A stretch of 64,000 nucleotides of DNA, taken from positions 205,158,001 through 205,222,000 of the forward strand of contig JBITNC010000001.1 of NCBI GenBank assembly GCA_050084985.1, written 5' to 3'. Below, one piece after another: positions 1 to 64,000 of the stretch. The notes under the pieces were generated by a model that saw nothing but the letters and a program-made list of their open reading frames with translations, had not been told where the DNA came from and ran no database searches. This stretch comes from Nageia nagi. Taxonomy: Eukaryota > Plantae > Pinophyta. Within the stretch, counting starts at the first letter, position 1. Each line of letters starts with the position of its first letter. The translations under genes were made by a program, and so were the position numbers.

Positions 1-1480
1 TAAATAAAATCAACCATAAAATTTCATGCCTTATGTACAAAAAGGATAATCTATTTCTCAAATAATTCCTTTACAACAAATGCCTCAACAAAAATAGATT
101 CAAATAATGTCACATCAATATCAAACTTCATATCAACAATCACAAGTTCAGTTACAACAACCCATATTTCAAAATAGGTATTTACCTATTCAACAACTAA
201 ATTCACTAGTTATTCAACCATATCAAAATCAACAAGTGGTTCTTCAATTTCAACAACAATCATATACTCAACAACCAAATCAACAAGCTATATCTTATCC
301 CTAAGTGCTAGGTAAATTACCAAATTTAGATCTTCCTTTTAATTGGGTAAGTCAAATTGTAGGAGATCTCAATCATCATAGAATGATCTATTATTTCACC
401 ACTTCATTTGTCCCAACTCCAAGATGATCTAAAAATCTAATTCAAAAAATTAATTATCACTTTTCTCATATGAAGTCAAGATTTTTTTCATCACCTCCAC
501 GTGAAAGTTTGACATGACAATTACCTTAGAAAATCTTACAAACTCATCTTCCACAATTTCAAATTGATAAATCCAATCCATATTTTTTGAACAATATCAT
601 GATGATAAATATGTAAAAATGCTATAGAGAAACCCATGTAAAGTTATGTCTCAAGTATTTTCATTACCTATGAAAATACAAGAGAAAATAGCTATGTCTT
701 ATTACAATGATCGAAACTTTGAAGCTTAGGTATTAAAACATAATGGGTATAAAGTAACTATTGAAATAGATGGCAAAAAAATATGGATGGAATTAGAGTC
801 AGAAATGAGTTTAATTCATTTGTTTCATATACATTAGCCTTATCAATGACCTAAAATTTCCCTAAATTGTTTTGATCATGTGAACATAAAGTATTGGGAA
901 TGAATCATATCACTTTTTAACATTGTTAATGACTTAGTAATTAAAAATAATACTTCTACAATCTCCAATCATGATATTATATGTGATTACACTTCACTTT
1001 TTAGTAAAACATGTTGTATCAATAATGCTATAAATAAAAAATTAAGATTTAAAAGGACACTTCAATGACTTAATTTATGAAAGAAAATAAAACATGAAGT
1101 CTATCCTACACATATTGAAAAGGATCACATGGATCAAACCATAAAGAATTTACAACCATGTTCACCATTATTTTTGTGTTTCCATTATTATGCATAGTCA
1201 AGTACACCATCACCTACTAAATTCTTTAATATTGGTAAACAATATTTAGATTCATCCATCAAACAAAGAGTTATCCAAAAGTATAAATCAAAACCAAAGG
1301 TATTTCAAGTGTTGTCACCACCATTAATTATTTATCACCCAGACATCAACCATCTATTCTTGGAATAGGGCCATATTATCTTCAATTGAATCCTCCATAT
1401 TATTATGTTTTGAAATAAAGAGGTTAGAACGTTGTTAAAAGATCATCCCATAATATTTGAAAGACTAAAAAAAAAATTAT
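1..1480 (+). pseudogene. Decayed ORF of unknown function with a Q/P-rich N-terminal part, probably TE-borne
   Basis: The frame of ORF 107..304 reads on through isolated TAA/TAG/TGA stops (...QQPNQQAISYP*VLGKLPNLDLPFNWVSQIVGDL...). After one frameshift near 590 it continues EQYHDDKYVKML*RNPCKVMSQVFSLPMKIQEKIAMSYYNDRNF... to ~1480. No family recognised. Confidence 0.4.
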
Positions 1481-2869
1481 ATATACATATATATTATTTA
1501 TACTTAGAAGTATATAATTCTAAAGTGTCTTAGCTATAGGGTGTGCTATCCTATATATATATATCCCATTATTAAATTAGGGAATGTTATCCTTATTTGA
1601 TGAAAACTATGATAATTTAGATCACTTATCAATTTATATTTATATATTCTCCCATTTATTTATACCATTTGTACACATATTACATCACATATGTATGATT
1701 AACATAATATTGTTTAAAATTATCATCCTTGTAGCTTCTATTATGACATTTGATATCTAAATTTTAGTCAATTTAAATATGATAGATAAACATGTTTGAT
1801 ATCTTTAGAATATCATGAACTCAAACACTATTCTCACTTTTAAAATCTCAAGACAAATAGACATTGAATATTTTGAAGTATAGTTTTAAAGGAAATATTC
1901 TCCCATTATTTCTCTTCATCCTAAATAGTAAAAAAAAAAAGAGACTACAAAAAATAGAGAGAAAAGAAAAAAAAAAATGTTTGGGTCATTGCAGTATCCT
2001 TTATTGGGGCTATGGATGCTTGACTAGCAATAGAGCAAGGCTATAGTGGGATCTAGGGGTTAATCCTCATTAGGGCTATGGATGCATATCTGGTAATGAG
2101 GCATACCTAATGAAGAGGCAACATGTCCAAAGAAATTTTGACCATTGTATGCACATAAGAAGAATTGAATTTAAAATTATGATTTTAAAAATATTTAATT
2201 TATGGATGTCTAGAGAAGTAAATGAATATCACCATGCACACATGGGTTCAAGATAAACTTCTAACATTATGATTATATTTTATATCATCTCTAATTACGT
2301 AAATTAAGGTAAAAGAAATATCGATAAAGCTAGTTCATTGATTGTTTCTTTAATCATGTTATGTTATCAATATTATCCATAAATCCCAATATAAAATTAT
2401 CTTATTATTATTTAAATTGATAAGTGATCTTGTTGTTCTAGTTATCTTCTATATTTGTATACTATTTCTATCATATATTTATTTATATACATACATAGCC
2501 AAGAAATAGAAAATGATGCATTTGATTCCGCACTATTATGCTTAAAATATGTCATGTAAAATTTTATTTACAAAAATTTTATTGTCTAGTATTTTATATA
2601 ACCTTTATGATAATAGCATCAAAACATTTGAACATCATTTAATATATGAAGTCATCATAAACTTGAATATATAATCATAAGAAAAGATATCATCATATAC
2701 CTATCTACCAATATAAAACTACACATGACATCATCCCAAATATCCTCAACTACTCAATCATATAACATATCAAATCATAACATCTCAAATTACATCATCT
2801 CATAAAAAATATAAACATATAAAAATACATGATCTCATAAAGTATATAGTCTCATCATCATGATAAAAA

Positions 2870-4260
2870 TACAATATGGGCATCCTCATGGATTACCCCA
2901 ACCACCAGATCCTCCTTAAGGACTACTCCAACCACTACCCTAACCTTGAGAACTATCATAATCTCTCTATGATCTGTTTGTCTCTCTAGTGCCGTGACTA
3001 AGAGTAATACCAATAAATCTTATAGGATTGGCTAGTCATGTAGCCCCCCGTAACTCTAATGATCTCATAATACCCTAGGAGGATGCCCAAGGTGTAGTAC
3101 CCCTATCAAGAGAGGCTCTTGATCTCGCTATCCTACTTGAAGAATCTACCATCCCCTGAACACTACTACTAGCTTGATAAGTAGATAAGTCAATAGGCAT
3201 ATAACTTAATGGAGGTATGGAATAATGCACTCTAAATGAAAATGCTGGTACACCTATAAACCAAGTTTGAATAATAGCACTATAATAATATCATTGCTAA
3301 CAAATGCTATGAATAAACATAAAATATATACTCTCTATACCCCTAAGAGTAGGTGCTACTCCCATCTGATGAGCCTGAACTCTTTGTAGTTATGCATGAG
3401 CCTCATCCCTCTCTTAATGATATTAATCCCTCTCAGCACTATATTTATACATGCATGAGTTGGCCTATGCTAACTGATATTTGAGCTCATAAATATCACC
3501 TAGTAAAGTATCAATACTAGGGATTTGAGTCATCAAGATATCAACTCTATCATCATCATCTCTTATTGGGGCAACTCCCTCCTTAGTTAGACTCATTGCT
3601 CTCTCCTCCAAAATAAAATCTATAGTAGCATCTATCATCCTCTCCTCTCTCTCACCTATGGTGACACCCACCTCCTCAACATCATCAACATGCTAAAGAA
3701 TGCATCTACCCTCTCCATCATTATCATCACCCTTTAACTCAACATGCCACCAAGCTTTAAACTCCTTATTAATGCTAATATCATCTACCCTAGTATCATC
3801 CTCAATTAATGCCTCCTCCTAGGTAAGATCTAACTCTGCATATACCAAAGATTGAGCACCATCCATTGGGATGGTACCCTCATGCTGATATAGCACTAAC
3901 AAAGGTGGAATGTCTTAGACGAAACCAAATTGGTTATGTACTTTACCAAATTAAAAAAACTCAAGAAAATTTGTTTATATGCCACTTAATACATGTGGCT
4001 ATCAATACTAGTAATCTCCCCTACAAGCTTAGCCCAAACTTGATAAAAGTGATAAGGTCTAAACCTCACCTGATCTAAAACTAATTGAGCTAGGATACAA
4101 TGGTAATAGACCACATATCACCTAACATCATCTGATGGATGAACATAAAATCATCATGCCATCAAATGATACCTTCCTCATACTCTAAATGGCTACCAAA
4201 ACTAGCCATAGGTAAGCTTGAAGGGTGAGCTATAGAAATATGCTTGTAAGCCCATGCCTT
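2870..4260 (-). pseudogene. Plant mobile domain (PMD, aminotransferase-like) protein relic: C-terminal half plus acidic/coiled tail
   Basis: Minus-strand translation from 4260 gives KAWAYKHISIAHP (cf. PMD LQxWAYEHxxxxRP), then LDQVRFRPY and KVHNQFGFV*DIPP (cf. RVxRQFGxxQxIP). Includes ORF 3465..3671. Confidence 0.75.
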
Positions 4261-4261
4261 T

Positions 4262-4660
4262 TATGATGAAGAGGGTTATAACAAGACCCTCTACTAGCAA
4301 GTGCATTAGCTATTTATTTGTACCTCCTAAAAATAGATATAAAATTGATAGCCAAAAATGACTTCAATAAATCCTAGATTATATTCTTATAGGTCTTTAG
4401 ATAGTGATGTTTTGTACTAATCTAGTTTCTAACTTACTTTATGACCAATTCTGAATCACCATGGATAATTAGACATCTGATGCCCATACTAATTACTTTA
4501 GCTAACCTTGGATAAAGGGATTCATATTTTGTAGCATTATTTTTACAAATCCATGTGAATCTGAATGAGAATCTCTTCATATGTCCCTCTAGAGACTTGA
4601 ATACAACTCCAGCTCTAGATCCATGCTTACATCTAGTTTCATTAAAGTACATTTTCCATA
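4262..4660 (-). pseudogene. Archaeal-type RNase H (aRH) domain of a Tat-lineage Gypsy element
   Basis: ORF 4434..4652 MYFNETRCKHGSRAGVVF...CKNNATKYESL...IIHGDSELVIK continues *VRN...YK*IANALASRG. This matches the aRH pattern MYFDG..GAG..TNNxAEYEAL..GDSELVIxQV..NxxADALA. Confidence 0.85.
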
Positions 4661-4899
4661 TCTCATGCTTTATTTCAATTGTGATAGAAATTATCTATGC
4701 ATTATCATATGAGCAGTAGTTTTCCATGCCAACATCCATGACCTGATAGTTCAAGCTATTTGCTAAATGAATTTTAGTTTTTAGGAGTGTTTCTCTTATT
4801 ATATCTCTTTTAAATACTTCCATAGGTTTAGGATCATTCATATAGTTATGCTATGTGATCTTCTTAAGATGAACACTTTTGGTGCCCTCATTTAGAATT

Positions 4900-5280
4900 T
4901 TTATTTATTTATTTTGGAAGGGAAGTAAAAGATGAGAATAATCTAAAGCTAGGTACCCTCCCAATTTAGTAGTGAATTCTTTGGATAAACATGTTCCAAA
5001 TAGAGGTGGAAGATCAATAATAATGATATCTTGAATGACACAAATATCAAGGAATGCATTAAGGGTTATTGAAAATCCTTTAATACTACTGATAATATCT
5101 ATAGAGAAAAAATCTAAATGTATGACACCATCAATGCATTTGGTAATATACAAGTTCATTTCATTTGCAACAACAATAGGAATCATGGTAATAATAGCTC
5201 TAGTATCTATCATACAGTTATTGACCACCCAACCTTTTAATCAAAGGGAAAGATAGAATGGTGGGGTCTTCTTATACCTA
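4900..5280 (-). pseudogene. Gypsy aspartic protease (degenerate)
   Basis: ORF 4905..5228 VNNCMIDTRA...IIIDLPPLFGTCLSKEFTTKLGG has a degenerate DSGA active-site motif. Confidence 0.8.
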
Positions 5281-5299
5281 TGGGAGTTTGGGGGACATC

Positions 5300-7250
5300 A
5301 TTAAATATTGCAAAAATAACATTTCCTTCACTTACCCTTTTTTATGTTTCTTTAGTTTTAAGGCTTCTTGCAAGAGATCTAATTGAATTGGTATCTTTAA
5401 TGCATCAAACATGGTCATCTTAGAAGGAGTTTTCTTTAGTTCTTCCATAATATTTAATGGAGCATATGGGATAGAATTACTTGATTTAGTTGGTTGATGT
5501 GCTTTGAATTGTTGAGTGGCCTTCTCTTTATGATGATTTGTAATGAAAGGATATCTTAATAGATTAGGCCTCTCTTTCTCTAGGACTTCTTTTCTAGTAG
5601 CAACGAGATTTGTTTCAGCAAAGACATTAGTACCTAGATTTTGAAAAACATTATTAGGGATTGATTTTATTGATGTTATAGTTGGACCAAAGGAGCCTTA
5701 ACTTGTTCAGGTTCAGGTTGTATTAGAACAAATTATTGATTTTTTTGAGAGATTTGGGGTTGTGGGGTAATCAAAGAAGAAGCTCTAGTTTAAACATAAT
5801 TAGATTGTTCTCTAGCATATCTTGAAAGCCAAAAATTTACAATGGTGAGATTAGTAGCAAGATATGAAGTAGGCTCCACCATCTAGTTTGAATGTAGGCC
5901 TAAATGTTGGTATTGATATATTGCACATGAGTCCAAAAAATGAGGAGCTAAACATGGAGGATACCATTCTATAATGCTAGGAGCATCACTTTATGTAGAA
6001 CTTGCCATAACAACATTTTCAATTGCTTTTAGTACAGTTGGTTGTTCTACCTAGTTTGCCTAGGTTGGAATATAGGCTAATACTAATTATCATATCTTTT
6101 GTAGTTGAAATATTGATTTTTCCTTTCTTGTAGAGTGAGCTTATTGGTAAGGTTTCTAATAGTCACCTCCAATTTTCTTATTCTTTCCTCCTCTAGATAT
6201 TTAGAATCCACATTTGTACTATTAGATGGAGGTGCAGGTAGTGCTAGTATTTGATTCAGAAGAGTAGGTTTAGGAGGAGGTGGTAAGGCTAGAAATCAAG
6301 GATGAGTAATTTATGGAGCTTATTTAGGTGGTAAACTAGGAAATAATGGCATAATAGTCCTTGGTTACATATTTCCAAAGTATACCAGAGTATGTTTAGA
6401 GGTCTTAGTAGTTTGGTAAACATTTAGCAAAGTATCTCCTGACATAACAATAAGCATATTACGATCTAGGAGAAAAGATTTCCTATAGTACACCAGAGCT
6501 TATGCATTCATTGGTCTAATCCTTATTGGAATGAATTTTCATGTTCTCTAAAATATGATATTGAAATCATCTATGGATTCATGAGGGTGTCTTCTAATAC
6601 ATACTATAAGACTAAGGGAGGTGCTATCATCACCATCTGCAGCAAATCTTTTAATCAAAGCTTGACACAACTCTCCTTATGAATTTATCAATTGAGAGTT
6701 AAGAGTTCTAAACTATTTATCAACTTTACCTTCAAAAGAGTGTGATAATAACCTAGACATCACCATTTTATTAGTGATATCAAATCTTAAATCCAATAAA
6801 GATACATCTTGACAATGTTCATATGGTCTCTTACCAGACCCATCATATTTGGAAAAAACTTTGAAGGCTACTTGAGGGATTGGAGGTGAATTGGTGGCAA
6901 CCACCAAAGGATGTCCATTATTCTAAGCAAAAAAATTAGTAGGTTGATTCATGCTTGAAGTGGTTGAATTAGGTGAAGGATTTTCTAGGGTTGAATTTAA
7001 AATAGCTAATAATGGGATAGCCTTTAAGGGAATTACAAGGGACATAACCTAGAAAATATTTTATCTAGTCCTTCTTTTAAAAATTGATAGCTCTTGAAAT
7101 CTGGGCTATTTAAAGGAATTTCTATCATTACTTCTAGTAAGTATATGTTTTGGAGGTGCTAGGGTTCAAAATATTGATTGGTTGCTAGCAGAGTCACCAA
7201 TAAGATAATAAGAACCTTATAATGTTTGAATAATGATAATTGATAGCCTA
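5300..7250 (-). pseudogene. Gypsy (Tat) gag relic
   Basis: ORF 6713..6907 KVFSKYDGSG..PYEHCQDV...SRLLSHSFEGKV is a retrotransposon gag start. It lies between the PBS and the protease. Confidence 0.7.
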
Positions 7251-7303
7251 TTAGATATAGCTATCTGGCCTATTTATGCCCACTATATATGGAATTTAGT
7301 TTG

Positions 7304-7322
7304 CATCCCATTGGGCATGCCA
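7304..7322 (-). promoter_or_regulatory. Primer-binding site, tRNA-Arg type (degenerate)
   Basis: The minus strand reads CA-TTTT-TGGCATGCCCAATGGGGATGC directly after the LTR end. It resembles the TGGCACGCCCAGTGGG PBS of Tat/Ogre elements. Confidence 0.7.
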
Positions 7323-7326
7323 AAAA

Positions 7327-8643
7327 TGGAACTTCTATGATTGATCGGTATAATGTAATCTCAAAGGGTTTGGTTTGGTTGAGTTCTCCATTGCCCATAA
7401 CAATAGGTTCCTTAAGAGAGAAAAAAGTGGTGGGGATGTGTTCATGTTAGTTTTCTACTCAATATTCAGGTTGTAGGTCAATTCTATAAATTGTGAAGGT
7501 TGAAAGTAATAGGAAAGAAATAAAAGGTAAAGAGTAACAAGAAAGAGATGAACACATTAAACTAAAAGTAAACAAAAACTATGTAGGTCAGGCATTATAG
7601 CATAGGTTAGAATCCATAACCAAGACAAAGAATAGCTAACTATCTTACCCATGGGGCCTTGTAATCATAACACATAGCACAACTTAATCAATAACATAAT
7701 ATTCACAAAGTGTAACAAACAACCACTTTTTTCAAAGGAAAAAAACATTATCAATTTGCATTATCATACATGAAAGTATCTTACAGACTTGGGAAAAGTT
7801 GCTAAAATGTATGACCTTTAGGACTTATAATAGTTCACTATTTATACATTTACATCCCAACTGAGTAGTTGTCTGTCACTAATATACATAAATATTCCTT
7901 TTGATTGAAAATAATAAGGAAAACTATTTACAATTAATATTACAACTGTGTCAAATTACACAGTAATCAAGTACCAATAGCACCATAGTTTGGGAATTTG
8001 AAATTTCTAAGCCATTGTACTAATTGAACCATAATATTCTTGACTTTTTATTGACTACTTTTTCCTAGTTCTATATCTGATTGAAGATGCACTTATATGG
8101 AACTTGATTGGTATGATCTGACACTATGCTCTATCGATAACTATCTACTTCTCCATAACTTATTAATGATCAACATTGTATTTCTAGTTACATAGAATAA
8201 AGAGGAAAATGAATAGTATATCATTGAAGTCTAAGAAGAAATTGATAGTATCATGTGGAAATGAATTGTATTCAACACATTTATAGAGCCTTGAGGGTCA
8301 AACACTCAAAATCAAGTGGACCTAGGCATTACTTCTTACTTATCATTATTCTTTTAGTCTAGCAAGTTCTATCTCTCCTTGTTGGGCTCTAGTGATGATT
8401 AGGTTGATCTTAGTACCCATGGAGTTTAGGCAAAATGTATGATGTCATCATAATCAATGGGCTTTGTTTGATTGTATTCATGTAGTATTTTCCACTATTC
8501 TTTATCCTGAGACCTACTAATTTCACTCAAAAATGGTGATGTCATTAATGAAAATTGATAGGATGTAATTGATCTACTTGCAATATTTCTTAAAAATTTT
8601 GATTATTGGGTTAATACTTTATGAACAATGGTAGGCTCCAATA
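7327..8643 (-). mobile_element. LTR (~1.3 kb), possibly chimeric
   Basis: On the minus strand it begins TATTGGAGCC (degenerate TG) after a PPT-like GTGGGTGA and ends ...TTCCA before the PBS. 8250-8600 resembles 20575-20900. Confidence 0.6.
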
Positions 8644-9241
8644 TCACCCACTATAGAGCAAATAGACCTTTTGAATTAAAATACTTAAGACTCACATATA
8701 CATAAATAGTTCCTAAATACTAACAATACCCAAAACTCTTTAGACTTGAGATAATATTTACAAAGAGGATAAATACATGTGAAAGGGGATAAGGAAGTGG
8801 GAGTTAAGAATAATTTATTGAAAATTATGAAATAATAAAGAATGCTAGAGCATTACTCCATCCTCATAGTGTAATTTTGGAAGGATATAAGTATAAAATA
8901 GTAATAAAATATACATACTGCTATTAACTAGGAGTGTCAACTCAACCAATGGTGTGAGATAAAATCTACTAATGGTGTGATACCTATCCTTCATCCAACT
9001 TGGTATGAGTGCCTTGATCATAATAATAATACAATTATTGCATGTGAAGTGTTGAAATTGTAATCGGTAAAACCACCAAGTCAAGTGGCCCATCACATCC
9101 ACATGCGAGTCATGTGTGCTAGGTACTTTGAAAAGTTAAAATTTGGCATGATGCTAGAATGAAAACACCTAAAGCAACATATATTTTAGATTGCAATATG
9201 CCATAGATGAAGTTCATGTGGCATATCAGTTACAAGATATT

Positions 9242-9403
9242 AGACTCTAGAGCTTAATGAAATACAAGACTCTAGAGCTAATAGAACACAAGACTATGGA
9301 GCTTAATGAAACCAAAGACTTTGTAGCTAAATGAAATAGAAGACTCTAGAGCTAAGTGAAACACAAGACTATGGAGCTAAGTGAAACATAAGACTCTGGA
9401 GCT
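9242..9403. repeat. 25-bp tandem repeat, ~6.5 copies (AGACTCTAGAGCTAAGTGAAACACA), in the Gypsy 3' UTR
   Basis: Units start at 9242, 9267, 9291, 9316, 9341, 9366 and 9391. Confidence 0.95.
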
Positions 9404-9567
9404 TTTAAAGAGGATACATATTTCATATAACTTTTGAAATGGATGAATGTAGAGATAAAATAGATGAAAATAAAAATATTGGAGTTTATTACTAATGACC
9501 TAACAACTCAAGGAAAACAAAAATACTTAAAACTTAAGAGTCAACCATGTCCTTTAAGATTTTCATC

Positions 9568-9569
<2 letters not shown>

Positions 9570-9602
<33 letters not shown>
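9570..9602. repeat. (TA)n microsatellite
   Basis: Direct reading. Confidence 0.95.
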
Positions 9603-9605
<3 letters not shown>

Positions 9606-9859
9606 TCATGACTATCGATGGGGATGGTTTTCATCTAGACAAGTGCTAGTGACCTAGTTTTCACTCATTTGACTACCATCACAATTAGTTTTCACCATGA
9701 CTCATGTCAACTTTGTTATCAAAATTGACTTATTATCCCTTTTTTGGTGTTGATTAGGTTTGTTTGATAGAGGAAGATGATTCTCTCTTAACCAAACATA
9801 AGTTTTTTTCTTTAAGCTTCTTGCTAAATTCCTCTTTCCTTAATTATAGAGTCTTGTGT

Positions 9860-12800
9860 TGGAGCTGGTAGCCATTTACTAATAAAATTCTTTTGGATCC
9901 ATCAATTGGCTATAGTCACATTATCCCATTGTTGAAAACGTATAAGATTTTTTAGGGACCTAACTAATGTATCTACAATTTCACCATGAAATCCTAGTTT
10001 TGAGAATAAAAAAGAAAGGCCCAAGTTCTAAGATGAAACTAAATATTTTTCAAATTTTTATCATACTAAATTTTCTTATGTGATTGAATGATTTTGAATG
10101 CTAGTTCATCCAATTCATTTAGCTATAATTCATGATTTCTTTCTATACACCAATTCATAGGGAGTGAAGCCAATGGTAGTTTTATAGGTTGTATTTTATG
10201 CCAATAGTGCTTTAAGATGTCTCATTACCTAGTCCTTTCCATGAGAAGTAATGGTTTTAGTCAATATATTCTCTAAACCCCTGTTGGTAACTTCCACTTG
10301 ACAATTGGTCTATGGATTATATGGTGAAACCTTTTGTATTCTAGATATCATAGTGATTCATAAAGTGTTTTTATCATGTTTGAAATAAATTGAGTTACTT
10401 GATTAGAAATCAAGAATATAGGGGCTCCAAATTCTTGCATGATATTATTGTATAAGAAATCGACAACCATTTCTTCCTTTCCTACATAAGGATGCACACT
10501 TCTACCCATTTGGTAGGGTAATTAGTACAAACTAATATATGCTTTTTAACTTGCAAATGAGGGTTTATTGGCCCAAAATAATACATGCCCCAACATTCAA
10601 AATGTTCTAATACCATTTAGGGATGTTGGAGCATTTGTGTGGTGGGGTATTAGTCTTCATGGAATTTGAAATTGGTTGCATTATTACACATAGACTTTTA
10701 TATCCTTATGCATGGAAGGCCAATAATATCCAACCCCAAGAACTTTATGAATTACTCTTCTCAAAGTAGTTCCCTCTAGTTGGATCATCATGGAAAGCTT
10801 TATTACATCAAATACTTCATCATGTATATATCTTTGTAGAACATGATTAGGATAATACTTGAATAATAAACCATCAACCCATTTTAATGTTGCACTTTTT
10901 TTAATCAGGTTCTTTCTTTTTTTTGGAGAAAGATAAGAAGGTACTTTCTCTAAAGCTAAATAGTTAGCCATAAATGCAAACTAAGGGGATTGGGTGAAAA
11001 TAACAAACAACTTTTTATCAAGAAAAGAATCTTCTACAAGATCATCACTACCTACTATATTCACTTGAGATAGAAAATTTACGATCATATTATCTTTATT
11101 AGGTTTGTCTATGATAGTCATATTGAATTCTAGTAGCAATAATAATCATATGATAATTCGACCACTTACCACTAGTTTATTCATTATATACCTAATGGCT
11201 GCATGACTAATATGCACAAAAACCTGATATCCAATGATATAGTGACATAATTTATTAATGGAATAGATCATTGCCAAGAATTTTTACTCCATTATGGTGT
11301 AATTTTTCTTAGCTCCAATTAAATTTTTACTTATGTAAGATATAACATAATTACATTTATTCTCATCTTCTTTCCCTAGTAAAACTCCAATGGAATTGTT
11401 GGAAGCATATATATAAATATTGGTAGCTTCTAATTAGGACATCTTAAGACAAGTGTGGTCATAAATTTATCCTTTATTTCTTGAAAGGATACTTCATAAT
11501 CAACTATCCATTCAAACTTAGTATCTTTATGAAGTAAGGAGAGTAGAGGGGCTATAATATTACTAAAATTTTGGATAAACTTTCTATAATAGCTATCATA
11601 ACCAAGAAATCCTCTTACATTAGTTTGATTTTCTAGAGTATATAGATGCTTGATCACCTCAATATTTTTAAAATCTACCTTGACTCCTTAAGCTGAAATG
11701 TGATGACTCAAAATAATACCTTATTAAACTAACATTAAATATTTTTCATAACTAAGAGAAAGGTTATGAGTTTCACACCTAATTAATAGTTTCTCCAAGT
11801 TATTCAAGGCTTCATTGAAGGTATCCCCATAGATTATAAAATCATCTATGTATACTTCCACATAGTAATTAGTCAAGTCAGTAAACATGACCAACATAAC
11901 TCTCTAGAATGTTGCTGGTGCATTATGTAGGCCAAATGGAAGAACCTTGTAAGCAAAAGTACCCTATGCACAAGTGAAGGTGGTCTTATCTTGATCCTTC
12001 TAAAAAATTTGAATATGATTCCACTAAATCCATTAATAAATGAAAAGTATTTATTTCTAGTGAGGTTATCAAGTACCAAGTCTATGAATGGTAATGGATA
12101 GTGATCTATAAGTAGCTTTATTCAAAGCTTGATAGTCCATATGCATTATTCATATCCCATTTTTCTTTAGTACTATTACTATAGACACCTCAAAATGAAC
12201 CATTATGTATTTAATAAATCATTTTAATCCCTTAATAGATTATTATGTAAAAAGGGATTAATAATGTATAAAAGAGGTGTAGGCCATGTATTTGATCCTT
12301 ATGGAGTGTGCAAGGGGTTGAAATATCAAAGTCATGTAAAATTGTATCATATATAAAGGCATCATTTGATGACCTATAAAATCATGGGCAAATAATCATT
12401 TCAAGCTAATACAAGGATTATCAATTGAAGGTCATTTGAAGGATTGCAACTTGTTATATTTATCTACATCATGCATCTATTATTCTGTAAGTTTGCATGT
12501 ATGAGATTGGATAGACAAAGCCAATTCTCAATAGTTTCTTAATTTATTATTTCATAATATCCTTAAGAGTAGGATTGATTCTCCTTGGAGGTTGGGTAAT
12601 GGGTCTTGAATTGTCAGTATAGATATGATGAGTGCAAACGTCAAGATGGATGTCCTTCATATCATAATACTCCTAAGGAAATACCTTAATATGTGCTTCT
12701 ATGACCTTGAAAGCTTTCTCCTCTTATTTTGTTGTTAATCAACTAATGATATTAAGAGGTTTACCTAGCTATATGTCAAATATCTTGATATCTTGATTTG

Positions 12801-15266
12801 ATAAATTGCTTTGATCTAAAATTTGTACCAAGGAGTTTAAAGGATAATTATGTGGAAAAGGTGAGTGGAATACCTTTGTCCTTTCTTGGAATACCTCTCC
12901 TTTTGGAATAATATGAGTCAATAGGCATTTAAATAGTCAAATTATATCAAATACCACATCCTATAGGTTCATCATTGCTTTCTTCTTGGTATATTCTTAT
13001 TCCTCAATTTTCTTTTCTTTAGTTGCTATTAATTCAAGAACTTAATTAGTTTCTTCCATATGCTTCTAAATGGTAATGGTGTCTAGTGCTGAAAAGGTAT
13101 CTTATTCCTAAAACTATAGCTCATCAACCCATATTTGACCCTAATATTCTAATGAAGGTTTGGCTAGAGGATAAAGGGATAGAGTCTTGGAACTTTAACC
13201 ATTTGAGATCATCATATACCTTGAACTACAATTAATGAATATAATAATAGTTGCTAACCATGGTCAGCTTAGGATGAACAGATATCCACCATGATGTGCC
13301 TTTGTCTTTAGTATTAGAAAATCTATGGGGTAACTCCATGAGTCAATGGAAGTTTGCACATCTACTATGATACCTTTTGGCTTGGCCATAGACTAATCTA
13401 CCATTTGCAAAATAGTTGAAGTAGGATGGATATTGTAAAGTGCTAGTTTTTTTATCATGTCCATGGTTATTACATTAATTGCTTCCCCCAAGTTGACTAA
13501 AGCATTCTAAATTATTATGAGGGTAATGGAGATTATGATGACTAGAATTATTTGATATCCATATTTAGAAATAACCAATGTTATTGATAGTAACTCAACC
13601 ACCTTACCATCCACTTGGATGGTTTTGGGAAGAGCTTTCTTCCTACCTTCCAAATGTAAAGATCTTTGATAATATTGTTAAGCTCAAAAACTATTTTTAT
13701 TGCTTGTAACACAAGTATGATATGTGTAAGTTTCTAAGTGCCTTTAACAAGTCAAATTATTCCTCTTGAGATGGTGACTCTAATCTGTTAGGATATGGGA
13801 TGAATTTTATCTTGCTTTGGTCTTTAGTCAATTTTTCCTTCTCTTTATCTTTATCTAATAAGTCATTTTCAATTTTAGTGATAATAGGGGAGGTTGGCCT
13901 ATCCAATGTATTACTAAATATTAATTGAATGGTGCTAACTAATACAGTATCATCATGATCAACATGATAGGCATTTGAGGTATGGCTATTATTATTAGGT
14001 TTTGCAATAGATTGAGCTAGGAGAGAAGGTTATCTTGGTGGCTATTATTATTAAGTAGAATCTTGTTGCAAATGTCCTTACAATAATGGTTGATGTTGAT
14101 TGTTCTAAAATATCCTTTTCTAATTATTTTAAAAGTTTTTATGGTTATTCTATCTCTATTGGTCATTCTACCATGGTGCTCTCCACTACATAAATTGTGA
14201 CCAATCTTCATTTAGCATCCATGGCATAGGAAATGGTATGAATTAAACCATAGGTTGCTAATAAAAATTATTTTTTGTCCAATAAAATTCATGCTAACCA
14301 AATACATTTGAGCTATTAATAAGCAATTACATTCATCAATTAAATTATTTCAATTACATAAACTACAAATTTTAGTTTTATTGAGGGGACATTTATGCAG
14401 TGCATACTTTTTTTTTTGTACCTAGGAAAATATAATGTTGGTGACTCCTAAGACTTTGTTGTAGTCTTTGGTCCAGCTTTTATCCAATTCAACTCACATA
14501 ATATATTAGTTTTGAAATTAGTCAATTCTTCCATGAGTGCACTAACTGAACCAAAGTTCTATTATAATTTGAGTTTTCTAATTGGGGTCTTGGTACTTGA
14601 GTAGTTTTTGTATAAAGCTATGATCTCATATAAATTTAATTTATGCATATTTCCTCTTCTTATCAAGTTTAAGAAATCCAAATATGAATCCAATAATCCT
14701 CTTAAAAATATAAGTTTTGAGAATTCTAGATCAAGGGTTTTTCCACATATTTTATATGCAAACAAAAATCTATCAAGGTAATCTTTAAGGATTTTTGTCT
14801 CCTCTTGTTTAATGCAAAATAATTCATCTTTTATGTATCTAACCTTGTATTACTCTAAGAATCTCTCCATCTTAGGAAAAGTTGAAATAGAGTTAGGTGG
14901 AAGTCCCATGATGCATTTCATTTCATTATTATTTAGGATTGATGGAAACAATTTAAACTTTTGAGCTTTAGATTCATATTCATAAGTTCTACATAACACT
15001 TTAAACTCATATAAAAACTAATTAGAATATTCACTAAAAAATACTCTAAAATTTTTAAGGTTTGAGGGGGAAATATTTTCATTGGTACATCTACTTCAAG
15101 TGTGAGTATGATGGGGTATGTAAAGGTCTTGTGTGCATTCTATAGAACTACACCACTCGTGCCTCCTCTAGTTCTAGTTTTGTTCCTCGCTTCAACACTA
15201 GCACCTCTTTACTTGTTATTTTTGGGATGTAAAGCCCTATTTATTTGGCTAATTTACCTTTGGCAT
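9860..15266 (-). mobile_element. Decayed Athila-like (non-chromoviral) Gypsy gag-pol: gag-PR-RT-RH-INT
   Basis: gag ~15266-14400 (FLYEFKVLCRTY..KLFPSIL). PR ~13560-13250 (LVNLGEAINVI). RT ~12800-11650 (PRRINPTLKDI, MDYQALNKAT..DHYPLPFID, VYIDDF). RH ~11430-11070 (ASNNSIGVLLG..KNYTIME). INT ~10970-9870 (GYYWPSMHKD, LVNG). No aRH and no chromodomain seen. Confidence 0.9.
12180..12500 (+). mobile_element. LTR fragment inserted in the RT of the Athila-like element
   Basis: RT reads ...GFVYPIS up to ~12500 and resumes IVIVLKKNG at ~12180. The intervening DNA starts TATAGACACCTCAAAATG (TGTAGACACC-type LTR start) and has TATA-like motifs. Confidence 0.6.
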
Positions 15267-15439
15267 GATCAAAAAATTGGTAAAGAATATATTTAGTTTT
15301 CTTCTTTTCTTATGTCATTAAAAGGTCTTAGTCCCTGCACTTGAGAGACTCACCAATCTTTCTTATATGGGAGGATTTTGCTTTTCCAATTTTACTACTT
15401 GAAATCTTGGAAAACCTAGTACATTTTAATCTAAAGTCA

Positions 15440-17036
15440 CTTATTCCTATATGGCATCCATGGTTATTGGAGAGGATATATCTCTCAACCTCTAAGAATA
15501 CCTAATTATATTTCTTGTGCCTCAACGTTTGACTAGGATGGATTCTAGAAACACTTGTTGGCTACCTATCTAAGTATGTTATTTTAGGCCTACTAGCTTA
15601 GACCCACCATTAGTGATACTATTGCATTCTCTTGGAACCCCCTCTCTACTTTTGATCATCAAAGAAAAACTACTTTCATATGAAGCATAGAGGAGTACTA
15701 ATTGATGTATGACATCTAGTGGGCTCTCTTGAGGTTCACTAGTCAAAGGACTAGGAAATATCTTCTCCTTTTTGGGAGGTTCAATGAACTCCATATCCTA
15801 TGCAATTGGTATATGATATTCCTAAGAACTATCAACATTTTCTTCTTCTAGATCTAGTTCTATTCTATTTCTTTCTATTACTAGAACTTCATCACTTGAT
15901 ATGTCCTTCTCCAAAATAAGTTTTCTTTTTAATCTATTGCTCCTACTTGGTTCCTCCTTTTCAAGTAGACTAGAGATTGGCCTTTCTTCCATACTTTTCA
16001 ATTCTTTAACTTTGAATTTTAATTGACCCTTGTAATTACACATGAACTTACTTCTTTTGGAGGCTATAATCTTCTTTTATTTTGTGTTCTTAACATTCAT
16101 TCTTCCTCCTTTCATCCCCCATTTAGATCCAATTATCATGAAGGTATCAGTGCCTCTGCATACTCTTAGGATTTAGTTTGTGATGAATCTTCACTATCCA
16201 TTAGTTGTTGGGAATATCTAGTGGAAGCCTCCTTTTCCATCACTTTCTTCTTAGTGCTTTCCAAGCTTTTTCTACATTGTCAAATTAGATAGGGGCCTAT
16301 GCTGGGGACTTGTATCATTTATTTAACCTCTTGGTTATTATTGCCATATGTTCTACCCTTGTTTGATAATTTTCCTACTTTATTCATACCAATTTTGCAA
16401 ACTCTACCATAAATAATGAATTTTACCCTAGGAACTTTTCTAAGAGCCATAGCTAAAGCTCTTTCTACAACTAATTTGATGATAGTTCTATGCAAAGGTA
16501 AAGGAGCTCATTCTTGTTTAAACTTTTCAATTGAGATTGCTAAAGTATTGAATATAAAGAAGGGGAAGTTTACCTTATATATATCTTGAAATATGAAATG
16601 ATTCAGCAAGAAAAAATGTAAATTTAAGAAGTTTGTTCTCCCTTCCAGCATTACATATTTGATCAATACTAAAGCCATGTCATCCCAAGGTTTGGGGATT
16701 TATTCTCATACCACCCCTATATGATATTTCTCTTGATCTTTTAATGTTATCACTTTCATTTTTCAATTTACCCTCTTTTATAATATGTAGACCCTCATTT
16801 GGAATCATAGTAGCCTATGTCATTATATTAAGGCTAAACACAATCTCCCTTTCATTGACCTTACACCTACCATTCTCCCATGATTTTGGTACTTCTAGAA
16901 AAATCTCATCATCATGCCCTCTGCATGCATCAATAAACCTCTCTAACCTACCCTCACAAATTATATCCCATAATAATAAGTTACTCTTGATCTCATTCAG
17001 GGAAGATGAATCCACTCTTATCAGGTCACTCCCCAT
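15440..17036 (-). pseudogene. Accessory 'putative plant transposon protein'-like ORF with a charged low-complexity tail, upstream of gag
   Basis: MGSDLIRVD...WDIICEGRLERFIDACRGHDDEIF...SWENGRCKVNEREIVFSLNIMT*ATMIPNEG...WDDMALVLIKYVMLEGR...LLNHF...VNFPFF...PLHRTIIKLV. ORFs 15822..16043 and 15579..15794 form the tail. Clearly homologous to the 33344+ ORF. Confidence 0.75.
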
Positions 17037-17749
17037 CTCTATAGCTTTAAAACATTCTTGCTACACTTATACCTATGTTATATTATTTGAGACTCAATAC
17101 TAGATTCTTCCTCACCACCATCAAAAATTATGGCAACAAGTTCATCTCATCACTGGATGTGCTTCTCACACTTGATGGGAAAGTTAATGTAGGGTGGCTC
17201 ATGATAAGGATCATTGGGATTCCAACTTGGGGCCTTGAGATGAATCCAACTTCTTTGATAGAATTGATAGATCAAGGATATGGTGTATCTTCTAGGAAAG
17301 CTTGCTTTCCTTCAAGTCATACAAAAAGGATCAACATCAAACACCATTTGCTAAGATATGTAGGCACTTCATCTAATAATCTGGGCTTGATTTGAGAGAT
17401 TCAGCTAAAAAGGACTTGAGTTCTTTGGAATATATAAATATGACTAGGTGTATTGATTCTTTATGATGACTCATCAACCCTCAAGCTTGCTTCATCTTAG
17501 GAGGACAAATTTTGAAATAGCACCTTCGTGTTTAACCCATACTTTACCCTATATGGATCATGATTTTATTACATAAAGATTTAATAATAAAGAGTCTTTA
17601 AGAACTAGCTATTTTTAATTTGACTAATTGAAAAGTTTTTCCTATTGATTAGTCACATTTTCCTTCTTGGAATGGTATGATTCCATGTTCTAATTGAAAG
17701 GAGATGCATAACTCCTAGGGATGAATAAGAGGATCTATTAATGATCCAA

Positions 17750-18200
17750 CCAAAATTAACAAGCAATTGGGAGAGTAATATTAAATCTTTAAAAATTTTC
17801 TATAAGTGTTCCATAAGTTCCACCTAAACTAAACCCTAATTGGTCTGTTTTGAGTATAGTTGAAAAGGGAGTCTAATTATTTTTAAGCTTATACTACCAC
17901 CTAGTTTATAAAAATGGCAAGATGTATCCATGTATACTTATTAAGAAAGAATATTTTTGATCCTTTTTATTACTTGATTTTTTTATTGTACATGTATTAG
18001 ATCACTTGGATGTTAAAGCTATTCCCATCGAGTCCTATCTTTAGGACTAGGAAGATGAGTAATAAAGAGATATATAAATGTTTAGCTTATTGGATGAATT
18101 TTTCTAAATAATCTTCCATTTGGGAAGATATGCTTCTTATGAAAAATAATTTCTACATTATTTGAAATGATTATATAAACTTTAATGCACTATGTTATTA
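17750..18200 (+). pseudogene. 3' end of chromoviral (Tekay-like) pol: GPY/F region and chromodomain
   Basis: FKLILPPSL...LLRKNIFDP near 17880-17965, then RTRKMSNKEIYKCLAYWMNFSK*SSIWEDMLLMKNNF at ~18043-18155. Confidence 0.7.
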
Positions 18201-18236
18201 ATATTATTTGAGAATGTAGTGGACTGTGTTCATTTT

Positions 18237-18249
18237 AAGGGGGGTTGTA
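18237..18249 (+). promoter_or_regulatory. Polypurine tract
   Basis: AAGGGGGG-TTGTA immediately before TGTAATGACCC. Confidence 0.7.
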
Positions 18250-21012
18250 TGTAATGACCCACCCATTTATACTTACTATGACCTGATGTTGGATAGGCCA
18301 TCTGAGAAGCCCTTGTGCTATGTAGGTATTGTATTATTTAATATTTCATATTAATCTATCCAAAACCACATATTTTTATTAAGATCATTAAAAATACCCA
18401 TAAAATCAATTTTGGACCCTAGATTAACATTCCACTTCTGGAAACATCTCTTTTTGATCGAGTGTTGAAATATTGCCTCTTCTTTGGAATCCCCTACTTG
18501 GAGTTAATATTTAATAACAAATGGAGTAAATTGTTTACTTGCATGTGCATTATATATTTTGTAATATTAGTTGAAATAATAAAGTTTGTAAGGGTTAGCC
18601 ATAACTTTTCCTAGTACATTACCATTTTCCTAATGTCATCATAAATGGAAGGTAGCTATTATTTGAGTTAAGTCTCTTAGTTTTGCATGACTCCTAGAAT
18701 ACATTCACATGATAATTTTTGATATTTAATAATTTCAAATAGTTTATGATTTATGGTTTCATAACATTAACACTTTTGTTTTATACCATCACTTTAATTT
18801 GATAATTGTTATTTCCATTTGATTTCCAAGATTAATGAACTTTATAATTTAAATTAATCTATATTTTTATATAATAGGTTTAATTTAGAAATTTGTGAAT
18901 ATGTTTGGATTCTATGAAATTATATTGTTTTATAGAGTAATATTCCATAGTGTTTTATAAATTTTATTGAGATATTATAAATGATTTTTGAAGAAAAGTA
19001 TGGTAGTATACTTCAATTATGTAAAGATACATCGTTATTTGAAATTTTGTATACTTGGCGTTATGAAAAAAATGATGAAATATTTTAAATTAAAATGGCA
19101 TAAATATGAATGATATTTATTAAATTACCCCATGATCAAGGAAGACAGGTAGTCCTTAAGTGACACCCTGAACTTCTCAAGATCAGGAATAAAGCATTCA
19201 TTAAAATATTTGCCATTATCTAGTTAGAATTGCTTAGAAAGATTTAAATGTTTTAATTAATTATTTTAAGTGACCACACATATAGGGTTAGGATGCATAT
19301 TAGTAAATGAAAGGTTTATTTGATATTCATTATACTCATACCCAAATACTAGTACTCAAAACCTCAACCAAGTCTTGGTTCTCTTAGTTTGATGCATGTA
19401 TGTGGGAATGATAAGGTTTCGAAGACCATTAAGAAATCATGAAGTAAATTAATTATCTACTGTATATATAGAAAAACCTAGTGATGTATTTGAATATGGG
19501 GTTATTATGATTTGTAAATTTAACAAACCCTAATAAAGTCATAACAAGTATGGAAATTCAAGTATGAATAAATGAATTATATATTCATACATAGCCTTAT
19601 TGTATAATAATTTAATACCAAAATAATTTTATGTAATCCTTAACTCTTTTGTATAAAATCAAGAAGGCTACATTTGTATAGAAAACCTTAGTATTACTAG
19701 TATTCAAAAACATAATCAAGGATTAGAGTCATACTTATTATGATGTAATTATAGGATCTTGGTCTATTGAATAAATACGATAATGTTGAACTAGGTGTGA
19801 AACTAAGATGGGGGGTGAAAAATTGTATTAAAATTAATGTATAAAACTTAGAATACTTAAAATAATGTAGTGGAAAAATTGATACCAAACAAAGAAAGCA
19901 AATTAAGAGACAATCACACATCACCATATATAATGAGGTTCACCATTTAGGCTACATCCCTAGAAATGACTACTTGGAATTCCATCCAAATCTAGCCTTT
20001 TCAAAGCACTAACTTTACAAATTTTCACATCACCCACTATTGAGAGTAGCACCAACTAACCCAATATTTAGCAGTACCAACTATAAGGAGCACCAAACCC
20101 TATTTCAAAGCACCAACTTAGATAATATATAAATCTTTGGAAATAGTTTAAATTCTATAAATAAGACCCTGAGTGGTCTATATCACAACTTATTTTCCTA
20201 TAATAAACATGTTATTTTATGTTCTTCATGATATTCCAAAATTATATATCTTCAAATTTTGCACAAACTATAAAAAGGATGGGCTCCATCAAACATTGAG
20301 ATCTTGAGTTATAATTGAAACTATGAGACTCCCTTTTTATGCTATACTTTTATTTTCTTTCTCTAAAACATCTTGCATCTCAAACCTACACCATTCTTAA
20401 TATATATATTTTTCTAAGTGGCTCTTACACTTCTCTCAATGACTCTTCCTCTTTTCTCAATGACTCTTTCTCTTCTCTCAATTTCTAATTTCTCTTATCT
20501 AGCATTTTAGTGTTGAACATTGTAAGATGAAGGAAGATGTATCCATTCAAAATTTAGAGTGAGCTAGTACTAAAACATGGAAATGAGCTATATTCAACAC
20601 ATTGGAAAAGTCCTGGGGGTCATACATCCTTGATTTAGTGGACTCAAGTGTTCACCTCCTCTTACAATCTTTATTTTTCCTTAGCAAGTCTTGTTATAAT
20701 TTAGCAGGTATTATTGAAACTTGATATGCTATCTTTATTTGTCCTTAGTGGGTTTGTTACACCTAAAAAGGTATTGTTGAAACCTAAGATACTTATCAAA
20801 CTTATCACTCATTCATTTCTCCTAAAAAAATTGACATCATTAATCAAAACTAGCAAGGTTTGTTGAATATAGAGTTATGAACATCTCCCATCATGAAGCT
20901 CTATTAGAACCACCCATTGATTAAGCCATTTGGAGCTCATTGATGAAACTATCTAATACCCATTGATTTCTATCAAAAAAGTATGATGTCATCATTAGAT
21001 TTTCATGGATCC

Positions 21013-21215
21013 TACTTCACTTGAATCTTTTGACAACATCACATGATACATACTTCTCTTGACTCTTTTGATAACATTATCCACTGCATACTGCACTTAA
21101 CTCTTTTGATAATATCACCCACTATATACATCACTTAACTCTTTTGAAAATATCACCCGCTATATACTTCACTTAACTCTTTTTACAATATTACCCATTG
21201 TATACTTCACTTAAC
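21013..21215. repeat. 38-bp tandem repeat x5.3 (TACTTCACTTAACTCTTTTGATAATATCACCCACTATA)
   Basis: Units counted directly. Confidence 0.95.
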
Positions 21216-21230
21216 ACATATCTATGTACA

Positions 21231-21340
21231 ACAAGGCTTAGAAATAACACCCAAAAATAATACAAGGCCCAAAAACAATACTCAAAAATAATAAAAGGCT
21301 TGAAAACAATGTCCAAAAATAATACAAGGCCTAGAAACAA
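21231..21340. repeat. 31-bp tandem repeat x3.5 (ACAAGGCCTAGAAACAACACCCAAAAATAAT)
   Basis: Units counted directly. Confidence 0.9.
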
Positions 21341-21359
21341 ACATGGGTATCCTAAATTT

Positions 21360-21489
21360 TAATAGGGCCTAGACCAACTGCTCCAAAATCCATAATAGGA
21401 CCAAGATTGACTACTCCAAAATCTACGATAGAACCTAGACTGACTACTCCAAAATCCATAATAGGACCTGGACTAATAGCTTCAAAATT
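21360..21489. repeat. 33-bp tandem repeat x4 (TAATAGGACCTAGACTGACTACTCCAAAATCCA)
   Basis: Units counted directly. Confidence 0.9.
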
Positions 21490-23482
21490 GCACACAACTT
21501 TGTTATTACTCCAATAACTAATCCCATTATGGTTACAACAATGAAAACACCACTACACCATACTCAATAGATAATTCATCATTTGAATATTAAAGGCCTA
21601 TGCTTAAACATGAGTACAATAGTTTCAAATAATGAAATTTATATGATAACACACTTATATATCTAAGTGAAAAGGATAATAAGTTCAATAATAATCATAA
21701 TTGGAGCAATAATATCACTAGGTTAGAGGACTAATTCTTGACCTAATTAAGTTTGCTATAAATATGTATCAAGAGATAAGTTAGAACTCCTTATAGAGGC
21801 TAATAAAAATGAATCCAACTATAATACAAATTTGTTTCATACCTTATTAGAAATCTCTTTGTATCACTTAGGTTAGAGTGTCTAAGGATATGAACTTATA
21901 TTGGAGAGTTAGCAGCTAGTGTATTGTAGCATAAATAAAAGTAATTGGTTAGATACACATGCTTGAAAATATATGGTTTATGATGTGAACCCATAAAATT
22001 TTAAATACTAATAAATATTCAAAGGTTGAATATGATCCCTAATTGATATTTAGGGATATCTAGAAGATTTATATAACTAAAAATGTTTGAAAATATAGAT
22101 GGGAGTTATAACTTTCTAGAAAGTGATGTTGGTCTTGGTTAGTCATAAAATTTAAATGAGAAGACTTAACCAAGTGTGGTAATCATTTTATAAGCATACT
22201 AATGCATAAAATTGATCTAAATCCCAATTCAATTGCATGAAAACCATTGTTTAGATAATTGGTTTACAATGGCCATCAAAAAATGATGGTTCATTTTGTC
22301 TAAGGGAAAATAGAAAAAATATTGAAATGAGCATACAAAATGAAAAGAGAATTATAATATATAATATACCATGAGTGAGGATCACTCTATGTTGGACACC
22401 CTTACTAGAAGTATATGACTTAAAAGATTTGCAATACTTGTTATCACTCGATGACAAAGTTATACTTATAAAGCAAGATTCCTTTTGTCTAGTCATGTAT
22501 GTGGGACTATTGATTTTGGATACTATAGTGTTTATTCTATGATGGCTTCTTGAGTAAGCTACATTTTATGTTTCCTTCTTGTGTACACTTAAATTATTTA
22601 CTATTAATGATTAATTGATGTATCATATTACTTTGTAGAATATATTTGATTCAATGCATATCATATTTGATTTCTAAAATATATTTTTAGAAAGATGATT
22701 GAGTTTTAATTTGAGAGTTAAATCTACAAGCCTGATTATTAGCTTGTCACCCTAAAAGTTGGAGTTTTCTTTATAAAATTTTTAAATAAAATGATTAGAC
22801 AAAACAAAACACTTGAGGATATTATTGTCATAATATCCATGGCTCCCCAAGATATGGGAAAGGGGATGTTAAGAAACATGGTGGACCTAGCTAATAGATA
22901 TGGGTAGGCTAGTGTTCCATACCCCTAACAGGTTGTCAGATAGGGGTAGTAGTAAAAAAAAACTATAGTTATTAGGTGAGGGTAACTTGTCATATTTCTT
23001 ACAAGTAAGTATATAAGAATATGATGATTATTCCATAGCCAATGAAACTATACCTATTTCCTATGAAAGATTACTTTAGGATAATCTATATGTGCCTATG
23101 ATTTAGAGGGTTATTCATTTGGTAATGATTTATAAACTTATGGATGAGTGTTCTCTTGGGTGATATAGGCCCCAAGTAAAGAACCATAATGCCATGAATA
23201 GATTATCTATTGCATAGTTTATGTACAGAAATGGAGGGATCACCTATGTGACATATTTCAATGAGATGAGCATTGTGTAGTGAATATCAAAAAGTTTTGA
23301 TCAAGATTGGTTAATCTAGATTTAGCTAATATTTCCATGTTGGTACTAACTAACTAGTAATGTTGACATGGTCATGCAGATTGCATTTGTCTATTCCTAA
23401 ATTATTTGAGTGCTAAACATATATAAAAAATAGGAATAAATTTTAGGATTTTGGTAAAGTCAAGAATAGGTGGAGTGTTACA

Positions 23483-25000
23483 CTACTAAATGTTATTGAA
23501 GATAACATAATACAACACAATATACTCCTAGGTCACTTTTGGATCCATGAAATGCAGTGTATTTTTCCACATTACATGGTTACATTAAGTACACTTATTT
23601 TGGGTTGCTACATTATATACCAATTGATGATGATCCTTTTTCACATGGTAACTATATTTGGATGTCCATTGAAGGAGTCACTCTCCCATCAACACATATG
23701 ATACCAACTAAAATAACATAGGCACCATCCAAGATCTTAATTTAGTTAGCTTCACCTTACCCAATACAACATGAAAATGATGAAGGAATGGGTCTTGCAT
23801 CCTCATCGCCATATTATAAGAAATATGAAAGATGGTTAATAAATAACCCAATTGGTAATGTGAGTGCATCCTCCTCATCCTTAAAATAAGAAAGCACATC
23901 CTTTTCATCTCCTAAGAAAAATACATGATAACCAAATAATCTAGGAGAATGAAGGTCTTGGGAGGAATGCTCTCATCATTTAGATACCTTACATGCAACC
24001 ACCAAATATTGCAAAATTCATGAAAGTGATGAAGTGATCAACCAATCAATTACTAATGTTATAGAGGACCTAAAGAGTACAAAATATGAATGATTGATAG
24101 GGGACACAAATATGTATTATGTTCAAGTTTATTTCTTCAACCTAGGAATAAGGGAATATGTAATGAATGATGTAATTTTTAGCATCCCTTCAACACATGA
24201 AGTAGGTCGCCCTTATCTCACCTATGATAATTGGATATTTTGTTCCTTTTGAGGTTCCACCTAACCATAACTTATTTTTTTATGTAGGCACAAATATCCT
24301 AATCTGCATCTCATTTTTATCTACATACTCAAAATCATTTGTTATAAGTTTGGATTTCCTATCATCTAGAATGCAAAGTGTCATAGATCAATACTTTTCT
24401 ATATGGTGCTAGGGAGGTCATGGTCTATGTCAATATGATTAAGGTAATCACTATATAATTGAGATACCATATCACATTGCTAGTAATTGAAGGGTTCTTG
24501 ACTACAATGATCACCCCAATAGATTTTATCCATGTGAATTGATTGATATGGAAGAAGCACATGTTGAGTACAATGATGTGGTCATAATCCCATAATATGT
24601 AGTGAATCAAGAAAATGATGTAAATTCAATGATTTAGATCCCAACACACTTATTTGATGAAGTTTTACATGTAGAGAAATATTTTTAATATCAATCAAAT
24701 GACTTTGATGATGAAGATGAATTTTTGCTACTCTAGGAAATATATACTATGATCCCCTTAAATGGTCCATATTTCTTACGATGATCGAGATGATTCCCTA
24801 TAGTTAGGATGATAGGTCCAATATATGAGTATGAGGATGATTATATTCTACACAAGAGCTATATTTCCCCCAATTGATTTCATTGGATAACCACAAAATT
24901 CCCCTCTTGAGATTCATTTTTGAAAATGAGAGGCACTTACCTCCTCCCAAGGTGAGAGTGGCTTTGTTGGTGCCACAACCTAGGCCTATCCTACATATGC
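23483..25000 (+). mobile_element. Tat-type Gypsy fragment (protease C-terminus and PR-RT spacer), paralogous to 51490-53020
   Basis: Colinear similarity. For example, ATATTTGGATGTCCATTGAAGGAGTCACTCTCCCAT occurs at ~23654 and ~51674, and GAGGATGATTATAT..ACACAAGAGCTAT at ~24833 and ~52864. Confidence 0.8.
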
Positions 25001-27401
25001 ATAATTTTCCCATACATTTATAATGATTTGTTAAAAATATATAATTAAATAATATTAAATTATAATGGAAAGAATTCATAGTTTCTATCCTATACATAGT
25101 ATTTTAAAGGCTACAAATATCACATGCAATTTCAACCAAATGCACATGATCTACACAAAGACATGTAATCTATACAAACATAGTTGGTTGTAGGCTGAAT
25201 GTAGGTAACATTAGAAATACACATGATCATCTAGAATTGCACATCATTCTCTCTCAAGGTAAGATCACTTATTTTTGTTAATACAAAAAGCATAACTAGG
25301 AATATAAATTGCAAATGCAAAATAATTTTTTACACTATTTTTTATTCTTATATACTTGGTTGAATTAAATTATTCTTAGATTACACTAAATATACTTAAT
25401 ATGTATTTAGGAAATAAAACATAAGATAAGGGGTGGGAATGATCATACATGTGCATGTTTGTTAACTTAAAATGAATATTGCTATCTTGATTCATATATG
25501 GGAATGTTTCAGTTTGGCTTAAAATGAATGTTAAAAGGAATCTCATTTTTTTGTTTTAATAAGATAGCTTTTCATATGCATTTAGTTAGGGTAAAAAAAT
25601 GAACAATGGTGGTGATTTGGAGGTCATGAAAACCCATTAATATCCTTAATATATTTCTTAGCTCAAGCATTAATCCATATTTCATCATTGGTAGGTTGGT
25701 TACCTTAGCAACTTAACACCAGGTAACCAAGTTTTATGATGCCCACTTGTCTGTGTTATTCATCCTAGTTATAACTTTCAATGCTAAATAGCATTGGGAT
25801 TTTCCTAGGTTAGCACTTATGTATTTTGATCTGGAACTTTATGCAACTATAGAAAATCCCTAAGTATAGGGGCTTTCATTAGTTCACCTATGTCAACTTT
25901 TTTAAGAAACATTTACCCTACCCCTTTAAACACTTGACTAGTGTGTACTTTAGGAAAAATAAAAGAGGTCATAAAATGAATTCATATCATACAGGTCAAA
26001 TAAATATAAATCAATTAGTGAAAATTTAATCTAGATATTAATAATTGATATATTTAAATAAAATGGTAGGCATAGAGGTTGCATTTTCATAATTATTTTA
26101 TCATAGTCTCACACAAAACATAATATAATCAAATGGTTTCTAGGATTTAGAGTTATTTACTTTAATTCTTTTTGTGTAATTAGTTTTATTAAATCTGACC
26201 ATATATTAAAGGAATAGTGATGGGGAAATGACTCCCTCTTTTCCCCCTTTAAACATTACCAAATCTAATCTACAGGTTAATATGGTGCAAATGAAAAGTC
26301 AAAAGGCTAGATAATCTAACCAAGGGAGTCCACAAAATGTGCATTCTCATCACTAATGTGATGAAGAATATAATGAAATTCTAGAATACCAATAGCATCA
26401 TGAAAATCCCCTCAAGATAAGGAGGAATAACTTGGATTAGAAACATTATATGATTCTCACCAAGATGACCATAGCATAGATGAAGTTTATTCTCATTTAG
26501 CTAGTATTCAAGGCCTCCTAGTTCTATCCTTAATATTTTGACTAGATACGTAGACTCAATCAAGTCTTCTCTATAATGGGATACTTTTCACAATTCCCTA
26601 GATACATATATTTTACAACGTAGAAGTAACTATGCTTTAACCTAACCCCTATGTGATGAGGATCCTCAGTCATAATCTATCATTGCAATTCTTCATATAC
26701 TTGAACATAAATAGAAATGTGAATGTGTACCTATTATGATTAATGATGAAAACCAAGGGTTTAATATAGAAGAAGGGTTGATTATCCACCCTCCATCATA
26801 CATGTTCTAGATATTCATATTGTACAAATCACGAACATGTGTATTTGCACATTATGAGTATTAATGATATTTCTCAGGAATGATAATTACCATATGATGA
26901 TCCATACTTTATGATCAAGTAAGTCACCCTAGATAATAACCTTTTTTATCCTAAGTTATAATAAAAATATCTCTTCCCATCATAAGCAATACAATAGTCA
27001 TTATCTAATAGGATTATTTGAGTATTCCCTCCATATATGGGACATTATGGGAAGACATCATGAGTGTCTTCCCATAATTCTTATCATCATTAGTAAATAC
27101 CCTTGCATAGAGTTAGAGAGTCTCTTCTTTTAGATAGGGGAGTCTCAGTGCATTCCCCTCGTATACCTAGAGAGGTCCCACCATGAAGACCTAAGCATCT
27201 ACCTAGGATTCCTTCACCCATATATAGAGTTTCTCATCATATCTTGATTGTTCATCATCATTAAGAGTGATCTCAATGTCTTATTAAAAAAAATGACTCA
27301 ATCACTTTCTTAGTCATTCTTCATCTAGAGAATAATATTTCCAATAAAGGTATCATCATGAGTTTCCTTAGAAAAGGGTTTCATGCCATTATTCACCTAT
27401 G

Positions 27402-27634
27402 TTTCAACATGTTACTTTGTAGGGATTATGGGATAATATCCTAGAACATGATTATAACTCCTATTAAGCTATTTTCAATTGAATTTTAGTGGATTTACGT
27501 AACATTCCTTAGCATTCATTTTTGTTCCTTCATGTAGCCTCCTTGAGCTCAATTTTAGTTCCTCATTAAGGTTCTACATATTATACTACAAATTTACTTA
27601 ATGAATCACATTGTTGTATTCTCAAATTATTTCA
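27402..27634 (+). mobile_element. 5' LTR (5'-truncated) of the split Copia element
   Basis: Colinear with the 3' half of LTR 49098-49527 (AATATCCTAGAACATGATTATAACTCCTATT...CTCAAATTATTTCA). Confidence 0.85.
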
Positions 27635-27637
27635 TAT

Positions 27638-27649
27638 TGACATCAAAGC
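27638..27649 (+). promoter_or_regulatory. PBS, tRNA-iMet type (degenerate)
   Basis: TGACATCAAAGC versus consensus TGGTATCAGAGC, 3 bp after the LTR end. Confidence 0.75.
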
Positions 27650-27767
27650 TAGTTGATCTTAGTTGGGTTTTGGGAGGTTATGGGTACCTTACAAAAACTT
27701 AACAAATTTTTTAAAAAGTGATCCAAATATGCATGTAGTGTGTGTTGAGTTTATTGGAGTGAAAGAG

Positions 27768-28846
27768 ATGGATTCTAGAGTTAATTCTCTTCTCATACCA
27801 GAATTCAATTTAGAGGATTATGAATATTGGGCATTGAAAATGAAGCATTTGCTCATAGGTAAAGGAGTGTGGGACATTATTAATGATGACTATGTGGAGC
27901 TATATTGGGACACACTTCCTCAAGCTGATAGGCCTACTAAAAGAGTGGCCAAAAATAAAATATGTTTTGTAATCTATCATCTCTAATTAGCCTTGGACAA
28001 GAGAATGTTCCTAAGGATTGCTAGTTGCAATATGACCAAGGATGAATGGAAGGTATTAAAACATGGATTTAAAGGAAATGATCAAGTGAAGAAAGTGAAG
28101 CTTCATACTTTAAAAATAGAGTTTGATAATCTAAAGCAAAAATAGGAAGAGAAAGTTGGTGAGTATTTTGTAAGAGTGAAGACATGTTTCCAAATGATGG
28201 AGATACTTGGAGAGGAGGTAAAAAATCTAATTGTAGTGAAGAAAGTGTTAAGAACACTTATTACAAAATGGAGCCAAAAAACTATTATGTTTAAAGAGAA
28301 TAAAAATACGACAACTCTTAATATTGATCAACTTATTGGTTCCTTGATGTCTCATGAGGAAAGGCTTGCTCCACTTTCAAATGTTGGGAGTGTGGAAGAG
28401 AAGGATTCAATTCTAAAGAAGGTGACACTACTTCTAATGGTAAATGGAGAGCTTAAGGTAGAGAAAGAGGTAGATATTATAGAGGAAGAGGAAGACGAAG
28501 AGGAAGATGAAGAGGTAGGAGAGGTGGCTTCCCAGGTAGAGGAGGATTCCAAGGAAGAGGAAGGGAGGATTCTTCAATAGGTGAAAAGTGAGACAAATAA
28601 TTTTAATATTGTAATAAATATAGACACTATGAAAGGTAATGTAGATTGAAGGCTTCCAAAGAAGGAGACCAAAGTGCAAACTATGGTGACAAGTATGGAT
28701 CCTCCACCTTGTTCTTATGTTATGCCCATTAAGCCCAAAAGCTGGATAAGGCATGGATCCTTAACATGAGTTTCTTCAACCACATGAATAATAAGGGAGA
28801 TTTATTTTATACCATAGATGACTCATATAAGTCCAAGATCACACTT
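27768..28846 (+). pseudogene. Copia gag and start of protease (5' part of the split element)
   Basis: MDSRVNSLLIPEFNLEDYEYWALKMKHLLIGKGVWDII, a UBN2-like region (VKKVLRTL...LIGSLMSHEERL), an RGRG-rich tract, zinc knuckle CNKYRHYER*C, then NHM...DDSYKSKITL. Confidence 0.9.
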
Positions 28847-29252
28847 ATGAAATATTTTAAAGGGAAAATTGGAAAATCAAGGCTATAATTATAGATTTTC
28901 ACTTTTTGATTTGGCTAGTATAGTGCATGGTGGGTCCTGCCTTAGAGAAATTTTTTTATAAAAAAAATTATATTCTTGACCCATGTAGCTAACCTTTTAA
29001 CATGATTTCAAATATATTAGCCCTTTTTTCTAAACTTAATTTAGCTCATTCACCTTGAAATTATAAAAATAATAAATAATTCTACCTAAATAGTCACTTA
29101 TAGGTTAACAAATATATACATATCAAACTTCCCTATCCATATGATACCATGCCACCATATAGTGATATTGGAATCATATTTCTAAAATTGGATCAAAACC
29201 TATATCTGGTATAAATCTAAATTTGGGTTGGAACTTACATTGGGAAGTTGTA

Positions 29253-29730
29253 ACTAGGTTGGAAGCATTTCCTCTATAATCAAGTTATAAGCATTTCCTT
29301 TGCATCCAAGTTAGAAGCATTTCCCTTACAATTGGGTTAGAAACATTTTCTCTATAGTCTGGTTGGAAGCATTTCCTCTACAGCTAGGTTGAAAGCATTT
29401 GTTTTGTATCTATGTCAAAAGCATTTCCTCTATAGCTAGTTTAGAAGCATTTCCTTTACACTTGGCTCAAAAGCATTTCCTCTATAGCTAGGTTAGAAGA
29501 ATTTCCTCTACATTCATGTTAAAAGCATTTAGTATACATCCAAGTTGAAAGCATTTCATTTGCAATTGGGCCAGAAACATTTCCTCTACATCTAGGTAGG
29601 AAGCATTTTCTCTATAGCTGGGTAAGAAGCAATTCCTCAAGCTAGGTTAGAAGCATTTCCTTTATAGTTGGGTCAAAAGCATTTCCCTTGCATTCAGGTC
29701 AAAAGCATTTCCTTTACACCTAGGTTAGAA
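29253..29730. repeat. 26-bp tandem array, ~18 copies (CTAGGTTAGAAGCATTTCCTCTACAG)
   Basis: AAGCATTTCC recurs every 26 bp. Confidence 0.95.
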
Positions 29731-29904
29731 CATGCATCTATTCATAACCTACCTCCATTTGAAAAGCATTTTCTTGTAACTTGCATCCTGATAGGAAGAA
29801 ATTTCTATATCTGATTCAAATGAAATCTCACCCACTCATAAGAGTGATGCAAAACTTAGTGGTAATAGAGGTGTAATAGGATGCACTTATACAAAACCTA
29901 AAAG

Positions 29905-32900
29905 CATTTTGTTATATTTTAAACATTGAAGATAAATTGGGAGGCAAAATCAACTTGTCCACTAGTATGCAATATCTAAGAAATTTCTTAGACACCAATG
30001 AACTAATAGAACTTAATCTAAAAGAAAATTGATATACATGGTCCAAGAGGAGAATAGGGAGAGGTTTTATCTTGAGAATACTAGACTAGATGATGGCTTC
30101 CTAGGAATGGTTGGACCAGTACCAAAACTATGCCTTATCCTTTCTACTAAGGATTTCTTCTGATCATAGACCAATACTTCTTACAATGGAGAATATGCAA
30201 AATATAAAAGCTCCTTTCAAATTTTAAAACATGTGGATGTCACATAAAGACTTCAAGGATATGCTCTTTGGGTGGTGGAAAATTAAAATTCAAGGTATTG
30301 CTATGTACAAACTTACAAAGAAGCTTGATGAAGTGAGAAAAAATTTAAAAATTTGAAACAAGAAAGAGTTGAAGAATGTTCACTACATAAAAGCTTAGCT
30401 GAAAGAGAGAATGAAAGAGATCAAACATGAAATTCTTAGAATAGGTCACACAATAGATTTGGAAAAGAGGAAAGGTAGCTATTGGTGGCATTCTATAATA
30501 CCCTTACCCAAGAGGAACAAATGTGGAGACAAAAACCAAGAATTACATGGATTAAAGAAGAAGATTGAAACACTAAATTCTTCAAAGTTACCATAATGAG
30601 AAGAAAAAATTTCAATAAGATTGTTCAAATAAAAAAATAGGATGGTAGTGTCATAATTAAGGAGAAAGAGATAAAAAATGAAGCTGTCTAATTCTATGAA
30701 AAGCCTCTATTAATAAACTAGAAGGATAGTACACAAGCTATAAACAAAATCATTCAAAATATACTTAGTATCATAACTCATAAGAAAAATGAAGCACTAA
30801 AAAAGAAAATCACAAAAGAGAAGTGAAGAAACTTTCTTCCTAATGGAACCAAATAAATCCCTAGGACCTAATGGGTTTCTTGTAGGATTCTTTTAGAAGA
30901 ATTGGGAGATTTTAGAAAAGGAAATTTGATATGCTATTAAAGAATTCTTCACAAAGGGTAAATTGTTAAAATAGTGGAACAAGATGGATTTATTGGATTT
31001 ATTTTAGATAGACAAATAACAAATGGTATTATTCATATCCATGAAGTCCCACACTCAAACTATAATAAAAAATACCTACTATCATTTTCAAACTTGATAT
31101 GAAGAAGGCTTATGATAGGTTCAGTTAGAAATTTTTTAATAGAATGCTACAAGCCTTTGGATTTGGGAATATTTGGAGGAAGTGGATAACTGAATGTATT
31201 GTAACATAAATGTTCTTAGTTCTAGTTAATGGAGAAGTCATAAGCTATTTTAAATCATCAAGAGGTATAAGGAAAGGAGATTTGATATCACCTTATCTCT
31301 TCATTATTTTGGTAGAAGAATTGGGTAGAATGATTAAACATGCTAAGAAGGAACATATAATCAAAGGGGCAGTACTAGGCCCAAATTGTAGTCCAACCAC
31401 ACACCATCAATTTGTGGATGATACTATATTTATTAGAAAGGCTAAGAAAGGGGAGGTGATAAGGTTCAAAAGTATTCTTGAAATGTACAAAAAAGCTTCA
31501 CATCAAAGAACAAACCTCCAAAAAATAAAGATTTACTTCCTTAATTATTTTTATAGAGTTAAAAAAAATATAAGCAGAATATGGGGGTGTCTTGAAGGAT
31601 AATTCCTAACCAATTACTTAGGAATGATTTGTTTGTTGGGAGACTAAAAGCTTAATACTAGAATAGTCACATTTAGAAAAATTCAAAATAAACTCATAGT
31701 ATGGGAGGAAAAAACTCTTACCTATGCAGGGAGGCTTACCCTTATAAAAATAGTTCTCCAAAGTGTTCCCATATATTTCGCTATGATGTTCAAATTCCTA
31801 ATTACTATTTGTAACAAAATTGATTAAATTTGTTATATATTCCTTTGTACCAAATAGGAAAATAAAAGAAGCTTATCCTTGGTAATGTGGAAGACCATCT
31901 ATAGTGAAAAATATTTGGGAGGACTAGGTCTAGGGAAAATGAAGCAAGTTAGTCAAGGCTTGAGAGGTAAGCTTATTTAGCAAATTTCTTATGGTAATAA
32001 AAGTGAATGGGTCTAAATTATCATAGAAAAGTATATGATGGGATAATATGTCATTCTAAGAATCCAAAATCCCCCTTATGGCTCTACAATATGGAATGGT
32101 CTTACCTTAGCTAGATCAGAGATCATGAATCATATCATGTGGGATGCAAGAGATGGAAGTAATGTTTATATGTGGGAAGATACTTGGTTCAAGGTTAAGC
32201 CCCTAAACCAAATATCATAGTTTTAAAAAGGAGGTAGATGTACCCAAGATAATCAAGGACAAACTATTGATAATTATTATGATAATTCTCTAAACAAATG
32301 GTTTTTTCTCAAGCCTAAAGATGAAAAATGTAGAAGATAGCTACAAACCCTTGAACAAGAAATGAATACAACCAAAATTATCATGAATAATAACATAGGA
32401 AATTTTAAATGGGGTAAAAAAAGAAGGCAACTATATGGTTAAGAAAGCTATTAAGATCATGAATGAAGATGATTTGCAAGAACCAGGAAACCAAATTTGG
32501 AGGCCTAAAATTATACCAAAAATAGCCTTCTTCCTTTTTATAGTAGTTAGAAATAGATTGATGACTATTAATAATATGAAGAAAAGAGGGATCATAATGG
32601 TTAATAGATGTATCTTATGCCATCATAAGGAAGAAGATGTTAATCATCTTTTCATACACTATGAATATACTCAGAAGTTTTGGAGAAGAATGTGAAGGGA
32701 AGGGAATATAGCTGACCTTAAACCCCAAACCATAAGTAGTTTCATCCAATTCATGAGCTCCAATTCTAAGGATAAGGAAAATGAAAAACACATGTGTTAC
32801 TCTTATTGCCCATGTTTGGTGGTAAATATGGAAGCAACATAATACAAGGATCTTTGAGGGCAAATATAATAAAGTGGCATAGGTTTATAAAAGTAGTATT

Positions 32901-35350
32901 TATAAGGCTGATGAAAATATAATGCATGTTGGAGAACCTAAAATATGGTACCCTTTTTTAAAAAACTCTTTAAAATTAATGAAGTCTAACTTAGGAAATA
33001 GTTTTGTCTTGGGAAAGTGTAGGTAACTTCATAGCCAGACAAAGGAAGATTTGTTTATTATGAAGGCTAAAATTTTAAGGTACGATTGCAAGGTTGGTAT
33101 GAGTGACTATGAAATGATAGAGATAAGTTAGAAACATGTGGGAAGGTAATTCAATTTATTCACATGAGTTAGATATCATTTTGATGAGAAAATATGGCAT
33201 GATGGGGGAAGGCAACTTAATTCATCAAATGAATTAAATGCCACTATGATAGGAAAAGCATCCAAAACTTTATAGCCAATCCAAAATAAAGAAGAATCAA
33301 CATAAAGAAAACAAATAGGTACAAGATCCATAGAAAAATTGTAATGGGGGCTGCTCTAGTTTTTATTAAGCCCAACAATCCATAAAAGGCAAAAAAGGAC
33401 CTTAACATATGGCACCTGGTTTGCAAGGGGGACTTGAATACATTCATAGAAAATTGCAACGGGCCTAATAGGAGATTGGAAAACATGATAGTTCATAGTT
33501 GGAATAATGGGAAATGCATAATCCATGGCAAAGAGATCCACTTTATAGCTAATACCATAGCTCAGGCTACTAGTCTCCCAAATTAGGGGAAATAAATCAA
33601 ACACAACTCCAAGATGATTAAAGGGGAGGATATCAAGAAATTTGAAATAAGGGGTATCCATTTGCTACCTTATCAAACAATATACTATAGTAGCAGCCTA
33701 TCATAATCATGGTATAAACTATGTAAGGTAATCATGAAGTATATCACACCCGATGGTAGGCATACAAAGGTTTATATTCATCACATAATTCTCCTCTTTT
33801 GATTCAACTAGGAAAGAGTTAATTTGGAGGATTTTATGAAATTTTCCATGTTTATCTCAATGGGGAAGTGCAAAGCTAACCCCAATTTGATACCACTCCA
33901 TCAAATAGTAATGCTACTTATCTACAAACATGCCTTGTCCATGTAAGTCCCATAATAAACCCTTCACCACCAGATGGAAGCATTGGAAGAAGAAGGAAAT
34001 GATACTCAAATTGGCCATGAAGAGGAGGAAAAAAATGAATGCCCATTGTAGTTTCATCAATGAAGAAGGAATGAGGATGAGGATAACTAAATGCAAAATT
34101 CTTTTCAAGAAGAAATAACATACAATCAAGAGTATTGTTATACAAATATAATTCACACCAATAGCTCAGAGGCTAACACCATGAATCCTTGCACCTATCA
34201 AATTGAAGCCCTGAAACCCATAAGAAAGTGGACTCATGCAAAATATCATGCAAACTAGCCCAAAGGTAAGATTGACTCTTCTTTGAATAACCCTATTAAT
34301 ATATAAGATAGTCCTACTAAGTTAGAAGATCACTTCATTGGAAAAGTTTACACTAGAACCTAATCTAGAAAGAAGAATTTAAATAGGCCTAAGGTCAATG
34401 ACTCCTCATCTATATCCTAGGAGGTATCTAATTCTACCACTTATTTTGACTAAGAACCTCAACATCAACCACCCCCTCCATTTTATCCCCAACATGCCAT
34501 CCTTCTCTTTCTACCCATTCTCACCATCCCCTAATACCCAAGATTACCCTCTTCTTTTTCTTCCCTAATTCCATAGACATTATAGGAAATTCAAGATTCC
34601 TACTATTATATTTTCCTAGAACATCCACAATCACATGTTAGCCAAGGTAAATCACTATAAATGTATCCATATCACCTTGTTCAAATCCCTCCTAGTGTTT
34701 CAGCATATGCAAGGAGCATAAGATCAAAATAAGGAAATCATGTTTACTAGAGAAATGTGGAAGCTCATATATTGTAAATTCTACAAACATGGTTATAAGA
34801 AGTTGCAAAGGATAGTTTAAGTGGAACCTAATATGGAGGAGAGAAGATTAGCAACCTACTAGGAGTTCATATTCACTTCTATTCATGGAATTATAGCATA
34901 GTTTAATGAAGGAATTTACTTCGCACCAAAGCCCCTCAAGGCATGCAAACTAGGCGACAAGGAAAATCTCCATTGATAATGGTAAACACAAATCCTATTT
35001 TTTGGAAATGTTGTTTTGAAGACATGTTGCTCAATAGTGTAGAGACATATGGTTTTTCTTGCTATAAAAGGATACTAATCTTCAATATTCAAATGCAGTG
35101 CTTCATTTTGTTATGTACTTACATAGTTTTTGTTATAAGGTTTTTCTGTTATGTAAAGGATAAGTATTATTTAAATTCCTAGTCTATAGTTTATTTCCAT
35201 ATATGATCCCTTGTATATGATGGAGGAAAGTTATCCTATTAGGTTTTGCTTTTCTAACCTTAACTTTGTAAAAAGTTTCAAGAAACCTTTCAAAATTCTA
35301 CCTCTTTTTGATTAATATCAAATATAATCATCGATTTTAATAAAAAAAAA
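29905..35350 (+). mobile_element. 5'-truncated L1-clade LINE with a long 3' region and poly(A)
   Basis: EN tail (YTWSKRR..RILD..SDHRPI), RT (SLGPNGF, KLDMKKAYDR, RGIRKGDLISPYLF, HHQFVDDT) and zf-RVT (RCILCHHKEEDVNHLF). A-tail at 35342-35350. Degenerate TSD-like AAAACCTAAAA/ACAACCAAAAA. Confidence 0.9.
33344..34980 (+). pseudogene. Extra ORF in the L1 3' region, homologous to ORF 15440-17036
   Basis: MGAALVFIKP...IWHLVCKGDLNTFIENCNG...SWNNGKCIIHGKEIHF..TIAQATSLPN*G...WYKLCKVIMKYITPDGR...VNL...PLHQIVMLLIY, followed by acidic and Pro-rich tracts. Confidence 0.75.
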
Positions 35351-38282
35351 CAACCAAAAAAAGTGCAACAACCAACTCTTATCATAGAAGGTACACTCAA
35401 TTTAAATTTGTATTTTAAGTTGATTGTAAATTGTACTTTTTAATTAAGATAGTTTAAAATGCATTAAAAGTAGGAATATTTTGTTACAAAAAATACATCA
35501 GATGTCACTCCCCTTGAAGAAGACATATCCAATGATTAAATATTAGATGAATTTCAATTCGATATTACTCTCAGTGAACATGAACCTAAAAACAAGAGTG
35601 ATGATAATAAGAAAGGATTTCAAGAACACACAAGTAGTAAAAAGTCATCCAATAGAAAGAGAAAAAGAAAATGGAATGTAGGTAGAACATTTCAAGATGA
35701 ATGAGTTGGAACATATCCTTTAATAGAATTTGTAATGCCTAAAAATAGTTTGGAAGAACCTATGGAATGCAGATGTGTATGTTGCAATTGGAAAACAAAA
35801 AAAGAACATAGAATTCAACTAAAAAATGATAAAATTTAGAAACATTATGGGAAAAATACGAGTATGAAGAAGTAGATGGTAAGTGAATAAGGGTTATTAA
35901 GTAGAAAGATAAATTAAAATGCTTACATCTAAAATATCAAGAGATGTATGAAAATAAGATGAATAGAAGGAAGAAGATTTTTGAAAAAGGTGAAATAATA
36001 AATCAATATATGGATAAAGTAAATTAGGGAAATTTAATTGCTAATACTGTACAATTTTTTGTTGTATTTCAAATTTTAAAAAATGGTAGGCCTATTTTAG
36101 ATATTTCATTATATAAAGAATTTATCCATTTTGTTGGTATAAATTTATTTAAATTAACACAATACCATTTTTTTGAGAGTAATGAATGGGATATTTCAAA
36201 TTGTATTACGACGATTGAGATTCAAGATTTACGAGCAAAGGTAAGAGATGAAAAAAATATTTCATTATCCATATATGAAGTTGCTACTATTGATCATACT
36301 TCTTAGGTTTGATTACATGTCTACATCTTTCAAGAATCTAAATACATGAGAAAACCTCCCTTTCTATCAATCTAAAAAATATCTCAAAGTTCTAATGCTA
36401 AAAATTCATGCAATCTTGTTGTTAGTTGTCTAAAAAACATAGTAGGAATGGAAAATTATAAAATAGCTATGAAGTTGATATGTGTTTGGGCTGATAGCCC
36501 ATCTGTAATGTAGGAAAATAAAAATGGACTTTGTGTTAAGCTTTAAACAACATATTCTCCGTACATGATAGCAATTCATTGTATGGTACATAAAATGAAT
36601 CTTTCATACAAAATAGTTAACAAATTTGAAATTATTGCTAAGGTGGAGGAATTGGTTCATGATATTCATTCTTATTTTGTACATAGTTTAAAGAGGATTA
36701 TACAATTTCAATAATTTGTTGAGGGTATAATAGATGGTAAAAAAATGCTTAACAATATTGATATTAGATGTATTTCTTTGTATCTTCCCTTACTAAGAGT
36801 ATGCAAAGAATATATCTCATTATGTGGGTATGTGTGTGGAAATTGAATAAAATTTGATAAAGCAAAATATATATTATACATGTTAATATATAGTTAAATG
36901 TTACACACTTTATGTGGAATTCTACCAATGTTGAAGGAAATTCATAATGTAATGAAAATAGCTCAAACAAGATACATCTATATTGTTGATTTTGTAAGGG
37001 CAAGAAAACATACTTTTCTTGTTTTAGAAAACTTGTATATTTGCAAGGATAACTTTATGGGTGATAGTTTTGAGGCATGGCAATCTATCATTAATTTGAA
37101 ATATCCAAAAAGTTTCTTGAAATTTGATATTATGGGTAAGCTTGGTATAATTGTTCATGATAAATTGACCCCAATGCATTGTTATTATAGGAGAGATGAT
37201 ATTTATGTTTAAGGTTTAGAAGAAATGTCTATAACATCACAACTATTTGATCATCTTATTTTTTATGTAAGAAAAAAATTGCAAAAATTATTAGAAACAA
37301 TGTCAAGTGAAATAAGAGATCAATTTAGAAAGAATGATTTGGTTGAGTCAATAAGTATTGTGCACCCATATTTTTGGTCAACAAATAGTAGTTGCATGAG
37401 TTCAATATATAAAAAATATGTCAGTAATCTTATGAAACACTTTTTTTGATAGTTAAAATCAACAATGTTAAAATTCTAAGTATTTTGGACAAAAATAGTT
37501 GACAGATCAATCAAACCAATTCAATGTTACTATGTATGAACAATACAAGGAGTTGAGTGAACCAAATGAAAATGGCTTAATAGTATAATTATGGGGTAGA
37601 CTATATCTAAGTACAATAATGTAGATACAAATAAGTTAATATTTTTTCCTATATGAATTATGCTAGACTATGATTTTGGGATCTATTATAGATGAATGGT
37701 TTTTTAGTACTTTGGCTTATATCAAATCAAAAGCTCACAATAGATTGAATAAGAACTTGAAAATATGTTTAAGAATTTATACATCTAAATATGCTTTGGA
37801 AAATTTTCCATATGATAGAGTTATTTCTACATGATATTCAATTGCAAACAAGAGATGAACATCAAGGGCTAAATGTGCTAAAGATGCTAAAAATAGGGTA
37901 GTGGAAGTAATTCATAAAGATGAGTTTTACCAACAAATTATTGAAAAGGGATTAATTAATGTGCAAGAGAGAGATGAAGAGGAAGATGAAGAAAGTGTAG
38001 ATGTGTAATTTTCTTTTAGTTTTTTCAATCAAATCCATTGTTGGTATAATAATTTGCAATTTCATACTTTTTGAAAGGTTTAATGAAATTATTTGATATT
38101 TTTGAATCTCATATTTTCTATATGTAATGTGTTATTGAACTATTATTTGAATATACAAATGATTTTTTTTACTTTAATTTTCAAACTGTATAATATGATT
38201 AACATGTAGTAAACTATTAATGATATTTTTATTTTAATTTTTTTTTATAAGTTAGCATTTGTAAACTATATGTGATATGATT

Positions 38283-38582
38283 AGCATGTAGTTGCAATCA
38301 GACCAATTTTATAGATGGGCTAGATGCATGTTATTATAGCTAGGTGTTGCATCTGGCTTGACTATGATAACATGCATCCATCTAAGTTTCAATGACATGT
38401 AGTCAAAATGATTGCATGTTGTTGTAGTTAGATTAGATTCATGTTGTTATAGCTAGGTCAAATGCAACACTCAGATGTAATTACTTGCACCTAAATTGAC
38501 TACAACAACATGCATTAGAACCAACTGCATGTCATTGCATCTGGGTCAAGTGCAAGTAATTATAGCCAGACCAGGTGCATCT
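38283..38582. repeat. Degenerate ~26-bp array in mixed orientation, between the convergent genes
   Basis: TGCATGTTGTTGTAGTTAGATTAGA-type units and reverse units (GACTACAACAACATGCA). Core example TGCATCTGGGTCAAGTGCA. Confidence 0.8.
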
Positions 38583-38932
38583 CTTTTTTTTTTAAGTAGA
38601 AAACATAAATCATCATATGTCATACAATAAGTCAAAAAAATTATGAATTTAAAATAAATTTTATTAGGTACTAAAGAAAACTAATGCTAAAGAAAACTAT
38701 TACAAATTTACAATCAAGTAAACATGTTTTTAGTATTCTAATTAGATTGAACAACCATAAGTTTTAAAGGATAATAACACTAAAACCATTTACCAATTAC
38801 CATAATCCATGATTTACACACATGTCACATAATTCAAAATCATATAGGAAGTTATATACAAGTATTTTATATAAAATGGTAAGCCTCTCTCATTACTAGT
38901 TTGCCAAAATGATAATATTTAACTAAAACTAA

Positions 38933-41900
38933 AAATATCTCCCACTTCAAGCTAGTGGTTGTTGAGCTAAGGTTGATGCTTCTACATACTTTTGAGGTTC
39001 TTCTCTCTTAAATACATTTTTCTTTTTGTATATTGATAGCAAGTAAATCCATTTTTGAAAGAATATTATGCTCTTCCTTCATTGGATCAACATTATTGGA
39101 TTGCATAGATGAAGTACTCTCATCTTTCTTCTTCCATAGAATCTTGTAATCCATGTTGTGTTCTTGGATGATCAATTTTAAAAGTCAATTTTCCTATTGA
39201 ATTTGAGCAACATTTTTCTTTTGCTTTATCAATTCAAGCAAGAAGGCTTTTGCATTTTTGAAATAATGCTACATCACTTTCATTGTGTTCTTCAAGTTTT
39301 CATATCTTGCCTACATTCAAAATTAAAACTATTGGTATAACTTAAAAACATTATGAAAAATACCATGAAAATATAATTTTAATTCTAATTGTTAAAACTT
39401 ACATCAGCTCTCTACTTTTCTAAGTTTGATGTATTCAACAATTTCTGGTCATATGTCCATTTATCAAAATAAACTTGGGCTTCAACATTGATGTTTTCTA
39501 GCCTATCCAAAGCCATGTTTAGAATGTCATCAATTGTTCTCTTTTGAAACTTAAAACTTCCTTCCTTTGCATATTTCATCATAGAATTGATGAAAACTGG
39601 GTTATGTGCAATGATCTCATACAACTTGTCTATATGATTATGATTGTGATACCAAACATTTATCTCTTGGGTAAATATTTTTGCCCATTTCTCCCAAATA
39701 CTTAATTTTTCCAAATCTAGAATGAGAAATTAATTAAAATTTTTCAAGGTAGCCTCTCCCACATCAATTGAATTTTTGAAATCTAAAGCTTCATAGCTTA
39801 ATTCTTTGGTTGTCTTTTCCTAAGATGTCAAGGGTGTTTCTTATATTTTGGCTATCGTAGTGGTTTCAAGCTCTTTGGACACATGTTGCTCCCATCCAAT
39901 TACATCTTGCACCTCAAATATTAGTATACTAGTAAGAACAAGTTTGCCAAGATATTATGAAAATATATTATCTAATCTTGAATTTTCCAAGCAATCAATC
40001 TCTATATTGAGCAAACTATCATTTGGCACCTCAAGGCCAAAATTCATATGGGGAAAAGTAACATGGCTTTAAACTTTAAAAATCTTTTGATGACTTGTTC
40101 CTTATGCTTACATTGGTTGAGAGATACTTCCTCTCATTATTTATTGTTATGATGGTGGTGGTAGTGATAATAAAGATTTACCCCATCATAGAGGTATTTT
40201 CTAATAGGTTACTACATAAAGAATTGCAAATTTAAATCCACCAAATATTTAAAAAAATGAAAAATAAAAATAACTTAATTAATAAAAAATTTATACTAGG
40301 TGCTTGAGATGATGGTGTACTTGGAAAATCCTAATTATTCATTCCGTGAATGAATACCAATAGGGGTATATCATGAATCGTTATTTCAACAACCAAATTT
40401 GCATCAAAGAATTTTAATTATTTACTAAAATAATTCTAGTTCAACCACATATAATTTTAATATTTACCTTCCTTATCCTACATAGGTGTTAGATCCCTAT
40501 ACTATGGTTATTGTTGTTCCTTTACATTATTATTGTTATGTCAGCTAGTGTCCTTTCATTGTAGTGGCACCCCTTCAACTCCTATATATACTAAGGAGGT
40601 ATTATCATTTGGATTGTCTATTGTTATGTATTTGATGTAATGTAAAGGAGGTTGCCACCTCAAAGTGGCTTATTATTACTGATTTTATCTCTTATTCAAG
40701 GCATTGAGCTCTTTCTCTTGTGATTTTATGCTATTTTGGGAACTTGGTTCATAACATTTGGTATCAGAGTAGATGATTCTACTGTTTCATTGCTCAGAAC
40801 TAGTCATCATGGAATTTTTGCTACCAATTTATTTTTGCAAGGTTTTAGATTCTGAAATTTATTGGGTTTTTAGAAGACATGCCAAAGACATTTTAGTTCA
40901 AATTAAAGCTCCTAATTCACTATGTTTTTCAAGTTACACTTGGGGGAAGTTAGGGTTTGTGACTAGTCTCAAAAGCAGGTCAAAAATAGGTGTTCTAGCT
41001 AAAAAGTGTATATCTGAAGTATTACAGCTCCAAACTTTGTGAAACCTATTGTATTGGTTATCATATGGATTGAAGTTTATATGGTACAATTTTCAAGGTC
41101 TAGGAATAACAGGTGACTCATGGCACTTCGTACAAAGTTTGGTCTTCTAAAAAATCCAAAACTTAGCACATTTTGGGAAAGTTACAGCCAATTTCTCTTG
41201 GAATATCATAATTTGATGTAACCTATGGCATTGAAAATAAGACATCTAAGGCTACTACATGTAGAAATTTTAGAATCTAAAGGGATAAAATTTTATATTT
41301 ACATCAGTTGGAATTTTGGATAATAGAATAGTCTCCAAATCACGGTTTAAAAAGTAATACTCAGTCAAAATGCCATCGAAAAAAATTGCTACACCAACTA
41401 GACCTCCAGAGGGTTCATCCATGACTATAGAAAAAAGTGAAGACATATCCTTCTAAATATCCCAATTGGAAGAATTGGTAAAAGGGTGTGTAAAAAAGGG
41501 TGATTTGGAGGAATTAAAAGGGGATTTGACAAAAAGGATGGTAAGATCAATTGAAGAGTTGGCAAATAATATGGATCAAAATATGGAAAAGATTGTTCAA
41601 TTCATACAAAAACCAGAGGGAAAGATTCCTAAAGATGTTGATATGGCCCAAGGTTATTAGGAAAATAATGATATTATTTAAGGAGATAAACCCTTCATTA
41701 ATAAGCCTAATTCAGGAAGATATGCTTCTACTAATGGAAGTAATCAAGCATGGTTCTCAAGGGGAATGCAACTCCCCAAGATCAACATGAGGAAGTTTGA
41801 TGTAAAGGACCCCATGACTTGGATATTTCAAATGGAGCATTTTTTTGATCTACACCAAGTACCAACATCACAAAAAGTAACTATTACATCCTTATATCTA

Positions 41901-44275
41901 GAGCCTGAGTAGGTTGTATGGTACTAATGGCTTTGTGAATGTAAAAAGGGTTCTATTATATCTTGGTCCATTTTTATAGAGGAACTGACAGCCTACCATG
42001 AGGATGTTAAGAATAATTCCTTATTTACTCAATTGACAAATCTAAGGCAAAAAGGTTCAATGATGGAGCACATTCAACAATTTCAAAAGTTAAGTCTTAG
42101 AGTGAATGACATACAAGGTGATAGATTGTTGGATCTCCTTATGGGAACCTTAAAGGATAACATTCAACATGAGTTGCATCTATTTGAACCAACATCCTTA
42201 GATATGGCTTTTAGGATGGTAAGGAAGGTTGAAAGTAAAAATATGGCAATGGCTACTAAATGGTTTCCCTTGAACACTTATAAAGAAAATAATGTTCCTT
42301 CTTCTCACTTACCTAAACTAAGAAAATAATGTTCCTTCTTCTCACTTACCTAAACCTACAAAATTGACACCTCAACAAATGGATGAAAGATGAGCAAAGG
42401 GTCTATGCTTCAATTGTGATAGCAAGTATAGTAAAGGACATAAATGTGTGGAGAAGAAAATTATTCTACATAGAATGTGAAGAGGAAGAATAAGAAGAAG
42501 AAAAATCATCCACATTCAAAGAATTAGAAGAGATTACTACTGAAGAAAAGACTCCCACCATATCTTGTAATGCATTGGCTAGAATCACTACTCCTCAAAC
42601 TACACTTCTAGAACTCAACGAGGAAGGGAAAATTATATTGGAGCCAGAAGTAATCACTGAATCAAGAATCCATAAGTTAAGAAATCGATCAGTGTCAGAG
42701 TATCTCATTAAGTGGAAGAACCTACCTATTGAAGATTCCACATGGGAAGACGAGAATTTTCTACAGAAGCATCTAGAACTACTCAAACATTGAGGACAAC
42801 ATTTTTTTGAAGTAGAGGGGCATGTTAGATCCCTATACTATGGTTATTATTATTCCTTTACATTATTATTATTATGTCAGCTAGTGTCCTTTCATTATAG
42901 TGGCACCCCTTGGAATCCTATATATACTAAGGAGGTATTATTATTTGGATTATCTATTTTTGTGTATTTGATGTAATGTAAAGGAGGTTTCCCCCTCGAA
43001 GTGGTTTATTATTACTGATTTTATCTCTTATTCAAGGCATTGAGCTCTTTCTCTTGTGATTTTATGCTATTTTAGGAACTTGGTTCATAACAATAGGTTT
43101 CAATTTTGGCTGTTGAGGAGGAAGGGAAGATTCCTTGTTAGCTTCCTCTTCATCTATCTTAAAATCAATGACATGCATATGTCTTCTAGTCCTATGATGC
43201 ATTTGAGATTCAGTTCGAGAACTAGGAGCTTGAGATGCTATGTCAAATTCTCTTTAAACTTCATGTAGCCATTTTCCTCTCATAGTATCCTCCCTTCTAT
43301 CCTTCATAGCATCAACTTTTTTCTAAAATAAAATACATTTAATTAATACTATGAAAATAGATAAAACATTAAGGTTTATAAATTTTGTATTAAAATTGGA
43401 TGCAATGAACCTATAGTTAGATAAGAGATAGACCTATCTTCACAATCATTTGATGGTGTGATGTAGGTGTTGGTGTTTACTTCAAATAAAACAATGCCTC
43501 ATAGTATAGGCAAAGAATGAAATTATTTGTATTTACCTCACCCACACCTTTTGTTTTTACTCTATTCAACTCATTCTTTATCTTATATGAAATATAGGAT
43601 GACTAGTCAAATCGAGTCCCATTAAAGGAACATATAAGATAAGATACTCCCCAAAAAGGCATATCACCTATTTTTCTCTAAAGAACCAATATGAAAATAA
43701 AAAAATCCATGCAATCCCTAAAAAATTCATTCTTGATAGAAGACATCAGAAGATCCCTTTTCTTCTTGTGGGAAGTCACTACAAATTAAAAAACAAAATT
43801 GTGAATATTTAGAATGAATTAGTTGGATGAAAATTAAACTATAAAAACAAAATTGTATTCTAAAACAAAATTATACTTGTAAGAAAATATATATTCACAT
43901 TATAATTCTCATTAAGGTAGCATTTATCTTTATTGTTGATGAGTATACTAGAATGCACGAGCTCTGCTCCTTGAAATGGTAATCTGGTTAAACAAGCTAT
44001 GTATTCAGCGTTGAAGGAGAAAGTAAAATTTTCTTCTTTTATTCTATAGTCACTAAATTAGTGTTTGTATCATAGTTCTTAATAATATTATTCAATAGTG
44101 CATTCTTTGTAAGAATTTCAAGCATATAGATCAAACAATGTAAAGATGGGTTGTGTATCCATTCCTTTTCTAAATCATCCATTTATTCTAATAGAGGAAT
44201 TAAATCATTGGTTAGGTGATACTTGAAGTAAATACCCTTTCTCCTACCTCTAGATCCATTGTAGCTACTCACCAT
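38933..44275 (-). pseudogene. Spliced accessory gene of the DNA transposon: PMD/DUF1985-like N-terminus, coiled-coil C-terminus
   Basis: ATG at 44275 with a TATA at ~44390. Translation MVSSYNGSRGRRKG...LLNNIIKNYDTNTNLVTI..FSFNAEYIACLTRLPFQG | ...GTRFD*SSYISYKIKNEL. GT-AG introns of 85-98 bp at 43779-43876, ~43323-43410, 40212-40296 and 39311-39402. Includes ORF 39412..39714. Interrupted by the Gypsy at 40487-43092. Confidence 0.7.
40487..43092 (+). mobile_element. Complete non-autonomous chromovirus (Reina-like) LTR element: gag plus chromodomain only
   Basis: 270-bp LTRs at 40487-40756 and 42823-43092 (TG..CA, ~16 mismatches by eye). TSD ATAGG on both sides. PBS TGGTATCAGAG at 40759. PPT GAAGTAGAGGGG. 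gag LPKINMRKFD..., KGLCFNCDSKYSKGHKC. Chromodomain EYLIKWKNLPIEDSTWE. Confidence 0.95.
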
Positions 44276-44481
44276 TGCCTAATTATTCAATCTTATATTC
44301 CTATTAAGTTCCTAACCCTATTTCTACAGTTCCTTTCCTCCCTATAGAATGCTCTCTATTCAAATGAGCTGAATTAAACAATAGCTAGGGTATATATAGA
44401 GAGAAAATTAATTACACTATGGATTCAAATATATTTCATCAATGTATTAGCATATTGGAGGAAGTATTTAGTGCTTGGTGT

Positions 44482-44920
44482 AGTTGGTATAGATGCATTC
44501 TGAATGCTACCAGTTTGGATGCATTCAAAATGCAACCAGTCTAATTGCATTCAACATGTAGCCAATCTGAATGTATTTTGAATGTAATCAACCTAGATGC
44601 ATTCAAAATGCACTAAGTCTAGATGCATTTAGAATGCAACCAATGCAAATGCATTTTGAATGCATATAAATTGACTACATTATGAATACATCTGGACTGG
44701 TTGCATTCTAAATACATCTAAATTAGCTACATTTTGAATGCATCTACACTATCTACATTTAGAATGCATCTAGATTAGTTGCATGATGAATGCCACTAGA
44801 CTGGTTGTATTTTTAATGCATCCAAATTGTCTACATTGAGAATGCATCTAGATTGGATACATTATGAATGCATTTAAACCAACTACATTATGAATGCTTC
44901 CAGATCGACTACATTTTGAT
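44482..44920. repeat. 26-bp tandem array, ~16 copies, second half inverted
   Basis: Units TAGATGCATTCAGAATGCAACCAGTC run to ~44655, then the reverse complement GACTGGTTGCATTTTGAATGCATCTA. Confidence 0.9.
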
Positions 44921-45089
44921 TATAGTTTATACATTTGAACATGTGTTATGTTTTTTCCATGTATGAAATATCATCTCATCTATAATATTATGACATTTTT
45001 ATCAGTTTGAATAATAATTCCTAGCTAAAACCCTTCTATAAAAAATTGAATTATCTTTCATTTTAACATAATTTCTTATTTATTTTTAG

Positions 45090-45650
45090 GTAGTGCTTAG
45101 TGAAGAATGATCCCTATGAAGAGTATTTGCATCTTTTCAACCCATTCAAGGATAGAGTTTCAAATAATGATAAAGATTATTTTAAAACACTATCTAGAAT
45201 AGGAAGAAATTATCCATAGATAAAATATATTAGAGGTTTATTACAATTTCAATTAGATATGGTCATTAACAAGTTGGCAATAATTTTATGGCTTTATTTT
45301 AAGTCAATCATTTTTCATCATTTTAAGTTTTACATATATAATTATTTTTACTTAATTAATTTGAAGGAAAGTATGGGCAACTTTTATTTTAAAACTCTAT
45401 TCTTGAACATTTTCCAATGCTAGTTCATTCTTCACTTCCATGCAGGTGTGGAGCATATCTTCCCCTATGCCCTATGATTATAATAACCTAGAGGAGACAT
45501 CTCCCATGGTGGAAACAACTACAATGAAAAGTCATTATAGTTGCAGAGGATCCCAATCCTATTCTAGCTAAAGGTTGAATATCATATTCTATGGGTGAAG
45601 GAGATATTGTGGTTTCCAATCATATTTGTAATATTCAATCCTACTAAGCT
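45090..45650 (+). pseudogene. Possible third spliced gene of the DNA transposon, function unknown
   Basis: Acceptor TTTTTAG at ~45089, then CLVKNDPYEEYLHLFNPFKDRVSNNDKDYFKTLSRIGRNYP*IKYIRGLLQFQLDM. An AT-rich intron-like stretch at ~45262-45366 follows, then a further weakly open frame. Confidence 0.35.
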
Positions 45651-45777
45651 TAATTTTTGATCAAGTTGTTAGATTTCCACTTCTCCCTTGCACCTATATC
45701 TCAGGAAGTTTGAGCACTACCAGGAGACATCATCCATGGTGTAAAGACTACTTTGCACTCAAATTTTATTCATTAAA

Positions 45778-45802
45778 TGTGTGTGTGTGTGTGTGTGTGT
45801 GT
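45778..45802. repeat. (TG)n microsatellite
   Basis: Direct reading. Confidence 0.95.
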
Positions 45803-46046
45803 ATAATTTTTTTTTATACTAAATGGTTTATGCTTTCAAAAATTTACTATCAACTATGATTTTTAAAACTAAAACATTTTTGTCAACTTTTTACATCTAT
45901 TTTCCAAAACTGTTCAAAAGTCACCTATTAATTTACATTATTTTTGAAAACCCACCTTCAATTTGAAACATGTTTTGTCTATGTTTTCCTAGAATTTATA
46001 TTTCCATTTTAGATGAAGGTTCTTAAAATTTTCTTTGATCACACTT

Positions 46047-49000
46047 GGAGATGATAAAGACATTCAAGTTGAAGGCATGGGATCTATTGAGGTATCTACA
46101 AATGAAGGTAACAAAATGATTAATGATGTGTATTGCATTCCAAATCTAAAGCATAATTTGTTGAGTGTGGGGTAAATAATGGAGAAGAATTACAAACTTA
46201 TGTTTGAGGATAGAAAATGTATTATTTTTTATAAGAACAAAGGGCATAAACATGTCACTACTATTCCCATGATAAGGAATAGATTATTTCCTCTTAGATT
46301 TGGTTATCAAAGCTCTAATTTTTCTTATGTTGCTATTGATGATAAGAGTTAGCTTTGGCATTTGAGCTATGGGAATCTAAATATGACTTTGGCATTTGAG
46401 CTATGGGCATCTAAATTTTGAAATTTTAAGAATCTTAATTTCTAGTGAGATGGTATATGGGCTTCCAAACGTTAAAGAATATAAAGTGTTGTGTATTGAT
46501 TATGCTATGGGAAAGCATTCAAGATCAATCTTCCCAAAAGGTCAAGTATGGAGATCCTCCTAACCCATCCAATTGGTGCATAATGATATATGTGGGATAA
46601 TGCAAACTCTAATTATTAGTAAAAACTTCTATTTTCTTACCTTCATTGATAATTACTCAATAATTTGTTGGATATACTTTCTTAAAACTAAGGATGACAT
46701 TTTTTCATAATTTAAGGAGTTCAAGAATAATGTGGAAAAACAAAGTGGCTATTATTTTAAATATTTGAGAATAGATAGAGGGGGGGAGTTTTATAGTAAT
46801 GAATTTTTGTAATATTGTAAATATTATGGAGTGAGAAGGTAACTCACTATTGCCTACACTCCATAATAAAATGGTGTGGCTGAATGTAAGAATAGAACCT
46901 TGGCTAATATGGTAAGAAGCATGATCCAAACTAAAGGTCTATGCAATATTTATTAGGCTAAAGCTATTAGGATAGATATGTATATTTTAAATAGAAGTTC
47001 AACATCTAGTTTGGATGGCATAACACCCTTTGAGGCATGGTATGATAAAAGGCCAAATATGAATCATTTTAAAGTGTTTGGTTGCTTGGGTTATGTGCAT
47101 GTTCCAATAGAGCATAGAAAAAAATTAGATTAAAAGAGTGAACCTTGTATATTTATTAGTTACTATGAATTAAGTAAAGCATATATGTTATACAATCCCA
47201 AAATATACAAAGTTGTTATTAAAAGAGATGCTATTTTTTATGAAGGGAGAGCATGGGATCATAAAACATAACTTGTTGAAGATGGATCCTTTTATGAAAA
47301 CTCTTCTAATATATAATATAATATTTAGCCTATCCAACAAAATGTGTAACCCAAAGCATTAAATATTCCACAAAATACCACACAAGTGCAGCCCAAAGAT
47401 GTTCCAAGTGATGGTTATACTTATCCAAGAAAGAATGGTAAAGTAAGTGGTAATAGAACACTTGCATATCATCCTCCTTCTCAAATGTTAGATCAAAGTT
47501 TTTTTAAAGAGAGTAACTAAAGGAAAATAAAAATAATCAGATCAAGTAATTAAGAGGCTTGAAAATCTCCATTTGTATAGTGATGATTTGTATGGTAAAC
47601 CCAAGGGTGAATTTGATAGTTTTGCTTTGGTGGCTAGTGTTGATTTAGAGCCTTCTTTTTATGAACTAATTATGTTTGGATGAAGGCCATGGAAGAGGAG
47701 ATACACTCCATTGAAAAGAATGATACATGGGAGCTAGTTGAGCTTCCAAAAGGGAAAAAGGTTGTAGGATCTAAATGGATCTATAAAATCAAGTTTAATG
47801 TTGATGGTACCATTGAGGGGCATAAGGCTAGACTTGTGGCCAAAGGATTCACTCAAAGATACAACATAGACTATGAAGAGACATTTGCTCCTATTGCTAG
47901 ATAAGAAATAATTTGAATGGTTCTCTCCATTGCATCTCATAAAGGTTGGAAGGTATACCACTTGGATGTCAAGAGTTTATTCTTTAATGAATACCTTGAT
48001 GAAGAGGTATTTATTGCTTAGCCCCAAGGGGTTCATAGTCATGGATATATGGGTATTTCCAAAATTCTAATTTCACAAAAGAGCAAAATTAAACCAAATC
48101 TATACTATACACATGATGGTACTGATATTTTATTGATTTTCTTTTATGTTGATGATCTTATTTACATATGTAGTAATTCTATAATGAATGATGCTTTTTA
48201 GAACTCTATGATGCAAGAATTTGAAATGGATATTGGTATTATAAAATATTTTCTTGGTTTAGAGGTATATCAAGATAATAGTAAAATTTTTTATTTCTTA
48301 AACCAAGTATGCTAATGATTTGTTGCATAAGTTTATCATAGATGATTGTACAATTATTGTCACTCCTATAGGTCATGGAGAATACTTAACCAAAGATGAT
48401 GGAGCTATTGAAGCTGAATTGCACACTTATAGAAGCATAGTTGGGAGTTTAATATTCCTAACAAAATCAAGGCTTAATATTTATCATTTTATTTTATTTG
48501 TATCTAGGTACATGATTGCTCGTTCAAAGATTCATTTAAAGGAAACCAAGAGAATTATTAGATATGTCAAATAAACATAAGATTTTAGCATTCATTACCT
48601 ACAAAAAGAAGATTTAAAACTTGTTGAATATAGTGATAGTGAGTGGGATAATAATATTGATGATATAAAATCTACTTCTAGAAATTATTTTAGCCTTTGT
48701 ATAGGTCTTATTACATGGTCTTATAGAAAACACACTACAATTGCTCTATCCTCCAATGAAGCTAAATACATCACCATCATTAGTACTAGTGCAATCCTTG
48801 TGGATGTGAAAAGTTCTTGAGGAGATTAGAGAGAAAAAAATTTGCTTCAAACACCTTGTATTGTGATAACCAGAGTGCTATCTAGTTGGTAAAGAATCCT
48901 ATGCATCACTTCATATATAAACATTTTGATATGAAATACTCTTTCATATGGGATATGGTTGAGAAGAAAGTTGTTGAATTCTATTATTGCAAGAGTGAGG

Positions 49001-49090
49001 ATAATCTAGTTGACCTATTCACCAAAGGCATAGCTATACACCAATTTGTAAAGCTGAGAGACTTCCTAGTCACCCCTCTCACCTTCAAGG
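46047..49090 (+). pseudogene. Copia pol (PR end, GAG-pre-integrase, INT, RT, RNase H): 3' part of the split element
   Basis: [82 protein letters not shown]. Internal deletion in RT near 48035. Confidence 0.95.
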
Positions 49091-49097
49091 GGGAGTA

Positions 49098-49527
49098 TGT
49101 TGGAGATTTAAATTTTTTATTCTTTCTAGAATGAAATATCAATGTATTTCATTATCTATGGAAATGGTATCACACTACTGTAACACTGCACATTTTTTGG
49201 AAACAAAATCACATTTTTAATCATCTTGCATATTTTGTCAGAGTTTTTTGGTAATTATGCTATTTTCTTTAGTTTTTTCTTAGTTGCACTTTGATTCAGC
49301 ATCTATTACTTCATAGGGATGATGGGAGAATATCCTAGAACATGATTATAACTCCTATTTAGTTATTTATAATTGGATTTTAGTGGATTTATGTAATAGT
49401 CTTTAGTATTTATTTTTGGTCCTTCATGTAACCAACATGAGCTTAGTTTTAATTACTCATTGAGGATTTGTATATTGTACTACAAATTTAGTTAATGAAC
49501 AAATTATTGTGTGCTCAAATTATTTCA
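49098..49527 (+). mobile_element. Copia 3' LTR (430 bp) preceded by PPT AAGGGGGAG
   Basis: TGTTGG...TTTCA. Matches 27402-27634. Confidence 0.9.
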
Positions 49528-49599
49528 TCCTTATCACCAACCTATCATTGTGAGGGAACTTAAATTTATCTATTATTTTATTATAAAATATATGATTGG

Positions 49600-52500
49600 A
49601 GTGGTGCTAGGTGTTATCCCATAGGTAATGGAGGAGATAATAGAAAATAATATGGTGGATATAAAAGACCAATTGATGGATAGGAAGATCTAGTACCATA
49701 AATTAAGAACCTAGAATTGAAGTAAGCCCAATCCCAGGATCCGTATAAAATTTCTTATGAATTGATATGTACTGGGCCCATCCATCATGATATTCCTATT
49801 ATACAATATCCTTATAGGTATTATCTTCCTAATATAGACCCATTCAAAGGGAAAGAGGATCATTGAGAATATTTACACAAGTTCAAAAGTTGTAGTGCCT
49901 ATATGATTTCTCATGATGATGTATTGATGCCCTAAACTTTTACTATAACCATCAAAAGATCAAATTTGGATTGGTATAAAACATTTCTTAAGAATATCCT
50001 GACCACTTATGTATAACTTGTAAACAAATTGCTAGATCACTTCCCCATTAATGCCAAAGACAAGTCATACATTATTGACCTCATGCAACTTCAATTATTT
50101 TTGGATGAATTTGTTACATACTTTTGGGTTTTTTGAGGACTATCATCACTAGCATGGATTACAATCTCCCATCCAAAGAGTTAGTGAGAATATTTAGTCA
50201 AATTTGTATTCCAAATACAATAACATAAAACTTTTAAAGAAGTTATTGCACAAGTGGTGTAGATTGAAAAGGTCAAAATCTAGGATGGAGAAATCAAGGT
50301 TAGGAAGTGAGAAGGGTAAAAAAAATGTAAAAATAACTAAATAAAAAATAGAGAGGACCTCCCAAGTTAATAAGGTCTCTATGGAAGTAGCTTCTCAATA
50401 AAAACTTTCCCAAGTAATGCCAACAATAGTTACGACCCAACTAGAAGAAACTAGCAACAAAAGGTAGCCCCATAAAAAGTTTGATGATATAGTATTCACT
50501 ATTATAAGGGAACCTATATTGGAATATGTATTAAAAAGGGTCAATAATCTTGATCTGATATGATTACTAAATATAAAACTATATATCCTAGAATACAAGC
50601 AAACCAAGTACTACTTGGAAAATGAGTATTATGAGTACCATAGACAACATGGTTATGATACTAATATTTGTTGTTCCCATAAATATGTCATTTAGAATTC
50701 AATAGATGAAGGGAAGTTCCATGTGCATAGTCCTTTGAATGTAGTTAATAAAAACCTTAGAATTTTTGGAAATCCTTTATTGCATCATCATTTAGGGTAA
50801 CATTCCAAAATGATCTTTATTGTAGGTCCTTCAAATTAGGTCACTAACAATAAGAGTCATCTTCAACCTTTTGTTGGGATGATTAACATAACTAACCAGG
50901 ATTAATGAGCATAGAAAAGGAACCAAGCATTATAATATCAATATGTTTCTCCCTCACCTAAAAATGTGACCATGCCTCTACCATAAATTCCATATATGCA
51001 ACCAAAAAGATCTTTGGTTGAGAGGATTTCAACCAATCAATTAAAGTATACCTTGGTAAAATTATCTTTATTTGAGCTATTACAAGAATCAAAGCACCAT
51101 AAGGAAGCTATGAATCAAATTTTGTAAGTGATTAAGTTAGACCTTATGAACATTGGAAATTTTTACCATATTTATGGGGAATATACATTCTTTCATCCAA
51201 CCAATAATATCCTTTTATGGTCTAAAATCAAAGAGTATAAGGGACCATATGGACCTAATCCTCCACTACACATCATCATTTATGTGGATTAAAAACCCTT
51301 TAAGAGGGTATTAATTGATAATGGATAATTAATAACAATCATTTCCACAGGATACCATTAGCACTTGAATTTTTTTCATGCCCATATCATTACATTATCA
51401 TTGAAGTAAGGGTCTTTAATGATACTTTATATCCTACCCTAGGGTCATTGGTACTTCTTATCACTATGGAGTTAAGACTTTACCTATTTATTACATATTA
51501 TTGAAGGTAACATATTGAAGGTAACATAATTAAGTAAAATATAACCTTGAATAGCCCTTAGATCTATGAAATTCAATGTGTTTATTTCATATTATATGGT
51601 TTTATTGAGTACAATTTTGATGGGTTGGTACATTGTATACCAATTTATGATGATCCTTTTTATATTGCAATTATATTTGGATGTCCATTGAAGGAGTCAC
51701 TCTCCCATATTGACATATTATACTAGCTATAATAATATGGGTATCATCCAAGAGATCAATTTGGTTAGCTTAACCTAAGCAAATGCAATATGATAGTGAT
51801 AAAGGAAAGGATCTTGCACTGTCATCATTGCATTCTAAGAAATAGGAAATACTATCAATTAATGAATCAGTTGGTAATGTGAGTATGTTGTCCTTGCCCT
51901 TGAAACCAAAAATAATACGCTCTTCACCTCTTGAGATAAATGCATGATAACCAAATCATCCATGATAATGAAGGTCTTAGGAGGAACATGCCCATAAGTT
52001 ATATTACTTATAGAAAGCCACCCAATCTTACTAAATTCATGAAAGTACTAAAGAATTCAACTAACTAGTGACTATTATCATATAGGTACTAGAGAATGAA
52101 AAAGATGAAATATCAAAAGGGGATATAGACATATGTCATGTTTAGGTTTAATTCTCTAGCCTAGGAATAGGGGGAATATGAAGTGCATGATATCATTTTT
52201 AGTATCCCTTCAACTCATGAAGTAGGCATCTCCCTATCTCGCATATGATAATTGGACAGTTTGTTGTTGGTTCCTTTCAAGGTTCCACCGAACCATCCAT
52301 AAGTTATTTATTTATGTAGGCATAGGAATCCTGATCTAATTCCCATTACCATCTATATCTTCATAACCATTTATTAGAACTTTGGATTTCCTATCACCTA
52401 GAATACAAAGTATCATACAATAAAACTTTTCTATATAGTGCTGGATAGGTCATGGTCTAGGTCTATATGAGAAAGATCCTCACTATCCAATTGAGATACC

Positions 52501-55060
52501 ATATAAAATTCCTAGTGATCGAAGGGGTCTTGGTTACATTTATCACCCCATATATCTTATCCATATGAAGTTGTTGATATGCAATAAGTACATATTGGGT
52601 ACAACAACGTGGTCATAATCTTAGAATATGTAGCAAATCAATTAAATGATGTAGAGTCGATGGTATTGATCTTGATGTACTTATTTATGAAAGTGTTACA
52701 TGTAAATACATATATTCAATATTAAGTAGATGAATTTGATGAAAAGGATGGATTTTTGCAAACCTAGGAAAGTTATATTATGATCCTCTTGAATGGTCCA
52801 TATTTCTTACAAGAACCAAGTTGATTCCCTTTAGCTATGATAATAATTACTACATATGAATATGAGGATGATTATATCCTACACAAGAGCTATCTTTCCC
52901 CCAAATGGACTCCATTAGATAAGTATAAAATGCCCCTCCCTATATCCATTACCAAAAATGAGAGGCAGTTACCTCCTCTCAAGGTGAGAGTGTCTTTATC
53001 GTTGTTAGAACCTTGGCCTATGCTAAATACACCTCCTTTTCCCATCTACAATCAATTATAAAATTTCATATTATAAGATCCTAATGATCATGATGAAAAA
53101 GATAATACCATAGGTGTGATCATAAAATATGTAAACACAATACATGTATCCTATAAATCCATCAGTTATAGACATTATACCTCTTTTTGATGATTATCTC
53201 CTACTTGCATATAGATAAAGGAGTTATATGCTAACAATGAATATTCATAGAATGATATATATGCCATGAAAAACCCCTTTTTCTACCTTCACATACCATA
53301 CCTGCAAGTATAGATATATCACACTAGTACAAATTATCAATGGTACCTACATGATCACACAAATTCTATCTTGATGGTGATAATCAAGGAGACTAAATCT
53401 TCTAAATTAGGAACAAAATCTACATACTCACCTAGTTATCTTATGAAGTGTTTTGGATCTATTGATAGTTTTGATTGGTGGAGGCCAAATGAGTTCATTA
53501 GACCACAAATAGCTGATATAGGGGATGTTGAATTCAACTTGTTGCCTAAGTATCTAAATATCCATAATTTTAAAGATGTAGATATTATTTTTATGAGGTC
53601 CTACATGTACGTTACTATTTTATAATATGAATAATAATATCTTTAATATAATATCATTGATCAAAATTAAATCCATATACCAAGCCAATTAGATCAAGGG
53701 TCACACATGATGATTGAGGAAGTAATATACATCAACTTGAGTGATGACCTTGTCAAATCCCATATTTAGCAATTGGGTAAGATTTTGATAGAAAAAGAAT
53801 GATAAGATCTCACTAGACTCATAAAGAACAAAAGAGAAGTACTTTATTAATATTCTAAATATATGTCAGGATTAAACTCTAATTTCATAGTCCATAACCT
53901 ACAACATAAAGAAGATGCAAAGCCTATAAAAAAATGCAAAGAAAAATGCACCCCACCATTGTAGTTATAGTAAAGGAAGAGTTGTAAAAGCTATTAGACA
54001 TCCAGTTTATTCAATTGATTTATTATTTAGATTGGATGTTCAATATGATACTTGTTAAGAATCCTAATATAAATATACACATTTACACAAACTTCCAAGA
54101 CTTAAATCATGCTTTCATGAAAGATGACTTCCCCCTACCTAATATCCACACATCGGTTAATGCTACAATATGGTATGAAATGTTATAATTAATGGATGGG
54201 TTATCAATATATAACCAAATTAATATTTTAAAGGAGTATCTAAATAAAAATACCTTCATTACTCCTTGGGGAATGTTTTGTTACAAGTTCATGCCTTTTG
54301 GCCTCATGAATGTGGGAGCCACTTACCAAAGAGAAATGACATATATCTTCTATGACTACATACATAACATGGTGTATTATCTTGATGACTTGTAAGCCAA
54401 GGCTAAAATGTGAGCAAATCATACAAATCTATTTTCTATAATGCTTGATCGACTCTTGTAACATAAGGTGTGCTTAAACCTAAAGAAGTGTATTTTTGAC
54501 ATCACATTAGGGAAGTTGCTTGGCTTCATTATCTCAAATAAAGGAATAGTGGTATATAATAACAAGATAAAAGTTATTATAGATATGGACACACCCTCAA
54601 ATCTCAAATAGTTGAGCACATTACAAGGAAAAATCCTAGCTACTTAGTTCTTCATATCTCAGCTATTTGATAAGTGTAGATCCTTCAATCACTTGTTGAA
54701 TAAGGATACCACTTTTATTTGGCTGATGCATGCCAAGTAGATTTTGAGGATATCAAGATATACTTAAATATCCACCTATGCTTTCCCCACTAAGATATGA
54801 TGTCCTATTATTATTGTGCATTTCTATAATTGATTTCACATTGGGAACTATGATCATGTAAAATATTGGAGCAAATAAATAGAAAGTGATCTACTACATT
54901 AGTTGCACTTTAGTAGTTATGAGACAAGTTATGTTTATATGGAAAAGTCATATATCATAGTCATGTTTGCAACCAAAATGTTGAGATATTACATATTGAT
55001 TCATACTATATTTTTCATAACTAAGGTGTACCGATTAAAGTACATGATGAATTGAACTAT
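49600..55060 (+). mobile_element. Decayed Tat/Ogre-type Gypsy gag-PR-spacer-RT-RH, truncated in RH
   Basis: gag PFKGKEDH*EYLHKF and YYEYHRQHGYDTNIC. PR KRVLIDNG (~51300). RT KDDFPLPNI, MDGLSIYNQI, TPWGMFCYKFMPFGLMNVGATYQR, YLDDL, GKLLGFII. RH IYYIS..LRYYIL. Confidence 0.9.
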
Positions 55061-55210
55061 TAGAATTTTTGTAACCTTTACTTAGGTGTAGAGGTTATTT
55101 ATTTATTTATTTTTTTTAAAATTTTTTGTAGGATTTTTCTCCTATATATTTGTAACTCCTCTTTAAAATGAATATTAGGTATCCTCTTTATGAGGATAGG
55201 GTATACTTGT

Positions 55211-55228
55211 ACACACACACACACACAC
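55211..55228. repeat. (AC)n microsatellite
   Basis: Direct reading. Confidence 0.9.
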
Positions 55229-57089
55229 TTGTAAGGTGTCAAATCTTGGTGTGGGAGTTACTAAGTAACTTCCCTCTCCCACCTCTATTTAAGAAGTGTT
55301 CCTCCTTTCTTTTCTTCATCTCTTGAAAATGTAATCTCATATGATTTAGAGAGTAGGATTGGGAGATAGATTAGGATTTTTCCATTTTTGCTAATAGATG
55401 GAGTTTTTCTTTGCTTCCCCCCCTTAAATTTTGTTGTCTCTTGTAATTGCCCTATTTTTTAGGTGTTCTCCCCATTTCACCTCTGATAAATGGGAACATT
55501 AATTTAGGATTAATTTTGTCTATTATTGTACAATTTAGCCAAAATATTATAAATTCCACTTAGAGAATTAATTAAGCTCTAATTATGAAATAAATGGCCC
55601 TTTTATTTATTTATTTATGTTTAGTTAATTACAAAATTGCTAATAATATTGTATTTGTAATACCAAGGTAGTTATAATTGTAAATGCAATATTAGTCTCA
55701 TTAAATGAGGTGTTGCATATTTTAGCCTTGATGATTGCAAAATTGAAATTAAATGTATCTTTAGTCATTAGTGTCCCCCTCTTCAAGTTAGAGCATCCCC
55801 TAGGTAATTTCACCAACTATGAGATCATTTGGAGCTCTAGGGATGAACATGGTACTTCAAAATAGGTATTGATAATCTTAAGGCAAGTGAATAAAATTTG
55901 AGCATAGATGTGGGACATATTAGCATACCAAGATCCCATGTTGGCCCTCATAGGAACTTGGACCTATGGAATTGATCATAAGGTGCTCCAGCATCACCCC
56001 CTCTTAGACATTGGCATTCCTAGTCCTTAGATTTGATTTCATCCATCCCAAGGTTCCCTTTTTTAGATGTATACATGAGCATATAGATCACATCTCTTTA
56101 TCATCAGGTCATCTCAATGCAATATTAGAAGATGATCACCCTTATAAAAGAGGAATCATAGTCATTATGAGATATGCTCAATTTATTATTAAACCCTTTA
56201 TTTTTAATTGAGTTAAGACTCTATCATTTCCACTTATGGGATGACCTAAATTTGAGGTATGAAGGGTTTAAGAGGCTACCCTTGAAATTACTCTAGACAT
56301 CTTGAGAAGAATGCTACTAATTTCATCATAATTTCTACAAAGGAAACATGGTCTTACCTCACTACTTCTGGGATTAGTGAGGCATTAGAGCCATTTGAAA
56401 TAACCCTATTAGAGATAGTCTTGGTGAAAACTTAGGTTGATAAAAATATTATAATTGCACTTCTACCATTGCTTTATCAATACAATTACATTCTATTGTT
56501 GAAATATTACTATTTATCTCTATATTCTTGGACATTGAATTTTGGAATAGTTTTGTATAACTTGAAATATCTATTTTTCTCCCTAAGGACAACATTAGAT
56601 ACGGAGTGATATTTTCGTTTCTTAACATCGTAGTGGTATTACACATGAAAGATTTATTGAGTAAAGTTGGAGATCTTGCCCTTACTGATGGGTAAGAGCT
56701 AAGGAGTTTCTACTAAAGGTGATTACTAAAGGAGTTGGAGAAGATGAAGAAGACTCATTGTGATATTTAGTTGGATTACAATTCTCACAGTGCTATTTGC
56801 TAAGAGATCTTGCTATCCATTTGAAGAGTGGAGTTAACCTACCATCACAATGATCATTTTGAAGGAGTTTTCAAAGGATATGGATGTCTAGAGCAAGATG
56901 TTGGGAATCTAGGAGCCCTATTTCATCCTTCTAGTAAGTCGTTGGACATCTTCTTTCCCTATTTTAAATTTTTAAGCATTGAGGAGGTTCTTCCATATTG
57001 AAAAGGTACATTTAAAAAAAATTGCATTTTTATTTCAAGTTGAATTTCATTCTTGATTTATTCTAATTTTGAAGGAGGAATAAGGGTTC

Positions 57090-57930
57090 TTTTAAAGAGT
57101 TTGAGCTCATTTTGAGCTATATGTTGGTATTTTGAGATTATTTAGTAGCTTATTCAATGTTTTGAGGATCCTATAAGGAGGATGTTGGTATTCTAAGGAA
57201 TATTTGGAGGATTAAGCTACATGCTAGGACCATTTGAAGATAAATATTATATTTGTAAGGGTACTTTTATACTTGTAGCTCTATTCTAGGACCACTTGAA
57301 GCCAAATGTTACATTTTTGGGTCATTTAAAGCTAGACGTTGCATCATTGAGGGCATTTTTGATCTTAATTCTATATTTTAAGTTCTCTAGAAGATAGATG
57401 TTAGTGATTTAAGTACTTTTCAAATGTTTTTTCTACATTTTGAGTCCACTTAAAGGTAGAAGTTGGTATCCTAGAGGAGTTTTGAAGTCTATTATGCTTT
57501 TTGAGACTACTTGAGGTCATAAATTAGCATATGAAAGCTATTTTAGAGTATCTTTCTATATTTTGAGTGTCCCTTAAGCTAGACATTAGTAGTTTGAGGG
57601 TATTTATGAATATTGATTTAAATTCTAGAGCAATATAGAGGTGAAAATTGATATATTGAGGGATATTTTAAAGATTAAGCTAAATTTTGGGATCATTCTA
57701 AAGTAAACATGGTATAATATAGGTTATTTTGAAAGTAGTTTGGTATTCTAAGTCTATTCTAAGCTAAATTTTGGAGGTTTGAAGGAGTTTTTGGACTTCT
57801 TACTACATTTGAAAGTCATTAGATGTTAGATGTTGAGCCATTAGAAGGTTTTTCAAAACCTTTGCTATATTTTGGAGATACTTGAAGTGGTATGTTGGCT
57901 CACTAAGACCAATTGGGAGTTGAGATTGCA
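57090..57930. repeat. Highly degenerate ~61-62-bp tandem repeat (~13 copies, two ~31-bp subunits)
   Basis: GAAGCTAGATGTT-like motif at ~57237, 57298, 57329, 57391, 57452, 57513, 57576, 57637, 57700, 57761, 57822 and 57884. Confidence 0.65.
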
Positions 57931-60900
57931 TCATAAGAAATAATACTTGTAAGTATTAATTAATTTTCATCATGGAAGATAAGTATTAATAATTTTGCAA
58001 GATATCTTGATATAATGGCCATAATTTTTTATCAAATTTGGAGATACAAGTTAATACAAGGAGGTCATTAGAAAATAGGAGAGTTAATTTGTTGATATTT
58101 AATAAATTTCATGATGGTAGTTGCACCATGGAGGCCTCAGGAGGAGACATTGGAGAAATTTTCCTACTATGTCTAAAATTAGAGGTTAGAAGTGAGATGT
58201 TGGGAGCATAGGAAGCTTTATTTACTATGATCTTGTAGAAATTCATCCCTTGGAGGTTGGATGACTAGTATATAAACTAAATTTTGAAATTTGGAATTAA
58301 CTCTGCACTATTCTAGCTTGTGTGTATGAATGTTGAGCTTCAAGGGGAAACAACCCAATTTAAAGTTATTTCTTTTGGCCCATAACCACAAGTTGAAGAA
58401 TTTATTAGCTCATTACACCATGGAAAAAATAAAATTCCAAGTTTTAGTAGTTTGTGTATTTCATAGTAGGATAAATAAGGAGAAAAAGATAAAAATATAT
58501 TATTTTAGAAGTATAAGAAATTTTTATTATTTTAATTTGACAAGCAAATTAAAATTAAGAGTGATAAGGTGTATCTTTGGAATTATATATTTTACTATGC
58601 ACTAAATTTGAATCTTTGAGAGAATTTCTACCAAAATGATGTATTGGAACTTAACCCATCTATATTTTAATTTGGATGATGATCATGGATGCACTTATAC
58701 TCCTCACTATTGCACATCCCATTTGGAGAGAATTAAAGAGTTGGAGTGCATCTTCACTAATCATTCATAATGTAGAATGAAGAATGGAAATGCCAATTGA
58801 GATAGAAGAAGAGTTATTAATGGAATACAACATAGGATCATTTTTTTTTCAATGAATCAATTCCATTTTGTTAGTTTTTTGAATGATATAGTAGTGAAAG
58901 ACTACTCAAGAAAAGTGTTAATAAGATTTATGCTAATGAAGATACATATAGTCAAGAAGATGATGCTACCAATGATAAATATGAAGGATACTTAGAATCT
59001 CTTCATATTCTTTTTGAGGAGACAAAGTGAGTTCAAGATAATGACCACCAAAATAAGGGAGATGATAAATATGTTGGCTATTCCATAAATATGAAGACTT
59101 ATGAAGATAATAGCCCCTTAAAAAAGTAACACTTACAGTATATGGGGTCATTAAACACTCATGAGGATATATTTATTAGGTATGATGGTAATTCTAATAT
59201 TAATAACAATAATAATTTAAATACATGGAATCAAAAAGAAGAATAGCCAATTCGCATGATCATACATGTTGCAAACAATAGAAGATTATTTGTAGATGAA
59301 GTGAAAGAGCTTTGGATGGCATATTTTAATATTATTGACACATAATCTTACCTAATTAAAATTAGTTTAAACTTACCCACACTTAGTTGGGATGAATATG
59401 AAGGTTTTGGATAGTTAGGAAATGATTCATGGGAAATCCTACCAGGCTACAACTCTAATTGGGGTACACTTATTACCATTATTTACACTACATCAGGCCT
59501 ATTCAAAGCATTTGAAAATATAGAAAACTATAATGACCCACCCAATGGCACTAGTTAACTTTGAACACCATCAAGGATGTGAATGAAACTATGTTTAAAT
59601 TATAGCTATGTGATGATCAATTTTAATTAAAAATATGTATCATTTGTATCAAGTTGATGCTAACTTTGAGATTTTATGATGCAGTTAATAGATTTACTAC
59701 AAGATGAAATGAAAAATTGAAGACCCAACAAACCAAAGGTGAGTTGGTGATGGGAACAAAAGGGGGAAATGATTGGCATTGAATCATTAACACACCCTAT
59801 GACCATCATAAATCATGTACATGCATGTAGAATAATTATTGTGATTATTGATTTATTGATGAAAATATATTTGCAAAATTGTGTGGATTAACCTTACTCT
59901 GCAGAATGAGGTGATCATCATAGGTAAAGATGTGTTTTCCCTTGTTTGATATTTTCAAAATTTAAATTTTGAAATGGAGAAAAAAGGGGATATAACTTTA
60001 GTTAAATTTGAAAATTATTATAAGGTTACAAAAATAAATTTAATGGGGTAAAAGTTGAATATGAGTGTCCATATTATTACCATATAGGGCTAATAATAAA
60101 GACACTATTAAATAGAGACTATGGTCTCTTTGTGGTATGACATGATATTTAATAGCTAGGAAAATAATAGAGAAAATACCCTACTTAGTTTTGTATTTTT
60201 GTGTTAGGTGTGGATAAGAGTTGGCACTAAATTGTCAACTAAAGAAAAAGATTCCAAAGTATTAAATACCATTACTATCATTTCCAACTTTAAGCAAACC
60301 TAACCAAAAATTATTGAGGGTGTGAAGAAACATCCATTTGGACACATTTGAGCCCCTTTATCTATAAATAAAGGAGTAGAGCATTGGAAAAATACCAACA
60401 ACAACTTTTTAATTATCTCTTTGATATTTTCAATTTTGTTTGGATATATATAAGTTTGGATTACATGAAGTCTCTCTTCCTTCTCCAAGTCAAGGTGCAT
60501 TCCTTACATTTTTTTTTAGTAGTTCAATTTTAATATTTTTAAATATTTGTATTAAAAGATTGTGTTTCTAAAGACTCTTGGAATTAATTGTTTATAAAGG
60601 ACTTATACTAGGTGAAAGAACATATTGATTGATTTAATTATTATATTGCATGTGGAGGTTGTTATGATGTCTTTTCCTTTAAAGGTAAAGGAATGGGATA
60701 TTAATATATTTCTTTATCTTTTCTTTTTTATTAATGGGAATTTCTAAATACAAAGTGAGTGTAGTCAATTAGATCCATTGATTTTACTCCCGTCCTCCTT
60801 AGAATTTACCTTGTGATTATTTTCTATCTATAGATTTATATTAGCGATATTCATGGAATTGTTTAATGGATATTCTAAAAAAAAACATTTATGAAGTAGA

Positions 60901-63900
60901 TAAAGTATTTTCACATTTTTGAATTAAATTTACTATCAATTGTTTTATTTTATAAAAGGAATCATTTAAATATGTATTGATTGTTTTATCTCTTTTAATT
61001 CTTAGACAACTTTTTGGGGATATTACCAGTATACTATATTTATAGCTATCTTCATAGCTTTGCAACTAATTAATATACCAAACAAATTCATAGCCAAATT
61101 ATAATGGGAAAATTTAGATGGTATTCAAGGTTTCCATATAGTTTCCTTGTAGATTAATAGTGTAAGTTCTTCTCTACCCTTGTAGTATTAAATCTAGAAA
61201 TAATTTATAAGGATTGGCCATTTGTAAGTTGAAGGATCACCTAGATTTCTCACATTTGCTTCTTCATAACCTCAAGAGGATTCCAAAATGATAGAGTAGG
61301 GGATTCATCATTAAGCTTTGCATGAATTTTCAAGTACATCATCCACAAAGGTATTAGTAACCATGGTATCCATAATCATTTCAATACTTTGTGTTGGGTC
61401 TTCAAACCTTCTATGTTCACCCTGTGGATGGTACACACTAATAATGAATACATACTTGATTTCATCCCCTTTCAATGTCTATTTTATGTATGCTCTACTA
61501 GTGTTATTCCTATAGAATGGTAAAGAAAGGTTTGACTTCTATCACTACTTGAGAGTGTTCAGATAGCAATTAGTACAAAATCTATCTTATTATGTCATAG
61601 GAATCCATGGATTTTAGAGAAAATGTATTTTTTTCATCCTCAAATACACATAAAGGCTTGAAGGAGTACTAGAAATGGTTACAGAGTTTAGATTTGATGC
61701 TTTGTTCCTACGTCTCTTCCAATGCCTTCTATGCATATATTTTCATCGTTCTAGATCTTAAGCTTCTTAGATTCTTAAATTTTTCATACCCACCATAAAA
61801 TTGAATGTGAGATCCATTATTTTTCAACAACATCTTATTGAATCTCTATATGTTGTTTCTTTGAAATCCCCATGAATGCTAGAAAGAATGTTGATGACGG
61901 TTGTAGAGTTTGATTATGAAACACCATGTCTTTAAGTTGATTAAATCTCATTTGGGTCTTTAGATAATAATCAATTTAATGTTATCTACATATGTATTTT
62001 GGGAATTTGTTGTTATACTTCCCCAATATAGGCACCTATCAAAGAAAGCATAGTACATTTTGAGTGAAATTCTATCTTTTGCATCAATGGTACATGTGAG
62101 CATGATTAGCATCTTTTTCTTGGTTTGTAAATAAATTCATAGGGAATGGTCCTAAATATGATCCTTTGGTTCACCATGATCTAAAATTAATTCCCTATTT
62201 GCAAAATGACTGCATTCTAGACACAAATTGTACTTTATTTTTCATCTCATCCTACAAACATTATTGAAAGCTTTGTTAAAAGAAAACAAAGAGCAAAGAA
62301 TTTTGGTCAAACCATATTATGAGTTAAGATTAGTAAATGAAGAGATAAACTACATGTACTATTCCAATAAGAGAATGCCATTAAATAGATTCATATCATG
62401 AATTGGAGATAAACCTTCATTTAATAATAAGATTATGGAGTAATTAAGTATATAGAATTTTGTATATAATGATTGTATACTTATTATTATTTATAAATTC
62501 ATGGAATGAATTCTAATTATTAATAAAATGATAATTATCAACACAAAAAAAAGTTATAAAAGAAAAAGGGAGATTTAAATGTTTTGACATTTATAAGAAT
62601 AAAAAGTTGTATTTATTTGTGAAGTATAAGTTGATTCATGACCAAGGAAGAGAGGTAGTTCAAATAGGACCTAAAATCCTCTCAAGGTCTTAAATTAATG
62701 GATGTATTACATTATGGTTAATTAAGAAAAGGGATGTCTTGATCCTCCTCCTTCCTAGTACTTGATCCACCCACCCAGTTCCAAAAGAATGTTTGATGTT
62801 TGATGCTCATTGGTCAAAGAACAATGAGATATTCTATGCTCGAAGATCCATGGAGAGGTTTGATGCTTCATGATAATTGTTTGAAGATCAATGGTTATGA
62901 TTCACAACATGGCAAACAATAATTTATCAATTAACATGTTATATTTCCTTTGTGTTACAAAAAGGTTGATAAAGTAAATTATTAATTCTAAATCATTATA
63001 TTAGCCTTATCATTTATTAATGTTCTTGTAATAAGTTTATAGAAGCTATTTCATTACCCTAGATGTTGACAAATGAAGTTATAAGATGTATTCAAACTTC
63101 TTGTAATTGATTATTAACTTAGAAATGATTAATGAGGATTATGTTGTATTTAAATATTGTTAGGACATTGAATGACAAAATTTTAAAGGATAAAACCTAA
63201 ATTGACTTAGAATTAGAAACTACCTTCTTAGTGAATGAATTGTTAATTTTGAGATTTAATGAGTTTATTGTTTACATAGTATATTAATGAATAAAGTGGG
63301 AAAACTAAGGTCTAAAAATGCCACCTAAGTACATGACCTCACATATGAAACCAAATTGGGTTATGGATTTTATTTATTTACAAGTTATAGAAAATGATTA
63401 ATTAAATTTATAGGGATCAAATGAATGTATCTCAATTGTTTGTACAATGGAATTAAGGATCAATAATAAATATGAACCATAAATAAAATCACTATCATTG
63501 CAATGTGTTAGAAAAGGATCCCATATTAGTCTTAAGGACCAAAATTTAGGATCATTTGGAAAAATTTAGGGATCACCCTTAAGAGTACAATGGGATAAAT
63601 ACTCTAGGAAACAATGCAGGGATGCTTGGGATTGTTATGGGATCTAAATCATAAGTTATCTCGAACATTGATTTGCACTTAAACTAACAATATTAAACAT
63701 TTACAAGATAACAAGTACACCTTCTCAAGATTAAGGATACGATAAATAAGCCCAAATAAAACAAGGGTAAAATCATTAGGAGTATCCACTTGCAAGCAAG
63801 GATAGGAATGCCTAAGGAATGAACCCTTATACTTAAAAAGAAATGACGAAGACTAAATAAAGTTGATAATATATCAAAATGTAAACCATGTGGGATATAT

Positions 63901-64000
63901 GTTGTAAATAGTAAACCTTGAGAAGTCAATAAATAAAATAAATAATTAATATATATATTATTAAATTTAGAGGTTTTAGTTGGTGAAAATTGGAGTATCA

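Follow-up and report, generated by a model that had tools for sequence, protein, structure and literature searches.

Transposons of the hAT superfamily are textbook one-gene elements with an 8-bp footprint, the standard length of the hAT target-site duplication (TSD), and their terminal inverted repeats (TIRs) are short and usually start with YA(R)NG. Multi-gene, array-bearing designs are thought to aid the evasion of silencing in VANDAL elements. In grapevine, an 8-bp TSD is reported for every hAT family with a scorable TSD (PMC2528002).

The locus described here lies in a window of 64,000 bp of Nageia nagi DNA (the whole stretch that was analysed). It resembles the plant hAT elements Ac, Tam3, Tip100, and Hatvine of grapevine in the Asp block, the DGAS, HC..H..NL, and RW.S motifs, and the dimerisation-like C terminus of its transposase, as well as in a short TIR, subterminal repeats, a footprint compatible with 8 bp, and, on that reading, TA/CA ends. 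It is unlike the same elements in its convergent spliced second gene, three long arrays of 26-bp units, AT-rich degenerate TIR, apparent 10-bp repeat, and length of ~9 kb versus 3–5.5 kb. With the VANDAL and non-TIR MULE elements of Arabidopsis it shares several genes, weak TIRs, motif arrays, and, at face value, a 9–11-bp-like repeat, and an accessory gene with a putative anti-silencing role may be a further feature in common with VANDAL. The transposase, however, is of the hAT type and not MURA/MULE, and the likeness to these elements is one of layout only. With a probability of about 0.7, we read the locus as a complete, long-dead copy of a two-gene hAT family, ~9.2 kb in length, that entered an old Copia pol gene by cut-and-paste transposition. 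A metagenome contig, L001, holds an independent second copy, of which the 5′ side was compared. The features of the insert and its borders, in window coordinates, are as follows:

28837–28846, no strand: left copy of GATCACACTT (target-site duplication), with an empty site in Copia relatives
28838–28845: candidate canonical hAT TSD ATCACACT, the central 8 bases of the left copy
28847–29251, plus strand: 5′ terminal region, which opens with a short, degenerate TIR (first base 28846 or 28847) and is ~76% identical to L001 over the 5′ arm
29252–29740, plus strand: array A, ~18 units of 26 bp (AGCTAGGTTAGAAGCATTTCCTCTAC)
29933–35347, plus strand: 5′-truncated L1 LINE (RVT_1, zf-RVT), A-rich tail at ~35337–35347, boundaries good to ~10 bp
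35857–37831, plus strand: remnant of a hAT-type transposase, a relative of P0013
38087–38834, no strand: palindromic intergenic stretch between the convergent genes, with a TGCA-rich middle array at ~38290–38590
38900–40481, minus strand: remnant of the convergent accessory gene (3′ part), no Pfam family
40487–43092, plus strand: nested chromovirus LTR element with TG...CA ends and LTRs of 280 bp that share 93% identity
43098–44278, minus strand: remnant of the accessory gene (5′ part), no Pfam match and no homologue
44479–44920, no strand: arrays B and C, two mutually inverted blocks that together hold ~17 units of 26 bp, TGCA...TRCATT...GAA
44921–46036, plus strand: 3′ terminal region, which contains (TG)12 at 45778–45802; the last 14–16 nt are the 3′ TIR
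46037–46046, no strand: right copy of GATCACACTT

The two copies of GATCACACTT form an exact direct repeat and are the only occurrences of this word in the window, where 0.08 would be expected; between them lies an insert of 17,190 bp within the Copia pol domain. Because the flanking bases outside both copies differ, the repeat is exactly 10 bp long. The gag, pre-integrase, and RVT_2 domains of Copia surround the insertion site. Translation of the left flank gives ...DDSYKSKITL and that of the right flank ITLGDDKDIQVEGMG...; measured from the 10-mer, the two flanks share one codon phase. The right-hand sequence has a Pfam match to Pol_BBD that begins at profile position 29 (E = 1.7e-11). In two public sequencing runs, X1 and X2, the sequence ...GATGACTCCTACAAGTCCAA stands directly before position 46037 in 7 and 45 contigs, respectively, among the best-supported loose ends listed, all of which come from Copia. 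These contigs are uninterrupted Copia that carries the 10-mer once, i.e., the empty site, and because Copia relatives supply this empty site, the boundaries of the element are exact to the base. The 3′ terminal region of the element recurs in both runs up to the boundary. The first-pass annotation had reported an exact 10-bp duplication around the insert and a Copia frame that is restored on excision, and both observations are borne out by these data.

Two retroelements arrived after the transposon had inserted. The L1 is missing from L001. The chromovirus is flanked by a 5-bp TSD, ATAGG, at 40482–40486 and 43093–43097 and is internally deleted, retaining a gag-like ORF and a chromodomain only. 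Without these two later arrivals, a single decayed DNA transposon of ~9.2 kb remains, in agreement with the ~9 kb estimated at first.

The 3′ end of the element is at 46036, or at 46037 under an 8-bp TSD. Comparison of the two ends of the window copy reveals that the first 14 nt match in inverted orientation at 10 of 14 positions (chance 0.0013), and the 5′ end of L001 matches the 3′ end of the window copy at 11 of 16 positions (chance about 0.001). The TIR is very AT-rich and degenerate, and no long TIRs were found in the insert; the initial description of an element with almost no TIRs is replaced by one with a short TIR. LINE target-primed insertions give variable duplications of 7–20 bp, and with an L1 present inside the insert one could envisage a LINE- or repair-mediated insertion of a foreign block with a chance 10-bp duplication. 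However, neither end of the insert carries a poly(A), the L1 is internal and missing from L001, homology with an independent copy sets in at the very base of the 5′ end, and the ends form a short TIR, and we regard such an origin as exceedingly improbable. A Helitron was rejected because a TSD is present.

The sole transposase in the element is of the hAT type. Its core, at ~35995–37100, runs in one frame that contains about 10 in-frame stops, the position of the first catalytic Asp reads Tyr, and a C-terminal piece resembling the hAT dimerisation region is visible at 37667–37831 in a different frame from the core. The 490-aa protein P0013 aligns to 36049–37080 in one frame with 27% identity (E = 6.6e-38), and the blocks common to P0013 and the transposase, read through its stops as X, include SLDE..,.DGASV., HC..H..NL, and.RW.S. 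In the ESM Atlas, the clusters nearest to P0013 (0.95) are the EPM2AIP1, ZNF862-like, ZBED5, and DUF4371 hAT families, and a sub-threshold match to the zinc finger zf-C17orf113 was obtained, both of which relate it to the Buster/ZBED5/ZNF862/EPM2AIP1 hATs (the DUF4371 group). In contrast to the domesticated genes of this group, the sequence here is no host gene but part of a mobile element that has its ends and a TSD, and matches to Pfam DUF4371 and Dimer_Tnp_hAT are not significant. The top fold match of P0013 in a Foldseek search of the PDB is the Hermes transposase (E = 6e-4, several entries), a match that is weak because the AlphaFold model of P0013 is poor (pLDDT 47).

DUF4371 and Dimer_Tnp_hAT gave no Pfam match on ten pieces of the window, and the Pfam hAT models, searched to E = 10, gave none on P0013, P0008, P0014, and P0003, a result that still allows hAT membership because the pieces are short and decayed. 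A word-based protein search with P0013 returned only P0013 itself, and searches of PDB sequences gave no match. Among 1.84 billion representatives, a 92-aa piece of the transposase has 14 relatives (best E = 2.8e-21), a number that says little because the query is a decayed fragment. Judged from its sequence, the gene is the remnant of a transposase of the hAT superfamily (RNase-H-like DDE, with the hAT blocks) that is inactive in this copy, consistent with the original call of a hAT/ZNF862-like transposase on the plus strand.

In L001, positions 2588–3057 correspond to window positions 28845–29368, 3541–3682 to 29809–29949, and 3653–5096 to 35348–36826, the last with 74% identity, and the start of homology coincides to the base with the 5′ end of the window copy. 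The 5′ end, the array position, and the transposase are colinear in the two copies. This arrangement bears on the notion of a composite in which an ordinary hAT with its own 8-bp TSD, alone or accompanied by the second gene, sits inside a shell with a 10-bp TSD formed by a non-autonomous MULE or another element. The notion is favoured by the typical 10-bp length of MULE footprints, by the distance of the arrays from the element ends (400 bp and 1.1 kb), and by a comparison with the second copy that is confined to the 5′ side. Nevertheless, a hAT nested in a MULE shell is not supported, because L001 shares the 5′ terminus, arm, array position, and transposase, with order and spacing kept. In addition, in a scan of the insert for inner 8–10-bp direct repeats beside inverted ends no candidate surpassed the outer pair, and Pfam detected no MULE domain, SWIM/FAR1, Ulp1, or other MULE signature on any ORF piece. 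We consider the composite very unlikely; the proposal that the hAT gene and the outer ends belong to one element withstood this comparison.

The idea that L001 is flanked by the same Copia site was rejected, as tblastx found nothing. A search of viral and bacterial/archaeal contigs with P0001 and the 5′ block TGCATGGTGGRTCCYGCCTTA yielded no true match; the single match, L002, was spurious (17 residues, in a Gammaproteobacteria metagenome-assembled genome).

In the window copy, the hAT transposase, the convergent second gene, and the three 26-bp arrays all lie within one pair of ends. Related arrays inside the insert had been noted at the outset, and they are found at 29252–29740, at 44479–44920, and in the TGCA-rich middle stretch. 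L001 has an array at the position of array A, but its unit differs. The arrays may serve as protein-binding sites.

The second gene on the minus strand, also proposed in the first-pass annotation, is recognisable as a remnant on either side of the nested chromovirus, and its largest exon (~39415–39810, with an in-frame stop) is conserved elsewhere: two fragmentary proteins of other assemblies are 60–61% identical to it. Two pieces of the accessory gene, 44042–44182 and 43863–44057, resemble PMD as judged by eye only. Pfam PMD (PF10536)/DUF1985 gave no match on 12 minus-strand pieces, P0016, and P0017, with exons searched singly; no homologue of the PMD-like piece was found, and an ESM Atlas search with the accessory exon was uninformative. 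Across ~32 ORF pieces of the insert, Pfam returned nothing usable, and a suggested third gene was not retained, with no family match on any further ORF piece.

The length of the footprint was read from the single copy with both ends. When the ends are shifted one base outward, the termini become TA.../CA... and the TSD becomes the 8-bp ATCACACT. With this outer base counted, the three known termini read TATGA, TAGCA, and CAAAG, of which CAAAG alone fits YARNG fully, and L001 likewise has T at the extra terminal position. The base composition gives a chance of 0.126 that an 8-bp TSD would appear as an exact 10-mer here. The target sites of the window copy and L001 agree at 7 of the central 8 bases and not at the outer two. 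With ends placed at 28847 and 46036 the TIR register is symmetric, and it suits a 10-bp TSD equally well. The 10-bp repeat is a real transposition footprint and most likely consists of a canonical 8-bp hAT duplication and two chance matches, a reading that draws on the prior, the additional terminal T of L001, and the YA pattern of the ends.

The same letters could have been left by a distinct hAT-fold lineage that truly makes 10-bp, MULE-like duplications and has near-absent TIRs, two genes, and arrays. Such a lineage would accommodate the exact repeat with mismatches immediately outside it, the symmetric 10/14 register at 28847/46036, a transposase so divergent that it has no Pfam hAT match and few relatives, and a second gene and arrays that are unusual in hAT. 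It is unlikely, however, given that both ends are seen in one copy only, that 12.6% of 8-bp TSDs would look alike, that the T outside both known 5′ ends gives hAT-like YA termini, that target similarity is restricted to the central 8 bases, that few matches to a decayed 92-aa query weigh little, and that 8 bp is the usual hAT length. No likelier is its extended form, a Pfam-invisible hAT lineage with 10-bp duplications, a target with an ATCACAYT core, a second gene, and an array motif that varies between copies, in which a VANDAL-like strategy would have evolved within a second superfamily. The earlier inference of a MULE-like or undescribed lineage from the 10-bp repeat and weak TIRs is not sustained: it came from one copy, the ends do carry a short TIR, the same letters suit an 8-bp TSD, and there is no MULE transposase signature on the ORF pieces.

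Under the preferred reading of a two-gene hAT, the element, on insertion into Copia pol, would have duplicated the 8-bp ATCACACT; its first T and last G would by coincidence be identical to the adjoining target bases and give an apparent 10-mer, with ends 5′-TA... and ...TG-3′. Its layout runs from the short, degenerate TIR through the conserved 5′ arm and the first 26-bp array to the plus-strand hAT transposase, followed by the palindromic middle array, the convergent spliced accessory gene on the minus strand, a pair of 26-bp arrays, and the 3′ arm. The 5′-truncated L1 and the internally deleted chromovirus landed inside afterwards, and decay then introduced stops and a frame shift and removed a catalytic Asp.

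This copy is useful in that both of its borders are placed with single-base precision and that an unrelated copy bears out the 5′ one. A 10-bp footprint, if true, would bear on how the geometry of a transposase determines the stagger of target cuts, although it is seen at one locus and an ordinary explanation exists. A plant hAT family with a second spliced gene and three arrays would extend such designs beyond Mutator and CACTA.

The 10-mer GATCACACTT occurs exactly twice within the 64-kb window, at 28837–28846 and 46037–46046, and encloses 17,190 bp; because the bases bordering its two copies are unequal (A vs T on the left, A vs G on the right), the duplication measures exactly 10 bp. A duplicated 10-mer in 64 kb is unremarkable by itself, and it is the location of this one that gives it meaning. 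The flanks of the insert translate as ...DDSYKSKITL on the left and ITLGDDKDIQVEGMGSIEV... on the right, with identical codon phase relative to the 10-mer. Pfam identifies the right flank piece as Pol_BBD, starting at profile position 29 (E 1.7e-11), and also places Copia gag (DUF4219), gag_pre-integrs, and RVT_2 domains around the insertion site.

The empty site was independently proven with two public sequencing runs, X1 and X2, aligned onto window positions 43100–46600. Immediately before 46037, 7 X1 contigs and 45 X2 contigs carry ...GATGACTCCTACAAGTCCAA, a junction that differs in two places from the left flank seen in the window (...GATGACTCATATAAGTCCAA); the 10-mer is therefore present once in uninterrupted relatives of this Copia. 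Both the exact duplication and the insertion into Copia with a frame restored by excision, as proposed in the first-pass annotation, are thus confirmed. The host Copia also contains a 1.6-kb direct repeat (23494–25071 and 51513–53099, 75% identity), which probably represents its LTRs. The distance between these repeats is still ~9 kb after subtraction of the hAT element, so further insertions in the host Copia are likely. A 240-bp direct repeat in the Copia interior (27397–27635 and 49289–49528, 83% identity) flanks the coding region on both sides.

The insert contains two nested retroelements and, as annotated earlier, related arrays:

29252–29740, 26-bp array, 18 units
~29933 to 35347, nested L1 with RVT_1, zf-RVT, and an A-rich tail at its end
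38087–38834, TGCA-rich palindromic stretch between the two genes
40487–43092, nested LTR element with TG...CA ends and a 5-bp TSD, ATAGG, on both sides, spanning 40482–43097 in all
44479–44920, 26-bp arrays, 17 units in two mutually inverted blocks

Self-comparison reveals the LTRs as a 280-bp direct repeat (40487–40766 vs 42823–43102, 93% identical). The LTR element, whose coding content is limited to a gag-like ORF and a chromodomain (E 1.9e-10), is an internally deleted chromovirus, probably a non-autonomous derivative. Without the two nested inserts the DNA transposon measures ~9.2 kb, in agreement with the ~9 kb estimated previously. In the 3′ arm, the 117-bp bin 45089–45205 has a depth severalfold above its neighbours in both X1 and X2 (1264 vs 200–350 in X2), which may mark either a conserved block or a small element of high copy number.

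A second copy of the transposon was obtained by a metagenome scan on the 9,906-bp contig Ga0068629_1000790 (L001), which aligns with the window as follows:

L001 2588–3057, window 28845–29368
L001 3541–3682, window 29809–29949
L001 3653–5096, window 35348–36826, 74% identity

Homology starts exactly at the proposed 5′ end, and the 5′ arm is ~76% identical, with an exact 10-nt run inside the block TGCATGGTGG.TCC.GCCTTA. The L1 is absent from L001. A repeat array at L001 2990–3500 occupies the position of window array 29252–29740 with a different unit (GGTTGGAACCTCC... vs GGTTAGAAGCATTTCC... in the window); from this comparison, the array motif turns over with its position kept. Since the two copies are colinear, the 5′ terminus, 5′ arm, array, and transposase belong to one element. 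A foreign shell with an ordinary hAT inside it, the case set against the original proposal, is contradicted on the 5′ side by this colinearity, and a scan for inner 8–10-bp repeats beside inverted ends gave none better than the outer pair. Beyond 5096 the L001 copy is interrupted by an unrelated Copia. This element (5100–9906) is fairly intact and in reverse orientation, with integrase, RVT_2, and RNase H ORFs of 100–160 aa; its relationship to the Copia in the window is distant (57–62% DNA identity).

Pfam gave zero matches on the transposase ORF pieces and no sign of a MULE transposase on ORF pieces anywhere in the insert. When the 92-aa piece 36028–36303 was searched with HMMER in full against 1.84 billion representatives, 14 relatives emerged, all from unannotated assemblies (best E 2.8e-21, 67% identity). 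The 490-aa relative P0013 matches 36049–37080 in a single frame (tblastn, 27% identity, E 6.6e-38). When the window frame was translated across stops with X, P0013 residues 93–457 aligned to it, and hAT blocks are visible (P0013 vs window):

SLDEAT vs SIYEVA, the Asp position being Tyr in the window
CDGASV vs ADSPSV
HCTGHRTNL vs HCMVHKMNL
TRWISL vs IRCISL

The gene is dead, with ~10 in-frame stops within 36025–37210 and a C-terminal piece (37667–37831) in a different frame from the core. The ESM Atlas clusters nearest P0013 are the EPM2AIP1, ZNF862-like, ZBED5-like, and DUF4371 hAT families (0.95; 192–197 features in common), and a zf-C17orf113 match is sub-threshold (E 0.007). The AlphaFold model of P0013 is poor (pLDDT 47), yet its top Foldseek match is still the Hermes transposase (8edg_A, E 6e-4), with four further Hermes entries within the first 14 ranks. 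Pfam DUF4371 and Dimer_Tnp_hAT gave no match up to E = 10 on P0013 and three other relatives. We conclude that the transposase is a divergent hAT of the Buster/ZNF862-like kind, which upholds the initial assignment. A search with protein P0001 returned a Gammaproteobacteria MAG contig (CAZUEQ010000010.1), rejected as a spurious 17-residue match without DNA or other protein similarity.

The predicted second gene on the minus strand, which is split by the chromovirus, is borne out by the piece 39415–39729, conserved in two relatives from other assemblies (60–61% identity), one of which extends the exon to 39810 through a window stop. Pieces near 43863–44182 on the same strand are PMD-like by eye only, and Pfam, homologue, and Atlas searches with single exons supported no family for the second-gene pieces. 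PMD is associated with MULE transposases in the literature (PMC12973397).

The element had been thought to have almost no TIRs. A short TIR is present: ATGAAATATTTTAA agrees with the reverse-complemented 3′ end AAAGAAAATTTTAA at 10/14 positions (chance 0.0013), and the L001 5′ end agrees with the window 3′ end at 11/16 (chance 0.0011). Its register is symmetric at ends 28847/46036, which give a 10-bp TSD, and equally so at 28846/46037, which give the 8-bp TSD ATCACACT. Ends of hAT elements usually begin with TA or CA, and those of Ac are likewise unequal in the outermost base. Under the 8-bp reading the three known termini, TATGA..., TAGCA... (L001), and CAAAG..., start with TA or CA, and T occupies the outermost 5′ position in L001 as well. 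Window 28837–28846 and L001 2580–2589 represent two independent, oppositely oriented insertions into almost identical central 8-mers (ATCACACT vs AATGTGAT, reverse complement ATCACATT; 7/8, chance 0.0012), with the outer two target positions unequal; the shared 8-mer may reflect a sequence preference of the transposase. In surveys, hAT TSDs are 8 bp throughout and those of MULEs 9 bp (PMC2528002). A true 10-bp TSD, with which the exact repeat and the TIR register agree, is unlikely; given the window base composition, 12.6% of 8-bp TSDs would appear as exact 10-bp repeats. We favor an 8-bp TSD (probability about 0.8), and the 10-bp, TIR-less, MULE-like hAT lineage suggested at first, drawn from a single locus, has this ordinary alternative explanation.

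The element is genuine, its limits are well defined, and it falls within an unusual hAT family with two genes; the literature searched yielded no account of such a hAT. We regard the second gene as belonging to the family and not as cargo peculiar to this copy. The element is shown to have inserted in cut-and-paste fashion, leaving the footprint of a staggered cut, and then to have received nested retroelement insertions and decayed. The transposase would have bound the short TIR and perhaps also the subterminal and intergenic 26-bp arrays. Because each array is positioned 5′ or 3′ of one or other gene, the arrays are possibly regulatory or putative binding sites for the second protein, for which VANDAL/VANC provides a model. 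The change of array motif with position kept between the window and L001 might, we conjecture, fit fast co-evolution.

What the first reader, a model, noticed from the sequence alone, without database searches (positions are those of the whole stretch)
29253..44920. Three different-looking arrays share a 26-bp period and a TGCA-N11-TGCA core with an array-specific 7-bp spacer
Seen in sequence: left array core TACAGCTAGGTTGGAAGCA with spacer TTTCCTC; middle core e.g. TGCATCTGGGTCAAGTGCA with spacer TGTTGTT; right core TGCAACCAGTCTAGATGCA with spacer TTCAGAA. All are 19+7=26 bp. They lie only in non-coding parts of the element: putative transposase intron 1, between the convergent 3' ends, and upstream of the accessory gene. 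Established: Arabidopsis VANDAL elements accumulate tandem repeats in non-coding regions that their VANC protein binds to relieve silencing. Inference: the conserved core and period (about 2.5 helical turns) suggest arrayed binding sites for an element-encoded protein.
Basis: partly seen in the sequence, partly recalled or inferred. Interest (0 to 1): 0.87.

Follow-up and report, generated by a model that had tools for sequence, protein, structure and literature searches.

The report
Related repeat arrays in a dead transposon
Three clusters of a ~26-bp repeat with one shared 19-bp core sit in the non-coding parts of a decayed 17-kb two-gene hAT-like plant transposon; they look like arrayed docking sites for a transposon protein, but nothing here shows binding.

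Summary
The left array (29249-29730) has 18-19 head-to-tail units of 26 bp. The right array (44479-44913) has 17 units of 26 bp, but as two inverted half-arrays that form a long palindrome. The middle cluster (38284-38586) is not a clean array: about 11 degenerate units, period 25 bp with a 6-bp spacer, in mixed orientation.

A scoring matrix built from the 19-bp core of one array finds the other two clusters and almost nothing else in 64 kb. Adding the spacer columns removes those cross-matches. Literal TGCA-N11-TGCA is rare; most units are transition-decayed variants.

All three clusters lie in a 17,190-bp insertion (28847-46036) that splits a copia pol gene and is flanked by a 10-bp duplication. 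The insertion carries a decayed intronless hAT-type transposase gene, a convergent unidentified second gene, and nested LINE and LTR inserts. The arrays lie upstream of each gene and between their 3' ends. "Intron 1" is unsupported.

Contigs of one public run show further copies that include the right array. This scan noted the same three-array family elsewhere in this genome (s1-844033, s1-845830, s1-860235).

Binding-site arrays are the best reading (about 0.45). Within-array conservation is explained by methylation-driven decay, and the second gene's PMD/VANC identity is not supported here.

The parts
28837..28846 (.). Left copy of the 10-bp target-site duplication GATCACACTT.
   Evidence: Read directly. 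The copia reading frame runs ...SKITL|GDDKD... across the insertion. An empty-site loose end appears in run X1 at 46037.
28847..46036 (+). Host element: a 17,190-bp two-gene hAT-like DNA transposon copy. It is decayed and carries nested LINE and LTR inserts.
   Evidence: Searches give the boundaries. Searches support a hAT-type transposase. One search shows other copies and empty sites.
29249..29730 (+). Left array: 18-19 units of 26 bp, all in + orientation, reading T[GA][CT]A-N11-AGCA-TTTCCTC. A degenerate tail runs to about 29910.
31210..32692 (+). Core of a nested LINE (RVT_1 and zf-RVT). It separates the left array from the transposase gene. Its exact ends were not determined.
   Evidence: RVT_1 E = 7.9e-8, zf-RVT E = 7.3e-21.
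35639..37933 (+). Decayed, intronless hAT-type transposase coding region. It has in-frame stops or frameshifts, and an N-terminal basic patch and Cys-rich finger near 35640-35850.
   Evidence: tblastn is colinear with 690-700-aa fern and gymnosperm relatives at 31-51% identity. An AlphaFold2 model of relative P0024 has Hermes transposase as all top 10 PDB hits, E = 5e-6 to 4e-4. No Pfam hit on the pieces.
38284..38586 (.). Middle cluster: about 11 degenerate core units in blocks of + and - orientation, with 25-bp spacing. It lies between the convergent 3' ends.
   Evidence: It holds 5 of the window's 47 CATGCA/TGCATG sites.
38870..44182 (-). Putative second (accessory) gene, decayed and of unknown family. 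It is interrupted by the nested LTR element.
   Evidence: Open pieces seen. Two 60%-identical unnamed fragments, P0039 and P0040. No Pfam hit.
40487..43102 (+). Nested small LTR element with 280-bp LTRs at 93% identity, a gag-like region and a chromodomain.
   Evidence: family D4; Chromo E = 3.4e-10; empty-site joint 40491->43113; very high depth in X1.
44479..44660 (+). Right array, proximal half: 7 units of 26 bp in + orientation, reading TG[CT]A-N11-TGCA-TTCAAAA.
44661..44913 (-). Right array, distal half: 10 units of 26 bp in - orientation. With the proximal half it forms a long imperfect palindrome.
   Evidence: (I1: 173-nt arms, 77% complementary).
46037..46046 (.). Right copy of the 10-bp target-site duplication GATCACACTT.

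Best explanation
The three clusters are diverged copies of one ancestral repeat unit and belong to the standard equipment of this hAT-like two-gene transposon family. Most likely they are multi-site docking platforms for a sequence-specific DNA-binding protein encoded by the element. Two proteins are candidates: the transposase, through its N-terminal basic/Cys-rich finger, as in hAT subterminal repeats; or the unidentified second protein, as in VANC. The platforms sit on the 5' control regions of both genes and on the shared 3' intergenic region. Bound protein would gather many protomers on the element, either to switch on or de-silence its two genes, or to mark its two halves for transposition. 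The second role is suggested because the left array and the distal right half-array are inverted relative to each other and the element has no recognisable terminal inverted repeats.

Shown: homology of the arrays, their positions, their orientation, and their presence in other copies.

Inferred: that any protein binds them, which protein, and what follows from binding. In this copy the system is dead, since the coding regions are broken and the CG/CHG sites are decayed.
For: - Shared 19-bp core with array-specific spacers, cross-validated between arrays and absent from the rest of the window.
- All clusters are non-coding and lie next to the two genes.
- The left array (+) and the distal right half-array (-) are inverted. 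The true ends share no terminal inverted repeat or other motif.
- Contigs of run X1 at 80% identity or more cover the right array at about the same summed depth as its element flanks (16-20 against 17-55). They show unit-number differences (skips of 52, 70 and 84) and opposite-strand joints. So other copies carry the array, and it is not a genome-wide satellite.
- Unchecked scan notes report three related 26-bp arrays in other copies.
- The transposase family has a hAT fold and an N-terminal finger.
- Hermes binds its end through several BED domains (PMC10368747).
- Transposases themselves can act as sequence-specific activators (bioRxiv 10.64898/2026.08.24.746577).
Against: - There is no binding, methylation or expression data.
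- Conservation within arrays follows mutability. Departures from the column majority are 72:24 and 65:27 transitions to transversions, and they fall on the same C/G columns in both arrays. The well-kept AGCATTTCCTC block has no CG or CHG site.
- Fixed left/right differences are not significantly clustered in the spacer (4 of 6 in a 7-column window; 31% of random placements reach that). A Fisher test of core against spacer gives p = 0.19.
- Spacer length is not strictly kept (6 bp in the middle cluster).
- The arrays lie 400 and 1100 bp inside the ends, further in than classical hAT subterminal sites.
- Distant transposase relatives in metagenome contigs lack this unit and any detectable second gene.
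Confidence: 0.45

Rival explanations
1. The clusters are neutral minisatellites related only by descent. A 26-bp minisatellite arose once in non-coding DNA of the family, and pieces of it were copied elsewhere in the element. Each array was then homogenised separately by slippage or unequal exchange, which fixed its own spacer. No protein reads them.
For: - Within-array variation is fully explained by methylation-driven transitions.
- No significant excess of spacer over core divergence.
- The middle cluster is short, irregular and has a different period.
- Higher-order 52-, 78- and 130-bp periodicities are typical of slippage and unequal exchange.
- Related transposase loci carry unrelated short repeats upstream, as non-coding transposon DNA often does.
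Against: - Three separate clusters with the same core are retained at three non-adjacent sites and in other copies.
- They sit exactly at the gene-flanking non-coding regions.
- The outer arrays are inverted relative to each other, in an element with no terminal inverted repeats.
Confidence: 0.3
2. The arrays are read by the host, not by the element. They could act as siRNA/RdDM targets, with the right palindrome producing hairpin RNA. Or they could be arrays of host transcription-factor sites, such as the RY-like TGCATG motifs of the middle cluster, serving as promoter or enhancer.
For: - The right array folds into a stem about 170 bp long, z = -13.5.
- CG/CHG sites in the arrays are decayed, which fits heavy methylation.
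- 5 of the window's 47 CATGCA/TGCATG sites fall in the 303-bp middle cluster.
Against: - The whole window is equally CpG-depleted (o/e 0.07), so decay is not specific to the arrays.
- The full RY motif is present only in the middle cluster.
- No RNA run holds the stretch.
- Being a silencing target does not exclude being a binding platform, as in VANDALs.
Confidence: 0.15

Closest known systems
VANDAL (Mutator-like) elements with VANC anti-silencing protein and its motif arrays, Arabidopsis (PMC5735166, PMC10398659)
   Same: - A multi-gene DNA transposon with almost no terminal inverted repeats and a 9-11-bp-class duplication.
- Short motifs amplified as tandem repeats only in non-coding regions (introns, upstream regions).
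- The repeats expand, contract and differ between related lineages.
   Different: - The transposase here is hAT-type, not MURA-type.
- The second gene shows no detectable PMD/VANC domain.
- The unit is 25-26 bp with a 19-bp core, against a 8-9-bp VANC motif.
- No binding or hypomethylation data exist.
hAT subterminal transposase-binding repeats: Hermes subterminal repeats bound by BED domains (PMC10368747); Ac AAACGG hexamers (my own knowledge)
   Same: - A hAT-fold transposase with an N-terminal finger.
- Many copies of a motif in both halves of the element, in opposite orientation.
- The motif probably once held CG sites, as Ac sites do.
   Different: - Classical sites are 5-6-bp motifs, irregularly spaced, within about 250 bp of the ends and next to clear terminal inverted repeats with an 8-bp duplication.
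- Here there are regular 26-bp arrays 0.4 and 1.1 kb inside the ends, a third central cluster, no terminal inverted repeats and a 10-bp duplication.
En/Spm (CACTA) TnpA 12-bp motif clusters
   Same: - Arrays of one motif in direct and inverted orientation near both ends, overlapping the promoter.
- A two-gene element.
- The binding protein both regulates and de-silences (bioRxiv 10.64898/2026.08.24.746577).
   Different: - No CACTA termini and no 3-bp duplication.
- The transposase is of a different superfamily.
Ordinary minisatellites inside transposons
   Same: Head-to-tail 26-bp units with about 70% unit-to-unit identity and higher-order periodicities.
   Different: Three non-adjacent clusters share one core, and the pattern recurs in other copies.

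Membership tests
VANDAL/VANC-type anti-silencing system | Mutator-like (MURA-type) transposase | tested here: not met
   The coding region at 35639-37933 is colinear with a family whose model matches only Hermes hAT transposase among significant PDB hits.
VANDAL/VANC-type anti-silencing system | Accessory protein with a VANC/PMD-type domain | tested here: inconclusive
   No Pfam match on any open piece at E up to 5. The only relatives are two unnamed 87- and 112-aa fragments. The Atlas lead is weak. The AlphaFold2 model of one exon has pLDDT 62 and was not searched.
VANDAL/VANC-type anti-silencing system | [quoted passage not shown] | tested here: met
VANDAL/VANC-type anti-silencing system | The protein binds the motif and causes local loss of DNA methylation | not testable with these tools
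   Needs EMSA or DAP-seq, and bisulfite data.
hAT superfamily transposon | Transposase with the hAT fold (RNase H-like core with an inserted helical domain and a C-terminal dimerisation region) | tested here: met
   The model of fern relative P0024 (pLDDT 60) has Hermes chains as its top 10 PDB hits, E = 5e-6 to 4e-4, over about 600 aligned columns. A source names a cluster member as holding a HAT C-terminal dimerisation domain. TM-scores are low (0.2-0.3) and Pfam finds nothing.
hAT superfamily transposon | 8-bp target-site duplication | tested here: not met
   A 10-bp direct repeat, GATCACACTT, flanks the insertion. The empty copia site holds one copy. An 8-bp duplication plus 2 chance bases cannot be excluded from a single copy.
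hAT superfamily transposon | Short terminal inverted repeats | tested here: not met
   The best end-to-end match is 11 of 12 with a gap, in AT-rich sequence. Shared k-mers are at chance level.
En/Spm (CACTA) | CACTA termini and a 3-bp duplication | tested here: not met
   The ends read ATGAAAT... and ...TTTCTTT, with a 10-bp duplication.
Minisatellite | Head-to-tail units of 10-100 bp | tested here: met
   TRF gives period 26, with 18.3, 5.9 and 10.3 copies. The middle cluster does not qualify.

The most novel reading that the evidence does not exclude
A hAT-superfamily transposon of a GC-poor (probably gymnosperm) genome has independently built a VANDAL-like, sequence-specific self-activation or anti-silencing module. 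A second element-encoded DNA-binding protein, or the transposase finger itself, would read a 19-bp dyad-like core. That core is amplified into three arrays over both promoters and the shared terminator region. The array-specific spacers would let the platform evolve away from host small RNAs while binding is kept.
Probability: 0.15. Interest if true: 0.8.

Novelty: new variant of a known kind. Interest (0 to 1): 0.45.

Why it matters
Sequence-specific anti-silencing by transposon proteins that bind arrayed motifs is established only for Arabidopsis VANDAL (VANC), and recently for Spm TnpA and a Mutator transposase. Suppose a hAT-type family in a distant, heavily methylated genome uses the same design of gene-flanking arrays with one core and fast-changing spacers. 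That would argue the design is a general, convergent answer of DNA transposons to RNA-directed methylation. It would also give a new protein/motif pair to test. If the arrays are neutral, this is only a well-documented case of minisatellite spread inside a transposon.

Tried and rejected
- Pfam on 37 stop-free pieces of the transposase, second gene and neighbours. Only copia, LINE and chromodomain parts matched.
- Pfam and PDB sequence search on the fern relatives gave nothing.
- ESM Atlas on two exons of the second gene gave a weak winged-helix/AAA-adjacent lead for one and nothing for the other.
- AlphaFold2 of the 105-aa exon with 3 sequences gave pLDDT 62, all helical. It was too poor to search.
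- First-reader note s1-860322 says the region 15440-17036 holds the same accessory family. tblastx finds no similarity and Pfam finds nothing.
- A search for terminal inverted repeats or shared subterminal k-mers between the true ends stayed at chance level.
- Test that fixed left/right differences cluster in the spacer: not significant. Fisher test of core against spacer: p = 0.19.
- Correlation of per-column variability between arrays is 0.45 at the aligned register, the best of the same-orientation rotations. One reversed rotation gives 0.51, so this is not decisive.
- Nine metagenome contigs hold intact transposase relatives. None has a 26-bp unit or a second-gene homologue, and their upstream repeats are different.
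- The other arrays in the window (9242-9404; 21013-21488) give no matrix hits, so they are unrelated.
- The scan's findings index gave nothing by sequence.
- The exons of the second gene were searched one by one.
Full report

TRF reports a 26-bp array at 29256-29730 (18.3 copies, with 52-, 78- and 130-bp higher-order periods). It also reports two adjoining 26-bp arrays at 44490-44642 and 44652-44919 whose consensus units are reverse complements of each other. It reports nothing near 38300-38600.

Read in register:
- Left units are T[GA][CT]A-N11-AGCA-TTTCCTC, 18 full units, all on the + strand.
- Right units are TG[CT]A-N11-TGCA-TTCAAAA, 7 units on + (44479-44660) followed by 10 on - (44661-44913).
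- The right array is therefore a long imperfect palindrome (arms 173 nt, 77% complementary). As single-stranded DNA it folds to -108.8 kcal/mol against -45.2 ± 4.7 for shuffles, z = -13.5.

The left and right arrays are related:
Only 11 of 5000 column shuffles reach it.
- A matrix built from the 19 core columns of the right units alone gives, at 10 bits or more, 12 hits in the left array, 9 in the middle cluster and 3 in the other ~63 kb on both strands.
- The reciprocal matrix from the left units gives 8 hits in the right array, 4 in the middle and 4 elsewhere.
- With all 26 columns the cross-array hits drop to 1 and 0.

So the shared core and the array-specific spacer are real and far beyond chance.

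The middle cluster (38284-38586) holds about 11 weak units in alternating + and - blocks. It also has several spacer types.

Literal TGCA-N11-TGCA occurs only 7 times in the window and never in the left array. The left array also continues as a degenerate tail to about 29910.

**2. What carries the arrays?**

The copia gag-pol reading frame stops at 28846 and resumes at 46037, reading ...DDSYKSKITL|GDDKDIQVEG... (Pfam DUF4219, Retrotran_gag_2 and Pol_BBD).
- A 10-bp direct repeat, GATCACACTT, flanks the 17,190-bp insertion at 28847-46036.
- Contigs of the one public run found (X1, coded organism A) include 8 records that read the uninterrupted copia sequence up to 46037. This is the empty site.

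Inside the insertion:
- **Transposase gene.** A decayed but colinear coding region at 35639-37933 (+) matches 690-700-aa proteins of Ceratopteris, Taxus and an unnamed contig at 31-51% identity. Pfam sees nothing in it or in those relatives. An AlphaFold2 model of the fern relative P0024 (mean pLDDT 60) has Hermes hAT transposase chains as its ten best PDB matches, at E = 5e-6 to 4e-4, although TM-scores are low. Its N-terminus has a basic patch and a Cys-rich finger.
- **Second gene.** A putative gene lies on the - strand (first ATG at 44182, open pieces down to 38870). Its only relatives are two unnamed fragments of 87 and 112 aa.
- **Nested LINE**, with RVT_1 and zf-RVT.
- **Nested small LTR element** at 40487-43102, with a chromodomain. 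X1 also shows its empty site as a joint 40491->43113.

No terminal inverted repeat or shared subterminal motif links the two true ends.

Relative to the genes:
- The left array is upstream of the transposase coding region, about 0.8 kb away once the LINE is discounted.
- The middle cluster lies between the two convergent 3' ends.
- The right array lies about 300-730 bp upstream of the second gene's ATG.
- Relatives encode the transposase without introns, so "intron 1" is unsupported. A 5'-UTR intron cannot be excluded.

**3. Are the arrays a family feature?**

In X1, contigs at 80% identity or more cover the element's right part (43158-45915) at summed depths of 17-55.
- Depth over the array is 16, 20 and 3 in the three array bins.
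- There are unit-number differences (skips of 52, 70 and 84 bp) and opposite-strand joints inside the array.

So other copies carry a right array, probably also with inverted halves, and the unit is not a genome-wide satellite. One caveat: these are short contigs, and a quasi-palindromic unit can produce spurious strand joints.

Notes from this scan are unchecked leads, not evidence. They describe other copies in the same genome with three related or "matched" 26-bp arrays (s1-844033 with a follow-up, s1-845830, s1-860235).

Nine metagenome contigs hold intact, more distant transposase relatives. They have no such unit and no detectable second gene. Two have unrelated short tandem repeats upstream.

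**4. Does the sequence show selection on the core?**

Not demonstrably.
- Departures from the column majority are mostly transitions (72:24 left, 65:27 right).
- They fall on the same columns in both arrays (3, 6-9, 11-14), which read Y-Y-R-R. This is the signature of decayed CG/CHG sites.
- The whole window has CpG o/e 0.07 and 30.6% GC. This fits a Welwitschia-like, deamination-eroded genome (PMC8275611). That attribution is my inference, not a test.
- The best-kept block of the left unit, AGCATTTCCTC, simply lacks CG/CHG sites.
- Fixed left/right differences fall at columns 2, 10, 16, 22, 23 and 25. They are not significantly clustered (31% of random placements reach the same clustering). 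A core-against-spacer Fisher test gives p = 0.19.

The case for function therefore rests on architecture, not on measured constraint.

**5. Most likely mechanism.**

I commit, at about 0.45, to arrays of binding sites for an element-encoded protein. They would sit over both 5' control regions and the shared 3' region.

The candidate binders are about equally likely:
- The transposase finger. hAT transposases bind several subterminal sites through BED domains (PMC10368747). Transposases can themselves activate cognate copies (bioRxiv 10.64898/2026.08.24.746577).
- The second protein, on the VANC model (PMC5735166, PMC10398659).

The left array (+) and the distal right half-array (-) are inverted relative to each other, and the element has no terminal inverted repeats. 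This hints at a role in marking the two halves of the element.

Rivals:
- Neutral minisatellites related by descent (0.30).
- Host-read features, either small-RNA or hairpin targets, or RY-like host-factor sites (0.15).

**6. Comparison with known systems.**

The system works like VANDAL/VANC, hAT subterminal sites or Spm TnpA clusters, but it is a member of none.
- The transposase is hAT-type, not Mutator-type.
- A PMD/VANC domain is not detectable.
- The 10-bp duplication and the missing terminal inverted repeats do not fit hAT.
- CACTA termini are absent.

I class it as a new variant of a known kind. It is moderately interesting, and it was already seen by this scan on other copies.

**7. 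Limits.**
- Only one low-share DNA run and no RNA run were available.

Noticed in passing
window 28837-28846 and 46037-46046: The 17.2-kb hAT-like element sits inside a Ty1/copia pol gene and is flanked by a 10-bp duplication (GATCACACTT). It has no recognisable terminal inverted repeats. hAT elements normally make 8-bp duplications. Contigs of run X1 show the empty copia site.
   Followed up: partly
window 40487-43102: A small LTR element (280-bp LTRs, 93% identical) encodes only a gag-like region and a chromodomain. It is nested in the second gene. In run X1 its summed depth is 2000-7000, against 17-55 for the host element, so it is an extremely abundant, probably non-autonomous family. An empty-site joint is also seen.
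   Followed up: partly
window 1-64000: The whole window has CpG observed/expected 0.07 and 30.6% GC. The closest named transposase relatives are from Taxus, Ginkgo and ferns. This fits a deamination-eroded gymnosperm genome such as Welwitschia (PMC8275611). The source organism was not verified.
   Followed up: partly
window 23562-25013 and 51582-53045; also 27412-27605 and 49306-49499: Direct repeats about 28 kb apart, at 75-84% identity. They are probably two copies of another repeat family, or the LTRs or flanks of the copia element that hosts the insertion.
   Followed up: no
window 9242-9404 and 21013-21488: Further tandem arrays: 25/75-bp units at 9242, and 38-, 31- and 33-bp units in a row at 21013-21488. 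They give no match to the 19-bp core matrix, so they are unrelated to this finding.
   Followed up: partly
window 38284-38586: The middle cluster holds 5 of the window's 47 CATGCA/TGCATG (RY/Sph-like) hexamers in 303 bp. This follows from its TG-starting spacer after the TGCA of the core.
   Followed up: no
L004 898-1048; L001 346-644: Metagenome contigs with intact, intronless relatives of the transposase carry their own, different short tandem repeats upstream of the coding region. L004 has GGAATGTCAT-type repeats of 10, 22 and 40 bp about 0.45 kb upstream. L001 has 68- and 119-bp repeats about 2 kb upstream.
   Followed up: partly
window 15440-17100: A first-reader note says this region holds the same accessory-gene family next to a gypsy gag. 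Neither tblastx against the second gene nor Pfam supports that.
   Followed up: yes

Follow-up and report, generated by a model that had tools for sequence, protein, structure and literature searches.

The minus-strand gene analysed here, in a window comprising the whole 64,000-nt stretch of DNA, is a real but dead accessory gene, a pseudogene in the analysed copy, residing in a DNA transposon that likely represents a multi-gene family of a conifer host. Its position inside the element, its linkage to a transposase family and a conserved intron support its being the element's own gene rather than a stray host fragment. Our preferred reading, put forward tentatively, is that the protein may have been the element's own regulator, a predicted coiled-coil dimer with a putative array-binding, weakly PMD/DUF1985-like domain that would maintain expression of the element in the manner of VANC on VANDAL.

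Six exons (approximately 770 codons) make up the gene; of the introns between them, four are in frame, bounded by GT-AG and 85-98 nt long, and a fifth is decayed (Table 1). The initial annotation had likewise described a multi-exon minus-strand gene with such GT-AG introns, which are AT-richer (0.83-0.86) than the exons (0.63-0.72). A strict intron pattern, defined post hoc after inspection, occurred three times in the gene region compared with a mean of 0.005 (maximum 1) in 1000 shuffles and was absent from the opposite strand. The TATA and ATG reported previously were both located, the two candidate ATG codons being in frame and separated by one stop. The quoted peptides IIKNYDTNTNLVTI and FSFNAEYIACLTRLPFQG were found in exon 1, but in two different frames, and the peptide GTRFD*SSYI..KIKNEL in exon 2. 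Decay is represented in a nine-piece model by 19 X positions (stops) and two frame breaks; exon 1 carries a frameshift near 44030-44040 that is specific to the analysed copy, exon 5 has one frame break near 40069, and the acceptor of intron 3 (40467-40400, 68 nt) is decayed. Exon 2 was traced in a frame with 2 stops over 43778-43540 versus 6 and 8 in the other frames, and contigs of relatives run through it ungapped, while intron 1 is bridged by one contig among those listed and its donor survives in the X6 and X7 loose ends. At the C terminus, exon 6 is 33% identical to residues 282-370 of Taxus P0020 and 37% identical to contig L001. The structural model of a relative contains a predicted 93-residue helix (pLDDT >90 at residues 101-150), so that the C terminus is predicted to form a coiled coil, as had been claimed for the tail.

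Table 1. Coordinates of the transposon and its components in the window
Feature	Position	Strand	Details
Whole DNA transposon	28847..46036		17,190 bp; ~9.1 kb minus two nested inserts
Array A1	29254..29730	+	Near left end; 26-bp units, core AAGCATTT; TRF 18.3 copies
Nested LINE-type insert	29924..35355	+	RVT_1 E 4e-14, zf-RVT E 6e-19; ends approximate
Decayed transposase	35500..38010	+	Translation; start approximate
Array A2	38290..38590		Between 3' ends of transposase and accessory gene; period ~25, inverted GCAT pairs
Accessory gene, exon 6	38945..39310	-	Predicted coiled-coil end and tail
Accessory gene, intron 5	39311..39402	-	92 nt, GT-AG, phase 0; position kept in L001 (106 nt)
Accessory gene, exon 5	39403..40211	-	Linker followed by conserved helical domain of ~110 aa that runs into predicted coiled coil
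Accessory gene, intron 4	40212..40296	-	85 nt, GT-AG
Accessory gene, exon 4, decayed intron 3 and short end of exon 3	40297..40486	-	Boundaries less certain
Nested LTR element with chromodomain, internally deleted	40487..43092	+	Inserted in accessory-gene exon 3
Accessory gene, exon 3	43098..43322	-	Charged linker
Accessory gene, intron 2	43323..43410	-	88 nt, GT-AG, phase 0
Accessory gene, exon 2	43411..43778	-	Candidate PMD-like helical domain, second half; single continuous frame
Accessory gene, intron 1	43779..43876	-	98 nt, GT-AG, phase 1
Accessory gene, exon 1	43877..44275	-	ATG 44275 or 44182; candidate PMD-like domain, first half
Accessory gene, TATA-like box	44393..44398	-	TATATA at 44398
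Array A3	44480..44920		26-bp units, inverted TGCAT/ATGCA pairs; between 5' ends of accessory gene and gene 3
Gene 3 (spliced gene or gene piece, family not recognised)	45091..45760	+	In-frame intron 45277-45445

The transposon splits a copia-type pol ORF, which continues in frame across the 10-bp direct repeat flanking the element, and empty-site contigs joining 28836 to 46037 in three of four runs fix its ends. The true target duplication is 8-10 bp, readings of 8, 9 and 10 bp being indistinguishable (8-10/20 terminal matches). Contigs skip the LINE-type insert, which has an extra ORF at 33410-33945, in three of the four runs. The nested LTR element (Pfam Chromo E 8e-9) has 270-bp LTRs with 94% identity, a 5-bp target duplication and, at 40759, a primer-binding site. 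A single contig in X6 and another in X2 skip it approximately; it occupies 2.6 kb of the accessory-gene interval and had been overlooked in the initial annotation. Gene 3 gave no Pfam match, and the donor of its intron is GC in the window copy and GT in all four runs.

We tentatively take the transposase to be of hAT/ZNF862 type from its DDE spacing, an HCxxH motif at HCMVH and an hATC-like C-terminal block, and its motifs, judged by eye, are presumably hAT-type rather than MULE-type. Searches of Pfam, PDB and sequence databases with the transposase returned no match, whether of hAT or MULE type; the CxxH was found and the remaining hAT motifs (DDE, RW and hATC) are decayed. The transposon is likely hAT-type. 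CxxH is described as common to several transposase superfamilies (PMC4763223), and the hAT target duplication as usually 8 bp (PMC12730594); short terminal inverted repeats are a further trait of hAT elements.

The C-terminal exon of the accessory gene identified 12 relatives with E values at or below 0.001 (1e-32 for the best), and these gave no match in a Pfam search. Relatives were found in Taxus and in metagenomes, all of them unnamed or hypothetical, multi-copy and partial; of ten relative clusters examined, four are hypothetical proteins from Taxus chinensis. The independent contig L001 carries both the accessory-gene family (28-37% identity) and the same transposase family (29-47% identity to the N-terminal part). 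That the gene belongs to the element is supported by this linkage and by its position between ends fixed by the empty-site contigs; the linkage is known from two loci that differ in gene orientation, the convergent arrangement described initially applying to the analysed copy but not to L001, the only other linked locus, where both genes lie on one strand. The position of the last intron is shared with L001. Identity to L001 by codon position was 0.47/0.53/0.39 and 0.53/0.73/0.40 in blocks picked by protein similarity, a pattern that purifying selection would give. Capture of a host gene or fragments as passive, Pack-type cargo with no role for the element would suit the intron-rich structure, the very common exon capture by transposons reported for conifers (PMC13477047) and the neutral-looking differences between the window copy and relatives (28 replacement and 8 silent among 36 exonic rows). 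However, neutral differences are expected from decay once a copy is dead, the relatives are unnamed or hypothetical, multi-copy and partial, and at a protein identity of ~30%, with an excess of third-position differences and one intron conserved, the family still accompanies the same transposase family; we regard capture as improbable. The conserved intron, transposase linkage and third-position divergence likewise favour an element gene over the captured host fragment that the initial annotation had named as a refuting outcome.

The nature of the N-terminal domain was assessed at the level of motifs and profiles. Pfam searches of the exon pieces at E<=10 returned no PF10536, PF09331 or other relevant family, no piece of the window matched DUF1985 (PF09331) or DUF287, and comparison of the accessory gene with the PDB, fold and Atlas libraries gave no match; the Pfam pieces were single-frame, 24-533 aa, short and decayed, searched at E<=1 or 10, and an intact N-terminal relative was not found. 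The earlier statement that the motifs typify PMD/DUF1985 domains is thus confirmed by no library. The strict PMD-C motif chain (first two motifs) scored best on exon 1, with a spacing of 30 versus 26 aa, and was reached by 30 of 3000 shuffles, or 27 of 3000 for three blocks; the second (central) motif alone was reached by 2262/3000 and is not above chance. Across the whole window the chain in the accessory gene ranked second (75, reached by 2 of 60 shuffled windows) behind an unrelated place (78). The W-site proposed in the initial annotation scored 1 against the PMD-C WG-A-LA-LYR motif, or 12 if the stop was once W, and lies at a fitting distance (102 versus ~112 aa). What remains of the proposed PMD-like N terminus is therefore a motif chain at ~1% of shuffles, set against blank Pfam, PDB, fold and Atlas searches, and a PMD/DUF1985-like character is weakly suggested.

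A profile built from two retroelement ORFs of the window scored the accessory N terminus above 1000/1000 shuffles (13.5 bits), with an hhalign probability of 3%, and the second ORF by itself gave no significant score (89/1000); the N terminus may thus weakly resemble extra ORFs of conifer retroelements about as well as it does PMD-C. These values, together with the blank library searches and, by eye, nothing similar to the C-terminal half of PMD-C after exon 2, would also fit a selected accessory gene whose N terminus is unrelated to PMD/DUF1985 or descends from an extra retrotransposon ORF that has a different role, the likeness reflecting a common hydrophobic helix pattern. We consider this unlikely: gypsy retrotransposons themselves are reported to encode PMD-A domains (PMC5418596), so kinship with retroelement ORFs is compatible with a PMD-type fold, and two independent weak tests, the PMD-C chain and the retroelement-ORF profile, converge on the same 60 residues.

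The three 25-26-bp arrays share an (A/T)GCAT core and all lie in non-coding spacers, with [AT]GCAT[TG] at 25-47 per kb versus 2.6 elsewhere (autocorrelation of A2 0.46 at 25); the array in L001 has 24-bp units and a different core. CHG sites in the window arrays are mostly decayed, with 1-2 surviving of 5-13 per column, so that a protection footprint is absent in this dead copy. An anti-silencing role is proposed because the layout is VANDAL-like: VANC target motifs are described in tandem repeats within VANDAL's non-coding regions (PMC5735166; PMC10398659), and VANC21 as a predicted coiled-coil dimer whose DUF domain resembles MAIL1 (bioRxiv 2024.04.02.587720). The long predicted coiled coil of the accessory protein would mediate dimerisation, the weakly PMD/DUF1985-like helical domain may bind the 25-26-bp arrays and, by analogy with VANC, binding would keep the element expressed with loss of silencing. 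Binding of an element's repeats and activation of that element can also be the work of its transposase (PMC4763223; bioRxiv 2026.08.24.746577), so the arrays require no second protein, and the accessory protein could instead assist transposition in the way of maize MURB or CACTA TnpA, as a coiled-coil partner of the transposase in transpososome assembly or targeting, with the transposase reading the arrays. The two convergent genes of the window copy and the long predicted coiled coil would accord with this, as would the reported binding of MURB to MURA (PMC12973397) and the use of subterminal repeats by hAT transposases (PMC4763223), A1 being a subterminal array that lies immediately upstream of the transposase. 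Two of the three arrays, however, are internal between genes, the VANDAL rather than a subterminal pattern, and the motif chain is weakly PMD-like; a cofactor role seems possible but rather doubtful.

Several known systems resemble the window element. VANDAL21 of Arabidopsis is likewise a multi-gene DNA transposon with an intron-rich accessory gene (PMC5735166, PMC10398659), VANC21 and the accessory protein alike have a conserved domain, a variable linker and a predicted coiled coil, and in both elements the terminal and intergenic spacers contain tandem arrays of short motifs that differ between related elements. Unlike VANDAL21, a Mutator element, the window transposase looks hAT-type by its motifs and the host is likely a gymnosperm; unlike VANC21, the accessory gene has no DUF1985 or DUF287 Pfam match, its candidate domain is N-terminal and its binding and demethylation activities are putative. 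Like the PMD proteins (gypsy PMD-A, genic MAIN/MAIL1 and MULE-fused PMD-C), the accessory protein is associated with a transposon, and it weakly matches the first two motifs of PMD-C in their order (PMC5418596, PMC7156037, bioRxiv 2024.09.27.615353), whereas only ~200 aa of the protein are candidate and WG-A-LA-LYR is poorly matched; PMD is described as angiosperm-only (PMC8616336) and, on DNA transposons, as a MULE transposase fusion, the window element having a separate gene. The fungal TET+ hAT7 (PMC12730594) also has a second gene on a hAT with a possible epigenetic role, but this is a TET/JBP dioxygenase and the duplications are 7 bp, whereas no enzyme domain is recognisable in the accessory gene. 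Maize MuDR (MURA/MURB) and CACTA TnpA likewise pair a transposase with a separate helper gene (PMC12973397, bioRxiv 2026.08.24.746577), TnpA, with a predicted coiled coil, binding and activating the element repeats; they belong to other superfamilies, and Pfam scans gave no MURB or TnpA similarity.

That a conifer hAT lineage independently gained a stand-alone PMD/DUF1985-type gene with co-evolving internal arrays, amounting to VANC-like, sequence-specific anti-silencing outside Mutator and flowering plants, is conceivable, although we would not expect it to hold. Sequence-specific anti-silencing has been described for the angiosperm VANDAL, Spm and AtMu1 elements. If the proposal is true, a hAT from a gymnosperm, equipped with a PMD-like regulator of its own and arrays to match, would take both anti-silencing and PMD beyond angiosperms, bear on whether PMD had its origin in host genes or retrotransposons, and offer targeted demethylation new pairs of protein and motif. 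PMD-type domains would then be older than angiosperms, with transfers between DNA transposons and the extra ORFs of retrotransposons. Even without an anti-silencing function, the element represents an unannotated multi-gene transposon family, pieces of which are now filed as hypothetical Taxus genes.

The window is composed of nested transposon DNA with a GC content of 25-38%. A copia-type ORF ending at 28846 is picked up again in frame past 46036, being interrupted by the DNA transposon at 28847-46036 that holds the accessory gene; the LTRs of this copia host element (27397-27635 and 49289-49528) are 84% identical. In three of four public DNA runs, contigs pass from 28836 directly to 46037 and represent the empty site of the DNA transposon. 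The junction carries a direct repeat of 10 letters (28837-28846 and 46037-46046), and the target duplication can be read as 8, 9 or 10 bp, the decayed element ends favouring none of the three. If the duplication is really 9-10 bp long, it would be atypical of a transposase of hAT type. Without its LINE-type and LTR inserts the DNA transposon measures about 9.1 kb, and contigs in three of the four runs pass over the LINE-type insert. The nested LTR element looks lineage-specific and younger than its host DNA transposon, because its depth is 1-11 in run X6, which covers the remainder of the transposon outside it, versus hundreds to thousands in X1-X3. Elsewhere in the window, short tandem arrays at 9242-9404, 21013-21215, 21231-21340 and 21360-21488 (units of 25, 38, 31 and 33 bp) are possibly the ends of other transposons, and two 1.5-kb segments (23494-25013 and 51513-53045; 76% identical) are probably copies of a single retroelement family.

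Features of the DNA transposon, its inserts and related sequences (window positions, except for the metagenome contig L001)
Feature	Position	Strand	Details
Accessory gene	ATG 44275 or 44182 to about 38945	-	six exons; TATA box at 44398
Transposase ORF	about 35500-38010	+	CxxH motif present
Third spliced gene or gene piece	45091-45760	+	inside element, divergent from accessory gene across array A3
LINE-type insert			nested in DNA transposon; later insertion; RVT_1 and zf-RVT matches
Nested LTR element	40487-43092		internally deleted; chromodomain; 270-bp LTRs, 94% identity; 5-bp duplication
Retroelement extra ORF	33410-33945	+	3' side of LINE-type insert; no Pfam match
Retroelement extra ORF	16976-16440	-	in gypsy-like region; no Pfam match
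Related element on L001	3490-5813		24-bp array, core GATGCTCAT; 45-bp coding repeat at transposase start

The intron-containing minus-strand gene with a TATA box and an ATG described in the initial annotation was borne out by four GT-AG introns of 98, 88, 85 and 92 nt; a fifth has lost its acceptor. The gene within the proposed interval (38933..44275) was confirmed, but the nested LTR element had been overlooked. The phases of introns 1, 2 and 5 fit the flanking frames, and a strict intron pattern, defined post hoc after inspection, matched three times in the gene, whereas 1000 shuffles averaged 0.005 matches. This copy is dead, as the model of 736 positions from 44182 contains 19 stops. Two contigs of each of the four runs carry an extra base at 44030, so the exon 1 frameshift is private to the window copy, and exon 2 forms a single frame in ungapped contigs of relatives. 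Among the 40 of 159 differences listed, 36 are exonic (28 replacement, 8 silent), as in neutral decay.

The C-terminal exon returned 12 protein matches at E<=0.001, five of them <=1e-10. Ten relatives were looked up, comprising four clusters of partial hypothetical proteins from Taxus chinensis, four Logan fragments and two JGI/IMG fragments, none with a meaningful Pfam match; from the named relatives, we infer a conifer host. One Taxus model (P0020) reads uninterrupted through the position of intron 5, and its C-terminal part, folded with 20 sequences (mean pLDDT 71; residues 101-150 above 90), is predicted to form a 93-residue helix in addition to three short ones, the long helix matching generic coiled coils only. 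One metagenome scan of 187 candidate stretches yielded a single locus (L001) with the N-terminal part of a transposase of the same family as that in the window (29-47% identity), together with the two final exons of a gene of the accessory family (28-37% identity), the last intron being identical in place and phase. Between the two accessory-gene copies, conservation is lowest at third codon positions; that the gene is passive cargo is considered improbable. The linkage of accessory gene and transposase is observed at two loci, the window and L001. The convergent orientation initially noted holds for the window copy, but is not established as general, since both genes lie on the same strand in L001, the middle of which appears to be internally deleted.

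The transposase ORF has a DDE spacing and a C-terminal block which we take to be those of ZNF862-like hAT transposases, an assignment that no search tool confirmed. All three arrays are non-coding: A1 is close to the left end of the element, A2 occupies the spacer where the accessory gene and the transposase face each other with their 3' ends, and A3 separates the 5' ends of the accessory and third genes. Their periods are 26, about 25 and 26. They contain [AT]GCAT[TG] at 25-47 per kb versus 2.6 elsewhere, and are CG-depleted with mostly decayed CHG columns. The third gene, without a Pfam match, has an in-frame intron whose donor GT is present in all four runs, and a further intron at 44961-45090 is possible.

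For the N-terminal 200 residues of the accessory protein, Pfam, PDB sequence, Atlas and fold searches with short decayed single-frame pieces were blank, and no intact relative was found. PMD-C (MULE-fused PMD) motifs were reduced from four Arabidopsis sequences in part 1 of 6 of supplement 9 of PMC7156037. With this set, the best two-motif chain in the gene model falls on exon 1 at near-correct spacing and is equalled by 30 of 3000 shuffles, the three-motif chain by 27 of 3000; the second motif by itself is at chance level, and the chain is not significant across the whole window. The 'xWA..I...L' site, initially held to typify PMD/DUF1985 domains, scores only 1 against the corresponding PMD-C motif. 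The two retroelement extra ORFs, related to each other at E 4e-18, weakly resemble the same N-terminus. In a comparison chosen post hoc, after the likeness had been noticed, the N-terminus outranked 1000 of 1000 shuffles against their two-ORF profile, exon 1 being the top non-self piece among 1110 (E 0.005); significance was lost with the second ORF by itself, and hhalign gave 3%. Both weak signals hit the same 60 residues. A PMD-type fold is slightly favoured for the N-terminus, and an unrelated domain is thought unlikely. The gene is not assigned to PMD or VANC, as the arrays are the only defining feature of either family that was found.

PMD is described as angiosperm-only and as occurring on gypsy elements, among host genes or in fusions with MULE transposases (PMC8616336, PMC5418596), and in fungi there are known hAT elements that carry a second gene (PMC12730594); PMC11728184 was consulted for retrotransposon extra ORFs and PMC13477047 for exon capture by transposons of conifers. 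Our literature search found no account of such a conifer element. VANC, the VANDAL anti-silencing protein, binds short motifs that are tandemly repeated in intronic, intergenic and terminal VANDAL regions and strips methylation (PMC5735166, PMC10398659), carries a MAIL1-like DUF1985 domain (bioRxiv 2024.09.27.615353, 2024.04.02.587720) and is predicted to dimerise via a coiled coil (bioRxiv 2024.04.02.587720). The layout of the conifer element matches that of VANDAL. A role as transposition cofactor comes a close second, though it is still doubtful, because a transposase may itself recognise the repeats of its element and activate it (PMC4763223, bioRxiv 2026.08.24.746577), and MURB binds MURA (PMC12973397). 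Tentatively, the leading reading is that the accessory protein would act as an element-specific activator binding the arrays of its own element.
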